Assembly: GCA_040882365.1 (NCBI GenBank)
Contig: JBBEBI010000037.1
Location: 9,419 to 73,418 of the forward strand
Direction of reading: 5' to 3'
DNA length: 64,000 nucleotides
DNA from: Anaerolineales bacterium
GTDB lineage: Bacteria; Chloroflexota; Anaerolineae; Anaerolineales; UBA11579
A program made the position numbers and the translations under genes. The notes beneath the pieces were generated by a model. That model had not been told where the DNA came from and did not search any database. It saw only the letters and a list, made by a program, of their open reading frames with translations. Of the stretch, positions 1 through 64,000 are shown piece by piece (within the stretch, counting starts at the first letter, position 1; the number at the start of each line of letters is the position of its first letter).

Positions 1-2009
1 TGGGTAACCAGAACGATCTGGTCCTTTCCCCCGGCGAGACGGACCCACCCGAGCTTATCACCATCGTCCAGGCTCATGGCAATTAGACCGGAAGAGCGCA
101 CAGCCTCGAATTCGTTAAGAGCCATTCGTTTAACTTTGCCGTTGCTGGTGGCTAGCACGCAGAACTCAGCGGACTTGAAATCGGGGACCGCGGCCGCGGC
201 TGTGATTGTTTCACCGGCAGCCACGTTGAGCACATTGATGATAGGAGTGCCGCGCGCCGTGCGGTCTGCGTCGGGAATACGGTAGGCTTTTTCGGAATAC
301 ACCTTGCCCCGGTCTGAAAAGAACAGCACTGTGTCGAGGGTCCGCGCCGGCACTAGGATCACGACTTCGTCCTGATCTTTGGTGGCATGACCTCTCACGC
401 CCGCCCCTCCACGCGTTTGCGCCTTAAACGTCTTTGCGGCTACCCGCTTCACGTACCCTTGCTGGGTAATGCTCACTAAAACGGCCTCATCAGCGATGAG
501 GCTTTCTTCGGTGAGCTCTTCTTTACCCTTGCCCTCAGCGTCGATGACAGTCTTGCGGTCATCACCGTAGGTTTTTTCCATCTCACCCAGGTCAGTCTTG
601 ATGAGTGTAAGGATTTTCTTGGGATGCTTAAGCAAATCTTCCAAATAGGCGACCCGCTCCTTGACTTCCTTATATTCATCTTCAATCTTCTTGCGCTCGA
701 GGGCCGCCAACCGGCGCAGCTGCATGTCCAATATGGCCTGGGACTGTTTCTCACTAAACTTGAAGCTCGTCATAAGTGCGGTCTTGGCCGCGTCGGCATC
801 CTTGGACTTGCGGATGGTCTCGATGACGTCGTCTAGATTGGCCAACGCTTTGAGCAAGCCTTGCAAAATATGGGCGCGGGCTTTGGCCTTTTCCAGCTCG
901 AATTTCGATCGGCGGGTGATAACGACTTGGCGATGTTCAATGAAGATCTGCAAACAGCGCTTTAGCGAAAGCAGGCGTGGTTCCCCATCCACCAAGGCCA
1001 GCATCTGGGCGGCAAAGGTGCTTTGTAGAGGCGTGTACTTGTACAAGCGGTTGAGCACCAGGCGTGGCTGCGCGCCCGCCTTCAGCTCGATTACGATGCT
1101 AAGGCCCTCACGGTCGGATTCATCCCGCAGGTCGGAAATTCCCTCCAATCGCCCACTGCGCACTAGCTCCGCAATGCGCTCAATGAGATTGGTGAGGTTT
1201 AGCTGATAAGGGATCTCGCCGATCACAATACGCATGCGGCCGCGGGTCCCCTCTTCGATGCGCGATTTCGCACGCACCATCAACTGGCCTTTGCCCTTGC
1301 TATACAAATCGCGAATGCCCTCTAGGCCGACGATGATGCCCCCAGTGGGAAAGTCGGGGCCCTTGATGAACTTCAGCAAGTCCTCGCCGGTGATATCGTC
1401 GGACTTATCGTAATGGTCGATCATGTAACGCAGGGCGCCGACAAGTTCGCTCAGGTTGTGCGGCGGTATATTGGTGGCCATCCCCACGGCGATACCCGAA
1501 GAGCCGTTCAGCAGGAGATTGGGGAGACGGCTGGGAAGGACCAAGGGCTCTTTTAGGGAGCTATCGAAGTTGTCTCCAAAATCCACCGTTTCCTTATCGA
1601 TGTCGGCCAGCAGTTCTTCCGCCAGGGGATGGAGGCGCGCTTCGGTGTAGCGCATCGCCGCCGGCGGATCCCCGCCGATGGAACCGAAGTTACCCTGACC
1701 ATCGACCAGCGGGTAGCGCATGGCAAAGTCCTGGGCCATACGTGCCATCGAGTCGTACACGGCATCATCGCTGTGAGGGTGGTATTTGCCCAGCACCTCA
1801 CCGACGATACGGGCAGATTTCTTGAAGGCGCTCCCGGAGCGAACGCCCATATCGTGCATAGCATAAAGGATGCGCCGATGTACGGGCTTCAGCCCATCGC
1901 GAGCGTCTGGCAGCGCCCGTGCCACGATCACGCTCATTGCGTAATCGAGGTAGGCCGAGCGCATTTGTTCGCCAATATCTATTGGTTGGATAGAGGTACT
2001 TTTGGCCAC
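1..2009 (-). CDS. gyrA: DNA gyrase subunit A, N-terminal ~670 aa; the 3' end lies beyond the window start
   Basis: Not in the ORF track because it runs off the edge. The reverse-strand translation from GTG (2009-2007) reads [51 protein letters not shown]...[10 protein letters not shown] (active-site Tyr region)...[15 protein letters not shown] GyrA-box-like AQTRGGAGV in the C-terminal part favours GyrA over ParC. Confidence 0.9.
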
Positions 2010-2293
2010 TTTAGTTCCCTGTCGTTTTAGTGAGGAAATAGGCTCAGAAACATTAATTATAACCGCAGCGGGCGGTTGAAAATTGCCCTTGGGCTGCCCG
2101 GTTTTGCATCCCTGGCTGGGAGTTTAGTACGGTTGTACGGACAAACACGTCATGTATACTTTCTAAACAGTAAGTTTTGGGTAAGTAGGATAGAAGTACA
2201 TTGCCAGATACCAAGGGCCTAACATACTTATCAGTTTAGTTGAGAAAGGGTTCTTTGTCTGACGCGGATAGCACAACCTTTCTAAAACCTCGC

Positions 2294-3313
2294 ATGACCG
2301 GTCCTCTTGCCCCCGAGGTGCTGGTTCCGCGCCTTGGGGAGAGCCTGGTAGAGAAAGGACTACTCACCACAGGCGATCTGAAGCTCGCCCTCGTTCACCA
2401 GAAGAAACGCAGAGAAGAAGGAAAGCGAGTACTTCTCGGAGAAGCGCTCATCGAGCTGGGCTTCATCGAACGGGCCAGGCTGGATGCGGCCATCACCGAG
2501 CAGATCGCCCAACTGCAGGAGGCCTTACGGCAGAGCAATCTTCTCCTGGAGCAACGAGTCCAGGAGCGCACGGCCGAATTGCAGGAAGCGCTCGACAAGC
2601 TTACCGAACTCAACCGACTTAAGAATGATTTCATTTCCAATGTATCCCACGAGTTGCGCACCCCTCTGGCTCATATGGTGGGCTACATTGACCTGCTGGC
2701 GGCTGAGGCCCTGGGACCGCTCAGCAAAGAGCAGCGCAGCGCGTTGGCCGTTTTGGAGAAGTCCTATCGTCGACTTAGCGGCCTTATCGACAACCTACTC
2801 TTCCTATCATTCGATACTGTCGAGAGCCTTCACCTGGAATCAGGATCCGTCAAATTGCAGGAGCTTTTTCCCCAGGTCATCGCGCAGTGCAAAGCCAAAC
2901 CCGTCAAGGGCAACATCGTGATCAGTCATGAGGTTCCCCCGGATCTTCCCCCGGTGCAGGCGGATAGCAACAAAGTCGAATGGGCCCTTGGTCAGCTTAT
3001 GGACAACGCCATAAAATTCAATCAGGAAGGCGGTCGGATCCATCTAAGCGCCAGAAAGAACGGCCGACGTGTGGAGATTGCAGTGGCCGATACCGGCGAG
3101 GGCATTCCAGCCGAAAAGCTGGCTGAGATCTTCGAACCATTTCACCAATTGGATAGCTCCACCACGAGGAAGGCCGGAGGCGCGGGCATCGGGTTGACGC
3201 TTACCAAACGCATCGTGGAAGCGCACGGATCCAAACTACAAGTGGAATCCGTTCCCGGAAAGGGGACCCGGTTCTCGTTCAGTCTGCCTCAAGCTCAGGT
3301 TATCTATGAATAA
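2294..3313 (+). CDS. Soluble sensor histidine kinase with an N-terminal T2SSE_N/MshEN-like domain, then HisKA and HATPase_c
   Basis: H-box FISNVSHELRTPL. ATPase motifs are DNAIKFN and DTGEGI...GGAGIGL. The N terminus has RLGESLVEKGLLTTGDLKLALVHQ followed by LLGEALIELGFIERARLDAAITEQ. No TM segment. The ORF track starts at TTG 2240; ATG 2294 is an equally plausible start. Confidence 0.85.
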   Translation: MTGPLAPEVLVPRLGESLVEKGLLTTGDLKLALVHQKKRREEGKRVLLGEALIELGFIERARLDAAITEQIAQLQEALRQSNLLLEQRVQERTAELQEALDKLTELNRLKNDFISNVSHELRTPLAHMVGYIDLLAAEALGPLSKEQRSALAVLEKSYRRLSGLIDNLLFLSFDTVESLHLESGSVKLQELFPQVIAQCKAKPVKGNIVISHEVPPDLPPVQADSNKVEWALGQLMDNAIKFNQEGGRIHLSARKNGRRVEIAVADTGEGIPAEKLAEIFEPFHQLDSSTTRKAGGAGIGLTLTKRIVEAHGSKLQVESVPGKGTRFSFSLPQAQVIYE

Positions 3314-4532
3314 TCGCTCCCACGGTGCCAGCAAGCTGCAGCCAGACGAGCTTGAAGCCGTTTACGCCATCAGCCGCGTGGTAGCTGAGGTCTTGGAGCT
3401 GGAAACGGCGCTAACCGCTATCGTGCGATTGGCGCGGCCCATCTTCATTTTCGATAACGCCGTTCTCTATCTTTCGAATGAGGAAGGCTTTCTGGAGCCG
3501 GCCTTCGCCAGAGCTATCGGGCGCGGCCGTTCGTCGGAAGCGGACTCCGCCTGGGGGGAAGTGGCGGCCAACGAAGCCTTCGCCTCCGGACACACATTCA
3601 TCTACCAGCCGGAATTTCAGCCAAACACGGATCGTCTACAGCAACGCCTCTATTTAGGCTTGCCCATGCTCCTGGGGGGCAAAGGCATCGGCGCCCTGGT
3701 ATTCATCCGCTTTGGCGGCCCCAAATTCACCGACGAGCAAATCCACCTGGCGGAATTCATTGCCGCCCACGTGACGCAGGTGCTCGAACATAGGCGGTTG
3801 GTAGAAAGAGTGGGGAACCTGGAAGCCGAACGGCGCCTGGCCCGACTGCAAAGTGATTTCATCGCCACCGTTTCGCACGAGCTGAAGACACCGCTGGGTT
3901 TTATAAAGGGATACTCTACAACCTTGCTGCGCAAAGATACCCGTTGGGATGAGAGCACACAGCAGGAATTCCTTGGAATTATTGATGAAGAAGCGGACCA
4001 CCTTACTGAATTGGTGGATAATTTATTAGATTCTTCGCGCCTTCAATCCGGTACGTTGGATATCGACCTTAGAACCCTGGATCTGGCTACACTGGTTAAA
4101 GTAAATGTTGAACGCTTGCGGGCGCGTTATCCCGACTTGAATATAGAATTGAAGAGTCAAGGGGAAAATTGCACCGTGAACGGCGACCCCAAGCGTCTAA
4201 GCCAGGTGATAGAGAACCTTATAGGCAATGCGGCCAAATACGCGCCGAATGGCACGCTCAAAATCACTGTTAATGAAACGGGGGACGGCGTGCAACTCAA
4301 AGTGAAGGACCAGGGTCCGGGGATTGCCCCGGAGGACGCCGAGCACATATTCAAGCGCTTCTTTCGCTCGACCCGCTTCAAGGACAAAGTGCGCGGCAGC
4401 GGCCTTGGCCTTTTCATTTGCGACCAGATCATCAAAGCCCACAAGGGAGAGATCCGTGTGAATTCAGCCCAGGGCAAGGGAGCGGAATTCATTATCATTC
4501 TCCCAGGGGCAAGCATTCCCCAGCCAGTTTAG
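3306..4532 (+). CDS. Soluble GAF-domain sensor histidine kinase
   Basis: N-terminal GAF-like region of ~170 aa. H-box FIATVSHELKTPL. ATPase motifs are IGNAAKYAP, DQGPGI and GSGLGLFI. The start overlaps the upstream kinase stop by 8 nt, consistent with translational coupling. Confidence 0.85.
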   Translation: MNNRSHGASKLQPDELEAVYAISRVVAEVLELETALTAIVRLARPIFIFDNAVLYLSNEEGFLEPAFARAIGRGRSSEADSAWGEVAANEAFASGHTFIYQPEFQPNTDRLQQRLYLGLPMLLGGKGIGALVFIRFGGPKFTDEQIHLAEFIAAHVTQVLEHRRLVERVGNLEAERRLARLQSDFIATVSHELKTPLGFIKGYSTTLLRKDTRWDESTQQEFLGIIDEEADHLTELVDNLLDSSRLQSGTLDIDLRTLDLATLVKVNVERLRARYPDLNIELKSQGENCTVNGDPKRLSQVIENLIGNAAKYAPNGTLKITVNETGDGVQLKVKDQGPGIAPEDAEHIFKRFFRSTRFKDKVRGSGLGLFICDQIIKAHKGEIRVNSAQGKGAEFIIILPGASIPQPV

Positions 4533-4543
4533 CGAGGAGATCT

Positions 4544-5227
4544 ATGGCAGCCCGGATACTTGTAGTCGATGATGAACCCCGCTTCGTCCGCCTAGTAGAA
4601 GCAAACCTGCAAGCGGAAGGGTTCGAGGTGTTGAAGGCCAAAGGCGGCAAAGAAGCCGTGGAGATGGCGGCCAGCGAAAAACCCGACCTCATCCTGCTAG
4701 ATGTGATGATGCCGGAGATGGACGGGTTTCAGGCTTGCGAACGCATTCGTGAGTTTTCATCTGTCCCGATCATCATGCTCACCGCCAAGGGTGATGAGGA
4801 GCACAAGGTGCGCGGACTCAACCTGGGCGCGGACGATTACGTGGTGAAGCCCTTCTCGGCTAACGAATTGATGGCCCGCGTCGGGGCCGTCCTGCGGCGT
4901 GGGCAGCGGGTGACGCCAGACTTCTCAGAAAGTGCATTCACGCGAGGGGCCCTGCGCATTGATTTTGCGCGCGCCGAGGTGACCGTGGACGGGCAACCGG
5001 TGTCGCTCTCCGCCACGGAATATCGCCTTTTGCTGCAATTTGCGCGTCGCGCCGGCAAGATTTTGACAGCAGAAGAACTCTTGCACAATGTTTGGGGGGC
5101 GGAGTATAGTGAGGAGAAGGAGATCTTGTGGGTGAGCATCTCTCGTCTTCGCCAAAAGCTGGAAAAGGATCCCAAGAACCCCGAGTTGATCGTCACGCTC
5201 CCCGGCGAAGGCTACATGATGCCATAG
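4544..5227 (+). CDS. OmpR/PhoB-family response regulator (REC plus winged HTH)
   Basis: MAARILVVDDEPRF...LILLDVMMPEMDG...LTAKG is a receiver domain. The C-terminal part, LSATEYRLLLQF...WVSISRLRQKLE...GEGY, is a Trans_reg_C domain. GAGGAG (4534-4539) sits 4 nt before ATG 4544. The track's longer 4418 start overlaps the upstream kinase. Confidence 0.9.
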   Translation: MAARILVVDDEPRFVRLVEANLQAEGFEVLKAKGGKEAVEMAASEKPDLILLDVMMPEMDGFQACERIREFSSVPIIMLTAKGDEEHKVRGLNLGADDYVVKPFSANELMARVGAVLRRGQRVTPDFSESAFTRGALRIDFARAEVTVDGQPVSLSATEYRLLLQFARRAGKILTAEELLHNVWGAEYSEEKEILWVSISRLRQKLEKDPKNPELIVTLPGEGYMMP

Positions 5228-5258
5228 AGCAATCAATGGATCATACTCAGGGCTGACA

Positions 5259-5558
5259 ATGGAAGGACAAAAGCGGGCCAAGGAACGAGGCTTTCGGCCT
5301 TTTGTGAACACCAGTCAGTATCCGGTGATCATCCAAACGATGCACAATCGGATTCACGGCAACCTGCACGCCCGCGAGAATGAGCGCATCAAGGATGCGC
5401 TCAACTCGAACGAGACCTTTATAGCCATCACGAACGTACAAATCTTCGACGTCGAAGGCAGCGCCCAAGTGAGGAAGAGCGACTTCCTGGCTATTAACTG
5501 TGCGAATATAATCTGGGTGATAGAGGACAAACCGCCGACCGGTCCACTGAGCCGCTAG
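5259..5558 (+). CDS. Small conserved hypothetical protein (99 aa or shorter)
   Basis: Only an ORF plus a recollected motif pattern for a small family seen in Chloroflexi/Deinococcus-Thermus-type genomes: IHGNL...RIKDALNS..ETFIAITNV...DFLAINCANIIWV. Function unknown and the start is uncertain (internal Met at residue 28). Confidence 0.45.
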   Translation: MEGQKRAKERGFRPFVNTSQYPVIIQTMHNRIHGNLHARENERIKDALNSNETFIAITNVQIFDVEGSAQVRKSDFLAINCANIIWVIEDKPPTGPLSR

Positions 5559-5583
5559 CGGTGCGATGAACTAGAATTCCCCT

Positions 5584-6261
5584 ATGAGCCAAGATCAAGC
5601 CATCCAATTGCGCGCCAAAATCCTTGGGGTGTTGCTGCGAGATGCCCGGTCCGCGTCCGGAAAATCCATGAAGGAAATTGGCGAATTAATCGGGGTATCC
5701 AGCGGTACGATCAGTTCTATCGAGCGAGGCTCTAATTCGCTTTCCCTTCCGGAACTTGAATTGGTGGCCTTCTATCTGGGTGTACCAGTCACCCACTTCT
5801 GGTCGCAGGAGGTCGTTTCCCAGGATCCTCACCCCAGCCAAAACCTGGACGTGGAAAAACTGCTGGCTCTGCGCCACCGCACGATTGGGGCCATGCTGCG
5901 CCAGGCCCGTGTGGAAAAGAATCTGAGCCAGAAAGACCTTTCCCAACGCTCGGATATTTCCACCAGCCGCATTCGGCGCTATGAAAATGGCGAGACGGCC
6001 GTGCCGCTTCCCGAACTCGAAAAGTTGGCCGCCAGCCTGGGTTTGCACCTGGAGGATTTCATTGACCGCAGCGGGCCCGTGGGGGAATGGATAGCCACCA
6101 AACGCGCAGAGCGGACCTTGACTCAATTGCCGCGCGGCCTGCAGGAATTCATCGCCGATCCTGAAAACCGAGGCTACCTTGAACTGGCCCTAAAGTTGAG
6201 TACCACCTCAAAGGAAAAGCTGCGCGCCATGTCCGAAGCCTTGGCCGAGCTATTGACCTAA
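5584..6261 (+). CDS. Transcriptional regulator with two Cro/C1 (XRE)-type HTH domains
   Basis: Two HTH_3-like segments: KSMKEIGELIGVSSGTISSIERG and LSQKDLSQRSDISTSRIRRYENG. A conserved ELPELE-like turn follows each. Confidence 0.75.
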   Translation: MSQDQAIQLRAKILGVLLRDARSASGKSMKEIGELIGVSSGTISSIERGSNSLSLPELELVAFYLGVPVTHFWSQEVVSQDPHPSQNLDVEKLLALRHRTIGAMLRQARVEKNLSQKDLSQRSDISTSRIRRYENGETAVPLPELEKLAASLGLHLEDFIDRSGPVGEWIATKRAERTLTQLPRGLQEFIADPENRGYLELALKLSTTSKEKLRAMSEALAELLT

Positions 6262-6263
6262 TC

Positions 6264-6374
6264 TGGCCTCCCAGAGAACAGTCGGGAAAGCATTTTGATC
6301 CCAGTGTGGTCGAAGCGTTTTTTTTATTACATTCTGGGCAAAGACTGACCTCCAGGAATCCGTCGCCTGTCTAA
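6264..6374 (+). pseudogene. Possible relic of the C-terminal end of an HD-GYP/HD-domain gene
   Basis: The intergenic frame reads ...REQSGKHFDPSVVEAFFLLHSGQRLTSRNPSPV*. GKHFDPSVVEAF matches the typical HD-GYP C-terminal signature; compare SGSQFDPKVVKAFLKA in the intact HD-GYP protein at 47170-50379. No start codon and no upstream HD domain. Confidence 0.25.
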
Positions 6375-6389
6375 TGTATAATCAAAACG

Positions 6390-7247
6390 ATGGCTGTTCC
6401 CGCCGTCCTTAGCCCTCGCGCCGCAATAGAAGAGGACCGCAGCCGGCTAGCAAACCTGCTGCATTTCGAAACCTATGTGCACCGCCATTTGGATTGGCGG
6501 CGGCCCTTGGATTGGCTGGGCAAATCACCCTATTTGGTACTGGAATCAGGGGGAAGAATTACCGCCGCATTAGCCTGCCCGCCTGATCCGCCCGGAGTAG
6601 CCTGGATACGTCTTTTCGCTTCAGCCACACGCTTCGATCCCGGCGAGGCCTGGACAACTCTGTGGCCCCGCGCCGTTGAGCAACTGCGACGTTCCGTTAG
6701 ATACGTGGCTGCCATCCCATTGCAGGATTGGTTCCGCGACCTCCTAACCAAAAGCCAATTTCAACACGCCCACAATGTGGTGGTACTCGAATGGCTCCCA
6801 GACGGTGATATTAGCTCAGCCTCATTGGAAGGTGATCTCGCCATAAGACAGATGGGCGTGGCCGATATAACCGGCGTGTTTTCCGTAGATAGAGCTGCCT
6901 TTGCTCCCTTATGGCAGCATTCAGAGGAAGCCGTGTCACGCGCCTTCGAGCAATCCGGATTTGCCACTGTAATTGAAGAGAACAGCAGAGTTGTTGCTTT
7001 TCAGATCAGTACCCGCAGTTCCCAAGGATTGCATCTGGCCCGATTGGCAACGCACCCAGATCATCAAAGCCGGGGGCTGGCCAAGGCACTGGTACGTGAT
7101 GTGCAGCGCCAGGCGCTAAAGCGAAAAGACCCGTTGCTCTCGGTTAACACGCAAGACAATAATCGTCCCTCGCTGGCCTTGTATGAAAAATTGGGTTTCC
7201 ATCTGACCGGGAGTCAATTCCCCGTTTTTCAATACAATCTGGACTGA
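6390..7247 (+). CDS. GNAT-family N-acetyltransferase with an uncharacterised N-terminal half
   Basis: The C-terminal half has an acetyl-CoA-binding-type motif: HPDHQSRGLAKALVRDVQRQA...NNRPSLALYEKLGF. Confidence 0.7.
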   Translation: MAVPAVLSPRAAIEEDRSRLANLLHFETYVHRHLDWRRPLDWLGKSPYLVLESGGRITAALACPPDPPGVAWIRLFASATRFDPGEAWTTLWPRAVEQLRRSVRYVAAIPLQDWFRDLLTKSQFQHAHNVVVLEWLPDGDISSASLEGDLAIRQMGVADITGVFSVDRAAFAPLWQHSEEAVSRAFEQSGFATVIEENSRVVAFQISTRSSQGLHLARLATHPDHQSRGLAKALVRDVQRQALKRKDPLLSVNTQDNNRPSLALYEKLGFHLTGSQFPVFQYNLD

Positions 7248-7254
7248 TTTTCTG

Positions 7255-7977
7255 ATGAATACCTCTCTACAGGGTCGAGTGGCCTTTATCGCGGGCGCAG
7301 CCGGTGGATTGGGATCCGTGGCTTCGGCGGCTTTTGCCCAAGCCGGAGCCAATCTTGTCCTGCTGGGCCACAACGCCGAAAAGCTTGAGGTACTGGCTGC
7401 CAAGTTAAATCTGCCCTCCAGCCGCGTGTCAATCCATGCCGGAAATGCCTCATCGCAACAGGAAACGGAAGCGGCAGCCTCCACTGCTATTAAGAAATTT
7501 GGGCGGATCGACGTGTTAGTCAACCTCGTGGGTGGCTGGATCGGGGGGAAGGACATATTTGCCACCAGCAGAGAGGATATGGCTGGGATGATCGACCAAC
7601 ATCTGTTCGCCAGTTACACGCTGATAAAAACCTGTGTGCCTCACATGCTGGCGAACAAATGGGGGCGCGTGTTGGCTGTATCGTCGCCCAATGCCGGCCG
7701 GCCGCCCGGGAACAACTCGCCTTATGCCGTGGGCAAGGCTGCCATGGAAGCGCTGATGCTATCCCTGGCTCAGGAAGTCAGGGCTACGGGCGTGACCGCC
7801 AACCTCCTATTGGTCAAAATGATTGACACGGCCCATCAGAGGACGATTAATCCCAGCAAAGAAAACAAGAGTTGGACCAGCCCGGAAGAAATCTCTGCTA
7901 CACTTCTGCATCTTTGCAGCGAGGAAGCTGGCATGATCAATGGGGCCCGCCTCCCTCTCTATGGAGAACCCTACTGA
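7255..7977 (+). CDS. Short-chain dehydrogenase/reductase (SDR)
   Basis: N-terminal AFIAGAAGGLG glycine-rich NAD(P)-binding motif. Catalytic S...YAVGKAA (YxxxK). Confidence 0.85.
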   Translation: MNTSLQGRVAFIAGAAGGLGSVASAAFAQAGANLVLLGHNAEKLEVLAAKLNLPSSRVSIHAGNASSQQETEAAASTAIKKFGRIDVLVNLVGGWIGGKDIFATSREDMAGMIDQHLFASYTLIKTCVPHMLANKWGRVLAVSSPNAGRPPGNNSPYAVGKAAMEALMLSLAQEVRATGVTANLLLVKMIDTAHQRTINPSKENKSWTSPEEISATLLHLCSEEAGMINGARLPLYGEPY

Positions 7978-7997
7978 ATGCGGAGGATCTGAAGAAA

Positions 7998-8702
7998 ATG
8001 GAAAGCAGTAAACGCCAGGCCCGATTGGAGCGACGCCGTTCCCAGCAACGCCAATCACAAATTAAATGGCTGGGATACCTCGTTGCCGCGGCAGTGATAA
8101 TTACGGTTCTACTGATCTTAGCCCAGCAGATCAGCGGTCCGCGTGTGGTTGCTTACTCCCAGAAAAATGGCGTGAGCCTTGGGAATCCCGAGGCTCCAGT
8201 CACCCTTGTGGAATTCGCCGATTTCCAATGCTCTTTTTGTCAGCAATCATACAACCAGACCGAAGCATCCATCATCGGACAATATGTCGACACCGGGGAC
8301 GCCAACTACACCTATCAAATCGTGGGGTTCCTCGGACCGGAATCTGTGGCGGCCGCCGAAGCGGCTTATTGTGCCGCGGATCAGAATTATTTCTGGGAAT
8401 ATCACGACATTCTTTTTGCCCCACTGAACTTTTCTCATGGCAATAGCGGCGGATATACCGAAGAGAAGCTAGTCCAATTCGCCCAACAGGTTAATGGCAT
8501 CGACATGGATGCTTTCAACCAATGTCTCGCCAGCGATGAGAAGTTGGCTCAAATAAGCGCTGCCGAATCCCTGGCAAGTTCGTTGGGTATTAGCGGGACA
8601 CCCGGGTATGTGATCAATGGGGCCGTCCTTCCCGGTTTTCAGCCGCTGGAGGCCTTGCAGCGCGCGATTGAGGCCGCTCTGGCCGCGGTGAGCGGTAACT
8701 AA
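7998..8702 (+). CDS. Membrane-anchored DsbA-family thiol:disulfide oxidoreductase
   Basis: N-terminal TM segment WLGYLVAAAVIITVLLILA. Thioredoxin-fold motif FADFQCSFCQ (CxxC). C-terminal GISGTPGYVING. GGAGGA (7982-7987) lies upstream of ATG 7998. The track's 7872 start overlaps the SDR gene. Confidence 0.8.
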   Translation: MESSKRQARLERRRSQQRQSQIKWLGYLVAAAVIITVLLILAQQISGPRVVAYSQKNGVSLGNPEAPVTLVEFADFQCSFCQQSYNQTEASIIGQYVDTGDANYTYQIVGFLGPESVAAAEAAYCAADQNYFWEYHDILFAPLNFSHGNSGGYTEEKLVQFAQQVNGIDMDAFNQCLASDEKLAQISAAESLASSLGISGTPGYVINGAVLPGFQPLEALQRAIEAALAAVSGN

Positions 8703-8728
8703 AACCAATCACCAAATTCCTCCAATAA

Positions 8729-8749
8729 ATCCCCTGCAAAACAGGGGAT
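8729..8749. terminator. Hairpin between convergent genes (candidate bidirectional terminator)
   Basis: ATCCCCTG-caaaa-CAGGGGAT is a perfect 8-bp stem. It is flanked by ACCAAAT...ATTTGGT and lies between the dsbA-like stop (8702) and the DUF554 stop (8763). Confidence 0.5.
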
Positions 8750-8762
8750 ATTTGGTTACCAA

Positions 8763-9479
8763 CTAAAAACTCACCGAGAAACCCATGGCCGCCAGGATGA
8801 AAACGATTAGCGGAGCCAGAACCAGGGCCGGCAAGAAATTGCCCACGCGAATCGACTTGATCTCCAGCAGGCTGCTGATGGCAATGCCCAAAAGCAGAAT
8901 ACCTCCCGTAGCGCTGAGCTCAGCGATCATCGAGTCCGTGAAAATCGTTTGGGCTTGTTGAGCAAGCAAGCTGATCCCCCCTTGGAAGACGAGGATGACA
9001 AGCGTGGAGAACAATACACCGAGGCCCAAGGTGGAGGCGAACACCATGCCGGCGAAACCATCCAGCACGGATTTAATTGCCAGCAGCCGGAAATTTCCGG
9101 TTAACCCATCTTGGATGGAACCTAAAATGGTCATAGGGCCGATGCAAAAGACAAGAGAAGCCGTCAGAAAGCCGCGTACGAAACGGGCGCTGCCGCCTTC
9201 AACCCCCGAAGCAAAACGAGCCTGCAGCCATTCGCCAAATCCAGCCAAGCCCGCCTCGATCTGCCACCATTCCCCCAATACGCCACCGACCAACAAGGCC
9301 AACAGCACGATGATGGGATTCTGTGTGCCAATGAAAAGTGTTAGTCCATAAGCCAGGGTGAATAGCCCCAGCCCCGCCACCACCGTCTGGCGGATGCGCT
9401 CGGGCAGCCGGGCACCAAAGGCAAGCCCCAGCGCGCCGCCGACCAGCACGGTGGCGATATTCAAAAAAGTCCCAGTCAT
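8763..9479 (-). CDS. DUF554-family integral membrane protein
   Basis: Polytopic hydrophobic protein. The N terminus MTGTFLNIATVLVGGALGLAFG..LPERIRQTVV resembles the DUF554 (YdfK/YqgA-like) family as I recall it. Confidence 0.7.
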   Translation of the reverse strand: MTGTFLNIATVLVGGALGLAFGARLPERIRQTVVAGLGLFTLAYGLTLFIGTQNPIIVLLALLVGGVLGEWWQIEAGLAGFGEWLQARFASGVEGGSARFVRGFLTASLVFCIGPMTILGSIQDGLTGNFRLLAIKSVLDGFAGMVFASTLGLGVLFSTLVILVFQGGISLLAQQAQTIFTDSMIAELSATGGILLLGIAISSLLEIKSIRVGNFLPALVLAPLIVFILAAMGFSVSF

Positions 9480-11444
9480 CTAGCTCACTGCCGAGATTTC
9501 GCGCTCGCGCACCCAGTTCATAAGGCCGCCGGCGAGCACTATGGCAATTTCTCTCCGGCTAAAGTCGTGCTTTACCACAAATCGAACATCCTTATCTTTC
9601 ACGGCGATTTCCATCTCATTGCCGGATCCTGAAGCCAACCAGCTGCGCAGATTTTTCAAGATAAGCGTGTCGCCCTGCTCCAGCCAATTGTAAATCGATG
9701 GATATTTTAGGGTCAATGGTAGCACGCCATAGTTCACCAGATTTTGGCGGTGGATACGCGCGAAACCCTTGACAATTACCAGATCCAATCCCAGGTAGCG
9801 CGGCGCCAGGACGGCATGCTCACGACTGGAGCCTTGACCGTAATTTTCGCCGGCCAGGATGGCATGCCCACCCTCTTTGCGGCGTTCTTTGGCGCGGCTG
9901 GCGTATGTGGCATCCACAGTTTCGAATGTAAATTGGCTGATCATGGGAATATTACTGCGAAAGGGTAGGACCTTTACTGTCCCGGCCAGGATCTCATCCG
10001 TGGAAATGCCATCGCCAACCTTTAGGAGCACCGGGATTTCCAGGCGTTCGGGCAACGGCCGCATTTCTGGCAAGGATTGGATGTTCGGTCCCTTTACTAA
10101 TTGGACCTTTGCGGCTTCGTTGGCGGGCGGAGGTGTTTTCAGCATTTCACCATTGACCATGCGTTGTTGAGGAACTTCGACTTTTGGATACGGCAAATCC
10201 AGGCTTCGCGGATCCGTTACGACACCGGTGAGCGCTGCGGCCGCAGCAGTCTCTGGGCTACATAGAAAAACACTATCCTCTTTTTCTCCAGATCGTCCAG
10301 GGAAGTTACGCGGCACTGTGCGCAAGCTATTGCGGCCAGTGGCCGGCGCCTGGCCCATGCCGATGCAGCCGTTGCAACCGGCCTGATGCAGGCGCGCTCC
10401 GGCATGAATCAGAGACCAAAGGTGGCCATCCCGGATCAGCTCTTCCAACAATTGCCGCGAGGTGGGATTAATATCCAGTGACAAACCATCAGCAATTCTA
10501 CGGCCTTCGAGAATTTTGGAAACAATGGCAAAATCCCGGTAACCCGGATTGGCTGATGAGCCTATGTAGGCCTGGTAAACCTTCTCCCCGGCCACTTCTC
10601 TCACCGGTTTCACTTTCCCAGGACTACTGGGAAGTGCGATCAGGGGTTCCAGCGTGGAAAGATCGATCTCTTCCAAATAGTCATATTCTGCGTCTTCGTC
10701 TGCCTTCAATTCGATCCAATCGCTCCCACGGCCCTGCCCTTGTAGGAAGAGCTGCACTTCGCTATCCGAAGGAAAAACTGTCGAGGTAGCGCCGAGCTCG
10801 GTACCCATATTGGCAATAACATGGCGGTCCATGGCACTGAGCTCGCTCAACCCCGGACCGTAGTATTCGATGATGCAACCGATGGCGCCATCCACGTCGT
10901 GCCGGCGCAACATTTCCAGGATCACATCCTTGGCGCTCACCCAGGCGGGCAACTTACCGGTCAAGTTGATCCCCCAAATTCTCGGCATCTTCAAATAAAA
11001 AGGCTCCCCCGCAATGGCCATGGCCACGTCCAGGCCGCCAGCGCCGATAGCCAACATACCCAACCCGCCTGCTGCCGGTGTGTGGCTATCTGAACCCAGC
11101 AGCGTTTTTCCCGGCACGCCGAAGTGCTGCATGTGAATGGGATGGCTCACGCCATTACCGGGCCGGCTGAACCACAGCCCGAAACGTTCGGCCGCGCTTT
11201 CCAAGAATAAGTGGTCATCCGGATTTTTATGATCGGCCTGGATTAGGTTATGGTCGACGTATTGCACGCTCACTTCCGTGCGAGCGCGCGGCAAACGCAT
11301 GGCTTCAAGCTCCAGCATCACCAAGGTGCCAGTCGCATCCTGGGTAAGGGTCTGGTCGATGCGAATGGCAATTTCCTCCCCCGGCTGCATCGAACCTTCA
11401 ACTAAATGGCTGCCTATGAGCTTTTGAGTGAGATTAAGTACCAT
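9480..11444 (-). CDS. Aconitase-family hydratase (~650-aa 'putative aconitate hydratase' type)
   Basis: IDQTLTQDATG...GSDSHTPAAGGLG...CNGCIGMG are Fe-S cluster Cys motifs. The C-terminal swivel domain has GENYGQGSSREHA. Confidence 0.85.
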   Translation of the reverse strand: MVLNLTQKLIGSHLVEGSMQPGEEIAIRIDQTLTQDATGTLVMLELEAMRLPRARTEVSVQYVDHNLIQADHKNPDDHLFLESAAERFGLWFSRPGNGVSHPIHMQHFGVPGKTLLGSDSHTPAAGGLGMLAIGAGGLDVAMAIAGEPFYLKMPRIWGINLTGKLPAWVSAKDVILEMLRRHDVDGAIGCIIEYYGPGLSELSAMDRHVIANMGTELGATSTVFPSDSEVQLFLQGQGRGSDWIELKADEDAEYDYLEEIDLSTLEPLIALPSSPGKVKPVREVAGEKVYQAYIGSSANPGYRDFAIVSKILEGRRIADGLSLDINPTSRQLLEELIRDGHLWSLIHAGARLHQAGCNGCIGMGQAPATGRNSLRTVPRNFPGRSGEKEDSVFLCSPETAAAAALTGVVTDPRSLDLPYPKVEVPQQRMVNGEMLKTPPPANEAAKVQLVKGPNIQSLPEMRPLPERLEIPVLLKVGDGISTDEILAGTVKVLPFRSNIPMISQFTFETVDATYASRAKERRKEGGHAILAGENYGQGSSREHAVLAPRYLGLDLVIVKGFARIHRQNLVNYGVLPLTLKYPSIYNWLEQGDTLILKNLRSWLASGSGNEMEIAVKDKDVRFVVKHDFSRREIAIVLAGGLMNWVREREISAVS

Positions 11445-11523
11445 GTTAGTCTGGATAACGTAAGGCCACCTTTGGATTATATACCGGGAAGGTTCCGTAT
11501 TTTTCCTCGTATAATCCCCACTA

Positions 11524-11931
11524 ATGCCTCGGGGAAATAAGGGACCCTACCTGAAACCAGCCTGGTGGATCGCCTACGGGGTGGTCTGCGGGCTGGGTGC
11601 AGCCGGCCTCGTTTTATTGCTTGCCGCTCCGCGGCGCGGCAAGCCCATAGAATTGGTCCCGGCTCCCACCCGCCAAGCTACATCCACTTCCGAAGTCACC
11701 GAAGTTCCAATTGGTGACTCCGCCACAGTTTTTCCAATCAATATCAACACGGCCACAATCGATCAACTGGATCAATTGCCAGGCGTTGGTCCAACGCTGG
11801 CCCAAAGCATCGTGGCGTACCGAGAGTCCAACGGACCCTTTGAAACGCTCGATGATCTGCAGAACGTCCCGGGCATCGGGCCGCGGACTTTTGAAGCCAT
11901 CAGGCCATTTATTACCCTCGAGGATGGCTGA
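11524..11931 (+). CDS. comEA: ComEA-type helix-hairpin-helix DNA-binding (competence) protein
   Basis: N-terminal TM segment followed by ININTATIDQLDQLPGVGPTLAQSIVAYRESNGPFETLDDLQNVPGIGPRTFEAI, a tandem HhH. Confidence 0.8.
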   Translation: MPRGNKGPYLKPAWWIAYGVVCGLGAAGLVLLLAAPRRGKPIELVPAPTRQATSTSEVTEVPIGDSATVFPININTATIDQLDQLPGVGPTLAQSIVAYRESNGPFETLDDLQNVPGIGPRTFEAIRPFITLEDG

Positions 11932-12688
11932 TGCCCCACCCGATGTTGCTGGAGCGCTACCGAGCGCTGCTTGATCTGCCTACCCATAGCAAACTCGTAT
12001 CGCTGAACGAAGGCGTCACGCCGCTAGTTCCTTTGCCGCGCCTGGCAAACGAGCTTGGCGGCGGGTTCGAGCTTTACGCCAAATTCGAAGGGCTGAACCC
12101 GACTGGCTCTTTCAAGGACCGGGGCCTGACCGCCGCGGTTAGCGAAGCCTTCGGCCGCGGCGCCAAGGCGCTGATTTGCGCCTCCACCGGAAATACGGCC
12201 GCCAGCGCCGCGGCCTATGCCGCCCGCGCCGGGCTGCACTGCATCGTGCTCATCCCCGCCGACTGCCCCAAATGCTAGGCGTGCAGGCGGTGGGCGCGGC
12301 TCCACTGGTTTTGGGCCATCCGGTGGAGAATCCCGAAACCGAGGCCACCGCCATCCGCATCGGCAAGCCGGCGCGTGGCGAGCAGGCGCTCCAAGCGGCC
12401 GAGGAATCCGGCGGGCGCATCATTGCGACCAGCGATGAAGACATGCTGATGATGCAGCGCCGCCTGGCAGCCGAAGGTCTGTGGGTAGAGCCGGCTTCGG
12501 CCGCCGGGGCCGCCGGGCTGGCGAACGAAATCCAAGCGGGACACATGGATGTGAAAGGCGCCAAGATCGTTGTCGTGTGCACTGGCCACGGGCTGAAGGA
12601 CCCCGAAGCAGTCATCAAACAAATGCCTAAAATTAGCGCCTACCCTGCCGATATCGAATTGCTCACAAAAATAGTTATTGGGAATTAG
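11931..12688 (+). pseudogene. thrC: Threonine synthase disrupted by an internal deletion plus a frameshift
   Basis: The N-terminal piece (11931-12278) has NPTGSFKDRG (PLP Lys) and ASTGNTAASAAAYAA...CIVLIPAD, then stops. A second frame continues with LPQMLGVQAVGAAPLV...ETEATAIRIG...EPASAAG...CTGHGLKDP. About 105 aa that normally lie between these are absent: GKIAxGKL...NSxNPxRIEGQKT...PVGNAGN. The total span is 758 nt, not a multiple of 3. Confidence 0.7.
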
Positions 12689-12737
12689 AATCATTGCCCC
12701 TCAAAGGAATAGTGCCACCCACCTACTCGCCAAGAAA

Positions 12738-13679
12738 ATGAAATTAGATGCCGCCAAACGCGCCGCCATCAATGCCATGATCACCGTCCGCGTACCGGCC
12801 AGCACGGCCAACCTGGGGCCCGCCTTTGATTGCCTGGGTTTGGCGCTGGACCTGTGGAACGAAACTCAAATTGAATTTGAAGGCAAGAAGCTGTTTATTG
12901 AAATAAAAGGCGAGGAAGTCTCCGCCATTCCCGGGGATGAATCTAACCTAACCGTCCGCGCTTTTCTCCGCATCCACGAAGAACTAGGGGAGCGAGCCTC
13001 TTCTGGGTTGCACATTCTCTGTGCTCAGAACATCCCCATCAATGGCGGCTTGGGCAGCAGCGCCGCGGCGATTGCCAGTGGATTGCTGGCCGCCAACGCC
13101 TTGCTCGGCAATCCTATGAGCCTCGAGACACTGCTGCAATTGGGAGCCGCCATGGAAGGCCATGCTGACAATCTGGCCGCCGTCCTGTTTGGGGGCTTAG
13201 TACTGGTCACTGAGGAGAATGGCAGATACCGCGCTCAGAAACTGGAGTGCGCGCAGTTGCGCGCCGTTGTTGTGGCCCCGGATATAGAACTGCGCACCCC
13301 TGAATCGCGCCGCGCCTTGCCGCCTAAGGTACTCATGGCGAATGCCGTGTTCAACATCGGGCGCAGCCTGCAGGTTGCGGAGGCATTGCGCAGCGGCGAC
13401 ATCGCCGCTTTATCCGTCGCCATGCAGGACAAGCTGCACCAGCCATATCGCCTGCCGCTTATCCCCGGCGCAGCAGAGGCGATCCACGCCGCGCAGCAGG
13501 CCGGCGCGGCGGCCGCCGTCTCAGGCGCCGGCCCAAGCATCATCGCCTTTGTGGAAGAAGGCCGGGAAAAGGCTATCACCGAGGTTTTGCGCGCACCTTT
13601 CGCAGAGCGCGGCGTCAAGACCCGGCACTACTTATTGAGTAGCACCCCGGCTGGCGCCTCAATTCAGATCGATCACTGA
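12738..13679 (+). CDS. thrB: Homoserine kinase
   Basis: VRVPASTANLGPAFDCLGLAL and PINGGLGSSAAAIASG (GHMP kinase motif). The start is ambiguous: TTG 12678, ATG 12738 or ATG 12777. Confidence 0.85.
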   Translation: MKLDAAKRAAINAMITVRVPASTANLGPAFDCLGLALDLWNETQIEFEGKKLFIEIKGEEVSAIPGDESNLTVRAFLRIHEELGERASSGLHILCAQNIPINGGLGSSAAAIASGLLAANALLGNPMSLETLLQLGAAMEGHADNLAAVLFGGLVLVTEENGRYRAQKLECAQLRAVVVAPDIELRTPESRRALPPKVLMANAVFNIGRSLQVAEALRSGDIAALSVAMQDKLHQPYRLPLIPGAAEAIHAAQQAGAAAAVSGAGPSIIAFVEEGREKAITEVLRAPFAERGVKTRHYLLSSTPAGASIQIDH

Positions 13680-13702
13680 AAGCGCAACGCCGATTTGTTC
13701 CT

Positions 13703-14257
13703 CTACAGCTTCGGTAGCTCGATGGACTGTTGTTTCTGGTACTTCCCCTTCTTATCAGCATATGAGACGCGGCACTCTTCGTCGGCCTCGAAGAATAAGA
13801 CCTGGGCGATTCCTTCGTTCGCATAGATCTTGGCGGGCAGCGGGGTTGTGTTCGAGATTTCGAGGGTGACGAAACCCTCCCACTCCGGCTCAAATGGCGT
13901 TACATTCACAATAATGCCGCAGCGGGCGTAGGTACTTTTCCCAAGGCACACGGTAAGCACCTTGCGCGGGATGCGGAAATACTCCACGGTGCGCGCCAGC
14001 GCAAAGGAGTTGGGCGGTATAACGCATACCTCACCCCTGAAATCCACCATGGATTTCTCGTCGAAGTGCTTGGGGTCAACGATGGCAGAGAATACATTAG
14101 TGAAGATTTTGAACTCCTCCGCCACGCGTATGTCATACCCGTAAGAAGATACGCCAAATGAAATCATTCCCTGGCGCACCTGGTTGGGCTCGAAGGGTTC
14201 GATCATGCGGTGTTCGCGGGCCATTTTCTCGATCCAGTGGTCTGGTTTTAATCCCAT
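13703..14257 (-). CDS. dcd: dCTP deaminase
   Basis: [22 protein letters not shown]...SSYGYDIRV...[13 protein letters not shown]...GFVTLEISN. Confidence 0.9.
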
Positions 14258-14270
14258 CTCTACTCCTCGG

Positions 14271-15941
14271 CTATTCGCCCTCATCCCAAATACTGGCGTT
14301 GAAAATCAGGGTAAGGAAATTTGTGCGCTCATCCGGCGTCATAAAACGCGGTTTGGCGAAATCCACGAATTGGATGGTAATCAACTCGGTACTAATGTAT
14401 CTGCCCTCATAAAACACGTGCCTTGCGATCAGAGCGCGGTCACTGTTGTCAACCACGCCGCGTTGGTCGAAGAACAGGTTGCCCAGCCCATAGGTAATGA
14501 TGGCGTCGTCACGGGGAAATTCGATGCCATGCGACTGGTGCGCCTGGCTGCCGCTCACGATTGTGGCCCCGGCCGTTGAAACGCGGCCGAAATCACGGAC
14601 CAGCGTTTCCGCGGGAATGAACTGATAGACCTCGTTGTGCTGGAATGTTGCGATAACCAGATAGCCCTGCTCCACCAGCTCGCGGATCTTAGCTTCCATG
14701 TACTCATAATCGCAGGCCCAGGTGCCCGGATAATCTTCACGGGCGGAGGCATAGCTGCCACCCTTGCCGTTGCAACCGATGAAAGCGATCTTGTTTCCGT
14801 TGTGCTCAAAGAACAGGGGCTGCATCGCCTCGGCGATATTTGCGCCGCCGCCATAATAGGGCCAGCCGCGTTCGTCATAAAGTTCCAGCGTGTATAGCAT
14901 CGCGTCGCGGGACCAATCGTTGAAATGGTCGCCGGTTAATTCAACTACATCGACACCCACCGCCTCCAGCAAATCAATGTAGCTAGCATCGCTGCAGAAG
15001 ATCAAGTTGCGCTGCACCGGGTCCGGCGGCGGGCAATCCCGGGCGAAGGGCACTTCGTTGCTGATGTGGGTAATATCCGCCTCACGCAGCATGGGGCCGA
15101 TGTCTTCCGCGGGATAGGTGACGCCTCTCCGATTCATCTCATAGGCGGTAGCGCGTACCAGGGCCGTTACCCCAGTCAGGATGACCGTAGTCAACTTGTC
15201 TGGATTGCGATTGCTGACAGGGGCCATCAGCGTCTCGGCTTCCAAAGCAGCTGTTACGAGTGCTGGATCGCCGCTAAGGCCTATGGGCACAGATAGTAGG
15301 TAAACCTCAGGATCGAATTCTTTCCAGATCGGGGACCGTCCATCGACAGCTAGCACCTTCCATTTGGGTTGCAGCTCTTCGAACGGCACAATAGCCCAAG
15401 ATGGCTGGGAGGCCCAGGCTGCCTCGAGTAACTGGTTGGAATCTTCGACCTGCACAGCACCAGCATCTGGCTCACCCCACCAGGCGCTGAAGACAGCTTC
15501 GGTTTCGGCGCTCATCATCAGCGGCGCACCGTCGAATGGTCTGCCATCAGCTCCATCCCAAGCCGCCTGCACATCGTCGAACGTGACCTCGTCCGTTAGC
15601 GTAGGGAACGGCGCCACTAACGCGTACACCCACATGCTAATTGTCTGGCCGTCATCAATCGAAATGCGCAGTTGAGTCGCATCTTTATCATCGAGTATGG
15701 TCGACTCTTCCGGGAGCGAGAGTGCCTCCACGTAACCGGAGGGTAAATCCGGTGAGAACCACCAGGTGTTCGTTGCTGCGGCCGGCACCGTTGCCTCCGC
15801 AGGGACAGGGTCACCGGCCAGCGGCATGAAAGGCGTGGCGGTCGCCGCCGAGAAAGCAGCTCCCCCGGCGGGGACCTGCGGGAAATTGCAGGCCGCGCTC
15901 AGCAGCACGCAGGACAGCAGGGCGAAACGGATTAGCCGCAT
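14271..15941 (-). CDS. CapA/PGA_cap-family metallophosphatase-like lipoprotein with an uncharacterised N-terminal half
   Basis: Lipobox [18 protein letters not shown] at Met 15941. The C-terminal half has [11 protein letters not shown]...IAFIGCN...ATFQHNEVY...[10 protein letters not shown]...GLGNLFFDQ, typical of the CapA family. The longer track start (16103) overlaps the next gene. Confidence 0.75.
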
Positions 15942-15954
15942 TGGTCTTGTCGGT

Positions 15955-17496
15955 TTATTGGATTTCAAATCCGCCGCGGGCCTGTACCTGCACGCGAATC
16001 TCATTTTCCAATTCGGCGGCTTCTTTTTCAATCGAGCGCAACTCCTTGACGAGTTTCGCTCCATCTTTATTTTCGCCCAGGGAATGCACGTTGATGCGCA
16101 CATTCAGGCTCGAACCAGACAGGCAGGCGCGTGCCAGGGCCGCGGCCGCACCCGCGTCGCTGATGGCGTTCGTGTTTCCAAGTCTTGCCGCTTCTCTCGC
16201 CAGCTGCAGGCACTCGGTAGCCATGCGGGCTACTGCCAGCGGCTGGCGGGCGGCCTCCAGGGTTGCGGCCTGGAGGGCTTCCTGGCGTTTCTTTTTCTCT
16301 TTGTCAGTTCCTTTTGATAATTTGAGCGCAGCCATCACCGCATCGAACGCAGCGATATCTTTATCCACCGCTTCCAGGAAAGCGGCACGCAACGCATCCG
16401 CCTTATGGACCAGTTCGGCCATCTGGGCTTCCACATCGGCATACTTTTTCTTTCCCATGGTCAGCCGGCCTACCATGCCCACCAGGGCTGCTGCCAGTGC
16501 CCCAGCATAAGCGGCCGCCGAGCCGCCCCCCGGAGTTGGAGTGGCGGAGGCCAGCGCTTCAATAAAGGTATTTTGCCCCGCGTGGACTAGCGCCTCCGGC
16601 TGGCCGGCATGCAGGCGTCGCTCCAGCACCTGCTGGCGGTCGAATGGGACCAATTGCAGGTACCAGGCAGCGGCATCCTCCAGTGCTTCTTGAGGGATCA
16701 GGCCTACCAATTCGCTCTTGGCGATCGAGACGCCATATCGCTCCGCCTCGCCTCGGATCATTTGCACTACCCGCGCCACTGGAGTCTGGCGGAAATTGGT
16801 CAGGTTCATGGAAACCTGGGCTTGGCCGTCCACCAGGAAACCAGCGGCCTTTACAAAGGGCAGGCCGCCCGAGGACTGCCGCACCACCTTTGCGATCTTC
16901 TTAGCGATGTCAACATCATCTGTATTCAGATACACGTTGTAGGCAATCAGCGGTTGCCGGGCGCCGATGGCCACTGCGCCTGCCTTGCCCAGCTCGGCCG
17001 GGCCGAAGTCGGGCTGGCGGGTAGGGTCGCTGGAGATGGTTTCGCGAATCCCTTCATATTCGCCGCGGCGCACGTTCTCCAGGTTGCGACGCTCTGGACG
17101 CATGGCAGCTTCTTCATACAAATAGACGGGGATGCCTAATTCATCGCCGACGCGTTTTCCCAGATTGTTGGCCAGCAGAATGCAATCCTGCATGCCGATA
17201 CCCGCGATAGGCACGAAAGGCACCACATCCGCCGCGCCCATCCGTGGATGCTCCCCTTTATGTTTGGTCATGTCGATCAGCTCTGCAGCTTTGACAACCC
17301 CACGATAGGCCGCCTCGCCGACCGCGGCTGGCGCGCCCACAAATGTGATGACGCTGCGATTATGGTCGGCATCCGAGCTGCGATCCAATAGCGTGATGCC
17401 ATCCACTGAGCAGATGGCATCCACGATAGCGTCGACGACTTCAGGCCGCCGGCCTTCGGAGAAGTTGGGGATACATTCGACAATTTGGGAGGACAT
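15955..17496 (-). CDS. Bifunctional glutamate formimidoyltransferase / formimidoyltetrahydrofolate cyclodeaminase
   Basis: The N terminus MSSQIVECIPNFSEGRR is the formiminotransferase signature. The C-terminal ~200 aa, ALASATPTPGGGSAAAYAGALAAALVGMV, is a cyclodeaminase domain. Confidence 0.85.
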   Translation of the reverse strand: MSSQIVECIPNFSEGRRPEVVDAIVDAICSVDGITLLDRSSDADHNRSVITFVGAPAAVGEAAYRGVVKAAELIDMTKHKGEHPRMGAADVVPFVPIAGIGMQDCILLANNLGKRVGDELGIPVYLYEEAAMRPERRNLENVRRGEYEGIRETISSDPTRQPDFGPAELGKAGAVAIGARQPLIAYNVYLNTDDVDIAKKIAKVVRQSSGGLPFVKAAGFLVDGQAQVSMNLTNFRQTPVARVVQMIRGEAERYGVSIAKSELVGLIPQEALEDAAAWYLQLVPFDRQQVLERRLHAGQPEALVHAGQNTFIEALASATPTPGGGSAAAYAGALAAALVGMVGRLTMGKKKYADVEAQMAELVHKADALRAAFLEAVDKDIAAFDAVMAALKLSKGTDKEKKKRQEALQAATLEAARQPLAVARMATECLQLAREAARLGNTNAISDAGAAAALARACLSGSSLNVRINVHSLGENKDGAKLVKELRSIEKEAAELENEIRVQVQARGGFEIQ

Positions 17497-17582
17497 GGGG
17501 AAACCGCGGGTGATTATACCGTCAGGTCTGCTTATACCTTATGATAGGGATGGAGTTGCTCGTCCTTCAAACGCAAATCAAA

Positions 17583-18761
17583 CTACAACTTGCCAATCAA
17601 CCCCGCTCCCACCTTCGGCCCCACGGCGCGCATCAAGCCGCGGGCGGCGTCCACTTTGTCCCACACATTCCACAGTAGCACGCCGCGCAGGTGGCCGTTA
17701 TCCAGATAGTAGACCACGCCCTTCTTATACGGCTTTTCCTTCCAATCTTCGACCATCTCATAACGCGAGTTGAGCGAGCCGACCGCCTCGTAGCCCAGTT
17801 CGAACAAATCGGAATAGAACATGGGAATGTGGTCATAAGGTTGCGCATGGCCCGCCATGCTGCGGCCGGCGGCCTTGCCCATGGTATTAGTATTATCCTC
17901 GTGCTCGACGCGCACGCGCCCACCCAACAGCCCATTGGCAAAATTGGCCACATCACCGGCAGCGAAGATTTTGGCAAGACTGGTCTGCAAGTCCTCGCCA
18001 ACCTCGATGCCGTTATCAACGGCCAGGCCTATCTGCTGGGCCAGCTCCACGTTGGGCTGGATGCCGATGCCTGCCACCACGTGGTCGACCTCCAACTTCT
18101 TGCCGCTCTTGGTTTCAATTTCGGCGCCCTGACCGCTAGCACGCACCTCGGTCACTTGTTCCCTGCACCAAACTTGAATGCCTTTACCGTCAAAGTATGC
18201 ATTCAAATAGGCAACAAGACCCGTCGGAAAGATGTTGCTGCAGATACCCGAGCCGGGGAAAATGATGGTGACCTGGACATTGTGCATGGCCAAGGCCGCG
18301 GCCAGTTCGGAACCAATGAAGCCGCCGCCGATCACGGCAAAACGGCCACCCTTGTCGGCTTGCTGGCGCAAAAACAGATAATCGTCTAAGGTGCGAAAAT
18401 ATCGGATAAGGCCTTTGCCAAAAGGCAGCTCGCGCGGCCGGCCGCCGGTGGCCAGCAGCAGCTTCTCGTATTCATATTCGACGCCCTGGTCATCGGTAAC
18501 AGTTTTTGCGCGCGCGTCGACCGCGGTGACACGTTGATTCAGGTAGAGATCCACATTGTGTTTGGCGGTCTGGCGCCAGATGTCATCCAGTTTCTTTTTG
18601 CCGGTCCACAGACCCTTAGTGAGCGGCGGCCGGATATAGGGCGGATAGTTCTCCGCGCCGATCAAGGCGATGGCGCCTTCTTTGTCGACCTCGCGGATGC
18701 CCTGCACGGCGGCATCTCCTGCCATGCCGCCACCAACGATGATGTATTTGTAAGCTTTCAT
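17583..18761 (-). CDS. FAD-dependent pyridine nucleotide-disulfide oxidoreductase (AIF/ferredoxin-reductase-like)
   Basis: YKYIIVGGGMAGDAA (FAD GxGxxG), a second dinucleotide fold FAVIGGGFIGSELAA, and FAAGDVA. Confidence 0.8.
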   Translation of the reverse strand: MKAYKYIIVGGGMAGDAAVQGIREVDKEGAIALIGAENYPPYIRPPLTKGLWTGKKKLDDIWRQTAKHNVDLYLNQRVTAVDARAKTVTDDQGVEYEYEKLLLATGGRPRELPFGKGLIRYFRTLDDYLFLRQQADKGGRFAVIGGGFIGSELAAALAMHNVQVTIIFPGSGICSNIFPTGLVAYLNAYFDGKGIQVWCREQVTEVRASGQGAEIETKSGKKLEVDHVVAGIGIQPNVELAQQIGLAVDNGIEVGEDLQTSLAKIFAAGDVANFANGLLGGRVRVEHEDNTNTMGKAAGRSMAGHAQPYDHIPMFYSDLFELGYEAVGSLNSRYEMVEDWKEKPYKKGVVYYLDNGHLRGVLLWNVWDKVDAARGLMRAVGPKVGAGLIGKL

Positions 18762-18977
18762 GGCGCCTCCGTCTTCATTAAAGCAGAGAAAAGAATAAGG
18801 TACAAGCTCGCACCTATAGTAAGGAACGTCGGAAAGATTATTCCAATACAGGCCAATGAAGTTAGTTGAATTCAGGGCGCAAGGCGTTGACTAGCCAAAC
18901 CAATTATGCAACTCTAACGGGATTCGACTGGCAACTTCCTTGCAACCTTTGTATAACAATCCAGCCCACTCGAGTCC

Positions 18978-20492
18978 ATGCTCAAGACACTTGTCCCCAT
19001 CGGTCTGATCCTGGCTATGCTGGCCTGCAATTTCCCTACCACCACGGTAGGCGAGGCCAACACGGCCGTCCCGATTCCCACCCTGCAGAGCACACCGCTG
19101 GGCGCGGTTGTTCCGCCTCCCACCCTCCCGCCAACCCGCGATCCCAGCCTGCCCGTTACCACTCCCACCCCGGATAATGCCCACAGCCTGCCCACGGTGC
19201 GCAGCGATTACGTTGAGTACGTCGTGCAGCCTTATGATTACCTCAGTGCCATCGCCGACCAATTCGGTATCACACTCGAGGACCTTATCGCGTCTAACAA
19301 TCTGGCCGATCCCAACGCATTGGAAGTTGGCCAGATCTTGCTTATTCCTCCGCAAACCCCGGTCAGCCCTGGACCGGATTTCAAGATCATCCCCGACTCG
19401 GAACTAGTGAACGGCCCAGCCGCCCTATCCTTTAACGTGGCCGCCTTCGTGGATGCGCAGCCCGGCTACCTCAAGCAGCATCGCGAAGAAGTTGACCAGA
19501 TCTTCTTCAGCGGGGCTGAAATTGTGCAGCGCGTGTCCATTGAATATTCCGTCAATCCGAAATTACTGCTGGCGGTGCTCGAATTCCAAAGCGGCTGGCT
19601 GAGTGACCCCAACCCACGCAGCAGTACGGTCGATTTTCCTATGGGGATCACAGACGTTTGGCGTATCGGCCTGTATCGCCAGCTCTCCTGGGCGGCCGAC
19701 CGATTGAACCAAGGCTACTACGATTGGAACGAGGGACTGATCGCCGGCTGGCACACATCTGATTCCGTTCTTGTTCCCGCCTCGCCATCTATCAACGCTG
19801 GCACCGCGGGAGTCCAATACATATTTTCACTGCTTTATCCCCAAGACCAATGGCGCGAGATCGTTTCTTCTGGTGGTTTCGACGCTACCTACACGAGTTT
19901 TTTTGGCTATCCCTTCGACCTGGCAATTGATCCACTCGTGCCCATGGATTTGACCCAACCCACCATGCAATTACCTTTCGAGCCTGGCGTTCCTTGGGTT
20001 TTCAGCGGCGGACCGCACGGCGGCTGGGGCGAAGGATCTGGTTGGGCCGCGTTGGATTTTGCCCCGCCCGATATGTTGGGTTGTAACACTGGCGATGAAT
20101 GGGTGGTGGCGGTCACTGATGGATTGGTCGTACGCTCGGAGAACGGCGTGGTCGTGCAAGACATCGACAATGACGGTTATGAGCAAACCGGTTGGACCGT
20201 CCTATATTTGCACGTCGCCGCCGATGGGCGTGTGCAAGCGGGGCGAACCGTGCATGCCGGAGACCGCATTGGCCACCCCTCGTGCGAAGGTGGCGTTGTG
20301 ACTGCCACTCATCTGCACCTGGCGCGCCGATATAATGGAGAGTGGATACCTGCGTCCGGATCGAACCCGTTCATCCTCGACGGGTGGGTCGCCACCAGCA
20401 GCGGCGACTTATACGATGGGGTGCTGCAGCGCGGCGGGCAAAGCGTGGAGGCTTGCGAGTGCCGGGACCCCGCCCACATGCTCCAACGATAA
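18978..20492 (+). CDS. LysM-domain M23-like metallopeptidase lipoprotein, paralog 1
   Basis: Lipobox LILAMLAC. LysM is YVVQPYDYLSAIADQFGITLEDLIASNNL..ALEVGQILLIP. The C-terminal part has GGPHGGW...AALDFAP and ATHLHLARRYNGEWI (HxH), which are LytM/M23-type metal ligands. Confidence 0.8.
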   Translation: MLKTLVPIGLILAMLACNFPTTTVGEANTAVPIPTLQSTPLGAVVPPPTLPPTRDPSLPVTTPTPDNAHSLPTVRSDYVEYVVQPYDYLSAIADQFGITLEDLIASNNLADPNALEVGQILLIPPQTPVSPGPDFKIIPDSELVNGPAALSFNVAAFVDAQPGYLKQHREEVDQIFFSGAEIVQRVSIEYSVNPKLLLAVLEFQSGWLSDPNPRSSTVDFPMGITDVWRIGLYRQLSWAADRLNQGYYDWNEGLIAGWHTSDSVLVPASPSINAGTAGVQYIFSLLYPQDQWREIVSSGGFDATYTSFFGYPFDLAIDPLVPMDLTQPTMQLPFEPGVPWVFSGGPHGGWGEGSGWAALDFAPPDMLGCNTGDEWVVAVTDGLVVRSENGVVVQDIDNDGYEQTGWTVLYLHVAADGRVQAGRTVHAGDRIGHPSCEGGVVTATHLHLARRYNGEWIPASGSNPFILDGWVATSSGDLYDGVLQRGGQSVEACECRDPAHMLQR

Positions 20493-20494
20493 CG

Positions 20495-22075
20495 ATGCGT
20501 TTTTCCCGTTCCTTTCACTTGGTTTGCTGCGCTCTGGCGGCGGCCTTTGCCACCATCGTGTGCAGCAGCAGCTACATCACGCCCGGCAGCCTGGCAGAAA
20601 CCGAGGCCGTTCAGCAAGCCTTGAACGCCTCCGCCACCACGCTGGCTGAATTGCTGGCGCCGATTTCCACCTCCGCCTCCACGCCAGTATCCAGCGCAAC
20701 ACTTTCCCCGACGGCAGAGATCAACCCAGCGCCTGCGGAATCGCCCACGGCCGCGCCTCCCTATGTGTACGAAGCCCAATCGGGGGATACGCTGGCTGTA
20801 CTGGCTATTCGCTTTGGCGTCGCCCCAGAAGAGATTTCTTCCCCACAGGACATTCCGGCCGGCCTTATCGACGCCGGCCAATTCTTCACCATCCCCAACC
20901 TCCTCAGCCAAACAAGCCCGCACGACCGCCTGATACCGGATAGCGAGGTGGTGTATTCCCCATCCACCATCGGATTCAATACGGCGAGCTACGTGGGACA
21001 AATGGCGGGGTATCTGGCCAGCTACGAAGAGTATCTGCCCTCCCGTTGGTTCAGCGGGGCCGGGGTCGTCGACCGTGTGGCCTACGAGCATTCCATCAAC
21101 CCCCGTCTTTTGCTAGCCATTCTGCAAACCCGAAGCAATTGGGTGCTCGGACAACCTGAGGCCGGGAGCAACGCCGATTACCCGATGGGCCATGTCCTTC
21201 CGCAGGAGAAGGGCCTTTACCACCAACTTTCTTGGGCCGCCCGAGAGCTCTCTGTTGGCTATTACGGCTGGCGCGATGGCCGGCTGACTGAGTTGACCTT
21301 TGCCGATGGGCTGACCCTGCGCTTGGCCCCGGACTTGAATGCTGGCACAGTTGCCATTCAGTATCTGTTCAGCAAGCTATACACCTACGAGGATTGGCCG
21401 ACCTTGATGGATCCCGATTTCGGCTTCGCCTTCACCTACGGCAAGGCTATGTTCCCCGATCCGTGGCAGCGCGCCACCGAAGTGGAACCGCTCTTTCCCC
21501 CTGGGGTGGCTGATTCCGTGCCGACAATGAGTCTCCCTTTTTTTAGTACCCAAATCTGGTACTTTACTGGTGGGCCGCATGGGGCCTGGGAGCGAGAAGG
21601 TGCCCAGGCAGCGCTCGATTTTGCTCCGTCAAGCGTGCTCGTGGGGTGCGCGGATTCGGAAGCCTGGGTGACAGCTATTTCCGAGGGCCTTGTTATCCGT
21701 TCCGAACCCGGGCTGATCGTGGTGGACTCGGATGGCGATAATTTCGAGCAGACCGGTTGGGTGATCCTTTATCTGCACATCACCAATAAAGACCATATCC
21801 GCGTAGGCGACTGGGTCAACCGCGGCGACAAATTGGGCAATCCGTCCTGCGCAGGCGGCAAGGCCACCGCTACCCACGTGCACATCGCCCGCAAATACAA
21901 TGGCGAATGGATCGCCGCCGGGGGGCCGATGCCCATGGTGCTGAGCGGTTGGGTAGCGCAAGAGGGGGCCGCTCCATATTTGGGTACACTAGTGCGCGGT
22001 GATCGGGTGGTCACCGCTTGCACCTGCAGCAATGTTGAGGCACGCATCGCCCGTAGTGCCGAGGATCCTTACTAA
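20495..22075 (+). CDS. LysM-domain M23-like metallopeptidase lipoprotein, paralog 2
   Basis: ATG 20495 lies 2 nt after the paralog 1 stop. Signal/lipobox is FHLVCCALAAAFATIVCSS. LysM is YEAQSGDTLAVLAIRFGV. Catalytic-type motifs are GGPHGAW...AALDFAP and ATHVHIARKYNGEWI. Confidence 0.8.
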   Translation: MRFSRSFHLVCCALAAAFATIVCSSSYITPGSLAETEAVQQALNASATTLAELLAPISTSASTPVSSATLSPTAEINPAPAESPTAAPPYVYEAQSGDTLAVLAIRFGVAPEEISSPQDIPAGLIDAGQFFTIPNLLSQTSPHDRLIPDSEVVYSPSTIGFNTASYVGQMAGYLASYEEYLPSRWFSGAGVVDRVAYEHSINPRLLLAILQTRSNWVLGQPEAGSNADYPMGHVLPQEKGLYHQLSWAARELSVGYYGWRDGRLTELTFADGLTLRLAPDLNAGTVAIQYLFSKLYTYEDWPTLMDPDFGFAFTYGKAMFPDPWQRATEVEPLFPPGVADSVPTMSLPFFSTQIWYFTGGPHGAWEREGAQAALDFAPSSVLVGCADSEAWVTAISEGLVIRSEPGLIVVDSDGDNFEQTGWVILYLHITNKDHIRVGDWVNRGDKLGNPSCAGGKATATHVHIARKYNGEWIAAGGPMPMVLSGWVAQEGAAPYLGTLVRGDRVVTACTCSNVEARIARSAEDPY

Positions 22076-22077
22076 AA

Positions 22078-23586
22078 TTGATGAACCCTCCCAATTTATC
22101 CCGGCGCGAATTCCTTAAGCTGGCCGCGCTGGGCATGTTCACTTGGGCCGCCCCGTTCCCGATCCAAAAGCTGCGCTCGCCGGCGCTTTGCCCGCTGCCG
22201 CCTGCCAGTGGCTCTGTCCTCACGCCGGAACAGCTCCAGCGGTTGGCCGCCGCTGCGCGCACTTTCATTGCCCCCGATTTCGATGGCGCCCGCCAGGTGG
22301 CTCTCGATATCGATTTCATTGAAGGCCGTAATGAAGACGCCTCCACCATGTGCGGACCGCTGGCTATCGCCATCCTGCAGACCGCCGGATTGCTGGGTCC
22401 CTGGGCCAGCCGGCATGATTTCTGGCTGGTCGATCCACACGCCAACCCGCGCCCCTTTCAAGACACATTCCCTGAATCCCTTTACGATTGGTTCGAATTC
22501 GAAGAGTCAACATCCCAATTCGACCCGAATGCATTCCCGTTAGTGGCGGGTGACCTGATTTACCTGCAATCCGCGGCAGGCGATACCTACGAGCATGTGA
22601 TCTTGGTGAACCGCGTGGATGAGGCAGGCCGGGCCTACACCATATGCAATCTATTCATTGGCGACGGCACCATCATCGACGAACGCATGCTTTACGATCC
22701 ATCGCTACCTGGCAACGGACAACTTTACGATTGGACCAATCGCAGCCTAAGAAAAGAAATGGGCAACACGGGCAGCGGCGGCTATCACGTGTGGCGCGTC
22801 AAAGATGGCCGCAGTCTCGAATTCCCCACGGACACAAACAGCGTGCAATTGCGCGAGAGCCTTGACCAATTATTGCTGGCCGCCGCAGGGACTTGGTATG
22901 GCCGCATCCAGGAAATTGGCGGGCCTTTGCTCCACCAATTCAATCCTTATGCTTCCTTCCATCCCGCCTCTACCATTAAAGTGCCAGTGGCTTTGGCTTT
23001 CTATCATTGGCTTGAAGGGCAAGGTTTGACCGATTGGCACACTTATCTCAGCGAACATGGAGTCGGCGGACGCACTTACGCCCAATTGCTGGAAGCCATG
23101 ATTATCGAATCCGAAGAGGAAGCCACTGAAGTATTAGTGGGATTTCTGGGCAAAGCCTGGCTCGATGAGATATGGCTGAGTTGGGGCCTCACGCGGACCC
23201 ACGCCGATCCCCGCCGCAGCAGTGCCACAAATATCAGCATGGCATTCGAAAGCCTATACACGCGCAATTGGATCTCGCCGGCCAGTAAGGCTCATTTGCT
23301 GGCTCTGATGGAGACTTACACCGCAAACGATGATGCTCGGCTTGGTTTGCTGCGCCCGCGGCTGCCGGAAGACACAGTGATCTATAACAAGCGTGGCTCC
23401 CTTGTCGATTGGCCGCGAGTGGTAGGCGATAGCGGCGTCCTGCAACTGCCTGGAGCCGGAGCGCCGGCCTTCTTGTTCACCCTACACGGCATCGGCAAAG
23501 ACGCCGCTGGTTATGAAGAGCTCGAGGCGACGCTAAATCAGGCGATCGCGGTATTTGGCGATTTCTTAACGGCGCAAGCCACCTGA
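22078..23586 (+). CDS. Tat-exported two-domain protein: N-terminal Cys/His peptidase-like region plus C-terminal class-A beta-lactamase-like serine hydrolase
   Basis: Twin-arginine signal LSRREFLKLAALG. The N-terminal region has STMCGPLAIAIL...GDTYEHVILV, a C39/NlpC-like Cys...His arrangement (inference). The C-terminal part has ASTIKVPVALAF (SxxK) and a later NKRGS (KTG-like). Confidence 0.65.
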   Translation: MMNPPNLSRREFLKLAALGMFTWAAPFPIQKLRSPALCPLPPASGSVLTPEQLQRLAAAARTFIAPDFDGARQVALDIDFIEGRNEDASTMCGPLAIAILQTAGLLGPWASRHDFWLVDPHANPRPFQDTFPESLYDWFEFEESTSQFDPNAFPLVAGDLIYLQSAAGDTYEHVILVNRVDEAGRAYTICNLFIGDGTIIDERMLYDPSLPGNGQLYDWTNRSLRKEMGNTGSGGYHVWRVKDGRSLEFPTDTNSVQLRESLDQLLLAAAGTWYGRIQEIGGPLLHQFNPYASFHPASTIKVPVALAFYHWLEGQGLTDWHTYLSEHGVGGRTYAQLLEAMIIESEEEATEVLVGFLGKAWLDEIWLSWGLTRTHADPRRSSATNISMAFESLYTRNWISPASKAHLLALMETYTANDDARLGLLRPRLPEDTVIYNKRGSLVDWPRVVGDSGVLQLPGAGAPAFLFTLHGIGKDAAGYEELEATLNQAIAVFGDFLTAQAT

Positions 23587-23648
23587 ATGCCAGCTAAGAG
23601 AACTTGGCCAACCAGCACTTCTCAAATCGCCCCCATATAATCGTTGTG

Positions 23649-25193
23649 ATGTTTCGCTCAGCCAAGAGACGGCTTTGTGCCCTAATCCTCACCTCTGCCA
23701 TGCTGGTCTCGAGCTGCCTTCCAGCGGCAGTTGCTAGCATATCCCCCGTTCTCACCCAAACCGCCACTCCCAACCCGACGGCCACGCAACCCGTAATCAC
23801 TTCCACTCCGCTGCCTACGCGGCCCGCTTATGATCCCGGGCAACTTGTAGACTACACCGCCCAAACTGGAGATAACCTGATCGCCTTGGCCGCGCGCTTC
23901 AACACTACCATCGAAGACATTCTTGCCGCCAATCCCATCGTCCCGCAGACCGCCACCACGCTTCCGCCCGGCCTGCCTATGCAAATCCCCATCTATTACC
24001 GAGCATATTGGGGCACGTCCTATCAGATCATCCCCGACAGCCTCTTCGTCAACGGACCCGCGGCTGTGGATTTCGACACTCAGACTTTCGTGGATTCGCA
24101 GCCCGGATGGCTGAAGGATTACCGCGGCTATGCTTCCGGCAGCATGCGCACCGGTGCAGGTTTGGTGGACCTGGTGGCCACCAATTTCAGCGTTAGTCCG
24201 CGGCTATTGCTGGCGCTCCTGGAATTCCAGGCGGGCGCCCTCAGCCAGCCTGCTGTAGACCCGGCGAAGGCAACTTATCCGTTGGGATACGAAAACCGCG
24301 GCCATTCGGGCGTGTATTTACAATTGGTGTGGGCCGCCAATCAGCTCAACAATGGCTACTACGCCTGGCGCAAGGGGAAGCTCACCGAATTCGAAAGGCC
24401 CGACGAAACCATATACAGGCCCGATCCCTGGCAGAATGCCGCCACTGTTTCCTTGCAGCTTTTTTTCAACATCACGGAGCCTTTGCAAACCTTCGAAGCG
24501 GCCATCGGCCCCGAGGGTTTGGCACTGACTTTCGCCAACCTTTTCGGCGACCCCTGGGTCAGCGCCGTGGCTCACATCCCGGGCAGCTTAGTTCAACCCG
24601 AGTTCCGCCTGCCCTTTCCGCCCAGGCAGGTTTGGTCCCACACTGGTGGCCCTCATACCGGTTGGGGGCAGGGAGAACCGTTCGCCGCGCTGGACTTTGC
24701 CCCCGGGGAGCAACGCGGCTGCTTCGCCACAGGCCAGTGGGCTACTGCCGTTGCTGATGGATTGGTTGTGCGCACGGACGTTGGTGTGGTCGTGCTGGAT
24801 TTAGATGGCGATGGAGATGAGCGCACGGGCTGGGTGGTCTTCTATCTGCACTTGGCAAAGGAGGAAAAAGCCCGGGTAGGCGACCAACTGGCCGCCGGGC
24901 AGCCTGTCGGCCATCCCTCGTGCGAGGGCGGTTCTTCTACAGGCACACACGTGCATTTAGCCCGCAAATACAATGGCGAGTGGATCGAGGCGGCGGGCGC
25001 TTTGCCCTTTGTGATGGAAGGCTGGATTCCAGATGAAGGAACGGCGGCCTATTCCGGTACCCTGGCTCGTCAGGGATACCTGATCCGGGCTTGCGTGGGC
25101 TGTTCCGATGCGGCCAGCGCCATCACATCCCAGGCGCCTGCCGTGGCTCTGCCCACGCCGGCGCCGGAACCGACAGCAGAACCTGGTTCCTGA
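23649..25193 (+). CDS. LysM-domain M23-like metallopeptidase lipoprotein, paralog 3
   Basis: Signal/lipobox MFRSAKRRLCALILTSAMLVSSC. LysM is YTAQTGDNLIALAARFNTTIEDILAANP. Catalytic-type motifs are GGPHTGW...AALDFAP and GTHVHLARKYNGEWI. The track start is 23604. Confidence 0.8.
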   Translation: MFRSAKRRLCALILTSAMLVSSCLPAAVASISPVLTQTATPNPTATQPVITSTPLPTRPAYDPGQLVDYTAQTGDNLIALAARFNTTIEDILAANPIVPQTATTLPPGLPMQIPIYYRAYWGTSYQIIPDSLFVNGPAAVDFDTQTFVDSQPGWLKDYRGYASGSMRTGAGLVDLVATNFSVSPRLLLALLEFQAGALSQPAVDPAKATYPLGYENRGHSGVYLQLVWAANQLNNGYYAWRKGKLTEFERPDETIYRPDPWQNAATVSLQLFFNITEPLQTFEAAIGPEGLALTFANLFGDPWVSAVAHIPGSLVQPEFRLPFPPRQVWSHTGGPHTGWGQGEPFAALDFAPGEQRGCFATGQWATAVADGLVVRTDVGVVVLDLDGDGDERTGWVVFYLHLAKEEKARVGDQLAAGQPVGHPSCEGGSSTGTHVHLARKYNGEWIEAAGALPFVMEGWIPDEGTAAYSGTLARQGYLIRACVGCSDAASAITSQAPAVALPTPAPEPTAEPGS

Positions 25194-25610
25194 TTATCCT
25201 TCGCGGATCTCGTAGCGCGAATCGATCTTCACGGCGTGCTTGAGCATATTGTAGGTCGGGCAATATCTCTCTTGAGAGAGCTGAACGGCACGCTCCACGG
25301 CGGCGGGGTCTAGGCCTTTGCCCGTAACTATGTATTCCACCAGCACCTGAGTCCACACTTTCGGATGTTCGGCGGACCTTTCAGTATTCACGCGCACTTC
25401 GAAAGCGGAAACTTGCTGGCGTTTCTTTTCGAGGATAGAGATCACATCCATCCCCGTACAGCTCCCCAGCCCTAAAGCCATCAATTCGAGGGGTGTAAAT
25501 CCATCCCCCGCTCCTCCCACATCCTTATGACCGCTCAAATCCAATGAAAATCCGCTGGGAGCGGATCCTGCGAAGCTCAACCCCCGTTTCCACTTTACCT
25601 CCACCTGCAT
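25194..25610 (-). CDS. OsmC/Ohr-family peroxiredoxin-like protein
   Basis: GFTPLELMALGLGSCTGMDVISIL...LSQERYCPT carries the two conserved Cys of the OsmC family. Start taken at MQVEVKW (25610). The stop abuts the convergent paralog 3 stop. Confidence 0.8.
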   Translation of the reverse strand: MQVEVKWKRGLSFAGSAPSGFSLDLSGHKDVGGAGDGFTPLELMALGLGSCTGMDVISILEKKRQQVSAFEVRVNTERSAEHPKVWTQVLVEYIVTGKGLDPAAVERAVQLSQERYCPTYNMLKHAVKIDSRYEIREG

Positions 25611-25687
25611 GATTCGACCTCCATCGGGATCAGAGTCATTATAGTCTGTCCTTCGCTTCACAAATCCCGTTACAATCAACATCGTCC

Positions 25688-28255
25688 ATGATCCCGATTC
25701 ATCTATCGATTTCCGGTTTCCTATCCTACCGCGATCCAGTCGAACTGGATTTCACCCGTTTCGACCTGGCTTGCATCTCGGGTCCTAACGGCGCCGGAAA
25801 ATCGGCATTGTTGGATGCGATTACCTTCGCGCTCTTCGGACAGGCCCGTAATCGCGGCGATACACTGATTAACAGCCACAAGGATGTGGACTCCGCCCGG
25901 GTCGCCTTCACCTTCAGCTACGAAAGCAATGTGTACCGCGTACAGCGCATTGCGCCGCGTGAGAAAAACACTCTCCTCGAATTCCAAATCCAAACCGGGG
26001 AAAACAAGTGGAAGGCGCTCACTGAGCGCACCTTGCGCGAGACAGATGCACGCATTCTGGAAACCCTGCGGTTGGACTACGAGACCTTTATCAACGCTTC
26101 GTTTTTCTTGCAAGGCAAGGCAGACCAGTTCACCCAGCAGCGCCCGGGGGACCGCAAACGCATCCTTAGCAGTGTGCTGGGTCTGGAGATTTGGGAGGAA
26201 TACCGCCTGCGCGCCGCTCAGCGGCGCAAAACCATCGAAGATCAGATGGCTGTGCTAGAGGGCCGCTTGCAGGAGATCGCCAACGAGCTGGCCCAGGAAG
26301 AACAACGCAAAGCGCGACTGCAGGAACTGCAGGTCCAGCTCAAGGCCGTGAGCGAAACGCGCGCCGCGCAAGAATCTGTACTGGAAGGCCTGCGCGCCCG
26401 TGCTGCCGCCGTAGAGCAGCAACGGACGCTGGTGGCCACGCTGGCCGCTCAATTAGAGCGCACACAAACCCAGGTTTCTCAACTAGGCGCCCGACTGGAG
26501 GAGCGGCGTGCTGAGCAAACTTCCTATGCCGAGCTTCTCGGCAAAGCCAAGGAAATCGAAGCATCTTACGCGGCCTGGCAAAAGCTGCGGGAAGAATTGA
26601 ACCGTCTGGATGGGATCGCGTCACAATTCCACGAAGCGGAGCGCAACCGCAACGCCCCGCTGAACCAGATCGAGAAGGAGCGTTCCAGGCTGGAGACCGA
26701 GCACAGGACCCTGACCGCAGAAAAAGCCAATCTGCAAAGCCTTACGGCCAGTAAGGCCCATTTGGAGCCGGAATACAAGTCTTTTGCTGCCGAGATCGCC
26801 AAGGCGGAAAAGCAAATCTCCAAGAGGCCTAAGCTCGAAACCGACCTAAAGAAAGAACAGGAAGCCCAGACTCGGGCACAGACCGAAAACCCTCTGCTGA
26901 GGGATGAAATGTTTGCCCTGAAGGGCAAGATTAGGCAAATGGAGGATGCCAAGGGCGCGGCCGCCTGCCCCACCTGCGGGCAACCACTGACCGAGGACCA
27001 CCGCGTGTCGGTGATCGCCGAGTTGACCAAAGAGGGCACAAAGATGGGGGATCGCTATCGTGCCAACCAGCGCGCCCTTCAGCAGGTAGATCAGCTTGTG
27101 GCGAAACTTGAGCAGGACTTGGCTGCCCTGAAGCAACTTGAAGAGTACTTGCGAGCCAAGACGGTGAAGGCCGCGCAACTGCAGAGCCGCATTGATGAAC
27201 TTGTCGAAGTGGAGACGGCCTGGAATAAGCAGCGCGCGCCCCTACTCGCCGATGTCGAGACGGCTCTCACGAACGAGACATTTGCGGAGAAGGCGCGCAC
27301 CGAGTTGGCAAAGATCGACGCCAAACTCAAGGCCATGGGTTACGACGCCGCGCAGCACGATGCCATCCGCAAACAGGAAATGGAAGAGCGCGCCATCGAA
27401 TCACAGATGCGCCTGCTGGAACAGGCCCGCGCAACAACCAAACCGCTGGAGCGCGAAATCAAGGACCTGGAGAAGCAGATCGCCGCGCAGGAAAAAGAAT
27501 TGGCGGAACAGGAGGTTTCCCACAAACAAGCCACCGAGGCCTTGGCGCCCATAGCGGCCGGCTTGCCAGACGTACAGAGTGCAGAGCGCTCCATGTTGGA
27601 TACCCAGGAACGGGAAAACCAGGTGCGTCAGGCCGTGGGCGCCGCCCAACAAGAGGTAGCCGTCCTCGATACCTTGCGCATACGCCGGGTGGAATACGAG
27701 GACCAGCGCGAGGACCTGGCCAGCCAGGTGAGCCAATTTCAGGCGCTGGAACGCGCCTTCGGCAAGGATGGCGTGCCGGCCATGCTCATCGAGCAGGCAC
27801 TGCCACAAATTGAGACCAAGGCCAACCAGATCCTGGATCGGTTGAGCGCGGGAAGCATGAGCATTCGTTTCGTCACGCAGCAGAAATACAAAGACAGCAA
27901 ACGCGAGGACCTGCGCGAGACATTGGAGATCCAGATCGGCGACAGCGCCGGCATCCGCGATTACGAAATGTTCTCCGGGGGCGAAGCCTTCCGCATTGAC
28001 TTTGCCATCCGCCTGGCGCTATCCGAGGTGCTCGCCCAAAGGGCCGGGGCCCGGCTTCAAACCCTGGTGATCGACGAAGGCTTCGGCAGCCAGGATGAAG
28101 CCGGCCTCCAGCGCCTGGTGGAAGTCATCAGCCAGGTGCGCCAGGATTTCGCCAAGATCCTTGTAATTACCCATCTCGATTCGCTTAAAGAATCCTTCCC
28201 CAATCGCATCGAGGTGGAGAAAGGTCCGCGTGGGTCGGTGGTAACGGTGGTTTAG
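25688..28255 (+). CDS. sbcC: SbcC/Rad50-family ATPase with coiled coil and zinc hook
   Basis: Walker A is ISGPNGAGKSALLDAITFALFG. Long heptad-rich Q/E/A/L/K coiled coil with a central CPTCGQPL zinc hook. The C-terminal part has the signature FSGGEAFRIDFAIRLAL and Walker B TLVIDEGFG. Confidence 0.85.
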   Translation: MIPIHLSISGFLSYRDPVELDFTRFDLACISGPNGAGKSALLDAITFALFGQARNRGDTLINSHKDVDSARVAFTFSYESNVYRVQRIAPREKNTLLEFQIQTGENKWKALTERTLRETDARILETLRLDYETFINASFFLQGKADQFTQQRPGDRKRILSSVLGLEIWEEYRLRAAQRRKTIEDQMAVLEGRLQEIANELAQEEQRKARLQELQVQLKAVSETRAAQESVLEGLRARAAAVEQQRTLVATLAAQLERTQTQVSQLGARLEERRAEQTSYAELLGKAKEIEASYAAWQKLREELNRLDGIASQFHEAERNRNAPLNQIEKERSRLETEHRTLTAEKANLQSLTASKAHLEPEYKSFAAEIAKAEKQISKRPKLETDLKKEQEAQTRAQTENPLLRDEMFALKGKIRQMEDAKGAAACPTCGQPLTEDHRVSVIAELTKEGTKMGDRYRANQRALQQVDQLVAKLEQDLAALKQLEEYLRAKTVKAAQLQSRIDELVEVETAWNKQRAPLLADVETALTNETFAEKARTELAKIDAKLKAMGYDAAQHDAIRKQEMEERAIESQMRLLEQARATTKPLEREIKDLEKQIAAQEKELAEQEVSHKQATEALAPIAAGLPDVQSAERSMLDTQERENQVRQAVGAAQQEVAVLDTLRIRRVEYEDQREDLASQVSQFQALERAFGKDGVPAMLIEQALPQIETKANQILDRLSAGSMSIRFVTQQKYKDSKREDLRETLEIQIGDSAGIRDYEMFSGGEAFRIDFAIRLALSEVLAQRAGARLQTLVIDEGFGSQDEAGLQRLVEVISQVRQDFAKILVITHLDSLKESFPNRIEVEKGPRGSVVTVV

Positions 28256-28258
28256 ATC

Positions 28259-28813
28259 ATGGCCCAGGGAAACCGTGTGTCCCGTGGTCAACGCGTCATC
28301 ATCATCGGTAATAGTGGCTCTGGGAAAACCTTTCTTGCCAACAAAATAAGTCCTTTTGCAGGAGAAGTCTTTCATCTGGATGAATTCTTTTGGCAGCCAG
28401 GGGGGTTTAACAAAAAGCGTCCTCAAGACGCCATAGCGCAAGAACTGCTGGCTGTTTCCAAACTGGAGAGGTGGGTGGTCGAAGGCGTCTATGGAGAATT
28501 GGTGGAATTCTTCGTAGAGAAAGCCGCATGCTTGATATGGCTAGATATGGATTGGGAAGTCTGTAGGAAGAATCTTCTTCACCGCGGGTCAGAATCCAGC
28601 AAACAACTGGATTCTGAAACTGCGAGGATAAATTTTCTGGCCCTGATCGATTGGGCATCTAAATACTGGGAGCGTACCAACCCCCGTTCTTACTTGGGTC
28701 ATCAACAACTCTACGATAGATTCCCAAGATCAAAGTACAGGCTGAAATCTAAAGGTGATTTAAACACCTTTGTTATTGCCGTATCTGCCAGTTATAATTC
28801 CTCTGAATTCTAA
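28259..28813 (+). CDS. Small P-loop NTPase (adenylate-kinase/topology-modulation-protein-like)
   Basis: [19 protein letters not shown] is a Walker A motif. ~184 aa, starting 3 nt after the sbcC stop. Visibly more AT-rich than its neighbours (by eye, not computed). Confidence 0.6.
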
Positions 28814-28848
28814 AAATCCATAGTTTTAAAAAGGTTATCTCCTCACCT

Positions 28849-29910
28849 ATGCTAGACAAACTTGCAGGCATCGAAGCCCGTTACGAAGAAATCGAACGCG
28901 AGCTGGCCCAACCTGCCGCCAATTACCAGAAAGTCGTCGAACTCTCTAAAGAACGCGCCGAGTTGGAGCTTCTGGTGGCCAAGGCGCGCAAATATCGAGA
29001 GGCGCTGAAGCTTCAAAAAGAGGCGCAGGACCTTGCCAACAGCGATGACGCCGAAATGGCCGAGCTGGCTACTTCCGAACTGGCCGGATGGAACGTCCAA
29101 GTCCCAAAGCTGGAAGGCGAGCTGAAGGGCTTGCTGCTGCCTAGAGACCCGCGTGATAAGCGCAACGTCATTATGGAAATACGCGCTGGCGCTGGTGGCG
29201 ATGAGGCGGGGCTGTTCGCCGCCGATCTATTGCGCATGTACACGCGTTTCGCCGAGCGCCAGGGCTGGAAGACCGAACCGCTCAGCCTGAGCCCCACCGG
29301 CGTTGGCGGCATTAAAGAAGTCAGCCTGCTGATCAAGGGCAAGGGCGCCTTCTCTCGGCTCAAATTCGAATCCGGCGTGCATCGTGTGCAGCGCGTGCCA
29401 ACCACCGAGGCCCAGGGCCGCATCCACACCTCCACCGCCACGGTAGCCGTGCTGGCAGAAGTGGACGAGGTAGAGATTAAAGTCCCGGAAAACGACGTGA
29501 GGATGGACGTCTATCGTTCTGCGGGAGCGGGCGGACAGAATGTGCAGAAGAATTCGACCGCCGTGCGACTGACCCACCTGCCCACCGGCATCGTCGTGCA
29601 ATGCCAGGACGAACGCTCGCAGCTGCAGAACCGGCTGCGCGCCATGGCCATTTTGCGCGCCCGCCTATACGAAATCGAAGAAAAGAAACGCCGCGCCGAG
29701 ATCGAATCTACCCGGCGGTCCCAAGTGGGAAGCGGCGAACGCTCCGAGAAAATCCGCACCTACAACTTCCCGCAATCGCGCGTCACGGATCACCGCATCG
29801 GTTACACCTCGCACAACCTGCCCGTCTTCCTGGATGGCGACATCGACGACCTGCTGGACGAGCTGGCCACCCAGGACGAATCCGAGCGCCTGGCCGCGGT
29901 CGGCGCATAA
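28849..29910 (+). CDS. prfA: Peptide chain release factor 1
   Basis: [22 protein letters not shown] (GGQ motif). [14 protein letters not shown] is the RF1-type PxT tripeptide region. Confidence 0.95.
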
Positions 29911-29999
29911 ATTGCCGCCCAGACCGACAGGATACTAAACACGCGGGCTCACACCCGCCTGTTTTTGTTTGCAGACACCTTGCCCCCTCGCTGCGGAAT

Positions 30000-30500
30000 C
30001 TAGAACGGTTTGAAGAACATCAGCCAGAGAATGATGGCGAAGCCGCCCAAGCCGATCCCCAGCATTTCCATGGGTCGCGTTTTGGCGATGTGCGCCTTAA
30101 TCTCGGTCAGCGGCCTGGCCTTATCGACAGGTTGAGGCTTGCCCTGGACGAGATATTCCATGCCAAGCATCTTGCGTAACGGATGGTATTGCTTCCCGCC
30201 AAGATAAAACATCCAGCCCGTGATGACCAGCAGCAGCACCAGCGAAGTCCAAATCCAGCCCATTGACCAATACACCATGTTCATGAAGCCGAGCGCGAGG
30301 CCAGCCAGCAACAGGGCCAGCAGCGAGAGCATCATAGTGGGCCATGAAGACGCAGATACGTCCATTAGGGCTTTCATGCGTTCGGGTTCCTCCTCCTTCT
30401 TCAGCCGGAAGGAAACAAACACCGAAGCGCCATGGGCGAGCAAAAAGGTGAAGGCGGCCAGGACGTGGATATAGCGTAGTATTTGATAAAGCGAAGGCAT
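30000..30500 (-). CDS. Four-TM integral membrane protein (DUF2269-like)
   Basis: Hydrophobic segments starting YIHVLAAFTFLLAHGASVFV. The family assignment is recollection only. Confidence 0.55.
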   Translation of the reverse strand: MPSLYQILRYIHVLAAFTFLLAHGASVFVSFRLKKEEEPERMKALMDVSASSWPTMMLSLLALLLAGLALGFMNMVYWSMGWIWTSLVLLLVITGWMFYLGGKQYHPLRKMLGMEYLVQGKPQPVDKARPLTEIKAHIAKTRPMEMLGIGLGGFAIILWLMFFKPF

Positions 30501-30574
30501 TTTTGAGAATCTCCTCTTAGGCGATTTTTATAAGCTGGCATTAAACCACAAATCCGGATGCTAGAATCCCCGCC

Positions 30575-31432
30575 ATGAGCACGGATGTTCGCACGCGCCG
30601 CGTTGGCGAAGCCCTAAAAATCGCCCATGCGCGCCTTGCCAGGCTCAGTGAAAACCCGGCGCTTGATGCCCAGGTATTGCTGGCGTACATATTCGAAGTG
30701 GAGCGGGTCTGGCTGCTGGCGCACCCCGAAGCTGAATTGAATGCCGCGCAGGCGGCGGCCTTCGAAGCCGGCCTGGCCTGCTTGGAGAGGGGCGAGCCTT
30801 TGCCATACATAATCGGCGAGTGGGAATTCTTCGGGTTGAAACTGAAGGTGACACCTGACGTGCTTATCCCGCGGCCTGAGACGGAACTGTTAGTGGAGAC
30901 TGCGCTGGCCTGGCTGGATGTCCACCCAGGACGACGGCGGGCCGCCGATGTGGGCACCGGCTCTGGCTGCATTCCGGTGGCGCTGGCCGCCAAGGTGCCC
31001 GACTTGCGTATAGCGGCGGGTGATATTTCCCAGGCGGCATTGGCGGTGGCGCGCGCCAATGTGGAACGATATAGTCTGCAGGAACACATCAAGCTTACGG
31101 AGACGAACTTGCTCGAAGGCTTGCATGGGCCATTCGATTTGATCCTATCCAATCTCCCCTACATTCCCGAAGGACGACTGCCCGAGCTACCCATTACCAA
31201 ATGGGAACCGCTCGTAGCGCTGAGCGGCGGCAAGGATGGCTTGCGTTTCATCGAGCCATTCCTTGCACAAGCAGTAGCCAAAACAGCGCCGCAGGCGCTT
31301 GTTTTGGCAGAGATGGATGCCAGCCTTGAGGCTGCTGTTCGACTACTTGCCAGAAAAAATTGGCCGCAGGCACATATTGAGGTGCGCCCCGACCTGGCAG
31401 GCTTGCCCCGCTTGCTGGTGGTGCAAACTTGA
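30575..31432 (+). CDS. prmC: Release-factor glutamine N5-methyltransferase (HemK/PrmC)
   Basis: PLPYIIGEWEFFGL...LIPRPETE...ADVGTGSGCIPVALA (SAM motif I)...ILSNLPYIP (motif IV, NLPY where NPPY is usual). Confidence 0.85.
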   Translation: MSTDVRTRRVGEALKIAHARLARLSENPALDAQVLLAYIFEVERVWLLAHPEAELNAAQAAAFEAGLACLERGEPLPYIIGEWEFFGLKLKVTPDVLIPRPETELLVETALAWLDVHPGRRRAADVGTGSGCIPVALAAKVPDLRIAAGDISQAALAVARANVERYSLQEHIKLTETNLLEGLHGPFDLILSNLPYIPEGRLPELPITKWEPLVALSGGKDGLRFIEPFLAQAVAKTAPQALVLAEMDASLEAAVRLLARKNWPQAHIEVRPDLAGLPRLLVVQT

Positions 31433-32046
31433 ACACCGAACGGCTGGATACAAGCGCATCGCATGCTATTGCCCACGCCCTTGAAGTTCTCAAAGCCGGG
31501 GGCCTGGTGGCTTTTCCGACAGACACAGTATACGGGCTTGGCGTCCCAGCTTTCACCCCTGAAAGCATCGAGCGGTTGTACCAGATCAAAGGCCGCGAGC
31601 AGACCAAGGCCATAGCCGTGCTGATCGCGGAGCGAGTCGAACTTGGAAAGGTGGCGGCCGCTGTCAGCCAACAGGCAGAACTGCTGGCGGCCCGCTTCTG
31701 GCCGGGGCCGCTGACGATGGTGCTGCCGCGCCATCCCAGCTTGCCCAGCATTCTTTCGCCGAATGACACTATCGGCGTGCGCCTGCCGGACCATCTGGTG
31801 GCCCGCACCTTACTGACCGTCGCCGGGCCGATGGCGGTGACCTCGGCCAATCTGGCGGGTGGAACCAACGCCCGCAGCGCCGACGAGGTGCTGGCGCAGC
31901 TTGGCGGGCGCATCGAACTGGTGCTGGATGGGGGCCTGACACCCGGCGACACGTCTTCCACGGTGGTGGACATGACCGGCGATGAGGTGAGGGTGCTGCG
32001 CGCCGGACCTATCAGTGAGGCGCAGATCAGGGCGGCGCTGGCCTAA
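31429..32046 (+). CDS. tsaC: L-threonylcarbamoyladenylate synthase (TsaC/YwlC/Sua5 family)
   Basis: GGLVAFPTDTVYGLG...IKGREQTKAIAVL...FWPGPLT...GVRLPDH...MAVTSANLAG. The start overlaps the prmC stop by 4 nt. Confidence 0.85.
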   Translation: MNTERLDTSASHAIAHALEVLKAGGLVAFPTDTVYGLGVPAFTPESIERLYQIKGREQTKAIAVLIAERVELGKVAAAVSQQAELLAARFWPGPLTMVLPRHPSLPSILSPNDTIGVRLPDHLVARTLLTVAGPMAVTSANLAGGTNARSADEVLAQLGGRIELVLDGGLTPGDTSSTVVDMTGDEVRVLRAGPISEAQIRAALA

Positions 32047-32384
32047 AGTATTTTATTATCATGATGGCATGGCCCCCTTTGTCAGGTTGTAATGTCACAT
32101 CGAGATACAGCACCGTCACATCTTGACAGCCATTGTCGAAGCATGGGCAAGATGTTTTTACTTTTTCGTAAGCATCATTCTTTCACAGGCTTACATGCTG
32201 TGATGCTGGGTAAGAGGCTTGGTACCCCTCGCACCAGTTGCACAATAGCATGAGAATTAGCCAGGATGGCAAGAAGGCCCCTTGTTGTGAAGGCGTTTTA
32301 ATGTACGCCTAACCGGAATCTTAGCCATATTTTAGGTTGGCGGATTAGGATAAGGACAATAGATGAGATCTCCTCCTCACTACT

Positions 32385-32418
32385 AAAGCGCACTCTTGCA
32401 GCCAGCAGAGTGCGCTTT
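32385..32418. terminator. 12-bp-stem hairpin in the tsaC-nirK intergenic region
   Basis: AAAGCGCACTCT-tgcagccagc-AGAGTGCGCTTT is a perfect 12-bp stem. The flanking T/A runs are short, so which gene it serves is unclear. Confidence 0.35.
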
Positions 32419-32448
32419 GGGTTTAGGATGGGTACATCAGCAACAGGC

Positions 32449-32483
32449 GAAAAAATAAGAGCGGCGCGTGCGCCGCTCTTATT
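32449..32483 (-). terminator. Intrinsic terminator of nirK
   Basis: AATAAGAGCGGCGC / GCGCCGCTCTTATT is a perfect 14-bp inverted repeat, ~20 nt downstream of the nirK stop. On the minus strand a TTTTTTC tract follows it. Confidence 0.65.
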
Positions 32484-32505
32484 CACAAGAAAGAACGTTG
32501 CTACT

Positions 32506-33954
32506 CTATTCGTCCGCTGGACCTTCGTGAAAGACGTCGGGGTTGGGATCGCCCTCGACATGCAGGATACCAACCAGACCCCGCTCCAGGCGGCTGAGGG
32601 CGTGGTCCACCAGGATGTAATCTCCCGGTACCTGCAGCGTAAATTCCACGATCCAGGCGCCGCCGGGGGACACTGTGATGGTTTGCACGTTGGTCAGGGC
32701 TTCGCTGGTGATTGAGCCGAAGGGATAGACGCTATCGAAGATCTCACCGATGACATGGAAGGATGAAGTGAAATTCGGCCCGCCGACGCCAAAGTAAATG
32801 CGCACGGTTTCTCCGACGCTGGCCATCAGCATATTGTCCCCGCTGGCCAAGGCGCTGGCAGCGCCATTGAACACGAAGTACTCAGGACTTTCGTCGGCCA
32901 TTTTCTCAGGGCTGAAGGTGAGCAGGCCTTGGCTGCCAAAATCCTCGGCCGTGTAGATCTCGCCCTGCATGACATAGAATTCCCGATCGACCGGCGGTAA
33001 GCCACCTTCGGGTTCAATAAGGATCAAACCATACATGCCGCTGGTGATGTGATGCGGCACACTAGGCGTGGCGCAGTGGTAGACATAGATACCGGGGGTC
33101 AAGGCTTCGAAGGTGAATACTTTGGTTTCCCCTGGAGCCACCGAAGTATAGACCGCGCCCCCACCTGGACCGTTGACGGCATGCAGATCCACCGAGTGGG
33201 TAAACGCATTGCTCATCTCGTTGCGAAGTGTTATCTCCACGGTGTCGCCTACGCGAGCGCGAATGAAGGGGCCCGGGACGGTGCCATTGAAGGTGAAGTA
33301 GTTATAGGTGGCACCACTGGCCAGCTGGCCTTCAACTTCCTGCCCGACTAATTCTGCTTGCACCAACTCTGGTCCGCGGGCTCCCAGGGGACCGGGTAGA
33401 TCGCTGGGGTTCTTGATCACCGAGGTCCCGGCGGCGGCTTCGGCGGCAGCACCTACTTGAAGCTTGCCCGCCATGCCGGCGGCGCGGTGCCCCGCGATGG
33501 TGCAATAGTAGTCAAAAGTTCCCTCCTGATCGGCCAGGAAGGTGATGGTACGTTCTTCGTTCAGTTGGGTAACGGATCCGGTGGAAACGTTGAAGCCATC
33601 GATAGCCAGATCGTGCTCAACGGGCTGGCCGTTCACCAGCGTAATTTGGACAACGCTGCCGGGGTCAACCACCAAGGTGGGGTTCACCACGCCATCGATA
33701 TCGCCGCCAACGCCTTTGAAGACAAGGTTGTGGCCGTCACCTCCGGTGATGAGGGTGAACTCGACGTCTGCAGCTCCCAGGTCGGCCGGCGTATCCGCGG
33801 GCTGGGTGGCGGCTGGGCCTGCCAGCTCATCCACGCGGGCCGCAAGCGCGTCTACGGTGGGTTGCAACTTCGACAGATCTGTGGACTCGATGCAGGCCAT
33901 GGCTGCCAGAGCTAAGACAGCCAAAATACCCAAAAGGGAATAACTATGTTTCAT
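32506..33954 (-). CDS. nirK: Copper-containing nitrite reductase with an N-terminal cupredoxin extension (lipoprotein)
   Basis: Lipobox LALAAMAC. The N-terminal blue-copper domain ends in YYCTIAGHRAAGMAGKLQV (Cys-His-Met ligands). The NirK core has THSVDLHAV (type 2/type 1 His region) and YVYHCATPSVPHHITSGMYG. GAGGTG lies 6 nt upstream of ATG 33954. Confidence 0.85.
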   Translation of the reverse strand: MKHSYSLLGILAVLALAAMACIESTDLSKLQPTVDALAARVDELAGPAATQPADTPADLGAADVEFTLITGGDGHNLVFKGVGGDIDGVVNPTLVVDPGSVVQITLVNGQPVEHDLAIDGFNVSTGSVTQLNEERTITFLADQEGTFDYYCTIAGHRAAGMAGKLQVGAAAEAAAGTSVIKNPSDLPGPLGARGPELVQAELVGQEVEGQLASGATYNYFTFNGTVPGPFIRARVGDTVEITLRNEMSNAFTHSVDLHAVNGPGGGAVYTSVAPGETKVFTFEALTPGIYVYHCATPSVPHHITSGMYGLILIEPEGGLPPVDREFYVMQGEIYTAEDFGSQGLLTFSPEKMADESPEYFVFNGAASALASGDNMLMASVGETVRIYFGVGGPNFTSSFHVIGEIFDSVYPFGSITSEALTNVQTITVSPGGAWIVEFTLQVPGDYILVDHALSRLERGLVGILHVEGDPNPDVFHEGPADE

Positions 33955-34046
33955 GTGCGGCACCTCTTTTTTCTTCTGACTTAGACGAATCAGAAGGCGA
34001 ATTTCGAAGAGTCTAACGGAGAGGGATTAGACGCCTTACGGACATT

Positions 34047-34089
34047 TGTCCTGTAATTATCAGGACATTCACCTTAATAATTATTAAGG
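34047..34089. promoter_or_regulatory. Two palindromes upstream of nirK (candidate operator sites)
   Basis: TGTCCTG-taattat-CAGGACA (34047-34067) is followed by the perfect 18-bp palindrome CCTTAATAATTATTAAGG (34072-34089). Both lie ~95-135 nt upstream of the nirK start. Confidence 0.35.
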
Positions 34090-34109
34090 ATTATAGCCCC
34101 AATGGCGAA

Positions 34110-34497
34110 TTAGGAGATGTGCTCCTCGGGCTGGCTCCAGCTGCCATCCGGTTGGCGGAAGGCGCGGAAGATGGCCGGACCTGGATACCCCAGTTGACTG
34201 GGGCCGTCGTAATAGAGGACGCTGCCATCCGGGCTGAGATAAGGGCGGTTCTCGTCACCGGGAGTGTTTATCAACGCGCCGAGATTGATGGGTTCGGACC
34301 AACCGGCATCGGTTTTGTGGTCAGCCAAAGGTCTTAGCCGCCCAGCCCGCCGGCGCGGTGGAGGCGAAGACCATAGTAGTCCCATCGGCGGTGAGGTGCA
34401 TTTCGCCCACCGTGACGGAAGACAGAGTTGCGGGCGCGGGCTGCGGGGTGCAGGCGGCAAACAAGAGCGAAATTGCGATTATTGCCGAGATTCGCAT
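34110..34497 (-). pseudogene. Small PD40 (TolB-like beta-propeller repeat) lipoprotein, apparently frameshifted
   Basis: Frame A reads MRISAIIAISLLFAACTPQ...HLTADGTTMVFAS...* (34497-34321). An overlapping frame continues with LADHKTDAGWSEPINLGALINTPGDENRPYLSPDGSVLYYDG...DGSWSQPE (to 34110), which are PD40-type repeats. Together they form one ~129-aa protein if a 1-nt shift near 34330-34400 is corrected. Confidence 0.4.
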
Positions 34498-34588
34498 GCG
34501 AAACGCATTGTATTGTAGAGCAATAGATCGGAGCAATAGGCAGGCTGGCCTATCGGTCTTTGCCTTCCTCGCATTAGGAAAATTGGCC

Positions 34589-36925
34589 TTAGGCTGCTTC
34601 TTCTTTCGGCTCTTCTTCGCGCTGCACGTCATCCAGCGGGAATTGCGTCTCGCATTTCAGGCATTGGATAAATTGCTTATTGGCGATCACCAGCGTCCCT
34701 GCGCAATTCGGGCAGGGTGTGGCGATGGGCCGCTTCCAGGAGGTGAACTCGCAGGCTGGGTAATTGGCGCAGCCGAAGAACACGCGGCCCTTGCGGGTGC
34801 GGCGTTCCACCAGCTCCCCGCCGTCCAGCGGGCAGGTAACGCCGATCTTTTGCAGCCAGGGCTCCGTGTGGCGGCATTCGGGAAAGCGCTCGCAGCCGAT
34901 GAACTTGCCATAGCGGCCCCAACGGATAATGAGCTGGCCCTGATTGCAGGTGGGACAGGAGCGGCCCACGTACTCCGGCCCGGCCTTGGATTCGGGCATC
35001 TCAGCCTTGGCGCGCTCCACTGTTGCGGAGAAGGGCTCATAGAAGTCGCGGATGATCTTCACCCAGCCTTCTTCGCCGGAAGCGATCTTGTCCAGATGCT
35101 CTTCCATTTCGGCGGTGAACTGGTAGTCCACGATGGCGGGGAAATGTTCGGTGATCAGATCGTTGACCAGCAGGCCGGTCTCGGTGGGAATGAGGCGCCG
35201 TTCTTCGCGGGTCACGTAACCGCGCTGCTGAAGGGTGTTGAGCGTCGGCGCGTAGGTGGAGGGGCGGCCGATGCCATATTCCTCCAGCGTCTTTACAAGG
35301 GTAGCTTCGCTGTAGCGCGGGGGCGGTTGGGTGAAATGTTGCTCGGGTAACAATTGCAGAAGCTTCTGCTTCTGTCCCTCGGCTACGTCGGGTGGAATAG
35401 TTGCGCCGTCTTCCTCTTCGCCTTCCACTACCTCGGGTCTCGTCTCTTCATAAACCGCCAGGTAGCCGGGGAAGACCAGGGTGGAGCCGGCGGCACGCAG
35501 CATGTATTTGTGAGCGGCACCCTCCCCCAGCACGCGCACGGATACGGTGTCGTACACCCCGGGCGTCATCTGCGAAGCCAGGAAGCGTTGCCAGATGAGC
35601 TGGTACAAGCGGTACTGGTCGCGGGAGAGCTGTTCTTTGATCTGCGTTGGGGTGCGCAGGGCGGACGTGGGGCGGATGGCCTCGTGGGCTTCTTGCGCGC
35701 CCTTGGAGCGCGTCCTGTAAGTAGGCGCCTCCTCAGGAATATAGGATGCTCCGTGGACTTCTTTAATGTAATCGCGCGCCTCTTGCTGCGCCAGCGGAGA
35801 TACATTGGTGGAATCGGTGCGCATGTAAGTAATGAGGCCCGTGGTCTCGCTCTCGCCCAGGTCGATGCCTTCGTAGAGCTGCTGCGCTACGGCCATGGTG
35901 CGCTTGGCGGTGAAGCTCAACTTGCGGGAGGCTTCCTGCTGCAGAGTGCTGGTGGTGAACGGCGCGGGCGCCTTGCGGCGGCGCTGGCCGCGCTTGATCT
36001 CGGAAATCGCGTAGCTGGCCGACTGCATATCGGTCAGCAAGGGATCGACTTCATTTTTCTTGCCGAGCCTGGGCTCGGCCCCATCAACTTCAGCCAATTT
36101 GGCCTTGAAGGTGTTCCGACTGCCTTCCGGCTGTAACTCGGTCTCGATGCCCCAATATTCGACCGGGACGAAGGCTTCGATCTCACGCTCGCGCTCGACG
36201 ATGAGACGCAGCGCCACGGATTGCACGCGCCCGGCCGAAAGCCGGTTGCGCACCTTGGTCCACAGGATGGGGCTGAGGCTGTATCCGACGAGCCGGTCCA
36301 GAACGCGGCGCGCCTGCTGGGCGTCCACCAGCGACATATCGATGGCGCGCGGGTGGTGGAAGGCTTCTTCGATGGCGGTCTTAGTGATCTCGTGGAACAC
36401 GACGCGCTTGGTGCGCGCCGGGTCGATCTCGGCGGCCTCAATGAGGTGCCAGGCGATGGCCTCGCCCTCGCGGTCGGGGTCGGTGGCCAGGAAGATCTCT
36501 TCAGCGCGGGCGGCCTCTTTCTTGAGCTCTTTCACGACAGGGCGCTTCTCATTTGGCACGCGGTACTTGGGTTCGAAATTGTTTTCGACATCCACGGAGA
36601 GCTGGGAGCGCAGCAAATCGCGCACATGGCCAACGGAGGCCTCGACCTTATAGCCGTTGCCCAAGTAGCGGCCCACGGTGCGCGCCTTGGCCGGCGATTC
36701 GACGATGACCAGCCTGCCGGAACGCTTGACGTCGGCGCGTTCCTGCGGCGTGGGTTTGGTCGGCGGCGTCAGGCCACTGTGCGCCGGCGTGGCGCCCATG
36801 CGGAACAGTGTGGTGCCGCAGACTGGGCAGGTACCGCGCGTGCCGGGCGTGCCGTTCTTGGTGAACTCCGGCGCGGGGTTTTGCATTTCTCTTTTCGTTT
36901 TACATTTGACGCAATAAGCTTCCAA
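34589..36925 (-). CDS. topA: DNA topoisomerase I with N-terminal CxxC...CxxC zinc ribbon and C-terminal zinc fingers
   Basis: TOPRIM is LVIVESPAKARTVGRYLG. Active-site region ITYMRTDST. The C-terminal part has CPTC...C..C, CPLDGG, CANYPAC and CPNC fingers. The extra N-terminal 44 aa read MEAYCVKCKTKREMQNPAPEFTKNGTPGTRGTCPVCGTTLFRMG. Confidence 0.95.
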   Translation of the reverse strand: MEAYCVKCKTKREMQNPAPEFTKNGTPGTRGTCPVCGTTLFRMGATPAHSGLTPPTKPTPQERADVKRSGRLVIVESPAKARTVGRYLGNGYKVEASVGHVRDLLRSQLSVDVENNFEPKYRVPNEKRPVVKELKKEAARAEEIFLATDPDREGEAIAWHLIEAAEIDPARTKRVVFHEITKTAIEEAFHHPRAIDMSLVDAQQARRVLDRLVGYSLSPILWTKVRNRLSAGRVQSVALRLIVEREREIEAFVPVEYWGIETELQPEGSRNTFKAKLAEVDGAEPRLGKKNEVDPLLTDMQSASYAISEIKRGQRRRKAPAPFTTSTLQQEASRKLSFTAKRTMAVAQQLYEGIDLGESETTGLITYMRTDSTNVSPLAQQEARDYIKEVHGASYIPEEAPTYRTRSKGAQEAHEAIRPTSALRTPTQIKEQLSRDQYRLYQLIWQRFLASQMTPGVYDTVSVRVLGEGAAHKYMLRAAGSTLVFPGYLAVYEETRPEVVEGEEEDGATIPPDVAEGQKQKLLQLLPEQHFTQPPPRYSEATLVKTLEEYGIGRPSTYAPTLNTLQQRGYVTREERRLIPTETGLLVNDLITEHFPAIVDYQFTAEMEEHLDKIASGEEGWVKIIRDFYEPFSATVERAKAEMPESKAGPEYVGRSCPTCNQGQLIIRWGRYGKFIGCERFPECRHTEPWLQKIGVTCPLDGGELVERRTRKGRVFFGCANYPACEFTSWKRPIATPCPNCAGTLVIANKQFIQCLKCETQFPLDDVQREEEPKEEAA

Positions 36926-37016
36926 AATTGATGATCCTCTTAGCTCTCCAGCAATGAGGGGCGGGTCCGAGACCCGCCCTGCTTACTTAGCAAATGACGA
37001 AGATGTTAACAGCCAA

Positions 37017-38108
37017 CTACAGATAACGTTGCAGGCCTTTTTCTTTCAGGACCTCGATCACCTTGCGCAGATCCTGCGAACGGTTCTTGGAGCAGATCAG
37101 CAAAACATCACCGGTATCTACCACCACCAAGTCCTGGATGCCTACAGTAACGATCATGCGCTCCTGGCTGTTGCTATGTACCAGCGAGTTCTGGCTGTCA
37201 AAATCGATGTGTTGTTTGTGCAAAACCAGGTTGCCGTTTACGTCCACCTTCAACACTTCGAACAGCGAGGACCAGGAACCCACGTCATTCCAAGCCATAT
37301 CCTTGGCGGGGATAACGGCCACGTCCTTGGCGTGTTCCATGATGCCATAATCGATGGTCTGAGCGGCAATGCGCGGCCATTCATAATTCAGCACGGTTTC
37401 GAAATCCGGGTTTCCCCAGGCGCGGCTGATCTTTTGCAGGCCCTTGTGCAGTTTGGGCATCTGCTGCTCGAACTCAGTCCAGATGCGCTCCACCTTCCAG
37501 ATGAACATGCCGGAATTCCAGCAATGCTCGCTGGCGGCCAGCATCTGCTGGGCTTCTGCAGCTTCGGGCTTTTCCTTGAAGCGCTGCACCTGATGGGCTT
37601 CATAGCCGCCAAAGGATCCCAGCGAGTCGCCCATCTGGATATAACCGTACTGCGTGGCCGGGTATGTAGGGTCTATGCCCAAGGTGACTAGGTGATCCTT
37701 CAAGGCCAATTCGCGCGCCGCCTGCAGGTAACGGCAGAATTCATCCTGATTGCCGATGTAGTGGTCGGCGGTCAGCACAGCCATCACCGCGCCGGGGTGG
37801 CGGCTCTGCAGGAAGGCAGCCGCCAAGCCGATGGCCGGGGCCGTGCCGCGCGGCTGTGGCTCCAAAAGGAAATTTTCCTTCGGGAGTTCAAGGGATTGCT
37901 GCTGCAATTCAACGCTATGGGCGCCATTCGTGACTACCAAAATACGTTCCGGCGGGAACAGGGTTTCCAGGCGGCGCACGGCCATCTGAAACAGGGTCAG
38001 GTCGTCGATCAACTGCAGCATCTGCTTGGGCCGCGATTGGCGAGAGAGCGGCCACAAGCGGGTGCCGCCGCCCCCCGCCATGATGACTGCATAATAGTTT
38101 TCGGTCAT
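37017..38108 (-). CDS. Mannose-1-phosphate guanylyltransferase-like sugar nucleotidyltransferase
   Basis: YAVIMAGGGGTRLWPLSR...PKQ (NTP_transferase signature)...NSGMFIW. Confidence 0.8.
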   Translation of the reverse strand: MTENYYAVIMAGGGGTRLWPLSRQSRPKQMLQLIDDLTLFQMAVRRLETLFPPERILVVTNGAHSVELQQQSLELPKENFLLEPQPRGTAPAIGLAAAFLQSRHPGAVMAVLTADHYIGNQDEFCRYLQAARELALKDHLVTLGIDPTYPATQYGYIQMGDSLGSFGGYEAHQVQRFKEKPEAAEAQQMLAASEHCWNSGMFIWKVERIWTEFEQQMPKLHKGLQKISRAWGNPDFETVLNYEWPRIAAQTIDYGIMEHAKDVAVIPAKDMAWNDVGSWSSLFEVLKVDVNGNLVLHKQHIDFDSQNSLVHSNSQERMIVTVGIQDLVVVDTGDVLLICSKNRSQDLRKVIEVLKEKGLQRYL

Positions 38109-39241
38109 GCTTCCTTAACCGGCGCTTCGGCGCCATTGCGGTATTCGGCGCGCACCTCGCGAGCGGCCACGTAACTCATGCCACCCACCTGGCGCGCCAG
38201 TCCCTTCAGTTCCATCAGCGCCAGGGTCGAGGACACTTGGTCGATGGGCATTTGTGCCAGGGCGCCGATTTCGTTCACGTGCAGTGGTTCCGGCCCTAGT
38301 AGACTGAACAATTTCGCTTCGGTAGCGTCGGCAGGCAGAACCGCAGTAGCCGTTTTATGTTCGGCCATCATTTCCAGATTTAGCAGATCCAGCAGGTCTT
38401 CGAAACGTACCAGCGGGTGGGCGCCGCGCTGGATGAGCATATTGGTTCCCTTGCTCTGGGGCGCGAAGATGGTGCCGGGCACGGCAAACACTTCGCGGCC
38501 CTGCTCTGCGGCAAAGCCGGCGGTGATCAGCGCGCCGCTTTGTTCGCCCGCCTCGATAATCACGACGGCCAAAGACAGGCCGGAAATGATGCGATTGCGG
38601 GGCGGGAAGTTGGCGGCATCCGGCGGTGTGCCCGTCGCATAATCTCCGACCAGCGCGCCGTGTGTCATAATCTCCTCAGCCAGGCGGCGGTTTTCCGCCG
38701 GATAGATCTGGTCCAAGCCGTGTGCCAGCACTGCGACAGTGCGGCCGCCGGCCTTCAGGGCAGCCTGGTGAGATATTGCATCTACGCCCTTGGCCAATCC
38801 GCTGACGACGGTGATGCCATTGCGCGCCAAAAAGGCGCCGAACTCTTCGGCGACCTGCTGACCATAGGCAGTCACGCGGCGAGTGCCGACAACGGCCACC
38901 GCCCATTCATCCTCGGGCAGCAGTTCGCCGCGTACGTAAAGCACCGGCGGTGCCTGATCCAACTCGCGCAATTTGCGCGGGTAGGTCTCATCCTCCCAGG
39001 TTAGCGCAGTGATGTGATGTTTTTCCAAGTCAGTTACAATCTGCTGCAAATCGATGGTTTCGCGCTTCTGGACGAAAGCCTCTATGGTGGCGTCGTTCAA
39101 TCCGGCCTGGCGCCATTGGGCGGGGGTAGCCATCCAGGCGGCTTCGGCACTTCCAAACGCGTCGAGCAAGGCGCGGAAACGCACGGCTCCGATCCATTTA
39201 ACGCTATTCAACGCCAGCCAGTAAGTTTTTTCGTCAATCAT
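38105..39241 (-). CDS. dprA: DNA processing protein DprA (Smf)
   Basis: VAVVGTRRVTAYG...VVSGLAKGVDAISHQAAL...GRTVAVLAHGLD..YP..N, with a C-terminal winged-helix tail. 4-nt overlap with the downstream gene. Confidence 0.9.
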   Translation of the reverse strand: MIDEKTYWLALNSVKWIGAVRFRALLDAFGSAEAAWMATPAQWRQAGLNDATIEAFVQKRETIDLQQIVTDLEKHHITALTWEDETYPRKLRELDQAPPVLYVRGELLPEDEWAVAVVGTRRVTAYGQQVAEEFGAFLARNGITVVSGLAKGVDAISHQAALKAGGRTVAVLAHGLDQIYPAENRRLAEEIMTHGALVGDYATGTPPDAANFPPRNRIISGLSLAVVIIEAGEQSGALITAGFAAEQGREVFAVPGTIFAPQSKGTNMLIQRGAHPLVRFEDLLDLLNLEMMAEHKTATAVLPADATEAKLFSLLGPEPLHVNEIGALAQMPIDQVSSTLALMELKGLARQVGGMSYVAAREVRAEYRNGAEAPVKEA

Positions 39242-39308
39242 GAGACACCCCCCCAGGTGAAAGCGGGGCAGAGAATATCATAGCCAGATTCTGGATGTCA
39301 AGAAGCGA

Positions 39309-39908
39309 TTATGGCTTGCCAGTCTCCAGCAGGCCCGGTAACAGGTGCACTACCACCCGCCCCTCCTCGGGCAGGACCTGACGGATCACCTGGTCAATGG
39401 CGGGCAACAAGATCTCGCCACCCGAAGCCGAATGCACCACGAAGACATCGTTCCCTCCCGTATGCAGGATTTCGACCAGCGTTCCCAATAACCCACCCGA
39501 TTCTTTGAACACCTGCAAACCCAAGAGTTGGTGTTGATAAAACTCCCCTTGGGGAAGAGGCGGTCTATCCGCGGCAAGGACGAACAGCGGCAGATTACGA
39601 AAATTCTCCACTGCCTCCACATCCGGGAATTCCGCAAAACTAAGCAACAGGCCCCGAATGTGTTCGCGCCGTTGCGAAACAATCACAGGACGATGATCCT
39701 CACCCAAATAGAGGCGCGCCCCCATTTGCAACCGTTCTGGAAAATCAGTCTCCAAGGAAACCAGGACTTCGCCTTTGAGACCGTGAGGTCGGCGTAGGAT
39801 GCCTACCAAAACAAATTCAGTCTCGCCTTTGGAAGGCGGAGCCTTCACGGGCGAGACTGTCTGTTGTGTTCTGCGACGTGCCGCTAAGCGCCGGCGCGGA
39901 CTGGTCAC
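39309..39908 (-). CDS. rimM: 16S rRNA processing protein RimM with an Arg-rich N-terminal extension
   Basis: VLVGILRRPHGLKGEVLV...FPERL...LPEGEFYQHQLLGLQV (PRC barrel). Confidence 0.85.
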   Translation of the reverse strand: MTSPRRRLAARRRTQQTVSPVKAPPSKGETEFVLVGILRRPHGLKGEVLVSLETDFPERLQMGARLYLGEDHRPVIVSQRREHIRGLLLSFAEFPDVEAVENFRNLPLFVLAADRPPLPQGEFYQHQLLGLQVFKESGGLLGTLVEILHTGGNDVFVVHSASGGEILLPAIDQVIRQVLPEEGRVVVHLLPGLLETGKP

Positions 39909-40141
39909 TCGGGTTCCGAAATTTGCAGAAGGGCGCGCTTTCCATCGCGAGCCGCGGTCACCTGCAATAACACGCGAATTGCATTAGCGACCCGACCATT
40001 GCGCCCGATCACGCGGCCCATATCCTCTCGGGCCACGCGCAAGCTGATCTCTGTACTCTCACCCTTCTTACGCTGCGACACAAAAACACTGGTGGGGTCA
40101 TCCACCAGTGAACGGGCGACGTACTCGATCAGCTCTTTCAT
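39905..40141 (-). CDS. KH-domain RNA-binding protein (YlqC/UPF0109)
   Basis: MKELIEYVARSLVDDP...LRVAREDMGRVIGRNGRVANAIRVLL (GxxG KH motif). It sits between rpsP and rimM, as is typical. Confidence 0.85.
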   Translation of the reverse strand: MKELIEYVARSLVDDPTSVFVSQRKKGESTEISLRVAREDMGRVIGRNGRVANAIRVLLQVTAARDGKRALLQISEPE

Positions 40142-40152
40142 TTCCGGTGAAA

Positions 40153-40632
40153 TTATGAGGCAGCCGGGGCTTCTTCGGACTTGGCAGGCTCTGCCGGGGG
40201 TTCAGCAAGGGGAGCGGCAGCCGCAGGTGCAGAAGCGGGAGCGCTCTCTTTAGCCGCTTTCTTGCGCCTGGACGTGCCCGCCTTAGGAGCCGCGCGGCGA
40301 GTTTGCTGGGTAACATTGCGGGTCTGGGCAGCCGTTTCAGCCTCAGTCAGCAAGGTTTCCGCTTTTTCTCCCGATTTGAAGCGTTCATAGCGATCCAAAA
40401 GGCCAGCGACCTTGAATATCTGCATCACGGAGTCGCTCGGCTGGGCGCCGTTAGAAATCCATTGATAGATGCGATCTTCTTTCAGATTTATCGTGGCCGG
40501 CTCGGTGCGCGGGTTGTAGAAGCCGAGAATCTCAATAAAGCGCCCGTTGCGGGGACTTTCTTTATCCGCGGCCACAACACGGAAACTGGCCTGATTTTTG
40601 CCGCCTACGCGGCGTAAACGAATACGAACCAT
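40153..40632 (-). CDS. rpsP: 30S ribosomal protein S16 with a ~70-aa Ala/Pro/Lys-rich C-terminal tail
   Basis: MVRIRLRRVGGKNQASFRVVAADKESPRNGRFIEILGFYNPRTEP. Confidence 0.9.
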   Translation of the reverse strand: MVRIRLRRVGGKNQASFRVVAADKESPRNGRFIEILGFYNPRTEPATINLKEDRIYQWISNGAQPSDSVMQIFKVAGLLDRYERFKSGEKAETLLTEAETAAQTRNVTQQTRRAAPKAGTSRRKKAAKESAPASAPAAAAPLAEPPAEPAKSEEAPAAS

Positions 40633-40828
40633 ATGATTACGAAGACTCCTGTCTAGTTATTGGGCCGATTATACCCGTTGCGCCATAGCTTCCCGCAAAC
40701 AGCCTATCATTTTAGCTGGCAAGCCAACAGAGGTCAAGGGCGTACCCCAAGATCAGCCGCGACTTCATTTAACTGATAGTGTTTTAATTAGCACAATTCC
40801 CATTCCGTCCCACACTAATGGAGAGAAG

Positions 40829-41683
40829 ATGGCCAAAATCGCTCTGATGACAGACAGCACAACCTACGTTCCCAAGGAGCTCAGCAAAGGTTACGATATC
40901 CATGTAGTCCCCTCCGTGATCATCTGGGGTGAGGAAGTATTAAAAGACGGAGTCGACATTCAGCCCACAGAGTTTTATAAACGGCTGGCGACTTCAAAGG
41001 ACACTCCAACCACCTCCCAGCCGACCCCGGCATTTTTCATCGAGAAATTGGAACAGCTGGCCTCACAGGGATATACGGATATCCTGGGCGTCTTCGTCTC
41101 CGCCAAGTTCTCGGGCACGATCGCCTCGGCTGAACAGGCGAAGCAGCAGTTGCCTAAGATCAATTTCACCATTGTGGACGGCCACTCGGCTTCCATGGGG
41201 ACGGGGTGGCCGCTGCTAGAGGCAGCCAAAGCCGTCAAGGCCGGTAAGTCAGTCGAGGAGTGCGTCAAGATCGTCGAGAGCGCCCGCAACAATACAGGAG
41301 TGCTCTTGATGGTGGATACGCTGGAATTCCTGCACCGCGGCGGGCGCATCGGCGGCGCGCAGCGCTTCGTGGGCACCGCGCTGAACTTGAAGCCCATCCT
41401 CGAGGTTGTGCACGGCGGCCTGGAAGCCGTTGAGCGGGTACGCACCAAGAGCAAGGCGCTGGACCGGTTGGCGGAATTGCTGGTGGCGCGCGTAGGCGGC
41501 CGCAAACCCGTGAGGCTGGCAGTGCTGCATGCCAACGCCCTGGAAGACGCAAAGACCCTGCTGGCCGAAGGCGTTAAGCGAGTTGACCCGGTTGAAACCA
41601 CTCTCAGTGATGTGAGCCCAGCCGTGGGCACGCATACCGGGCCGGGAACCCTGGGATTCGCGTTTATGGCAGGAGTCAATTAG
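40829..41683 (+). CDS. DegV-family fatty-acid-binding protein
   Basis: IALMTDSTTYVP...TSQPTPAFF...SAKFSGT...LEFLHRGGRIG. Confidence 0.85.
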   Translation: MAKIALMTDSTTYVPKELSKGYDIHVVPSVIIWGEEVLKDGVDIQPTEFYKRLATSKDTPTTSQPTPAFFIEKLEQLASQGYTDILGVFVSAKFSGTIASAEQAKQQLPKINFTIVDGHSASMGTGWPLLEAAKAVKAGKSVEECVKIVESARNNTGVLLMVDTLEFLHRGGRIGGAQRFVGTALNLKPILEVVHGGLEAVERVRTKSKALDRLAELLVARVGGRKPVRLAVLHANALEDAKTLLAEGVKRVDPVETTLSDVSPAVGTHTGPGTLGFAFMAGVN

Positions 41684-41699
41684 CTACCAGCGGAAATAT

Positions 41700-41725
41700 A
41701 CAAGAGCCCCTGACGGGGCTCTTGT
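41700..41725. terminator. Hairpin between convergent degV-like and pdp genes
   Basis: ACAAGAGCCCC-tgac-GGGGCTCTTGT is a perfect 11-bp stem. TTATTT follows on the + strand and an A/T-rich run on the - strand. Confidence 0.55.
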
Positions 41726-43029
41726 TATTTAATGATTCCGTAGAACAACGGCAGGGGTTTCACTTTTTTGCTGCTCCATTGATGAGCGGCCAGCGCGCGT
41801 CCGCGCGCCGCCTCGAGTTTGCCTTTGTCGTTGGCGTGCAAGGTGAACAACGGCTCGCTTTTAGCCAATTTATCCCCAACTTTGTGATGCACCACAATGC
41901 CCACGGCGTGATCGATCGGATCCCCCTTCTTGGCGCGGCCCGCGCCCAGCTCGACCGAGGTCTCGCCGATCTCTTTGGCGTCGACGCGCCTAAGATAACC
42001 CGCGCGAGGAGCGGGGATGAGTTCGATGAAAGGGGCGCGGGGGAACTTATCCGGATCATCCACGTAGCTCACATCGCCGCCTTGGGCAACCACCAAAGCA
42101 CGGAAACGCTGGAAGGCGGAGCCGTTCTGGAGCTGGGCAGCGGCTAGCTTGCGGGCGGCTGCCAATGTTTTTTCCTTCTCGCCTAAGACGATGAGATGGG
42201 CAGCAACTTCCACAGCATGGCGGCGAAAGTCTTCAGGGCCACCGCCCTGCAAGGTCAGGACGGCCTCTTTGACTTCGAGAGCATTGCCCACAGCGTGGCC
42301 GAGCGGCTGGTTCATGTCTGAAAGCAGGGCTACGGCCTTGCGGCTGGCCAACCTAGCAATCTTCACCATAATCTTTGCCAGGGCGCGGGCATCATCAAGA
42401 TTCTTCATGAAGGCGCCTACGCCCACTTTGACATCCAGCACCATGCGTTGAGCGCCTGCGGCGATCTTCTTGCTCATGACTGAAGAAGCGATTAGAGGTA
42501 ACGAATCGATGGTACCGGTCACATCGCGCAGCGCATACAATTTTCCATCGGCAGGCGCCAGGTCCCCAGTTTGACCGGTTAGCACCAGTCCCACTTCGCG
42601 TAATTGTCTTAGGAATTCTTCGGTAGTCAGGTCGGTGCGGAAACCTGGGATCGATTCCATCTTGTCCAAGGTTCCGCCACTGAAACCCAGGCCGTGGCCG
42701 GACATCTTTCCGACGCGCAAACCGCAAGCAGCAACCAGGGGCTCGACCACCAGGGTGGTCTTATCACCCACACCACCGGTGGAATGCTTATCGAGCGCCC
42801 GATCCACTACACCCGTCAGATCCAGCATGTCGCCGGATTCAGCCATGGCCAAAGTCAGTTCCATGGTCTCGCGGTCGGTCATGCCGTTGAGCAAGACGGC
42901 CATGGCCCAGGCGGACACCTGGTAATCCTGGATCTCGCCGCGCGTGAATCCTTCCACAAAGAAGCGGATTTCGTCGCGGGTCAGTTCTTGCCCTTGGCGC
43001 TTCTTAACGATGATGTCAACGGCACGCAT
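41725..43029 (-). CDS. pdp: Pyrimidine-nucleoside (thymidine) phosphorylase
   Basis: IIVKKRQGQELTRDEIRFFV...DKHSTGGVGDKTT...KMSGHGLGFSGGTLDK. Confidence 0.9.
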   Translation of the reverse strand: MRAVDIIVKKRQGQELTRDEIRFFVEGFTRGEIQDYQVSAWAMAVLLNGMTDRETMELTLAMAESGDMLDLTGVVDRALDKHSTGGVGDKTTLVVEPLVAACGLRVGKMSGHGLGFSGGTLDKMESIPGFRTDLTTEEFLRQLREVGLVLTGQTGDLAPADGKLYALRDVTGTIDSLPLIASSVMSKKIAAGAQRMVLDVKVGVGAFMKNLDDARALAKIMVKIARLASRKAVALLSDMNQPLGHAVGNALEVKEAVLTLQGGGPEDFRRHAVEVAAHLIVLGEKEKTLAAARKLAAAQLQNGSAFQRFRALVVAQGGDVSYVDDPDKFPRAPFIELIPAPRAGYLRRVDAKEIGETSVELGAGRAKKGDPIDHAVGIVVHHKVGDKLAKSEPLFTLHANDKGKLEAARGRALAAHQWSSKKVKPLPLFYGIIK

Positions 43030-43179
43030 GGGTTATTCCGAAGGGCTAAAATTATAATATCGACTGGCAACTTGTCATACAATTTGGCGTAACTAAGCTA
43101 ACTTGACAAAGGTCAGGATTCGCTAATAGACTGACCTACTGCCAGTATTGCAAGGAACGGAGACCGCTATCGGCTAACA

Positions 43180-46100
43180 ATGGCCATCTTGCTCACTAAA
43201 GTGCGTCCGCCGCAACGGCGCAAAGATGTCCTGCGGCGGGTGCGCTTGATCGACATCCTCCACCAAAATCTGCACCGCAAGCTAACGTTTGTCTCGGCTC
43301 CTGCAGGTTACGGCAAAACCACCCTTTTGGTGGATTTTGCCGCGGATGTGGACGCCATCGTGTGTTGGTACCGCATCAGCCCGGAAGACAACGACCTGGT
43401 CCAATTCGTCGCACACTTGATTGCCGCCTTCCAACAACAGGTAGCCAACTTCGGCAAGGAACTGGAAGAGAAGCTCAACTCCATGGGTGGCGCGCCTGAC
43501 GCCGCCACCTTGGCCGTCGATTTCATCAACGAGGTCGAGCAAAAGGTAGACGACTTTTCCTTGCTGGTGTTGGACGACTATCACCTGGCGGGGGAGAACC
43601 AGCAGATCGTGGATTTCGTCGAGAATTTCCTCGAGCACCTGCCTGACAGGTTGCGCATACTGATTGGCTCGCGCAGCGTGTATGGCATCCCCACGGCGAA
43701 CTTGTACGTTCGCGACGAACTAGTGACTATCAGCGCGGAAGAGCTTCGCTTCCGGGCCGAAGAGCTGCAAAAGCTGGTGCTGCAGAATTACCGCATCCGC
43801 CTGAGCGACGAGCAAGCTGATGAGTTCGCCAAGCGGGCCGATGGCTGGATCATCGCCATCCTGCTGGCCCTGCGCACCATGGAGAACGGCACCCTGCCCA
43901 AGCTTAGCGGGGGCATCCAGCAGGTGTATGAGTATCTGGCAGAAGAAGTCGTCAGCCGGCAAAGTGAGCACTTGCGGGATTTCATGCTGGCCACTTCCAT
44001 CCTGGGGGATTTCAACGAGGCGTTGTGCAATTACCTGCTGGAGCGCAAGGATTCGGCATCTTCCCTGCAAGCGCTGGAGGACCGCAACCTGTTCGTCAGC
44101 CGCACCGAAATGACGGAAGGCCCCAGCTATCGCTACCATCAACTTTTTTCAGAGTTCCTGCAAGATTATTTTGGCCGCACGCAAAAGCCGCGGCTGGCAG
44201 CGCTGCACCACCGGGCCGCCGAGTGGCATCGCGGCCGCAAGGAATGGGAAGCTGCGATCGACCACAAGCTGGCGGCGGGCGATAAGGAAAAGGCGGCGGC
44301 GTGGATCGACAAGGTGGCCAAGGAATATTATGTGGCGGGAAGACAGGCCCTCTTGGCGCGCTGGGTGACAGCCTTGGGCACGGACCCCAACATGCAAAAG
44401 GAAGCGCCACGCCTTTTGTTGTACCATGCGAAGTTCCTAGTAAATCAAAGCAGGTTCGCAGAGAGTCTAAGGCCACTGGATATCGCGAATCCAGCATTTA
44501 AACATGAAGGGGATTTCGACTTACTAGCGAATGTGGCCATCACCCGGGGTATGGTGGCGAGGTTTACTGGAGAATATAAGCAAGCTATCAATTTGGCCCA
44601 GCAAGCCCAGGATTTGCTAAACAAGAAGTCGAAGCGGAGACGACATTCGCTACAGTGGTATCAAGCGGAGCGCCTTAAGGGCCTCCCTACGTATTTTCTT
44701 GGGGACATCCGAGGTGCAATCAAATATTTGAAGGCAGCGGTAGCGGGATTCCGCCGCTTGGGATCTGTGGGTCGAGGGAATCACAAATTTGGGAACTTAT
44801 ATGATTTGGCCGAGACCCTGAACGATTTGGGATTGGTATATATAAATAACGGCCAACTGCTTGACGCGCAACAAGCATTTCAAGAAACCCTGGATATCCA
44901 TATCAACCTGCGCAGCAATTTGGGCGCGTTAGCGTCTGCTCGCAATAACATCGCCTATCTCCATCATCAGATTGGACAATACGCAGAAGCGTGGCATGAA
45001 TACTCTTTGGCGTTAGAACATGCTCGGGCCGCAAATCTAATTCGTGTCCAAGTCGCCATATTAAATGGGCGTGGTGATTTGCTGCTAGACGTTGGTGAAA
45101 AAGAGGAAGCCGAAAGAAGCTTTCAGCAAGCACACTCACTCCCCGGGGAACCCACCGAACTCGTCGGTACATTTGCAGGTCTCGCCCGCGTTGAGCGCCT
45201 TAGAGGACACTTTAGCGAATCAATGAATTGGCTGCGAAGAGGGGCCAGTTTTCGAGGGGGCGCGATGGATGAAACCGATTACGCATTAGAAATGGGAAAT
45301 GTCTATGCGGGCATGGGACAACTCGATCTAGCGCTAAGAGAATTCGAAAAAGCTATGGCTGGCTGGCCCAAGCAGAAAGCCCCCAAGCAATCCCAGGTGA
45401 TGGCCGCATTTTTGGCCGCCAAGACCCATCTTCAAAAGCAACAAGCCCAAAAAGCAGAAAAGCTATTGAATAAGGCCCTTGAGGGCGCAGCCCGCTTGGG
45501 TTACGATCAGTTTCTCGTCGCCGCAGCCAGATGGAGCAACAATTTTCTATCCCAGTTCGTACAGACTAACTCATCCGAGCAAATAAAGGCTTTAGCTGAA
45601 CGAGCGGCCAATTTTATTCCTGGCAAAGCAGCCCTAGAACGAAAATCGTCCGAACCGACGGTAAGGTCAATTCACATCGAAGTACAGGCCTTTGGTCCGG
45701 GAGAAATCCGTCTAGATGGGGAATTGCTTTCAATGAGTGTTTGGCGATCTAGCCGTGCCAGGGCCCTTTTCTTTTATCTCCTAGATCGCGGAAGGGCACG
45801 CAAGGATACTATTGGATTGGACTTTTGGCCTGATTTCAGTTCGGGAAAGATCAGCAGCAATTTTCACGCCACCTTATGGCGAGTACGGCAGGCTCTGGGC
45901 TTCAAGGAAGCCATCGTCTATGAGCAAGATCATTACAGCCTTCACCCCTCGTTCGGGATCTGGTACGACGTATGGGAATTTGAAAGCTATTTGAAAAAAG
46001 CTGGCGAAGAACAACTTTCTAAACGTGCCAGGGGCGAGTTGCTAAAGCAAGCCCTGGACTTGTACAAACAGTCCTACTTGCAGGACATATTCATGGAATG

Positions 46101-46413
46101 GACGGATCGCAGGCGGGAAGAGCTGCGCGCCCTTTATGTCGATGCACTACTCGATCTGGCTTCCATGGAAGCCGAAAGCAAACACTATCGGGAAGCCAAG
46201 CTACTTTATGAGAAAATCCTGGGTGTCGACCCCTATCGTGACGAGGTACATCTATCTTTAATGAAATGCCTAGCGCTATCTGGCGCCCCTTCGGCAGCCA
46301 TCGCCCATTTCAAGCAATACAGAGCCTTACTGCGCAAGGAGCTGAATGCAGAACCCTTGCGGGAGCTGCGTGAGTATTACAATCAGTTATCGATAAAGGC
46401 ACAGACACCTTAA
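43180..46413 (+). CDS. STAND-class regulator: MalT-type P-loop NTPase, TPR-like helical repeats, and a C-terminal SARP module (OmpR-type wHTH plus BTAD)
   Basis: The N terminus LTKVRPPQRRKDVLRRVRLIDIL...FVSAPAGYGKTTLL...WYRISPEDNDLVQF is MalT-like. The C-terminal ~250 aa have IEVQAFGPGEIRLDG...RARALFFYLL...FHATLWRVRQAL (wHTH), then YDVWEFE...ALDLYKQSYLQD...W...RREELRALYVDALLDLA...YEKILGVDPYRDEVHLSLMKCLALSG...AIAHFKQYRALLRKELNAEP (BTAD). Confidence 0.8.
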   Translation: MAILLTKVRPPQRRKDVLRRVRLIDILHQNLHRKLTFVSAPAGYGKTTLLVDFAADVDAIVCWYRISPEDNDLVQFVAHLIAAFQQQVANFGKELEEKLNSMGGAPDAATLAVDFINEVEQKVDDFSLLVLDDYHLAGENQQIVDFVENFLEHLPDRLRILIGSRSVYGIPTANLYVRDELVTISAEELRFRAEELQKLVLQNYRIRLSDEQADEFAKRADGWIIAILLALRTMENGTLPKLSGGIQQVYEYLAEEVVSRQSEHLRDFMLATSILGDFNEALCNYLLERKDSASSLQALEDRNLFVSRTEMTEGPSYRYHQLFSEFLQDYFGRTQKPRLAALHHRAAEWHRGRKEWEAAIDHKLAAGDKEKAAAWIDKVAKEYYVAGRQALLARWVTALGTDPNMQKEAPRLLLYHAKFLVNQSRFAESLRPLDIANPAFKHEGDFDLLANVAITRGMVARFTGEYKQAINLAQQAQDLLNKKSKRRRHSLQWYQAERLKGLPTYFLGDIRGAIKYLKAAVAGFRRLGSVGRGNHKFGNLYDLAETLNDLGLVYINNGQLLDAQQAFQETLDIHINLRSNLGALASARNNIAYLHHQIGQYAEAWHEYSLALEHARAANLIRVQVAILNGRGDLLLDVGEKEEAERSFQQAHSLPGEPTELVGTFAGLARVERLRGHFSESMNWLRRGASFRGGAMDETDYALEMGNVYAGMGQLDLALREFEKAMAGWPKQKAPKQSQVMAAFLAAKTHLQKQQAQKAEKLLNKALEGAARLGYDQFLVAAARWSNNFLSQFVQTNSSEQIKALAERAANFIPGKAALERKSSEPTVRSIHIEVQAFGPGEIRLDGELLSMSVWRSSRARALFFYLLDRGRARKDTIGLDFWPDFSSGKISSNFHATLWRVRQALGFKEAIVYEQDHYSLHPSFGIWYDVWEFESYLKKAGEEQLSKRARGELLKQALDLYKQSYLQDIFMEWTDRRREELRALYVDALLDLASMEAESKHYREAKLLYEKILGVDPYRDEVHLSLMKCLALSGAPSAAIAHFKQYRALLRKELNAEPLRELREYYNQLSIKAQTP

Positions 46414-46469
46414 GGAGGCTCTATCGCGGAGGTAGATTGATTGTCTATTAGCGAATCATTGATGCCAGC

Positions 46470-46499
46470 AAGGCTGCTCAAACGGGTGGCCTTTTTTTG
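46470..46499 (+). terminator. Weak candidate terminator after the STAND/SARP gene
   Basis: AAGGCTGC...GTGGCCTT is an imperfect stem with two G-U pairs and an 8-nt loop. TTTTTTGT follows. Confidence 0.3.
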
Positions 46500-46546
46500 T
46501 CTCAGGGCATGCAGCTTGCTCAGAGATACGTTCATAGGGCGTCTCC

Positions 46547-46552
46547 TAGAAT
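46547..46552 (+). promoter_or_regulatory. Candidate -10 element (TAGAAT) for the small-peptide genes
   Basis: TAGAAT lies ~40 nt upstream of ATG 46591. There is no good -35 at 17-18 bp, which would fit an activator-dependent promoter. Pattern only. Confidence 0.2.
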
Positions 46553-46590
46553 GCGCCCACTAACCTAACTATGTTTTATGGAGGATTCAC

Positions 46591-46782
46591 ATGTTCAATA
46601 GCACAAAAGTTCAGTTCAACCAACCCTGCGGCGGCGGCGTGGGCACCGGCCCTACCTTCGCCCAGCCCTGCGGTGGCGGCGTAGGCACCGGCCCTAGCTT
46701 TGCGCAGCCCTGCGGTGGCGGCGTGGGCACCGGCCCTAGCTTTGCGCAGCCCTGCGGTGGCGGCGTGGGCACCGACCATTAA
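46591..46782 (+). CDS. 63-aa Gly/Cys/Pro-rich tandem-repeat peptide (candidate multi-core RiPP precursor)
   Basis: MFNSTKVQFN + QPCGGGVGTGPTFA + QPCGGGVGTGPSFA + QPCGGGVGTGPSFA + QPCGGGVGTDH*. GGAGGA (46580-46585) lies 5 nt before the ATG. Five of the six nucleotide differences between copies 1 and 2 are synonymous third positions in this frame, and the sixth gives Thr/Ser. Confidence 0.6.
   Translation: MFNSTKVQFNQPCGGGVGTGPTFAQPCGGGVGTGPSFAQPCGGGVGTGPSFAQPCGGGVGTDH
46621..46782. repeat. 42-bp direct tandem repeat, ~3.8 copies
   Basis: Units are at 46621-46662, 46663-46704, 46705-46746 and 46747-46782 (last copy diverged and truncated). The consensus is CAGCCCTGCGGTGGCGGCGTGGGCACCGGCCCTAGCTTTGCG. 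Copies 2 and 3 differ at one base, and copy 4 matches copy 3 for 28 nt. Confidence 0.95.
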
Positions 46783-46828
46783 GTTGACCCATATTTTGTT
46801 TGATCCGATTCTGAATAAGGAGCTTGAA

Positions 46829-47044
46829 ATGTCTAAACTCAAATTGAACGCCATTGCTACCCAGGCTTTGCTGGATAACGAATTCAAGACCGCCCTCCTG
46901 AACGGGCAGGTGCAGGACCGACTAAGCGCCTTCCAATTGAATGACGAGGAAGTGCGGGCGGTGATGTCCATCCAGGCTATGGATCTGGACCAGTTTATCC
47001 GCCACCTGAGCGGGCTCATCCAACCGTCGGCGTCTGCCGCCTGA
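46829..47044 (+). CDS. 71-aa NHLP/Nif11-leader-like small protein
   Basis: MSKLKLNAIATQALLDNEFKTALLNGQVQDRLSAFQLNDEEVRAVMSIQAMDLDQFIRHLSGLIQPSASAA. AAGGAG (46817-46822) lies 6 nt before the ATG. The xALLDxEFKxALLxG...FxLxxEExxAv pattern resembles nitrile-hydratase-leader-type (NHLP clan) small proteins as I recall them. Confidence 0.6.
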   Translation: MSKLKLNAIATQALLDNEFKTALLNGQVQDRLSAFQLNDEEVRAVMSIQAMDLDQFIRHLSGLIQPSASAA

Positions 47045-47169
47045 GGCTGCTGCGGCGGCTGACAAGCTTAGAACCACAGACCATTACGGTCTGGCATATT
47101 TGAGGGCGAGGGTAAATGTGCTTTATCCTCTCGCCGTCATAAAGGCTTGCCAGCCTGAATAGAGGTAAA

Positions 47170-50100
47170 TTGGCCCGCGGGCCAGAAAGCGACTTGAACT
47201 CGAGGATGCTAGTAGAATCGTTCAACGAAGAGCAGGCGCTGAATGGCAATGGACGCTTTGCAGGCAGGGCCGTGAAGGCAGGTAACCTGGGTGCTGAAGG
47301 CGAGCACACAGAAGAGCTGGCTGCCCTGGCTATTGCGGGCGCCAGCATCCTCTCCAGCCTGGAATTCGAAAAAGTCCTCCAAATCGTCGCCCGGCAGCTG
47401 ACTAACCTGCTGGATGTGCCGATCTGCATCCTCGCCGATTCCTCGCCGAACCCTGGAAAGATCAAGCCTTACCTAAAGTTCGTTAATCTGCAAATCACCA
47501 GGTTGCCGCGTAAATACGAAGTCACGTCTTTATCCGAAAACCTGGCGCTCACCGCAGTAGTTGAGAAAGCCAAACCCCTGCAAATGGGGCTGGACGAGCC
47601 CGGGCTCTCCACAAAACAGAAAACCGCTTTTAAGAAGGCAGGCGTCTCCACTATTCTGCTATTGCCACTGATGGCCCAAAGCAAAACGCTGGGCCTGGTG
47701 GAATTGCAGGAGACCCGAGGCGTGCGCCGCTTCACCGATCGAGAGATTTATCTGGCCCAGACTCTTTGCCATCAGGCCGCGGCCGCCATTGAGAATGCGC
47801 GGCTATTCGAGGCCACCCGCCGCCAGCTGCAGGAGTTGAGCCTTCTCCACCAGGTCTCTCTTGCCAGCACCGAAGCCACCACTGAAACTGAACTTATTGA
47901 ACGCACCACCCAACTTATCCGCGAAAACCTGTATCCCGACAACTTCGGCGTGTTGCTATTGGACCAGGATGGCTCCCATCTCAATATTCACCCTTCCTAC
48001 CAGGCAGGAAAACCGCTGAACGCGCCGACTATCCTATTGGGCCAAGGCATCACAGGGCAAGTGGCTTCGCTGGGCATGCCTTTACGCGTCGGCGACATCA
48101 GAGCGGAAGCGAATTACCTGGGTTACGATCAAGATACCCTTTCCGAATTATGTGTGCCCATGAAGATTGGAGAGCGCCTGGTAGGTGTTATTAACGCTGA
48201 GAGTCGCGAACTCAATCACTTCACTGAGAAGGATGAGCGGTTGCTCCTGACTCTAGCCGGGCAACTAGCCAGCGGGATCGAGAGGCTGCGCAACGCGGCC
48301 GCCGAACGCCGCCGCGGCAAGCAACTCAGCATCCTAAATAAACTCACGGGGGAAATGAGCGGTGTGCTGGACCGCGATCGCCTGTTCAAGGTGGTCGTGG
48401 AGCGCTTGAACAAAGAAATGAATTATGTATCCACAGACATTTCTATTGTGGATGAGGAAGCACACGAATATGTGACGGCCGCGGTGAGTGGCACCTTTGC
48501 CTCCCTGGTTCCGGCGGGCGGTTATCGGCAGCCCTTTGGGATGGGCCTGCTGGACCGCGCGGCCATCACCGCCGAGGTGGTGGTGGCGAACAATGTCCAC
48601 GACCGCCCAGAATACATTCTGGTGCCCGGGCATGAAATGATCAATTCGGAACTGATTATTCCTATAAAGATCTACAAGCGCGTGGTTGCGCTGCTCAACG
48701 TCGAAAGCAACGAATTGAACGCCTTTGACCAGCATGAGGTCGGCGCGTTAAGCACGCTGTGCGAACAGATATCGATCGCACTGGAGGGAATCAGCCTATT
48801 TGACTCCACACGAAGGCAATTGCAGGAATTGACGGTATTGCACGCCATCACGCATGCAGCCGTAAATGCCAAGAGCGAGGACGAGCTTCTGGAACGGGCC
48901 ACCGAGATCATCGGCGACAGTTTATATCCGGACCAGTTCGGGTTCCTGATGCTTGACGACAATTCCCAGGTGCTACTCGTCAACCGCAGTTACCGGGGAA
49001 TCAGCGCCGAAATGAAGCGGCGGAGAGTGCCTCTTTCTCATGGTGTTGCCGGCCGAGTTGCTGCAACCGGAACACCCTGGCGCATTCCGAATGTCCTCAT
49101 AGAGCCGAACTACCTGCACGTTAGCCCCAACATGCTTTCTGAGTTGTGCGTACCCATCCTGGGGAATGCCAACCGGGTTCTCGGGGTCATCAATGCAGAA
49201 AGCGCCCAGTTGGACGCGTTTTCGGAAAAGGATTTGCGATTACTGAACACAATTGCCGGCCAGTTGGGGACCGCAATCGAGAAATTCCGCTTGTTCGAAT
49301 CCGAGCGCGTGCAGCGCGAGCAAGCCGAGACGCTGCGCGAAGTGGCTGCCATCTTGAGCAGCGAAACGGAAAGCTCGAAAGTGCTCGACCTGATTCTGGA
49401 GCAACTGAAGCGAGTGGTACCTTTTGACAGCGCTTCCATTCAAATCATTAAGGGTGAAAATCTGAGCATACGAGCCATAGCGGGATCGATGGAAGCGAGC
49501 GCTCTCGGCTATGAAATCCCCATCAGGGACGACCGATTTGCGCATCCTTTGCTTTACGAGCACCGCACAGTAGTCTACGAAGACATTAGCGATCATCCAG
49601 ACTGGCTGCAGGCTCCGGGGGCAACAAACGTAAAGTCCTGGATTGGCGCTCCACTGATAGTAGGTGGGGAATGCGTAGGCGTACTAACGGTGGACGGCTA
49701 TAAAGCCAACCAGTTTAGCGCGGCGGACGCACAATTGGTGTCTGCCTTTGCCATCCATGCCGGTATTTCCCTTGAGAACGCGCGCCTGTTCGAGGAAGCC
49801 CAGGAAGCCTATGTGCAGACGGTCAGTGCGCTGGCCAGCGCCATCGATGTGCGCGACAGCTACACCAGCGGCCACAGCCAGCGGTTGGCGGACTTGGCCG
49901 TGATGACGGGCGAAATGATGGAATGCAGCGATGAAGAGCTGGTGGACATCCGCTGGGGTGCTCTGCTGCACGACATCGGCAAGATCGGCGTGCCCGATGA
50001 GATCCTACGGAAACCGGGCATATTGGAAGCCCACGAGGAAGAGATCATGCGCCGGCACCCGGAAATAGGCTCACACATAGTGGCCGGAGTGAAGAATCTT

Positions 50101-50379
50101 TCCGGGGTGGCGCCCATTATTCGAGCGCACCAGGAACATTACGACGGCAAGGGCTACCCGGATGGATTGCGCAAAGATGCCATTCCCAAAACCGCCCGTA
50201 TCATTGCCGTGGCCGATGCCTATGTGGCCATGACGGATGAACGCGTGTACCGTAAATCACGTAGCCACGAGGAAGCGGTGGCAGAACTCAGGCGCTGCAG
50301 CGGTTCCCAGTTCGACCCCAAGGTGGTAAAGGCCTTCCTCAAGGCCATCGAAGAAAGAATCAACCCCGCTATAAAATAA
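47170..50379 (+). CDS. Multi-GAF (about 4-5 GAF domains) HD-GYP c-di-GMP phosphodiesterase
   Basis: Repeated GAF blocks carry recurring ...SELCVP(M/I)...GVINAES..LN.F(T/S)EKD..LL.T(L/I)AGQL...IE...LFE... motifs. The C-terminal part has SGHSQRLADLA...GALLHDIGKIGVPDEIL...HQEHYDGKGYPDGL...FDPKVV. The start is uncertain (TTG 47170 or ATG 47206). Confidence 0.85.
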   Translation: MARGPESDLNSRMLVESFNEEQALNGNGRFAGRAVKAGNLGAEGEHTEELAALAIAGASILSSLEFEKVLQIVARQLTNLLDVPICILADSSPNPGKIKPYLKFVNLQITRLPRKYEVTSLSENLALTAVVEKAKPLQMGLDEPGLSTKQKTAFKKAGVSTILLLPLMAQSKTLGLVELQETRGVRRFTDREIYLAQTLCHQAAAAIENARLFEATRRQLQELSLLHQVSLASTEATTETELIERTTQLIRENLYPDNFGVLLLDQDGSHLNIHPSYQAGKPLNAPTILLGQGITGQVASLGMPLRVGDIRAEANYLGYDQDTLSELCVPMKIGERLVGVINAESRELNHFTEKDERLLLTLAGQLASGIERLRNAAAERRRGKQLSILNKLTGEMSGVLDRDRLFKVVVERLNKEMNYVSTDISIVDEEAHEYVTAAVSGTFASLVPAGGYRQPFGMGLLDRAAITAEVVVANNVHDRPEYILVPGHEMINSELIIPIKIYKRVVALLNVESNELNAFDQHEVGALSTLCEQISIALEGISLFDSTRRQLQELTVLHAITHAAVNAKSEDELLERATEIIGDSLYPDQFGFLMLDDNSQVLLVNRSYRGISAEMKRRRVPLSHGVAGRVAATGTPWRIPNVLIEPNYLHVSPNMLSELCVPILGNANRVLGVINAESAQLDAFSEKDLRLLNTIAGQLGTAIEKFRLFESERVQREQAETLREVAAILSSETESSKVLDLILEQLKRVVPFDSASIQIIKGENLSIRAIAGSMEASALGYEIPIRDDRFAHPLLYEHRTVVYEDISDHPDWLQAPGATNVKSWIGAPLIVGGECVGVLTVDGYKANQFSAADAQLVSAFAIHAGISLENARLFEEAQEAYVQTVSALASAIDVRDSYTSGHSQRLADLAVMTGEMMECSDEELVDIRWGALLHDIGKIGVPDEILRKPGILEAHEEEIMRRHPEIGSHIVAGVKNLSGVAPIIRAHQEHYDGKGYPDGLRKDAIPKTARIIAVADAYVAMTDERVYRKSRSHEEAVAELRRCSGSQFDPKVVKAFLKAIEERINPAIK

Positions 50380-51388
50380 GCATTGCATCGCCAAAGGAAT
50401 AAAAGCGGTAGCTTTCGGCGATCGCCTCCCTATAGGTTGCCAAAATCAGTTCGCGCCCTGCGAACGCGCTGACCAGCATTAGCAAGGTGGACCGCGGCAA
50501 ATGAAAATTAGTCAGCAAGGCGTCCACTGCACCGAATTTGTATCCGGGGATAATAAAGAGATCGGTGCGGCCCTCATAGGGCGCAACCTTTCCGGCGTCA
50601 CCCGCGCGGGCGGCGGTTTCCAGCACGCGCACCGAGGTGGTGCCTACGGCGATCACCCGGCCACCGGCGGCCCGGGTCTCATTCACAAGATTGGCAGCTT
50701 CCATTGAGAACTGACACCATTCCGTATGAATTCTATGCTCCCGGGGATCATCCTCATTTACGGGAGCAAAGGTATCCAGTCCTATATGTAAGGTCAGACC
50801 GGCAAAGCGCACCCCTTTGGATTGGATTTCATCCATTAGAGCGCGCCTGAAATGCAACCCGGCAGTCGGCGCGGCCGCAGAACCCGGATCATGCGCGTAG
50901 ACGGTTTGATAGCGTTCAGGATCCACCAAGGCGGTGTGGATGTAAGGCGGCAGGGGCACCGAGCCTATGCACTCCAGCTCTTTATCCATCGAGCGATCGA
51001 AAACGATGAGGCGCTGAGCCCCGCCAAGATCCTGATCGATGGTGGCAGTAGTTCCGCCTTTCAGTTGCACTTGCTTGCCGACGCCCAACCCTTTTCCCCC
51101 GACCAAGGCTTTCCAACGGCGCTCATCGAGCCGCTCCAACAGGAGCAGTTCGATCCTGCCGCCACTGGGCAACTTACGGCCAAACAAGCGCGCCGGCACA
51201 ACTCGGCTGCGATTTATAACTAGCAAATCACCGGGTTTCAAGTAATCGGGCAATTGATGAAAGGTGCCGTGAGTGCGCCGGCCAGTGCGGCGATCCAACA
51301 CCAGCAATCGGGAGGCATCCCGAGGCTCAACAGGCTCCTGGGCAATTTGGCCCGGCGGGAGTTCGTAATCGAAATCAGACGTCTTCAA
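50369..51388 (-). CDS. queA: S-adenosylmethionine:tRNA ribosyltransferase-isomerase
   Basis: MKTSDFDYELPPGQIAQEPVEPRDASRLLVL...APTAGLHF...LHIGLDTF...VGTTSVR. Confidence 0.9.
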   Translation of the reverse strand: MKTSDFDYELPPGQIAQEPVEPRDASRLLVLDRRTGRRTHGTFHQLPDYLKPGDLLVINRSRVVPARLFGRKLPSGGRIELLLLERLDERRWKALVGGKGLGVGKQVQLKGGTTATIDQDLGGAQRLIVFDRSMDKELECIGSVPLPPYIHTALVDPERYQTVYAHDPGSAAAPTAGLHFRRALMDEIQSKGVRFAGLTLHIGLDTFAPVNEDDPREHRIHTEWCQFSMEAANLVNETRAAGGRVIAVGTTSVRVLETAARAGDAGKVAPYEGRTDLFIIPGYKFGAVDALLTNFHLPRSTLLMLVSAFAGRELILATYREAIAESYRFYSFGDAMLIL

Positions 51389-51398
51389 AGCGAGAGAA

Positions 51399-51626
51399 TT
51401 AACGATCGAAGAAGCGGGCGAGCAAATTCAACCCGATGGTCAGCAGAAGCGAGAGCAAGATGCCAGTAGCAATGGGTACGAAACAGGTGAATTGCCCGAG
51501 ATCGAAGCGCAGGTCTCCGGGCAGGCGGCCTAGCGGTAGCCCCAAACGTGGCAGTAACAGCAACAGACCTCCGACCGCGAGAAGAAGGACGCCGACAACG
51601 ATTAAGCTGCGGCCGAAATCTGGCAT
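51399..51626 (-). CDS. DUF2905-family small membrane protein
   Basis: A 75-aa two-TM protein with LGRLPGDLRF...FVPIATGILLSLLLT. It sits in the usual ruvB-queA neighbourhood. Confidence 0.7.
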   Translation of the reverse strand: MPDFGRSLIVVGVLLLAVGGLLLLLPRLGLPLGRLPGDLRFDLGQFTCFVPIATGILLSLLLTIGLNLLARFFDR

Positions 51627-51628
51627 GG

Positions 51629-52657
51629 CTAGAACAGTGCCGGTGAATTGGGCTGGCCTGTAAACGGCAAGCCCAAATGAGCGCAGGCCTGAGCCGTGGT
51701 CAGCCGGCCTTGTGAGCGGCGTTCCAGGAAACCGAGCTGCATCAGGTAAGGCTCAACCACGTCCATAATCGTGTCGGGCTCTTCGCTCACGGAGGCGGCG
51801 ATAGTATTCAACCCGACGGGGCCGCCGCCGAATTTTTGAATGATGGTTCGCAGCACGCGGCGGTCGAGGTCATCCAAGCCCAGTCCATCCACTTCTAACA
51901 GATCCAGCGCCTCGCGGGCGACCCCATCAGTAATCACGCCCTGAGCGCGCACCTCGGCGTAATCGCGCACACGGCGCAGGAAGCGCAAGGCTACTCGGGG
52001 AGTGCCGCGCGACCGCAGAGCGATCATCTCCAACCCATCCCACGCCGCCTTGATGCCCAATTGGACTGCGGCACGTTCCAGGATCGCCTGGATAGCGGCC
52101 GAGTCATAGAAATCCAGGCGGAAGGTGGCGCCGAAGCGGGCGCGCAGCGGCGCGGTGAGCAAGGCCAAGCGCGTCGTGGCGCCGACCACGGTGAATCGCG
52201 GCAACTTCAGGCGGATGGCACGCGCCGAGGGGCCTTTGCCGATCACGATGTCCAGGGAATAGTCTTCCATGGCTGGATAGAGTACTTCTTCGACGGCTTT
52301 CCCCAAGCGGTGGATCTCATCCACAAACAGGACATCGCCCTGGTTCATGTTGCTCAAAATAGCCGCCAGATCGCCTTGCCTTTCAATAGCAGGGCCGGAT
52401 GTGACCTTGATGTTGACGCCCATTTCATTAGCAAGGATGTGAGCCAAAGTTGTTTTCCCAAGTCCCGGCGGGCCATAGAAGAGCACATGGTCCAACGGCT
52501 CCGAACGCTGGCGGGCGGCGGCGACGAGGATGGCCAGGTTTTCACGGACCATATCCTGTCCGATCAGCTCGGCGAGGGTGCGGGGCCGCAGCGCTGGTTC
52601 TAGTTTGTCATCGACGCGGGGAAGTGGATCGACCAGGCGGGGTTGGCTGGCATTCAT
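51629..52657 (-). CDS. ruvB: Holliday junction branch migration helicase RuvB
   Basis: [12 protein letters not shown]...[23 protein letters not shown]...LFVDEIHRL...TLVGATTR. Start taken at MNASQP (52657). The longer track ORF overlaps the upp promoter region. Confidence 0.9.
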
Positions 52658-52749
52658 CGAAAAGATTATACATGAGGGGTTTGGGCTTCTATCGCGAGGG
52701 CGAGCCGCATCTGGCTGGACTATAATCCGCCGAACTAACGGAGGTCTCG

Positions 52750-53376
52750 ATGACCAATGTGCACGTCTCCACGCATCCACTGGTCCTGCATAAGTTGACG
52801 ATATTGCGCGACAGGAACACCGAACCCCGCAAATTCCGCGAGCTGGTGAGTGAGATCAGCGCGCTGCTCACCTACGAGGCCACTGCCGACTTGGCCACAG
52901 AACCGCGAGAGGTAGAAACCCCGATGGGTAAGGCGAAAGGAATTACCACCAAGGAAAACATCGGCCTGGTGCCCATTCTGCGCGCCGGCCTAGGTATGGT
53001 GGATGGCGTATGGGATTTGATCCCGGATGCCCAGGTCTGGCACATCGGTTTATACCGTGACGAGAAGACATTGCAGCCCGTCCAGTATTACAACAAACTG
53101 CCAACCCTGCCCACAGTAGGCATATGCCTGGTGCTCGATCCCATGCTGGCCACCGGCGGATCTGCCGCGGCGACCGTGAGTATCCTAAAGGAATGGGGAG
53201 TGAAGAGAATCAAATACGTTGGCATCATTGGCGCGCCCGAGGGCATCGAACTGCTGAGCAAGACTCATCCTGATGTGCCCATCTATCTGGGGGCCATCGA
53301 CAGCCATCTCAACGACATCGGTTACATCGTGCCCGGCTTGGGGGATGCCGGCGACCGCCAGTTTGGTACCGGATAG
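52750..53376 (+). CDS. upp: Uracil phosphoribosyltransferase
   Basis: [14 protein letters not shown]....FRELV.EI...[10 protein letters not shown]...[12 protein letters not shown]...[12 protein letters not shown]. Confidence 0.9.
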
Positions 53377-53545
53377 TCCTAAGCTTACAGTTTTGTTAGT
53401 AAACAAGGTTTTCCGGGGATTTCCCCTTACACTTTGGCAATCATAAGTTAGGCTGGGTTAATATCTAGCACCCGTATGCGCATTCCGAAAAAAGAAGGCC
53501 AACCGCTCGGGCACCAGCGCAGAGCTAAAACTGCTGCGCACAGAA

Positions 53546-54895
53546 TTGGCGCGCCTGGAAGCCAAATATGCGCGACTGGTGATAGAGAAGGGTTTTCTGG
53601 AGCGAGCGGTCAAGGACCTGAATTTCCACAACAATGCCCACGACGGCATTGTGTACACCGACATCCAGGACCGCATCATTTATGCCAATCCTTATTTCCT
53701 GGGAATGATGGGGGTGAAAGAAAAAAGCGAATTGGTGAACAAGCCGTTCCCCAATTATGTGTGGAAGAACCAACGCGAAGCCGAGCGGCTATTTAGCGAT
53801 ATCAAGAAAGACGGCTTTGTGCGCGAACGCGAAATGTCCTTGAGCAACAAGGATGGACAGCCGGTATTCGCCATGTGTTCGGCAGTGGCCAATAAGGACG
53901 AAGACGGCAACATCGTGGGCACCGAGCTCATGTTCTGCAACATCACCAGCAAGCGCACCTTCCAGGCCGAATTGGTCGAACAGCACGCCTTGCTAGATGC
54001 CATGCTGCAAAGCACCCCCGACCCGATCCTGATCCTGACCTCGGCGCTGGACATTAACCGGCTGAACCCGGCGGCCAGCGCCCTGTTCGGCCTCGAGACC
54101 TACAAAGCGCGGCAGCCTTTGGCCGCCGTGTTTACCAAGGCTGGCCTGGCGCCGGAGATCGTTCAAAAAATGGAAGCGCGCTTCGTGGCGGAACAGGCCT
54201 TCGAACTGGAAATAACATTGCACGGGGAGCACTTTGAATTCCACGCAGCCCCGCTGCGGTCGACGCAGAAGGGTTGGGTGTGCAGTTTGCACAACATCAC
54301 GGTGCGCAAGCAGACCCAGGAAATGTTGCAAAGGCATGCCTTCCACGATGTGCTGACCCAGCTCCCCAACCGAGCCTACTTCCGCGATCATTTGCAGCGC
54401 GCCCGCCTGCGTAGTAAGGGCGAACCCGCCTACCGCTTCGCCACGCTGTTCATCGATATGGACAGCCTCAAGTCGATCAACGACAAGTGGGGGCATGACG
54501 CGGGAGACCAGGTGCTGATGCAATTCGCGCGCCGATTGGAGAGCAGCATCCGGCCCGGCGACCTGGCTGCGCGGCTTGGCGGGGACGAATTCGCCGTGTT
54601 CGTCGACGGCGTGGCCGACGAGGATAGAGCGCGCCAGGTGGCGACGCGCATCCGCGACGCCCTGTCGCTGCCTTTCAAGCTGCGCGGCGAAGCCGAATTG
54701 CACACCACCGCCAGCATCGGCATCGCGTTAGCAGGAGCGTTGACCGCGGATGTGGATGCGTTGTTGCGCAACGCCGACCAGGCCATGTACCGCGTCAAGC
54801 AGCGCGGCGGTAATGGATTTGAGATGTTCGGAGAAGAGCTCCTGGCCGCATCCCCCCAATTAGCCCAAATCATGAAACCGAAAAGGACGCGGTAA
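53546..54895 (+). CDS. PAS-PAS-GGDEF diguanylate cyclase
   Basis: Two PAS-like regions, then HDVLTQLPNRAYF...FIDMDSLKSINDKWGHDAGD...RPGDLAARLGGDEFAV. The GGDEF motif is intact and an RxxD I-site lies 5 residues upstream. TTG 53546 is the first conventional in-frame start, so the true 5' end is uncertain. Confidence 0.85.
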   Translation: MARLEAKYARLVIEKGFLERAVKDLNFHNNAHDGIVYTDIQDRIIYANPYFLGMMGVKEKSELVNKPFPNYVWKNQREAERLFSDIKKDGFVREREMSLSNKDGQPVFAMCSAVANKDEDGNIVGTELMFCNITSKRTFQAELVEQHALLDAMLQSTPDPILILTSALDINRLNPAASALFGLETYKARQPLAAVFTKAGLAPEIVQKMEARFVAEQAFELEITLHGEHFEFHAAPLRSTQKGWVCSLHNITVRKQTQEMLQRHAFHDVLTQLPNRAYFRDHLQRARLRSKGEPAYRFATLFIDMDSLKSINDKWGHDAGDQVLMQFARRLESSIRPGDLAARLGGDEFAVFVDGVADEDRARQVATRIRDALSLPFKLRGEAELHTTASIGIALAGALTADVDALLRNADQAMYRVKQRGGNGFEMFGEELLAASPQLAQIMKPKRTR

Positions 54896-54908
54896 ACCGT
54901 GTCCTTTT
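54881..54908. terminator. Hairpin between convergent GGDEF and SRPBCC genes
   Basis: AAAAGGACGCGG-taaa-CCGTGTCCTTTT is a 12-bp stem with one mismatch. TTATTT follows. It spans the GGDEF gene's stop codon. Confidence 0.5.
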
Positions 54909-55303
54909 TATTTGCCGAAGTAAGCTTTCATCGGCTCAAAGTAATTATCCACCCACCCTTGCCGATACTGTTCCCCGTGGGCGGGTAAATGAGTGTGCTT
55001 TAGCGTGAGCTTCGTGCCGCCACTGGCGGGTGACAACGTGATCTCGAGCCGCGAGTCTTCATCAGCTTCGCTGAACTCCACTGTGCGCCAAGCCTGCACG
55101 ATGCGCTTACCTGGCTCCAATTCCAAATTCCTGCCGCTGATGTAGCCATCCCAGGCTTCGAATTCACCGCCCACTTTGTTGTTCGCGCGGGCCTTGGCGC
55201 CCGTCATCTTTGAATGACCCTTGGAATCCAGCCAGGCCTTGTAGATTTCCTCTTGGGAAGCCGGAATAATCGCGGATACTTCAAATTCAAGGAACATAGG
55301 CAA
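54908..55303 (-). CDS. SRPBCC/AHSA1-family protein
   Basis: 131 aa. The pattern IYKAWLDSKGHSKMTG...GGEFEAWDGYISG...LEITL..ASGGTKLTLKH is typical of Aha1-like SRPBCC proteins. Confidence 0.7.
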   Translation of the reverse strand: MPMFLEFEVSAIIPASQEEIYKAWLDSKGHSKMTGAKARANNKVGGEFEAWDGYISGRNLELEPGKRIVQAWRTVEFSEADEDSRLEITLSPASGGTKLTLKHTHLPAHGEQYRQGWVDNYFEPMKAYFGK

Positions 55304-55305
55304 TC

Positions 55306-56067
55306 CTATCTGGCGGCTGCGCGCGTTATCTCGACAAACTCTTTCGCCTTCAGGCTGGCGCCGCCGACCAGCGCCCCATCTATTTCCGGCATGGCGAAGA
55401 AAGCCGCGGCGTTAGCGGCGTTCACCGAGCCGCCATACAGCACGCGCATGCCTTGGGCGATCTCTTCGCCGAACAAACCCCCCAGCGTAGGCCGCACCAC
55501 ATTGCGCAACAAGGTATCTGTGAGCTCCGGAGTAGCCGCTTTCCCAGTGCCGATGGCCCATACAGGCTCATAGGCGATCACCAGAGCAGAGGACACATTG
55601 ATCTGCACGCCATCCAGCGCAGCGCGCAATTGGCTCGAGACAACTTCGGCGGCGCGGCCGGCTTCGTTCTGCTCCAAGGTCTCACCGACGCACAGAACGG
55701 GCCGCAAGTCCGCGGCCAGTGCCGCCTGCACCTTGCGGTGTACGTCCAGGTCGCTTTCGTGGAACAGGGCGCGGCGCTCCGAGTGGCCGAGGATCACGTA
55801 CTGGCAATATTCGGCCACCATCGCGGGAGAAAGCTCGCCGGTGAACGCGCCTTCGTTCTCCCAATAAAGGTTCTGTGCACCGAGGGCGACGCCTGACTTG
55901 TCTAAGACCGCCGAAACTGCCATCAAAGAGGTGGCAGGCGGGCATAACAGCTTCTCCACACCCGGAACGGGCTGCAATCCGGGCAGCATGTCTTCCACCA
56001 ACCGCAGAGCGTCGGCGGTGGTCCTGTTCATCTTCCAGTTGCCGGCAACTAGTGGAATGCGCGCCAT
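55306..56067 (-). CDS. tpiA: Triosephosphate isomerase
   Basis: PLVAGNWKMN...ILGHSERR...CVGE...IAYEPVWAIGTG...YGGS. Confidence 0.92.
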   Translation of the reverse strand: MARIPLVAGNWKMNRTTADALRLVEDMLPGLQPVPGVEKLLCPPATSLMAVSAVLDKSGVALGAQNLYWENEGAFTGELSPAMVAEYCQYVILGHSERRALFHESDLDVHRKVQAALAADLRPVLCVGETLEQNEAGRAAEVVSSQLRAALDGVQINVSSALVIAYEPVWAIGTGKAATPELTDTLLRNVVRPTLGGLFGEEIAQGMRVLYGGSVNAANAAAFFAMPEIDGALVGGASLKAKEFVEITRAAAR

Positions 56068-57245
56068 CAGCTTTTATCCTGTAAGGCGGCCAGGCCGGGC
56101 AGCAGCTTGCCTTCCAGCATTTCGAGGGAAGCGCCGCCGCCGGTGGAAATGTGAGTGATCTTGTCGGCGAGGCCGGATTGCTGCAGGGCAGAGACGGAAT
56201 CGCCACCGCCTACGATGCTATCCGCCCTAGAAGAGGCCACTGCCTTCGCCAGGGCGAAGGTCCCGGCGGCGAAGGGTTTCATTTCGAAAACGCCCATCGG
56301 CCCATTCCAGACCACGGTGCCGGCTTTCTGGATGAAGCCAGTGAATTCGTCCACCGTATCGGGGCCGATGTCCAGCACGCGCCAACCGGCAGGTACAGCG
56401 CCCACCTTCATCGTCTTATGGTGCGCCTTTTCATCAAAGGCATCGGCGATCACGAAATCTACAGGCAGGCGCAATTTACGGCTGCCTGCCGCCAGCAAGG
56501 TTTTGGCCGTGTCGATAGCCTCAGTTTCCACAAGAGAGTCGCCCATCTCAAGCCCCTGGGCCTTGAGGATGGTATTCGCCATCCCCCCACCGATCAGCAA
56601 CTGGTCAGCCTTATCCAGCAGATTGCGGATCACTTCGATCTTATCACTCACCTTGGCGCCGCCGATGATGGCTACGAAAGGCCGCTTGGGCTCTGCCAGC
56701 GCCTGGCCCAGGTAATGAATTTCCTTTTCCATCAGGTACCCGGCCACTGCCGGCAAATAGTGGGCAACGCCCTCGGTGGAGGCGTGAGCGCGGTGAGCTG
56801 AACCAAAAGCATCATTCACATACAAATCAGCCAAGCCTGCTAGTGCTTTGGACATCGCGGGGTCATTCTTCGTTTCGCCGGGATAAAAGCGGGTGTTCTC
56901 CAATAAAAGGATCTCGCCTGGTTTTAGAGCTTTGGCAGCGGCCTCCGCCTTGGGACCCACGCATTCCTCAACGAAGATCACCGGGGCTTGCACTAATCCC
57001 TTCAGGTAATCAGCTACCGGGCGCAGAGAAAATTTCGGGTCCGGCTTATCCTTGGGGCGGCCCAAATGCGAACATAGCAACACAGCCGCGCCGCCGTCCA
57101 ATAAATGTTGGATGGTGGGCAACGCCGCACGGATACGCGTATCATCCTGCACTACGCCGTCCTCGATGGGCACATTGAAATCGACACGCACCAGCACGCG
57201 TTTGCCGCGCGGGTCGATATTTTCGATGGTCTTCTTATTGAACAA
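56067..57245 (-). CDS. pgk: Phosphoglycerate kinase
   Basis: [12 protein letters not shown]...SHLGRPK...LLENTRF...AFGSAHRAH...WNGPMGVFE...GGGDS. 1-nt overlap with the tpiA start. Confidence 0.95.
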
Positions 57246-57283
57246 GTAAGCTCCTTTGATCGAGGTCCCTTCCCCCCTTGGAA

Positions 57284-58696
57284 TTACATATCTTTTAGCG
57301 GCGCCAGCGGCCCTGTGCGCTCCTGCAAGAGATCGATCAGAGTTTGGGCCAGCTTGTCGGCTCGGTGGTGGCCGGGGCGCTCCGGATCGGCCAAATCAGC
57401 AGAATAGAGCGCATATTGCTCGTCTAATCCTTCTTCCGCAACCACCCATTGAGAACCTGGCGGCAGCGTGGAAGGCTGCTTTTGGTTGCTGATCACGATA
57501 TCGAAAAAGCCGGGACCCACGTGCGATTCGAGAGCGCGGATGTGGTCGCCGCAGGCATAACCCTCTGTTTCGCCTGGCTGGGTGGCCAGGTTGCAAATAA
57601 AGATCTTCAACGCCGGGCTGTTGCGCAGTGCGGCGGCCAAATCAGGCACCAATAAATTGGGCAGAATGCTGGTGTAAAGGCTACCCGGACCAATGACAAT
57701 AAGATCGGCGTTGAGCAGCGCGTTCACCGCGTCCGGATAGGCCGGCGGCGCATTCGGCTCCAGCCACACGTGGCGCACTGCGCCGGTCATCACAGGAATC
57801 TGGCTTTCACCCCGCACACGCACTTCGGCGTTGGTCAACGGCACCGAAAGATCGGCCACCAGCCTCACATCGTGGAGGGTGGCGGGAAGTACGCGCCCGT
57901 AGACCGAAAGCACGCGACCGGATTCGGCGACGGCTTCCTCGAAGCTCCCCGTAATTTCGCTCAGGGCGCTGATGAAGAGGTTGCCAAAGGAATGCCCTTC
58001 CATACCGTTCTCCCCGCTGGAGAATCGATATTGGAATAATTGCGTGATCAGGGTTTCATCGTTGGAGAGGGCTGCCAGACAATTACGGATGTCCCCGGGG
58101 GGTAGCACGCCGAGGCTGCTGCGTAAGCGCCCCGAGGAACCTCCATCGTCGGCCACAGTGACGATGGCGGTGAGATTGTAAGTGTGAGCTTTGAGGCCGC
58201 GCAACAAGGTGGCCATGCCATGCCCGCCGCCGATGACGGCGATGCGCGGCCCGCGGCCGCGTTTGCGGTGATCGGCGAGGGTGTCCACCACGCGATGGCC
58301 CGGGCGCAGATAAGGGGCCAAGAGGTTTGCGTTCAACTTGATGACGCCGAAAACGACCGCAAGTACGCCCAAAGTACCGAAAATGCCCGCCCGCACAGTG
58401 CGATCCAGGAAGCGCAGAGAGAGCCAGTCAAAGACCGGCAACCACCAGGTATCCGGCGAGGTGCGATATACGTCGAGCACCAACATAGCTCCGCCGATGC
58501 CGAGCAGAAAGGTTCCAAAGAGAATGAGCAGAATCCAGCGTTTGACCCCCAGACCCGGCGTGAACCAGCGCTTGGCCTCAGACCAGGCAACGCGCAATCC
58601 CTTGGTTAGCCGAGCGACCATACTGCGAGGATGATAGCAGTCTTTAAATGCACCGTCAAACCATGCCCGAAAATGGGAGACCGCGGGGATCTGCAA
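57284..58696 (-). CDS. YvcK/CofD-family gluconeogenesis-factor-like protein with an N-terminal two-TM extension
   Basis: [18 protein letters not shown]...[18 protein letters not shown]...PPGDIRNCL is the UPF0052 core. TM segments [21 protein letters not shown] and [14 protein letters not shown] precede it. An alternative start is MVARL at 58621. Confidence 0.8.
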
Positions 58697-58728
58697 CTCA
58701 TATCAAGTTATCATTGAGAGAACTACGC

Positions 58729-60420
58729 ATGCCATCCCTTGCAAAACACTGGCTGATCCTCAATAAGCTAACCCCACAGGCGGATCAGAACCTTGCCGGC
58801 TACCCGCCCTTGCTGCGGCAGGCCCTGTTCAACCGCGGCCTGGGAACGGCGGAGGAGTCTAAACGTTACCTGGCGGCGTTGCCACCAGAGGTCAACGATC
58901 CCTTCCGCATGAAAGGCATGGGGACGGCCGTCGACCGACTGGTGCATGCCATTCAAAGTGGCGAGACCGTCATTGTCTACGGGGACTACGATGCCGATGG
59001 CGTGACGGCCACGGCGTTGTTGTTGCATACCATCCAGGCGCTGGGCGGCAAGGCCCAGCCTTACATCCCCGACCGCTTCGAGGAGGGTTACGGGTTGAAT
59101 GTGGGGGCTTTGCAGCAATTGAAGGAAGGCGGCGCGTCCGTCGTAGTGACCGTGGACTGCGGCGTGAGATCGCTGAAAGAAGCGGAAGAAGCCAAACGGC
59201 TGGGGCTCGACCTGATAATTACCGACCATCACTCGGTGGGCCCGGAGTTGCCCAACGCCTTCGCCCTGATCAATACCAAGCAACCCGGTTGTGAATACCC
59301 CGAAAAACAGCTAGCGGGAGTAGGCACCGCCTTCAAGCTGGCTTGTGCACTGGAGGCTCGGCTGCGACCTGTAGCGATAGCTGATGGCAGTATGCTGGAC
59401 CTCGTGGCGCTGGGCACCGTTGCCGATATGGTGCCACTGACGGGGGAGAACCGCTGGATGGTGCGCGAGGGTTTGGCTCGATTACGCAAGCCACAGCGCC
59501 AGGGGGTTTTGTCATTGATCGGTGTATCCGGGCTGAAACCGACTGCGGTATCTGCCGGAGATATAGGCTATCTGCTCGGGCCGCGCCTCAACGCCGCTGG
59601 CCGTCTGGAGACGGCGAAAAATGCCTTGAATCTTCTTATGACCAACGATGTCTTCGAGGCGGGAAGGCTGGCGCAGTACCTGGACAGCCAGAACCGTGAG
59701 AGGCAGGAACTCACTCGCCAAATGACCGAATCGGCAGAGGGGATCGCCGCTGCTCAAGGCGATGCCTTGCTCTTGGTCGCCCTTCAAGAGGAATACAACC
59801 CCGGCGTGGTCGGCCTGGTGGCCTCTCGCCTGGTGGAGCGCTTCTACCGCCCGGCTATCGTAGGGCAGCGCGGCGCGGAGTATACGCGCGCCTCTTGCCG
59901 CAGCATCCCCGAGTTCCACATCACCCGCGCCCTGGAAAGTTGCGCGGACTTGTTCCAAAACTTCGGCGGGCACGCCGCCGCAGCCGGCTTCACCGTGCGC
60001 AACGATCGCCTGCCCGAAGCCCTTGAGCGCCTGCAGGCCATCGCCAGGGAACAGCTTAGCGGGAAGGACCTGTTCCCCGTACTGGTAGCAGATGCCGAGG
60101 TGCCCCTATCTGAGCTAAAGGCTGACGTCATCCAGCACTTCGAATTGATCGAGCCGACGGGATATGGCAATCCGCAGGTGAGCCTGGTAAGCCGCGGGCT
60201 GCAGGTGCTAGATGCGCGGGTTGTGGGCCAGGAAGGCAAGCACCTCAAGCTAACCGTAACAGACGGCTGGATCACTTACGATGCCATCGCTTTCCGCCAG
60301 GGGCATTGGATCGAAGCGCTGCCCAAGGTCGTGGATCTGCTGTACCGCTTCGAGGCCAATGAGTTCAATGGCCGCAGCACACTGCAACTCAATGTGCGCG
60401 ACCTGAAGGCGAGTACGTAG
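58729..60420 (+). CDS. recJ: Single-stranded-DNA-specific exonuclease RecJ
   Basis: VIVYGDYDADGVTATALL...VTVDCG...LIITDHH (DHH motifs)...GGHAAAAGF (DHHA1). Start taken at MPSLAKHW. Confidence 0.9.
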   Translation: MPSLAKHWLILNKLTPQADQNLAGYPPLLRQALFNRGLGTAEESKRYLAALPPEVNDPFRMKGMGTAVDRLVHAIQSGETVIVYGDYDADGVTATALLLHTIQALGGKAQPYIPDRFEEGYGLNVGALQQLKEGGASVVVTVDCGVRSLKEAEEAKRLGLDLIITDHHSVGPELPNAFALINTKQPGCEYPEKQLAGVGTAFKLACALEARLRPVAIADGSMLDLVALGTVADMVPLTGENRWMVREGLARLRKPQRQGVLSLIGVSGLKPTAVSAGDIGYLLGPRLNAAGRLETAKNALNLLMTNDVFEAGRLAQYLDSQNRERQELTRQMTESAEGIAAAQGDALLLVALQEEYNPGVVGLVASRLVERFYRPAIVGQRGAEYTRASCRSIPEFHITRALESCADLFQNFGGHAAAAGFTVRNDRLPEALERLQAIAREQLSGKDLFPVLVADAEVPLSELKADVIQHFELIEPTGYGNPQVSLVSRGLQVLDARVVGQEGKHLKLTVTDGWITYDAIAFRQGHWIEALPKVVDLLYRFEANEFNGRSTLQLNVRDLKAST

Positions 60421-60451
60421 AGGATTTTTTCTGGGTAACGGCCGGGGGAAA

Positions 60452-61132
60452 CTAATCGACAAAGCGATATTTCAACAGTGCCCACAGGGCAAGGAAGGCA
60501 TCCTTGATCCCGATCTTTTTCCCTTCGGAATAATCGCGGGGATTGAACGAGATCGGCACTTCAAAAAGCCGGATCTTGCGTTTTAGGACTTTGGCTGTAA
60601 TTTCAGGCTCGAAGTCAAAACTATTGGAGCGGATGCGTATCTGGTTAAGAATGTCCCTGCGGAAGAGCTTGTAACCGGTTTCCATATCCGTGAGGATATT
60701 GTTGTAAAGGATATTGGTAAGGAAGGTCAGCAGTTTATTGGCCACCATGTGCCAATACATGGTCGGCCGCCGGGGACCGCCAAGGAAGCGCGACCCATAA
60801 ACCACGTCGGCCACGCCCTCGTGAATCGGCTTGAGCAGGGCAGGGATATCGCGCGGATCGTATTCGAGGTCGGCATCCTGGATGAGGATCAAATCGCCGG
60901 TTGCGACTTCGATGCCGCTACGCACCGCGGCTCCCTTGCCGCGATTTTTAGGGTGCCTGATCACACGCAGCTGCGCGCCCTGCAGTTGCTGCACGGTGTC
61001 ACCCGTCCCGTCGGTGGAGCCATCATCGACCACAATGATCTCATCCGCGAGGCTTACCTCTTGTAAACGCCTCAGGATCTCAGGTACGGTGGCCTTTTCG
61101 TTGTATACGGGCACGATCACGGAGAGTCGCAT
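60452..61132 (-). CDS. Family 2 glycosyltransferase (polyprenol-phosphate sugar transferase-like)
   Basis: [10 protein letters not shown]...[12 protein letters not shown]...NRGKGAA...[12 protein letters not shown]. Confidence 0.85.
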
Positions 61133-61270
61133 GCGGCGATTATATATGCGATTAGGAGGAAAGTACGCCCATGCTATAATCGCGGCCTGACCGAATCATA
61201 AGGGGAAAGCACTCCGAATTTTCTCTTTACTAGAATGAACACCGTGAGCGTGGCAATACTAGATAAACAA

Positions 61271-64000
61271 ATGATGAAGCGCAACCTTAAGCGCCAGGCC
61301 TGGAAGGCCGCGCTGCTGTTGGGTTTGCTGGCCGCTAACCTGGTGGGGGGAACGATGGCAAGCCAGGCGGCCCCCCTCGCCCAAGAGGATGATCCCACCC
61401 AGAAGGCCCTTGCACTGTTGGAAACCCTCACACCAGAAGAGCGTGTGGGCCAGCTTTTCCTGGTCACCTTCAGGGGTTTCACCGCCGCCCAGGAAAGCCA
61501 GATCTACGACCTGATCGCCAACTATCATATCGGCGGCGTAATGCTGCGCCGCGATATGGACAATTTCGTCGCCGCCCCTGATACGGTGGCAGGGGCGGCG
61601 AACTTAATCGCCGACTTACAGGGCGCCGAGGCCGTTTCTTCCGAAACCCGGCGCGCCGATGTCATCAGCGGAGATACCTACACTCCCAGCTACATCCCCA
61701 TATTCATTGCCCTTTCGGAGGAAGGCGACGGATATCCCACTGACCAGATCCTTAGCGGCCTAAGCCCGCTGCCGAGCGCCATGACCATTGGAGCCACGTG
61801 GAATCCTGACCTGGCCCGGCAAGCCGGAGAGCTGCTCGGATCGGAACTCTCGGCGCTGGGGGTCAACCTGTTGCTGGGCCCCTCCCTGGATGTGCTGGAG
61901 AGCCCGCGGCCGCGCAGCCCCGGCGACCTGGCCGCGCGCAGTTTTGGCGGCGATCCGTTCTGGGTGGGGAAATTGGGGCAGGCCTTCATCGAAGGGGTGC
62001 ACGTGGGCAGCGCAAACCAAGTAGCCGTGGTGGCCAAACATCTGCCCGGTTATGGAGGCTCCGACCGGCCAACGGATGAGGAATTGCCCACCGTGCGCAA
62101 GTCATTGAACCAGCTCACGCAGATCGAACTGCCGCCCTTCTTTGCGGTTACCGGGGAAGCCTCCAGCCTGGAAGCTACGGCGGACGCTATGCTCCTGGCG
62201 CATATTCGCTACCAGGGATTCCAGGGCAACATCCGCGCCACCACGCGCCCGATCAGTTTCGATCCTCAGGCTTTCGCCCAGCTGATGGCGCTACCCCAAT
62301 TTGCCACCTGGCGGGCGAACGGAGGCTTGATCATCAGCGACAGTCTGGGCACGCGCGCCATCCGGCGCAACTATGATCCGGCGGAACAGATGTTCAACTC
62401 CCCCTTGGTAGCGCGCGACGCGTTCCTGGCGGGCAACGACGTTTTGTATCTGGGCAACTTCGTCGCTAACAATGACCCGGATGCCTACGCCAGCATTGTG
62501 CGCACGGTGGAATTCTTCGCACACAAATACCGCGAAGACCAGGCTTTCTCCGAACGGGTAGACCAGGCGGTCACGCGCATACTAGCGCTAAAGTTCAAGA
62601 TCTATCCTGACTTCTCGCCAAGCGAAGTCCTGCCCGATGCAGATGCCGTTCAAACCATCGGCCAAAACGAGAGCCTGATTTTCGAGATCGGCCGGCAGGC
62701 AGCCACGCTCTTGAGCCCCAGCGCTGAGGAACTGCCCAACTTGCTGCCCGAACCGCCTGGGCAATTCGAACAGATCGTGTTCTTTACGGATGTCGCCACG
62801 GTGCAGCAATGCAGTCAATGTGATGTCGTACCCTCAATCGATCCATCGGCCTTGTCCGAAGCGGTGCTGGGCCTTTACGGGCCAAACGCCGGCAACCAGA
62901 TCACTGCAGCCAACTTGGTCTCTTTTTCGTTCATTGAGCTTCTCCGTACGCTCGACGATAGCTGGCCTGGTGGGGAAGATCCCGTAGCGGGGAACATGCA
63001 ACGCGCCGAATGGGTGGTCTTTGCCCTGGGAAGAGACGATGGCAGCCCGGAGTCAGCTGCCCTGCGCCGCCTGCTTTCCGAGCGCCCCGACATGATCCAA
63101 AACAAAAGGGTCATCGTATTCGCGTTGAACGCGCCATATTTTCTGGACGCCACGGATATCACCAAGATCACCGCGTATTACGGTCTTTACAGCAAGCAAC
63201 AAGGCATCGCCGAAGTAGCCGCCAGATTGCTCTACCAGGAAATCAGCATGCCTGGAAATTCGCCGGTTTCCATCGAAGGCATTGGCTACGAACTGATCGA
63301 AGCCACATCTCCCGATGAGACGCAAGTCATTCCCATCGGCGTGCAGCGTATCTTGCCCGCCAGCATAGAAACCCCAGGCCCCACTTCAGAAGCAACCGCC
63401 GAACCCACTCCCATCCCCACTTACCAAGCAGGGGACCTGTTGAGCCTGCAGGCCGGGCCCATCATCGACCACAACGGGCATACCGTGCCGGATAGCACGC
63501 CGGTTACTTTTGGCATCACCATTGTGAGCGAAGGGACAACGCTAACGCGGCAGGTCAACGCCACCACGCGGAATGGCATGGCGTTAGCCAGTTATTCCAT
63601 CGAAGAGGAAGGAAGCCTGCAGATCCTAGCCTCCAGCGGCGAGCCGCCGGCCAGTTCAGAAGCCTTGCGCTTCGATGTGATCGGCATCAATCCCGAAGGT
63701 TTGGCACTCCAGGCTACCCAGACCGCCCAGGCCCAATCGTTGGCCACCGCGGCGGCCGCACCGGAGACGACGCCCACGCCATTTGCAGCCACCGAGCAGC
63801 CGGAGGAACCCAAGCGCGCCAACCTCGTGGACTGGTTCCTTATCACCATGGTCTCCGTGGTGGCAGGCGCGTTCGCCTACCAGGTCGGCCTCAACATGCG
63901 CAAAGTTCGCTGGGCAGTGCGCTGGGGATTAACCACCTTCATCGGCGGCTTGCTGGTTGGCAGTTACCTGGCCTTGGACCTGCCGGGCAGCCATGAAGTA
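61271..64000 (+). CDS. Glycoside hydrolase family 3 (NagZ/beta-glucosidase-like) protein with an Ig-like region and C-terminal TM segments; the 3' end lies beyond the window
   Basis: Not in the ORF track because it runs off the edge. Read directly: signal-like MMKRNLKRQAWKAALLLGLLAANLV, then ERVGQLFLV...HIGGVML, ...LLGPSLDV...RSFGGDP...VAKHLPGYGG...ELPPF. The frame is open wherever I spot-checked it (61271-61500, 62042-62470 and 63842-64000). The last 50 codons are hydrophobic (ITMVSVVAGAFAYQVGL...). An alternative start is ATG 61235. Confidence 0.8.
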   Translation, partial: MMKRNLKRQAWKAALLLGLLAANLVGGTMASQAAPLAQEDDPTQKALALLETLTPEERVGQLFLVTFRGFTAAQESQIYDLIANYHIGGVMLRRDMDNFVAAPDTVAGAANLIADLQGAEAVSSETRRADVISGDTYTPSYIPIFIALSEEGDGYPTDQILSGLSPLPSAMTIGATWNPDLARQAGELLGSELSALGVNLLLGPSLDVLESPRPRSPGDLAARSFGGDPFWVGKLGQAFIEGVHVGSANQVAVVAKHLPGYGGSDRPTDEELPTVRKSLNQLTQIELPPFFAVTGEASSLEATADAMLLAHIRYQGFQGNIRATTRPISFDPQAFAQLMALPQFATWRANGGLIISDSLGTRAIRRNYDPAEQMFNSPLVARDAFLAGNDVLYLGNFVANNDPDAYASIVRTVEFFAHKYREDQAFSERVDQAVTRILALKFKIYPDFSPSEVLPDADAVQTIGQNESLIFEIGRQAATLLSPSAEELPNLLPEPPGQFEQIVFFTDVATVQQCSQCDVVPSIDPSALSEAVLGLYGPNAGNQITAANLVSFSFIELLRTLDDSWPGGEDPVAGNMQRAEWVVFALGRDDGSPESAALRRLLSERPDMIQNKRVIVFALNAPYFLDATDITKITAYYGLYSKQQGIAEVAARLLYQEISMPGNSPVSIEGIGYELIEATSPDETQVIPIGVQRILPASIETPGPTSEATAEPTPIPTYQAGDLLSLQAGPIIDHNGHTVPDSTPVTFGITIVSEGTTLTRQVNATTRNGMALASYSIEEEGSLQILASSGEPPASSEALRFDVIGINPEGLALQATQTAQAQSLATAAAAPETTPTPFAATEQPEEPKRANLVDWFLITMVSVVAGAFAYQVGLNMRKVRWAVRWGLTTFIGGLLVGSYLALDLPGSHEV

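Follow-up and report, generated by a model that had tools for sequence, protein, structure and literature searches.

Gene content of the locus

We analysed in silico the gene content, conservation, promoter architecture, coding constraint and family assignments of a block of genes in a 64 kb stretch of an uncultured Anaerolineales genome (the window). The block and its flanks contain the following features.

41725-43029, reverse strand: thymidine phosphorylase (domain match), one flank of the block
43180-46413, forward strand: STAND-type transcription activator of 1077 aa (domain matches)
46470-46503, forward strand: intrinsic-terminator-like hairpin with T run, predicted to end the regulator transcript
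46518-46537, forward strand: putative operator made of the direct repeats GCTCAGAG (46518-46525) and GTTCATAG (46530-46537), which recur at a period of 12 bp
46547-46552, forward strand: -10 hexamer TAGAAT, 8-9 bp 3′ of the second repeat
46591-46782, forward strand: REP, a repeat peptide of 63 aa, with Shine-Dalgarno GGAGG at 46580-46584
46829-47044, forward strand: all-helical small protein of 71 aa, with Shine-Dalgarno AAGGAG before the ORF
47170-50379, forward strand: c-di-GMP phosphodiesterase with five GAF domains and an HD-GYP domain (domain matches; the TTG start is uncertain)
50369-51388, reverse strand: queA (domain match), the opposite flank of the block

The features listed in the original prediction, among them the housekeeping flanks (pdp and queA), were all found where it had placed them. 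It had also remarked on the lack of a transporter, protease or tailoring enzyme; indeed, scanning the main window ORFs against Pfam gave no transporter, leader peptidase or RiPP maturase, and none appears in the precomputed annotation of the syntenic locus L001. Within the window no defence-system match was found, and the precomputed annotation of the loci of nine relatives likewise contains no maturase, transporter or defence system. An exporter, a processing protease and an oligopeptide permease were not seen in the locus or the window.

The regulator and its neighbouring promoter

The regulator (MEX1248064.1) is publicly annotated only as a 'BTAD domain-containing putative transcriptional regulator'. 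We found that its residues ~1-370 form a MalT-like NTPase/NOD with the Walker A motif GYGKTT, which matches the nucleotide-binding oligomerisation domain of MalT (PDB 8bob, E 1.8e-35) and NF003420 (E 9e-78). This is followed by a TPR-rich sensor region (residues ~371-830) and a SARP domain (winged helix plus BTA, residues ~831-1077), the BTAD part of which matches PF03704 (E 5e-18). A profile of the C-terminal 260 residues, made from orthologs, aligned along its full length with the SARP domain of AfsR (8hvr, E 3.5e-21) and also with EmbR; the SARP domain of the regulator is therefore complete. The fastest-evolving part of the protein is its middle, TPR region, where mean identity is 52%, compared with 77-78% in the NOD and 65-66% in the SARP domain.

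Every aligned ortholog has a hairpin and T run at this position, and the changes in the stem are compensatory. Between the regulator and peptide genes there is a single deeply conserved promoter, in which two GTTCATAG direct repeats, 12 bp apart, sit at the -35 position and no -35 element is recognisable. A TAnnnT hexamer is equally spaced from the repeats in the loci that were aligned or displayed. Relaxed to hexamers T[CT]A[TG]A[GAC] at a spacing of 12 bp, the operator motif was found once, at this position, in nearly every locus holding this intergenic region, with one off-target match among the fetched loci. The putative operator is kept down to loci where the 71-aa protein is merely 37-57% identical, and in very distant loci the sequence of the repeats is changed with the two-repeat layout retained. 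As judged from sequence, the promoter matches the layout of SARP boxes and fits the published rule by which 8 bp separate the 3′ repeat from the -10 element (PMC10936776), although its period is 12 bp and that of characterised SARP boxes is 11 or 22 bp. With this conserved SARP-box-like repeat at the promoter, control of the peptide transcript by the SARP regulator, as originally proposed, is very probable.

The two small genes

REP begins with MFNSTKVQFN and continues with four copies of QPCGGGVGT separated by 5-aa spacers, encoded by a 42-bp unit (3.7 copies, 93% matches); in its orthologs the nonamer [Q/H/Y]-P-x-GGG-[V/I]-G-x occurs 2-5 times. We take REP to be translated, a real product made of units, because pN/pS among the repeats is 0.21 (pS 0.54, pN 0.11). 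All units of one genome are identical despite codon differences, and they vary between genomes. P-x-GGG-[V/I]-G is invariant across orthologs, whereas the Cys position may be C, V, L, M, I, R or T, so that the earlier idea of a Gly/Cys peptide working in metal or redox chemistry fails. Except at a T/S/G/H position, no modifiable side chain is conserved in the unit, and the units are accompanied by variable spacers and no conserved cleavage signature. An intact REP is missing from one locus (L031); the peptide is thus not required everywhere.

In distant loci the slot of REP is occupied by an ORF whose product has an n-region and a hydrophobic segment, followed by P-x-x-A-x-A and no more than another 9-11 residues, that is, by a signal-peptide-like sequence and a single unit, a form that the original prediction had overlooked. 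The hydrophobic segment of these forms has a Kyte-Doolittle 15-residue mean of 2.2-3.1; REP of the window has no such segment (maximum mean 0.36). The secreted-looking and repeat forms have in common an N-terminus MF(N/T)xK and a P-x-GGG-x-G tail, likenesses by which we regard them as homologous. The signal-peptide forms suggest that the ancestral action of the peptide was extracellular.

The 71-aa protein is, by its profile matches, a divergent member of the PF14407 (Frankia_peptide)/Os1348 NHLP clan: it matched PF14407 with E 8e-3 and NF038399 ('Os1348 family NHLP clan') with E 3e-4 and 20.8 bits, under the cutoff of 40, which some of its relatives attain. The protein and 118 relatives have a common helical N-terminal domain, and 65 out of 127 matched PF14407. 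ECOD places the family in the LigA-like fold group, and the family profile matched nitrile hydratase alpha subunits and the PDB chain 6lk7, deposited as 'nitrile hydratase, alpha chain'. The AlphaFold2 model (pLDDT 81) has five helices, with the last 6 residues disordered. While distant members of the family bear variable C-terminal tails of 10-60 aa, orthologs in this clade are of fixed length and 63-98% identical, are under strong purifying selection along the entire length, and have neither a GG/GA cleavage site nor a Cys/Ser/Thr-rich variable core. The gene is the best conserved in the block, ahead of its housekeeping neighbours, and in this clade its product does not behave as the suggested RiPP precursor would.

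Conservation across loci

The block recurs in 80 fetched loci, and the arrangement of its genes recurs beyond chance. Of the 63 loci with enough sequence, 61 have the regulator gene immediately upstream in the same orientation; the HD-GYP gene, the commonest third partner, is downstream in 39 out of 45. These counts include loci whose 71-aa protein is 37-57% identical, and the linkage is also seen in PF14407-type loci at about 30% identity. Some loci have another gene in place of HD-GYP: MscS-cNMP in L058, a GAF histidine kinase in L081, and an M78 peptidase in L080 and L082. Even there the pair of small genes stays beside the regulator, which is therefore the invariant partner, unlike HD-GYP. 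The small genes are thus conserved together with both flanking signalling genes, and the loss of linkage that had been named as evidence against such a tie was not seen; far from being uncommon, as first thought, the arrangement is widespread in Chloroflexota.

The HD-GYP protein of the window (HD_5/HD-GYP match, E 5e-38) carries the motifs HDIGK and HxxxYDGKGYP. Its sensor modules vary among loci (GAF, REC-GAF, PAS, PDZ). No terminator-like site was found between the 71-aa gene and the HD-GYP gene, and in the distant loci inspected (L060, L063, L072, L073, L078) the gap between them is 19-47 nt.

Proposed mechanism

We see an even chance that the block is a self-contained, conserved four-gene regulatory cassette of Chloroflexota rather than a biosynthetic cluster. 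It looks like an undescribed relative of the AfsR/AfsS antibiotic-control switch of Streptomyces, and not like an antibiotic-like peptide cluster. Our overall reading, which may as readily prove right as wrong, is a regulator-driven operon in which the peptide is the cognate small partner of the regulator and the output is c-di-GMP hydrolysis.

The STAND regulator, a large and presumably ATP-dependent activator with its MalT-like NTPase, TPR sensor and C-terminal SARP domain, would be transcribed alone, its transcript stopping at the terminator. A dimer or oligomer of it would bind the two GTTCATAG repeats, which would stand in for the -35 element, and activate a putative operon of REP, the 71-aa LigA/NHLP-like protein and the multi-GAF HD-GYP phosphodiesterase, lowering c-di-GMP. 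The REP nonamers would be short linear epitopes that bind the regulator, most probably its TPR region; this may steady the regulator oligomer on DNA and so close a positive feedback loop, as the AfsS repeats do with AfsR. Tested for co-evolution, the unit and the TPR region showed a signal only with the NOD as phylogeny control (partial rho 0.39-0.42); with queA as the control it was gone (rho 0.03, p 0.37). In distant relatives the unit would come from outside the cell, as a pheromone does; in the clade of the window the hydrophobic segment is absent and the units are tandem, so the peptide would act inside the cell. The 71-aa protein might serve the regulator or the phosphodiesterase as an adaptor or modulator. 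We note that the AfsS-like reading leaves this protein, the most conserved of the block, without a role.

Of the original interpretation, the gene linkage, the SARP control and the tie to c-di-GMP are supported, whereas metal or redox chemistry, the 71-aa protein as a RiPP precursor and the rarity of the arrangement are not; a signal tied to c-di-GMP turnover is the best supported of the readings it had offered.

Alternative explanations

It is unlikely that both small genes encode RiPP precursors, with REP as a multi-core substrate, the 71-aa protein as a leader, possibly in trans, and the maturases and exporter elsewhere in the genome. The 71-aa family is catalogued among RiPP precursors (PF14407, NF038399 'NHLP clan'; PMC12353581), its ECOD LigA-like group also contains Nif11, ComX and NHase alpha, and its distant members have the variable 10-60 aa tails. 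Identical tandem units are typical of multi-core precursors, and some neighbours would fit: an M78 peptidase is the next gene in some relatives (fused in P0157), a divergent polyprenyl synthase is next in L061, in a ComQ/ComX-like arrangement, and an FkbM methyltransferase adjoins the REP-like peptide of L027. However, neither the window nor the loci annotated or scanned yielded a maturase, leader peptidase or ABC exporter, and the constant partners are regulators rather than enzymes. Moreover, the 71-aa protein here has no GG/GA site or variable core and is more conserved than the housekeeping neighbours, and the REP unit offers no conserved Cys and no conserved modifiable side chain besides the T/S/G/H position. 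We similarly doubt that REP is a true cell-cell pheromone in the clade of the window too, released, cut into four nonapeptides and sensed outside or after import. Tandem copies could amplify a pheromone in an RRNPP-like logic, the distant slot has the anatomy of a secreted pro-pheromone beside a TPR regulator, and the units are alike within and unlike between genomes, as pherotypes are. In the Rpf/DSF system HD-GYP output likewise follows a diffusible signal. Yet REP of the window has no hydrophobic segment (maximum Kyte-Doolittle mean 0.36), its units have variable spacers and no conserved flanking cleavage signature, and neither locus nor window has an exporter, processing protease or oligopeptide permease.

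It is also improbable that the peptide, the 71-aa protein or both act on the phosphodiesterase, for example as ligands or partners of the GAF array that gate c-di-GMP hydrolysis, with the regulator merely transcribing them. HD-GYP with its variable sensor modules is the commonest third partner (39/45 loci), the small genes are probably co-transcribed with it, and high conservation of the 71-aa protein is expected of a protein-protein partner; but the small-gene pair persists by the regulator without HD-GYP (L058, L081, L080, L082), and the identity of the unit does not follow the divergence of the GAF domains (rho 0.10). Finally, REP is very unlikely to be a cis-acting upstream ORF, that is, a Gly/Pro-rich ribosome-arrest or attenuation peptide or, in relatives, a SecM/MifM-like secretion monitor, whose translation would govern how strongly the genes behind it are expressed. 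It is a small ORF just 5′ of regulated genes with a conserved C-terminal Pro/Gly motif, which distant forms pair with a signal/transmembrane segment like arrest monitors, and in some loci its final Gly codons double as the Shine-Dalgarno of the next gene. Nevertheless, the spacer varies in length (15-152 nt) and has no stable or conserved RNA structure masking the downstream Shine-Dalgarno (fold z-scores ~0), no Rfam element was found, and the downstream genes are unrelated to secretion or glycine metabolism. Four identical units, with an x position that changes between genomes yet is uniform within each, are unexpected for an arrest motif.

Comparison with known systems

The 71-aa protein has the helical N-terminal domain of NHLP/Nif11/ComX/Frankia_peptide precursors (PMC12353581), but in this clade it comes without a core peptide, GG motif, maturase or exporter, and its constant neighbour is a transcription factor. 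With MalT of the E. coli maltose regulon the regulator shares a clearly homologous NTPase/NOD and winged-helix arm, an adjoining TPR-like sensor, and a logic of oligomerisation driven by ligand and ATP; it differs in having a SARP in place of a LuxR-type HTH domain and, presumably, a gene-encoded peptide in place of maltotriose as the ligand. RpfC/RpfG of Xanthomonas, which responds to DSF, also couples a signalling input to c-di-GMP hydrolysis by HD-GYP. The coupling here would be transcriptional, through operon membership, and the HD-GYP protein of the window has GAF sensors without a receiver, although some relatives are REC-GAF-HD-GYP.

As in the RRNPP systems (PlcR-PapR, NprR-NprX, Rap-Phr, AimR-AimP), a cytoplasmic TPR regulator adjoins a small ORF, which in distant loci consists of a signal sequence and a short C-terminal mature peptide, and the regulator would drive the promoter of the peptide gene, giving feedback. 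The two are, however, non-homologous: the receptor here is a STAND NTPase with a SARP domain rather than an HTH-TPR protein, and the peptide is Gly-rich, tandemly repeated in this clade and, in the window, without a signal sequence, with no oligopeptide permease or processing protease seen.

The closest experimental analogue, overlooked by the original prediction, is AfsR-AfsS. The direct targets of AfsR include afsS, the gene beside its own, which it activates. Proteins of the AfsS type contain 2-5 repeats and share little identity; the repeats are needed, in an additive manner, to bind AfsR, and they strengthen the binding of AfsR to promoters (PMC10832544). AfsS itself has 63 aa and three 12-aa repeats (PMC2267785). 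The cassette regulator also has SARP, NOD and TPR modules, the small gene adjoins it, and two direct repeats replace the -35 element and end about 8 bp from the -10. REP, too, has 63 aa, and it and its orthologs consist of 2-5 short repeats in tandem whose sequence differs strongly from species to species. On the other hand, the module order is NOD-TPR-SARP here and SARP-NOD-TPR in AfsR, the NOD is MalT-like, the box period is 12 bp as against 11 in the Streptomyces system, and the putative operon adds a PF14407/NHLP-like protein and an HD-GYP enzyme. The cassette also belongs to another phylum, Chloroflexota, where relatives have a signal-peptide, single-unit form of the small gene. Compared by eye, P-x-GGG-V/I-G of REP is unlike the AfsS motif, so the parallel with AfsR/AfsS is one of logic rather than of homology.

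Organization of the locus

The window belongs to a metagenome-assembled genome of an uncultured member of the Anaerolineales (Chloroflexota). All the features named in the original prediction were found in it, at the following positions.

Features of the cassette region
43180-46413, + strand: regulator gene, 1077 aa, with MalT-like NOD, TPR and C-terminal BTAD regions according to domain matches
46470-46503: hairpin and T run, terminator-like, 3' of the regulator gene
46518-46525: SARP-box-like repeat 1, GCTCAGAG, putative operator
46530-46537: SARP-box-like repeat 2, GTTCATAG, putative operator
46547-46552: -10 hexamer TAGAAT
46580-46584: Shine-Dalgarno GGAGG of the repeat peptide
46591-46782: ORF of the repeat peptide, 63 aa, 42-bp unit x3.7
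46829-47044: 71-aa ORF, with Shine-Dalgarno AAGGAG in front
47170-50379, + strand: gene for a protein with five GAF domains and an HD-GYP domain
Flanking genes: thymidine phosphorylase and queA

The proteins of this region (MEX1248063-66, on a contig of 88,728 bp) are publicly annotated as 'BTAD domain-containing putative transcriptional regulator' and 'hypothetical protein'. The TTG start of the HD-GYP gene at 47170 is uncertain, because the ortholog alignments begin at residues 5-43. The gene (+) is convergent with queA (-), and their 3' ends overlap by 11 bp (50369-50379). The locus had been said to lack transporters and tailoring enzymes, and indeed no radical-SAM, YcaO, LanM, ATP-grasp, C39-ABC or similar protein was seen among the main window ORFs scanned or in the annotation of L001, a syntenic relative locus. 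Likewise, neither a maturase nor a C39-peptidase ABC exporter was found in the 64 kb window or in the precomputed annotation of the neighbours' loci. Searches for Rfam elements at the locus and for paralogs within the window found none. An anti-phage STAND system is unsupported, the sole PADLOC match being marginal (E 5e-4).

With the cassette, a PAS-GGDEF diguanylate cyclase gene (53546-54895) and, at 2240-5227, two histidine-kinase genes (one with GAF) followed by an OmpR-type response regulator, the window is unusually rich in signalling genes. The GGDEF gene lies four genes 3' of the HD-GYP gene (after queA, a small ORF, ruvB and upp), which places a c-di-GMP maker and breaker in one neighbourhood; it is syntenic in most relatives and absent from L026. 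Elsewhere in the window, paralogous LysM + M23 peptidase genes (18978-20492 and 23604-25193) flank a 577-aa ORF without a Pfam match and a beta-lactamase-like gene, and this stretch (18978-25193) is probably a cell-wall remodelling cluster.

Conservation of the cassette

Around the close homologs of the 71-aa protein, the loci L001-L026 share all four genes in unchanged order. Loci added from a scan of metagenomes and from additional look-ups raised the number to 80, with some redundancy among them. The original prediction had tied the small genes to the signalling genes on either side, and this association held: among the 63 loci with at least 1.2 kb of upstream sequence, 61 have the regulator gene immediately upstream in the same orientation, and among the 45 with at least 2.5 kb of downstream sequence, 39 have an HD-GYP gene there. 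Pairing with the regulator survives even at ~30% identity (L080-L082). An M78 peptidase, a GAF histidine kinase or an MscS-cNMP channel takes the place of the HD-GYP protein as third partner in some loci. As the pairing is kept while the HD-GYP gene is replaced, the regulator is the invariant partner and HD-GYP the usual output.

The regulator and the HD-GYP enzyme

In a SARP domain, a winged-helix DNA-binding domain of the OmpR type precedes a BTA domain. The C-terminus of the regulator matches BTAD (PF03704, E 5e-18), and an ortholog profile of its last 260 residues aligned along its full length both to AfsR (8hvr, residues 36-282, E 3.5e-21) and to EmbR (2fez, residues 10-254, E 1e-6), indicating that the winged-helix part is present too. 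The N-terminus is a MalT-like NTPase/NOD (NF003420, E 9e-78; PDB 8bob, E 1.8e-35), and the middle region matches TPR_12 (E 2.7e-21). Judged by these matches, the predicted protein has the three domains of a large SARP (SARP, NOD and TPR), although their order, NOD-TPR-SARP, is the reverse of the SARP-NOD-TPR of AfsR. The TPR region evolves fast, with a mean identity of 52% versus 77-78% for the NOD. In RRNPP quorum sensing, the receptor belongs to an HTH-TPR (or Rap) family, and an adjacent small ORF carries an export signal and a C-terminal mature peptide. No RRNPP family was among the Pfam and NCBIfam matches; the candidate receptor here is the STAND-SARP protein.

The downstream gene matches HD_5 (PF13487, E 5e-38) and NF053512 (E 1.4e-46), and HDIGK and YDGKGYP motifs are legible in its translation. 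With an HD_5 domain and both HD and GYP motifs, the product is a predicted HD-GYP c-di-GMP phosphodiesterase.

A putative SARP operator and operon

Alignment of the spacers between the regulator and the repeat peptide revealed a conserved terminator, then TGCTCATAG-N3-CGTTCATAGG, 8-9 nt, TAnnAT, a Shine-Dalgarno sequence and ATG. The two repeats of the window have a period of 12 bp and are accompanied by no -35 element. Both are kept even where identity of the 71-aa protein falls to 37-57%. With a relaxed pattern (two hexamers T[CT]A[TG]A[GAC] at a 12-bp distance), nearly every locus that includes the spacer gives one match, always at this spot, and one off-target site was seen among the fetched loci. 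In the most distant loci the repeat sequence differs (TTTATTAAGGA twice) and the layout is unchanged. Known SARP targets are direct repeats with a period of 11 or 22 bp, the 3' copy lying 8 bp from the -10, on which two protomers sit side by side and substitute for -35 recognition (PMC10936776). The putative operator resembles this in layout (3' repeat 8-9 bp from the -10) and differs in its period of 12 bp.

We found no terminator-like site between the 71-aa gene and the HD-GYP gene, and in the distant loci inspected the gap between them is 19-47 nt. The missing terminator and the short gaps suggest that the repeat peptide, the 71-aa protein and the HD-GYP protein are encoded by a single operon.

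The repeat peptide is a translated array of a genome-specific epitope

Orthologs of the repeat peptide are present in nearly all close loci; no intact copy was found in L031. The window peptide has four units in 63 aa, and orthologs carry 2-5 units, always directly 3' of the regulator gene, with the invariant core P-x-G-G-G-[V/I]-G. It had been suggested that the peptide serves as a Gly/Cys metal or redox peptide, which we reject, as the Cys site (x) is C, V, L, M, I, R or T among genomes. The unit GGG[V/I]GTGP of the window peptide (46591-46782) is similar to the GTP-binding signature of FtsZ/tubulin, GGGTGTG.

Units within one peptide differ strongly at synonymous sites and little at nonsynonymous ones (pS 0.54, pN 0.11, pN/pS 0.21), indicating that the ORF is translated and under purifying selection, with units that are old as DNA sequences. 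So high a synonymous divergence rules out recent gene conversion as the source of identical units. A DNA binding-site array in place of a gene is ruled out as well, because conservation extends to the ORF with its Shine-Dalgarno sequence, frame and stop, the period is in every case a multiple of 3, and pN/pS is low. The nonamer [Q/H/Y/R]-P-x-GGG-[V/I]-G-[T/S/G/H] is identical across the units of one genome with codons differing (in L009, for example, the unit Leu codons are TTG/CTC/CTG/CTG), and it changes from genome to genome, while the 5-aa spacers vary freely. Identity within a genome despite different codons points to selection that keeps multiple copies of a genome-specific short epitope.

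In one sub-clade (L008, L015, L032, L033 and L040-L044) the pair of repeat-peptide and 71-aa genes is tandemly duplicated, with up to three copies of the 71-aa gene (L008 and L033), a single SARP box, and a first repeat-peptide slot decayed to a stop-containing remnant. In L005 (7107-9570), an rve-integrase insertion sequence truncates the regulator gene to a BTAD-only remnant, beside which the repeat peptide (four intact units), the 71-aa gene and the HD-GYP gene are all intact.

Distant loci encode a predicted secreted single unit

In L055-L078 and L082, the slot of the repeat peptide is occupied by an ORF of ~50 aa with a strong Shine-Dalgarno sequence. Its product has an n-region (often beginning MF(N/T)xK, as the repeat peptide does), a hydrophobic segment, P-x-x-A-x-A, and then only 9-11 residues, for example GPGTGGTGS, NPTGGGWGS, EPSWGGVGG or PPLGGGIGGG. 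From this anatomy, the ORF is predicted to be a signal peptide followed by one unit. The hydrophobic segment is absent from the window peptide, and the export signal is seen only in these distant loci. An intermediate form is represented by the P0058-type peptides, where a short hydrophobic N-terminal stretch precedes four units. These peptides (P0058-P0063, from L027:2-1146 and L028) have a conserved 37-aa N-terminal extension and four P-x-GGG-x-G units; the L027 copy adjoins an FkbM-family methyltransferase and a membrane protein without a SARP box, on contigs of only ~1 kb. L080 encodes a 20-aa single-unit peptide without a signal, and L081 has about six units (PPIGGGSGT). The regulator gene of L081 is split into three ORFs and its repeat-peptide ORF shifts frame mid-array (4267-7989), most likely through indel errors of long-read assembly and not as true pseudogenes. 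In L067, L072, L073 and L078, the final Gly codons and stop of the small ORF (GGA GGA TAA or similar) double as the Shine-Dalgarno sequence of the gene for the relative of the 71-aa protein, 15-30 nt further 3', which implies tight translational coupling.

The 71-aa protein

All 57 close homologs of the 71-aa protein are 69-81 aa long (55 of them 69-71 aa), and those with a source name all come from Anaerolineales or Chloroflexi genomes. The protein is conserved over its full length, with variation only in about the last six residues. Between the window and its closest relative, L007, it is 98% identical, compared with 79% for the regulator, 84% for the HD-GYP protein and 78-79% for the housekeeping flanks, making it the most constrained gene of the block. 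Searched with a profile, 1.84 billion representative proteins yielded 118 relatives, which have in common an N-terminal domain of ~65 residues followed by variable tails of 0-60 residues. PF14407 was matched by 65 of 127 aligned members, and some members reach the NF038399 cutoff; the window protein itself stays under that cutoff of 40 (20.8 bits, E 3e-4) and matched neither the NHLP nor the Nif11 model. The family profile weakly matches 6lk7 (deposited as 'nitrile hydratase, alpha chain', E 0.008) and the nitrile hydratase alpha chain 4ob1 (E 0.024). In ECOD, PF14407 is grouped with NHase_alpha, Nif11, ComX and DurB in a 'LigA-like domain' group (PMC12353581). AlphaFold2 with a deep alignment predicted a five-helix bundle (pLDDT 81) with a disordered tail, for which a Foldseek search of the PDB returned nothing significant.

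NHLP-type RiPP precursors (TIGR03793 and its clan) have a nitrile hydratase alpha-like leader, a Gly-Gly or Gly-Ala cleavage motif and a hypervariable core, and are co-located with a maturase and/or a C39-peptidase ABC exporter. Neither the leader cleavage motif nor the hypervariable core was seen in the 71-aa protein, which ends ...RHLSGLIQPSASAA, without GG. P0119 is a fusion of the NHLP-like domain with the receiver domain of a response regulator, which is hard to square with a pure leader-peptide role, and P0157 is a fusion with Peptidase_M78 (ImmA/IrrE-like). The two fusions and the strict conservation suggest that in this clade the protein is a protein-interaction or regulatory module and not a precursor.

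Some relatives have additional neighbours. In the very distant L080 (8299-8784) and L082 (8286-8789), a separate M78-like gene starts ~10 nt past the NHLP-like gene; fusion and adjacency suggest that in those lineages the small protein is under proteolytic control or exerts it. In L061 (5733-9876), the NHLP-like gene, with a product ending ...RWMYATEAAY, is separated from the HD-GYP gene by a divergent polyprenyl-synthase-like gene (6420-7451; PF00348, E 1e-20, far under every NCBIfam cutoff). This arrangement recalls ComX/ComQ, ComX being in the same ECOD group as PF14407.

Proposed mechanism and alternatives

The closest experimentally understood system is AfsR/AfsS, in which AfsR directly activates the adjacent afsS via the afs box. 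The AfsS repeat motif is T-x2-D-N-H-M-P-x2-P-A, and by eye the P-x-GGG-V/I-G of the repeat peptide is unrelated to it. AfsS has 63 aa and three 12-aa repeats (PMC2267785), and AfsS-like proteins all have 2-5 repeats at only 17-38% identity; the repeats are additively needed for binding to AfsR, which raises AfsR promoter occupancy (PMC10832544). The repeat peptide is similarly small, with 2-5 short tandem repeats, and is encoded beside a large-SARP gene.

On the AfsR/AfsS precedent, we propose that the STAND-SARP regulator would activate the operon from the 12-bp repeat box, and that the units of the repeat peptide would bind back to the regulator, most plausibly to its TPR region in view of the fast evolution of that region. 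Binding would bring multivalent stabilisation and positive feedback, and the HD-GYP enzyme would then lower c-di-GMP. In the relatives with secreted single-unit forms the same epitope may be supplied from outside, pheromone-like, the window's clade having presumably internalised and multiplied it. Co-evolution of unit and TPR gave a partial rho of 0.39-0.42 with the NOD as phylogeny control and of 0.03 with queA, and is thus not robust.

We give this proposal about an even chance, and weighed other explanations against it. That the small proteins are RiPP precursors matured in trans would fit the way the family is labelled, its variable tails, and neighbours that are now and then a peptidase, prenyl synthase or methyltransferase; however, with no maturase found in the window or in the neighbours' annotation, and no cleavage motif or core, we consider it unlikely. 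A true extracellular pheromone in the window's clade too is improbable, since neither an export signal nor an exporter was found there. We also doubt that the small products act on the HD-GYP/GAF protein, because their genes remain with the regulator where HD-GYP is replaced. A cis-acting arrest or attenuator ORF is very improbable: it leaves the homogeneity of the units unexplained, and no RNA structure was found. An attenuator or Shine-Dalgarno-sequestering RNA has no support either.

Implications and comparison with known systems

The AfsR/AfsS-like reading can be extended, with considerable doubt, to a Chloroflexota-wide family of peptide signalling, in which a MalT-NOD/TPR/SARP receptor controlling c-di-GMP turnover would have as its direct ligand the gene-encoded, Gly-rich nonapeptide x-P-x-GGG-V/I-G-x. 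The family would have gone back and forth repeatedly between two forms, a single-unit pheromone that is secreted and a multi-copy co-activator that acts inside the cell. If true, this would constitute a class of quorum-sensing receptors unrelated to RRNPP, supply the evolutionary logic behind AfsS-type repeat proteins, and make the 'leader-only' PF14407/NHLP-like protein a regulatory partner, not a RiPP precursor.

Antibiotic production in Streptomyces is gated by large SARP/STAND regulators whose activating signals are still unknown (bioRxiv 10.64898/2026.09.02.748808). The cassette shows another, phylogenetically distant lineage pairing a STAND-SARP regulator with a small repeat peptide, whose clear unit epitope and predicted secreted single-unit version offer a testable candidate ligand of 9 residues for this receptor class. 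The cassette also links a STAND-SARP switch to c-di-GMP, and changes of lifestyle in the filamentous Chloroflexota of sludge and sediments might be controlled in this way. Members of PF14407 or the 'NHLP clan' are not automatically RiPP precursors, and genome-mining pipelines would mislabel the locus, which is not a cryptic natural-product cluster.

We found no description of the cassette in the literature on NHLP, HD-GYP, Franean1_4349, SARP peptide signalling and Chloroflexi. A large SARP with a small repeat-protein target is a known kind of system; the cassette differs from it in its inverted receptor order, its repeat, the two extra conserved members of the predicted operon and the evolutionary link to a putatively secreted peptide.

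What the first reader, a model, noticed from the sequence alone, without database searches (positions are those of the whole stretch)
46591..46782. Tandem-repeat Cys/Gly/Pro peptide gene: candidate multi-core RiPP precursor
A 63-aa ORF with a strong SD (GGAGGA, 5-nt spacer) encodes a 10-aa N-terminal segment. Three full copies and one truncated copy of QPCGGGVGTGP(S/T)FA follow. At the DNA level this is a 42-bp tandem repeat. Five of the six differences between copies 1 and 2 are synonymous third-position changes in this frame and the sixth is Thr/Ser, which argues for selection on the peptide. Copies 2-4 are nearly identical, pointing to recent expansion or gene conversion. There is no signal peptide or TM segment. 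Each unit has one Cys, a Thr and a Ser/Thr next to Gly or Pro, which is a typical azole-forming or thioether context. Each unit also has exactly two Pro, so cutting after Pro would release CGGGVGTGP 9-mers and (S/T)FAQP spacers. That is formally the P|core-P| logic used by prolyl-oligopeptidase-type macrocyclases, and xP-SFA loosely recalls cyanobactin xP-AYD junctions. I know of no described family with this repeat. No maturation enzyme is encoded in the window.
Basis: partly seen in the sequence, partly recalled or inferred. Interest (0 to 1): 0.85.

Follow-up and report, generated by a model that had tools for sequence, protein, structure and literature searches.

The report
Conserved tandem-repeat micro-protein beside AfsR-like regulator
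The 63-codon repeat ORF is a real gene for an undescribed family of small glycine-rich repeat proteins in Anaerolineales bacteria; it most resembles the Streptomyces afsR–afsS regulator/small-repeat-protein pair rather than a Cys-based modified-peptide precursor, and its function is unproven.

Summary
Window 46591-46782 (+) encodes MFNSTKVQFN + 3.7 × QPCGGGVGTGP(S/T)FA behind a GGAGGA Shine-Dalgarno site.

It is a genuine gene. About 20 Anaerolineales genomes carry an ortholog at the same place, always in frame, with 2-5 units. P-x-G-G-G-[I/V]-G is invariant in 16 aligned orthologs, with rare G→S and I→T variants elsewhere.

Copies within one gene differ by 432 synonymous but only 18 non-synonymous codon changes. 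The species-specific residue x (C/L/V/M/I/R/T) is nevertheless the same in nearly all copies, so unit identity is selected.

The Cys is not conserved, and no maturase, protease or exporter lies in the window or in any related locus. The azole/thioether and P|core-P| arguments therefore fail.

The gene lies directly downstream of a MalT-type ATPase–TPR–BTAD/SARP regulator. Its promoter lacks a −35 element and has two TCATAG direct repeats exactly 8 bp from the −10 in 17 of 17 loci.

It is paired with a 71-aa helical protein remotely related to the Os1348/NHLP clan. The two genes duplicate together as a cassette.

Best reading (about 0.4): an AfsS-like multivalent partner and output of the adjacent regulator. 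A remote-enzyme RiPP or pheromone precursor is not excluded.

The parts
43180..46413 (+). 1077-aa regulator: MalT-type STAND ATPase (N-terminus), winged-helix and TPR sensor region, C-terminal BTAD (SARP-type) domain
   Evidence: NCBIfam MalT 9e-78 over residues 6-486. Pfam TPR_12 and BTAD (5e-18, residues 930-1070). PDB: MalT 8bob 1.8e-35. The only specific PDB match of the C-terminal profile, other than generic TPR-repeat proteins, is the AfsR SARP domain 8hvr, 5e-7. The OmpR-type DNA-binding sub-domain expected at residues ~830-930 was not detected by Pfam or PDB profiles. Present upstream of the peptide gene in every related locus that extends far enough upstream.
46470..46500 (+). Intrinsic terminator of the regulator gene
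   Evidence: 10-bp stem followed by a T-run. A hairpin plus T-run is conserved at this position in 21 aligned loci.
46520..46538 (+). Activator box: two direct repeats, TCAGAG-N6-TCATAGG (consensus TCATAG-N6-TCATAGG), occupying the place of a -35 element
   Evidence: Identical geometry in 17 of 17 loci. The consensus occurs exactly once per ~16-kb locus, in 21 of 33 loci with zero mismatches. It is the only good match in the 64-kb window.
46547..46552 (+). -10 hexamer TAGAAT, exactly 8 bp downstream of the 3' repeat; no -35 consensus
   Evidence: TAnnnT lies 8 bp after TCATAGG in 17 of 17 loci, and 32-40 nt before the ATG. The sigma-70 scan finds no complete promoter on the + strand.
46580..46585 (+). 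Shine-Dalgarno GGAGGA of the peptide gene
   Evidence: A GGAGG/GGAGA-type site is conserved 5-9 nt before the ATG in all orthologs.
46591..46782 (+). Repeat micro-protein gene (63 aa): 10-aa N-terminus plus 4 units containing P-x-GGG-[IV]-G
46620..46774 (+). 42-bp x 3.7 tandem repeat at the DNA level
   Evidence: TRF score 261.
46829..47044 (+). 71-aa all-helical protein, remote Os1348/NHLP-clan relative. It is the cassette partner of the peptide gene and has its own AAGGAG Shine-Dalgarno site at 46817-46822.
   Evidence: 57 homologs at 65-93% identity, all from Anaerolineales/Chloroflexota. NF038399 at 20.8 bits against a cut-off of 40; 25 of 27 members hit it and nothing else. PF14407 E=0.008. 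PDB 6lk7 E=0.08. Duplicated together with the peptide gene in L011 and L018.
47103..47136 (+). Conserved stem-loop (GYGAGGG...CCCTCRC) between the 71-aa gene and the GAF/HD-GYP gene; no T-tail
   Evidence: 9-pair consensus stem in 12 loci, with 2 pairs showing compensatory changes. Function unknown.
47170..50379 (+). Protein with five GAF domains and an HD-GYP-type domain (exact start codon uncertain); always the next gene downstream
   Evidence: Pfam GAF_2 in 5 stretches, HD_5 5e-38. Conserved position in all loci. Whether it is co-transcribed is not established.

Best explanation
The ORF encodes a small, probably disordered, glycine-rich protein made of 2-5 copies (4 here) of a ~12-residue linear motif, hydrophobic-x-[N/D/A]-[Q/H/Y]-P-x-G-G-G-[I/V]-G-[T/S/G].

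Shown:
- It is translated sequence under strong purifying selection.
- All units of one protein are kept identical by selection.
- It is the first gene of a two-gene cassette, with a 71-aa helical protein distantly related to the NHLP clan.
- The cassette lies directly downstream of a STAND ATPase-TPR-BTAD regulator.
- It sits behind a promoter without a -35 element, carrying two direct repeats whose 3' copy is 8 bp from the -10.

Inferred:
- The SARP-type domain of the adjacent regulator binds the TCATAG repeats and recruits RNA polymerase, as AfsR does at the afsS promoter.
- The repeat protein then acts through protein-protein contacts, like AfsS. Its identical units would serve as a multivalent ligand for a (homo-oligomeric) partner. 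The most likely partner is the TPR sensor region of the same regulator; the 71-aa partner protein is an alternative.
- This would give a feedback or co-regulatory loop whose output may include the downstream GAF/HD-GYP phosphodiesterase.

On this reading it is a regulatory micro-protein, not a modified natural product.
For: 1. Coding and selection.
- The ortholog is in frame in ~20 loci. P, GGG, [IV] and G are invariant in all four repeats of 16 aligned sequences.
- Window versus L010: 25 synonymous and 8 non-synonymous codon changes.
- Gly, Pro and Ile codons vary freely at invariant residues.

2. Selection for identical units.
- 432 synonymous versus 18 non-synonymous codon differences between copies within a gene.
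- The lineage-specific x residue is encoded by different codons in different copies, for example Leu by TTG/CTC/CTG and Ile by ATA/ATT/ATC.

3. Promoter.
- TCATAG-N6-TCATAGG-N8-TAnnnT in 17 of 17 loci, unique in each locus.
- SARP targets are direct repeats whose 3' repeat is 8 bp from the -10 (PMC10936776).

4. Regulator.
- BTAD domain present; the only specific PDB relative of the C-terminal part, other than generic TPR-repeat proteins, is AfsR.
- STAND NTPase plus TPR.

5. The AfsS precedent (PMC10832544).
- afsS lies immediately downstream of afsR and encodes 63 aa with three 12-aa repeats.
- AfsS-like proteins share little sequence identity but all have 2-5 repeats.
- The repeats are required for AfsR binding.
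- AfsS orthologs are operationally defined by synteny plus internal repeats (bioRxiv 10.64898/2026.09.02.748808).

6. Context.
- No enzymes, exporter or protease in any locus.
Against: - No detectable sequence similarity to AfsS motifs (TxxDNHMPxxPA, NTHITD).
- The regulator has a MalT-type rather than NB-ARC ATPase, and the opposite domain order (ATPase-TPR-SARP).
- Its winged-helix DNA-binding sub-domain could not be confirmed by Pfam, PDB profiles or AF2.
- The direct repeats are 12 bp apart, not the canonical 11 or 22 bp.
- Synteny is seen only within one order, so adjacency to the regulator could be inherited rather than functional.
- A sub-family with a 37-aa N-terminal extension occurs without this regulator or box, in L031 and L033.
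- AfsS has no NHLP-like partner gene.
- No binding, expression or processing data exist.
Confidence: 0.4

Rival explanations
1. It is a multi-copy precursor of a small peptide, either a RiPP or an unmodified signal or antimicrobial peptide. The identical units would be excised, and perhaps modified, by enzymes encoded elsewhere in the genome. The 71-aa NHLP-like protein would act as co-precursor, recognition partner or chaperone, and the mature peptide could be sensed by the TPR regulator (RRNPP/arbitrium-like logic).
For: - Selection keeps all units identical while they differ between species, as expected if each unit yields the same product.
- Copy number varies 2-5 in frame.
- The partner gene's only similarity is to Os1348/NHLP-clan and Frankia_peptide families. 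These belong to the LigA-like fold group found in RiPP precursors and recognition proteins (PMC12353581).
- The peptide and 71-aa genes duplicate as one cassette.
- NHLP/Nif11 precursors can lie far from their maturases (own knowledge; Haft 2010, PMC2887384, was listed but not read).
- A small peptide gene immediately after a TPR-regulator gene is the RRNPP arrangement (own knowledge).
Against: - No leader, signal peptide or Gly-Gly cleavage motif.
- No conserved Cys, Ser or Thr.
- The conserved part is the core and the variable part is the spacer.
- The last unit often ends right at GGG[IV]G-x, with no C-terminal recognition sequence.
- No maturase, protease, ABC or C39 exporter, or oligopeptide permease in the window or in ~20 loci.
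- An exhaustive profile search found no fusion to, or co-family with, known precursor classes.
Confidence: 0.27
2. It is a cis-acting leader ORF. Translation of the Gly-rich repeat (ribosome pausing or Gly-tRNA sensing) would tune expression of the downstream 71-aa and GAF/HD-GYP genes, and the peptide itself would have no function.
For: It is a short ORF at the 5' end of an operon, 30-95 nt upstream of the next gene, and very rich in Gly codons.
Against: - No terminator or antiterminator structure lies between the peptide gene and the 71-aa gene, which has its own strong Shine-Dalgarno site.
- No Rfam element.
- Gly codons are used interchangeably.
- Selection acts on non-Gly residues and on identity of the units.
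- The downstream genes have no link to glycine metabolism.
Confidence: 0.06
3. It is a functional small protein of another kind. Examples: a metal- or phosphate-binding glycine-loop peptide (prion-octarepeat-like PHGGGWGQ, or an RTX-like GGxGxD turn), or a direct modulator of the downstream GAF/HD-GYP enzyme together with the 71-aa protein.
For: - Weak Pfam hit to Prion_octapep, E=0.0047 and 17 bits against a cut-off of 32. P-x-GGG-hydrophobic-G matches the octarepeat pattern.
- Some units read GGxGxD.
- The GAF/HD-GYP gene is always next.
Against: - No metal-ligand residue is conserved. L012, L016 and L027 have none in the unit.
- The Asp of GGxGxD is usually Gly, and the period is 13-14 residues rather than 9.
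- Adjacency to the GAF gene is not separable from order-wide synteny.
Confidence: 0.15
4. It is a non-coding minisatellite, or a gene-caller artefact in GC-rich DNA.
For: - Many gene callers skip it: no gene was called in L004 or L029.
- The antisense frame is also open in the window.
- One lineage (L018/L028) carries frameshifted copies.
Against: - Frame +1 is open in 17 of 17 orthologs and the other frames are not.
- Conserved ATG and Shine-Dalgarno site.
- 432:18 synonymous to non-synonymous differences.
- All copy-number changes are in frame.
- L018 has an intact second copy.
Confidence: 0.02

Closest known systems
AfsS (AfsR2) with AfsR, Streptomyces
   Same: - A small gene (63 aa in S. 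coelicolor, 63 aa here) immediately downstream of a large ATPase+TPR+SARP regulator.
- Built of 2-5 short tandem repeats.
- Weak cross-species identity, but the repeat architecture is kept.
- A promoter with two direct repeats replacing the -35, with the 3' repeat 8 bp from the -10.
- No DNA-binding domain and no enzymes nearby (PMC10832544, PMC10936776, bioRxiv 10.64898/2026.09.02.748808).
   Different: - No sequence similarity; the repeat motif is glycine-rich (PxGGG[IV]G) rather than TxxDNHMPxxPA or NTHITD.
- The regulator has a MalT-type NTPase and its SARP-type domain at the C-terminus.
- Box period is 12 bp, not 11.
- The phylum is Chloroflexota, not Actinomycetota.
- It is coupled to a 71-aa NHLP-like gene.
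- The repeat core is much more conserved across species than in AfsS.
Multi-core RiPP precursors (cyanobactin PatE type, multi-core microviridins/graspetides, thiovarsolin-type)
   Same: Tandem in-frame repeated units in a short ORF, variable copy number, and Pro-flanked units.
   Different: No leader or recognition sequences, no adjacent maturase or protease, the core is conserved while the spacer varies, and no conserved modifiable residue. (The comparison families are recalled from own knowledge.)
Os1348 family NHLP-clan protein / Pfam Frankia_peptide (PF14407); PDB 6lk7
   Same: The neighbouring 71-aa protein aligns over ~55 residues to these models. 25 of 27 members hit NF038399 and nothing else. 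It is predicted to be all-helical.
   Different: - Scores are about half the curated cut-off.
- There is no Gly-Gly site, and only a 6-9-residue variable tail in place of a core.
- The GNAT, HEXXH and SagB-type genes that flank Os1348 in Pseudomonas (PMC7726476) are absent here.
RRNPP / arbitrium peptide signalling (TPR receptor gene followed by a small peptide gene)
   Same: A TPR-containing transcription regulator is followed directly by a short peptide gene, and peptide sequence diversifies between species.
   Different: No secretion signal, no permease, a STAND/SARP rather than HTH-TPR receptor, and a multi-copy rather than single mature peptide. (Comparison from own knowledge; not tested.)
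Prion octarepeat PHGGGWGQ (Pfam PF03991)
   Same: The pattern P-x-G-G-G-hydrophobic-G-polar in about four tandem copies; weak Pfam hit.
   Different: The score is below the cut-off, the His ligand is not conserved, and the lineages are unrelated. This looks like convergence of low-complexity sequence.

Membership tests
AfsS-like small repeat proteins | Short ORF (<200 aa) immediately downstream of, and on the same strand as, an AfsR-type regulator gene (the operational definition in bioRxiv 10.64898/2026.09.02.748808) | tested here: met
   The gene starts 178 nt after the regulator's stop codon, on the same strand. The same arrangement is seen in ~20 loci.
AfsS-like small repeat proteins | Two to five internal tandem amino-acid repeats | tested here: met
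   4 units here; 2, 3, 4 or 5 in relatives.
AfsS-like small repeat proteins | Promoter with SARP-type direct repeats overlapping the -35, with the 3' repeat 8 bp from the -10 | tested here: met
   TCATAGG-N8-TAnnnT in 17 of 17 loci, with no -35 consensus.
AfsS-like small repeat proteins | Direct repeats spaced 11 (or 22) bp apart | tested here: not met
   The period is 12 bp in all 17 loci.
AfsS-like small repeat proteins | Regulator with the AfsR architecture: N-terminal SARP, NB-ARC ATPase, C-terminal TPR | tested here: not met
   The order here is MalT-type ATPase, then TPR, then C-terminal BTAD. The winged-helix part of the SARP domain was not detected.
AfsS-like small repeat proteins | Sequence relationship to known AfsS repeat motifs | tested here: not met
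   By inspection against the motifs quoted in PMC10832544. No Pfam or NCBIfam family matches the peptide. No AfsS sequence was available for a direct alignment.
AfsS-like small repeat proteins | Repeat-dependent physical binding to the regulator | not testable with these tools
   Needs pull-down, MST or complex prediction.
Multi-core RiPP precursor (cyanobactin-like / TOMM-like) | N-terminal leader or flanking recognition sequences | tested here: not met
   Only 6-12 residues precede unit 1, and they resemble a spacer. The last unit often has no C-terminal flank.
Multi-core RiPP precursor (cyanobactin-like / TOMM-like) | Maturation enzyme, protease or exporter encoded nearby | tested here: not met
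   None in the 64-kb window or in related loci. Remote enzymes were not testable.
Multi-core RiPP precursor (cyanobactin-like / TOMM-like) | Conserved modifiable residue (Cys/Ser/Thr) in the core | tested here: not met
   Cys is replaced by L/V/M/I/R/T, and Thr by G/H/S.
Multi-core RiPP precursor (cyanobactin-like / TOMM-like) | A processed or modified product exists | not testable with these tools
   Needs LC-MS/MS.
Os1348 family NHLP-clan protein (applies to the 71-aa neighbour) | Score at or above the curated cut-off of NF038399 (40 bits) | tested here: not met
   20.8 bits, E=3e-4. 25 of 27 members hit it at E<=0.01, best 2e-5.
Os1348 family NHLP-clan protein (applies to the 71-aa neighbour) | Helical LigA-like/NHLP fold | tested here: inconclusive
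   The AF2 model is all-helical but of low confidence (pLDDT 60), and Foldseek against the PDB gave no match. The PDB sequence profile's top hit is 6lk7 at E=0.08.
Os1348 family NHLP-clan protein (applies to the 71-aa neighbour) | Neighbouring GNAT / HEXXH / SagB-type genes, as in the Os1348 cluster | tested here: not met
   Absent from all loci. Cluster composition is taken from PMC7726476.

The most novel reading that the evidence does not exclude
A natural split RiPP (or peptide-pheromone) system. The leaderless repeat peptide would supply 2-5 identical cores. The stand-alone 71-aa NHLP-type protein, encoded in the same cassette and duplicated with it, would act in trans as the leader or recognition module for maturases encoded elsewhere. 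Production would be switched on by the adjacent STAND-SARP regulator, whose TPR domain may sense the product.
Probability: 0.1. Interest if true: 0.9.

Novelty: new variant of a known kind. Interest (0 to 1): 0.6.

Why it matters
- This is a previously unannotated micro-protein family. An exhaustive search of 1.84 billion representative proteins found only about a dozen true members, none of them named or assigned to a Pfam family.
- It has an unusually clean evolutionary signature. Tandem units are kept identical at the protein level while their codons drift, and the unit sequence changes from species to species.
- If the AfsS-like reading is right, the regulator-plus-repeat-micro-protein module is not confined to actinomycetes. 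It would have arisen, or been rebuilt with a different ATPase and domain order, in Chloroflexota.
- That would give an independent system for asking how such repeat proteins act on STAND/NLR-type transcription factors, which is still unresolved for AfsS.
- If the rival reading is right instead, it would be a new peptide natural-product or signalling class in an uncultured, environmentally abundant order.

Tried and rejected
1. A single-sequence homology search with the peptide gave only two marginal hits. The family emerged only through the neighbouring 71-aa gene and then a profile search.

2. My first reading, that L011, L018 and L028 had lost the peptide while keeping the 71-aa gene, was wrong for L011 and L018. 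Both carry further intact peptide-71-aa cassettes downstream. The L028 contig ends too early to tell.

3. AF2 of the 71-aa protein was of low confidence (pLDDT 60), and Foldseek against the PDB found nothing.

4. Attempts to confirm the regulator's winged-helix sub-domain all failed.
- Pfam on the segment and on 14 orthologs gave no hit.
- A PDB profile search gave no hit.
- A single-sequence AF2 model had pLDDT below 50 in that part.
- By eye, the segment (LEVxAFGxGEIRxNGE...WRSxRARALFFYILD...FWPD...NFHxTLWRVRxALG) looks like a SARP/OmpR-type domain. That is my own judgement only.

5. Rfam found nothing in 46300-47500.

6. The metagenome scan for the N-terminally extended sub-family added only one short contig.

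7. Copper binding of the prion-octarepeat type was rejected because no ligand residue is conserved.

8. An RTX-like Ca-binding turn was rejected because the period is wrong and the Asp is not conserved.

9. Leader-peptide attenuation was rejected because no terminator or antiterminator is present.

10. The large eukaryote-like repeat proteins and the YPIGGGIGS proteins hit by the profile (P0075, P0077-P0086) are judged convergent low-complexity matches.

11. A resemblance to plant lyciumin cores (QP[YW]GVG[SI]W), recalled from memory, was not pursued. There is no BURP domain and no conserved Trp.

12. Some 2-unit variants come from very short contigs, where assembly collapse cannot be excluded. 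L029 (3 units) has units that differ at synonymous sites. L011 (1 and 3 units) and L030 (2 units, on a 72-kb contig) lie on long contigs. These variants are therefore likely real.
Full report
**1. The observation**

Window 46591-46782 (+) is a 63-codon ORF: MFNSTKVQFN followed by three full units QPCGGGVGTGP(T/S)FA and a truncated fourth, QPCGGGVGTDH. It is preceded by GGAGGA and a 5-nt spacer.

Tandem Repeats Finder reports a 42-bp unit x 3.7 at 46620-46774 with score 261. Nothing else in the 64-kb window scores above 52.

Copies 1 and 2 differ at six bases, five of them synonymous and one Thr/Ser. Copies 2 and 3 differ at one base.

**2. It is a real, conserved gene**

The peptide alone finds almost nothing in protein databases. 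The next ORF, 46829-47044 (71 aa), has 57 homologs at 65-93% identity, all from Anaerolineales/Chloroflexota metagenome-assembled genomes.

I fetched their loci and scanned one genome per species (19 loci). The closest is JBBDXR010000028.1, about 78% nucleotide identity to the window.

The arrangement recurs in every locus that extends far enough upstream:
- a large regulator;
- a terminator;
- a small repeat ORF;
- the 71-aa gene;
- a multi-GAF HD-GYP gene;
- then queA and ruvB.

The small ORF is in frame with a conserved ATG and Shine-Dalgarno site. In an alignment of 16 orthologs, the residues P, G, G, G and G of P-x-GGG-[IV]-G are invariant in each of the four repeats.

Further evidence for coding:
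- Window versus its nearest ortholog: 25 synonymous and 8 non-synonymous codon changes.
- Frame +1 is the only frame open in all 17 orthologs.
- Codons at the invariant Gly, Pro and Ile/Val positions vary freely.

Copy number is 4 in most genomes, 5 in L027, 3 in L029, P0065 and P0068, and 2 in L030 and several short contigs. It is always in frame.

An exhaustive profile search of 1.84 billion representative proteins found only about a dozen true members. None was fused to another domain. A profile search of the larger 90%-identity collection returned only unnamed 'hypothetical' entries without Pfam domains.

A non-coding minisatellite is excluded.

**3. An unusual selection signature**

Within each genome, the nine-residue core (residue before Pro, P, x, GGG, I/V, G, next residue) is almost always identical in every copy. 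At the DNA level the copies are only 84% identical.

Summed over 17 genomes, copies within a gene differ by 432 synonymous and 18 non-synonymous codon changes.

The lineage-specific residue x is C in the window and L, V, M, I, R or T elsewhere. It is the same in nearly all copies of a gene (L007 mixes Leu and Met), although often encoded by different codons: Leu by TTG/CTC/CTG in L012, Ile by ATA/ATT/ATC in L015.

So identity of the units is maintained by selection, not merely by recent duplication. Recent homogenisation does apply to copies 2-4 of the window itself.

This is expected in two situations. Either each unit gives the same product, or each unit binds an equivalent site on a partner that co-evolves.

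**4. What fails in the RiPP argument**

- The Cys is not conserved.
- The Thr after GGG[IV]G is Gly, His or Ser in other lineages.
- The second Pro is missing in L013 and L007.
- There is no leader. The few N-terminal residues look like one more spacer.
- The last unit frequently ends at GGG[IV]G-x with nothing after it.
- The conserved part is the core and the variable part is the spacer, the reverse of cyanobactin-type precursors.

Pfam scans of about 50 ORFs over the whole window found only housekeeping and signalling genes. These include RF1/PrmC, TopA, DprA, RimM, S16, DegV, pyrimidine-nucleoside phosphorylase, QueA, RuvB, UPRTase, TIM, PGK, CofD, RecJ, two-component systems, LysM-M23 peptidases and a PAS-GGDEF protein.

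The flanks of about 20 related loci are the same housekeeping genes.

L018 and L028 share their lesions, which marks a true pseudogene. L018 carries a second, intact copy.

**5. The neighbour gene and the cassette**

The 71-aa protein's only database similarities are to the following:
- NCBIfam NF038399, 'Os1348 family NHLP clan protein' (20.8 bits, cut-off 40; 25 of 27 family members hit it and nothing else);
- Pfam PF14407, Frankia_peptide (E=0.008);
- PDB 6lk7, an 85-aa chain deposited as 'Nitrile hydratase, alpha chain', consistent with the Os1348 crystal structure (E=0.08 with a profile).

These families belong to the LigA-like helical group found in RiPP precursors and recognition proteins (PMC12353581). 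Os1348 itself sits beside GNAT, HEXXH and SagB-type genes (PMC7726476), none of which is present here.

The AF2 model is all-helical but of low confidence, and gives no Foldseek hit.

In L011 and L018 the peptide gene and the 71-aa gene are duplicated together:
- L011: remnant, 71 aa, peptide with 1 unit, 71 aa, peptide with 3 units, 71 aa.
- L018: pseudogene, 71 aa, peptide with 4 x QPLSGGIGG, 71 aa.

The two genes behave as one cassette. Gaps between them are 29-95 nt without a terminator. This corrected my earlier reading that the peptide had been lost in these genomes.

**6. The regulator and the promoter**

The upstream gene (43180-46413) encodes three parts:
- a MalT-type STAND ATPase (NCBIfam 9e-78; PDB 8bob 1.8e-35);
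- TPR repeats;
- a C-terminal BTAD domain (Pfam 5e-18). Among PDB matches other than generic TPR-repeat proteins, its only specific relative is the SARP domain of AfsR (8hvr, 5e-7 with a profile).

The OmpR-type winged helix that should precede the BTAD could not be confirmed by any tool. By eye it resembles one.

After the regulator's terminator (46470-46500), all loci share TCATAG-N6-TCATAGG-N8-TAnnnT. This lies 32-40 nt before the ATG, with no -35 consensus. In the window it reads TCAGAG ATACGT TCATAGG (46520-46538), then GCGTCTCC, then TAGAAT (46547-46552).

The box occurs once per locus and once in the window.

SARP target promoters are defined by direct repeats whose 3' repeat lies 8 bp from the -10. 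The repeats are normally 11 or 22 bp apart (PMC10936776). Here the 8-bp rule holds exactly, and the period is 12 bp.

**7. The closest known system**

In Streptomyces, afsS lies immediately downstream of afsR (SARP + ATPase + TPR). Its known properties:
- It encodes 63 aa with three 12-aa repeats in S. coelicolor, and 87 aa with four repeats in S. avermitilis.
- It is activated by AfsR binding to direct repeats at the -35.
- AfsS binds AfsR through its repeats and increases AfsR's promoter affinity (PMC10832544).

Because BLAST fails, AfsS orthologs are now defined by synteny plus internal repeats (bioRxiv 10.64898/2026.09.02.748808).

By that operational definition the window's ORF qualifies. 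By sequence, regulator architecture (MalT-type ATPase; SARP at the C-terminus), box period and phylum, it does not. I therefore treat it as working like AfsS, not as a member of that family.

**8. Proposed mechanism**

Shown:
- a translated repeat micro-protein whose units are kept identical;
- a cassette with an NHLP-like 71-aa protein;
- an activator-type promoter beside a BTAD regulator.

Inferred:
- the regulator binds the TCATAG repeats and turns on the cassette;
- the repeat protein acts as a multivalent short-linear-motif ligand, most plausibly for the TPR sensor of the oligomerising STAND regulator, or alternatively for the 71-aa protein;
- this gives feedback or co-regulation, with the downstream GAF/HD-GYP enzyme as a possible output.

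Confidence is about 0.4.

**9. Rivals**

- Multi-copy precursor of a processed peptide (RiPP or signal) matured by remote enzymes: about 0.27. The NHLP-like partner, the cassette behaviour and the selection for identical units keep it alive.
- Another small-protein function (metal or anion loop, or modulator of the HD-GYP enzyme): about 0.15.
- Leader-ORF regulation: about 0.06.
- Non-coding repeat: about 0.02.

**10. Verdict**

The specific RiPP chemistry proposed is not supported.

The best-supported analogy is an AfsR/AfsS-type regulator and repeat-micro-protein module in Chloroflexota, coupled to an NHLP-clan-like small protein. It is a new variant of a known kind, with interest of about 0.6.

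A 10% tail remains for a genuinely new split-leader RiPP or peptide-signalling system.

Noticed in passing
window 47103-47136 (+); also L010:8272-8319, L012:8258-8307, L030:7475-7521 and others: A conserved stem-loop, GYGAGGG-loop-CCCTCRC, lies between the 71-aa gene and the GAF/HD-GYP gene and is usually followed by CTTAAG. It has a 9-bp consensus stem in 12 loci with two compensatory pairs, no T-tail and no Rfam match. The L019-L026 clade has a different conserved sequence at this position.
   Followed up: partly
L011:7600-8730 and L018:7750-8810: The peptide + 71-aa cassette is tandemly duplicated (three 71-aa genes in L011, two in L018). Peptide copies have 0, 1 and 3 units in L011. L018 has a pseudogene copy plus an intact copy with the variant unit QPLSGGIGG (first Gly replaced by Ser).
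   Followed up: yes
L031:640-927, L033:889-1164; proteins P0060-P0063, P0065: A sub-family carries a conserved 37-aa N-terminal extension (MDARHYHPKSLAQLRTDALTR...VLAAVLQHP) before 3-4 PxGGG[IV]GS units. It is found in GC-rich short contigs without the regulator or the TCATAG box. Neighbours are an FkbM methyltransferase plus a membrane protein (L031) and a GH25 muramidase (L033). The extension could be a leader.
   Followed up: partly
L007:3107-5570: An IS element (HTH_38 + rve integrase) is inserted in the regulator gene, leaving only a 229-aa BTAD fragment. The peptide and 71-aa genes are intact and identical to those in L008 and L009.
   Followed up: no
window 46576-47019 (-) and 46700-47044 (+): A 147-aa antisense ORF and a 114-aa TTG-extended ORF overlap the two small genes. 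Both are artefacts of Gly-codon-rich DNA. The antisense frame is broken in L017, L023 and L007, and all homologs of the 71-aa protein start at MSKLKLNAI.
   Followed up: yes
proteins P0075 (L032) and P0084: AT-rich, apparently eukaryotic contigs encode secreted-looking glycine-rich proteins with YP[IV]GGGIGS repeats. This is probably convergent low-complexity sequence. L032 does not translate to the query with table 11.
   Followed up: partly
window 18978-20492 and 23604-25193 (+): Two paralogous LysM + M23 peptidase genes (the lysostaphin-type family that cuts Gly-Gly bonds) flank a 577-aa ORF with no Pfam hit and a beta-lactamase-family gene. They lie more than 20 kb from the peptide gene and are probably cell-wall enzymes.
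   Followed up: no
window 53546-54895 (+) and 47170-50379 (+): A PAS-GGDEF diguanylate cyclase lies 3 kb from the 5xGAF HD-GYP phosphodiesterase, separated by queA, ruvB and upp. This may form a local c-di-GMP module.
   Followed up: no
L004:5744-5944, L029:143-292: Gene callers missed the peptide gene in several public assemblies, or called a spurious ORF on the opposite strand instead. This explains why the family is nearly absent from protein databases.
   Followed up: yes
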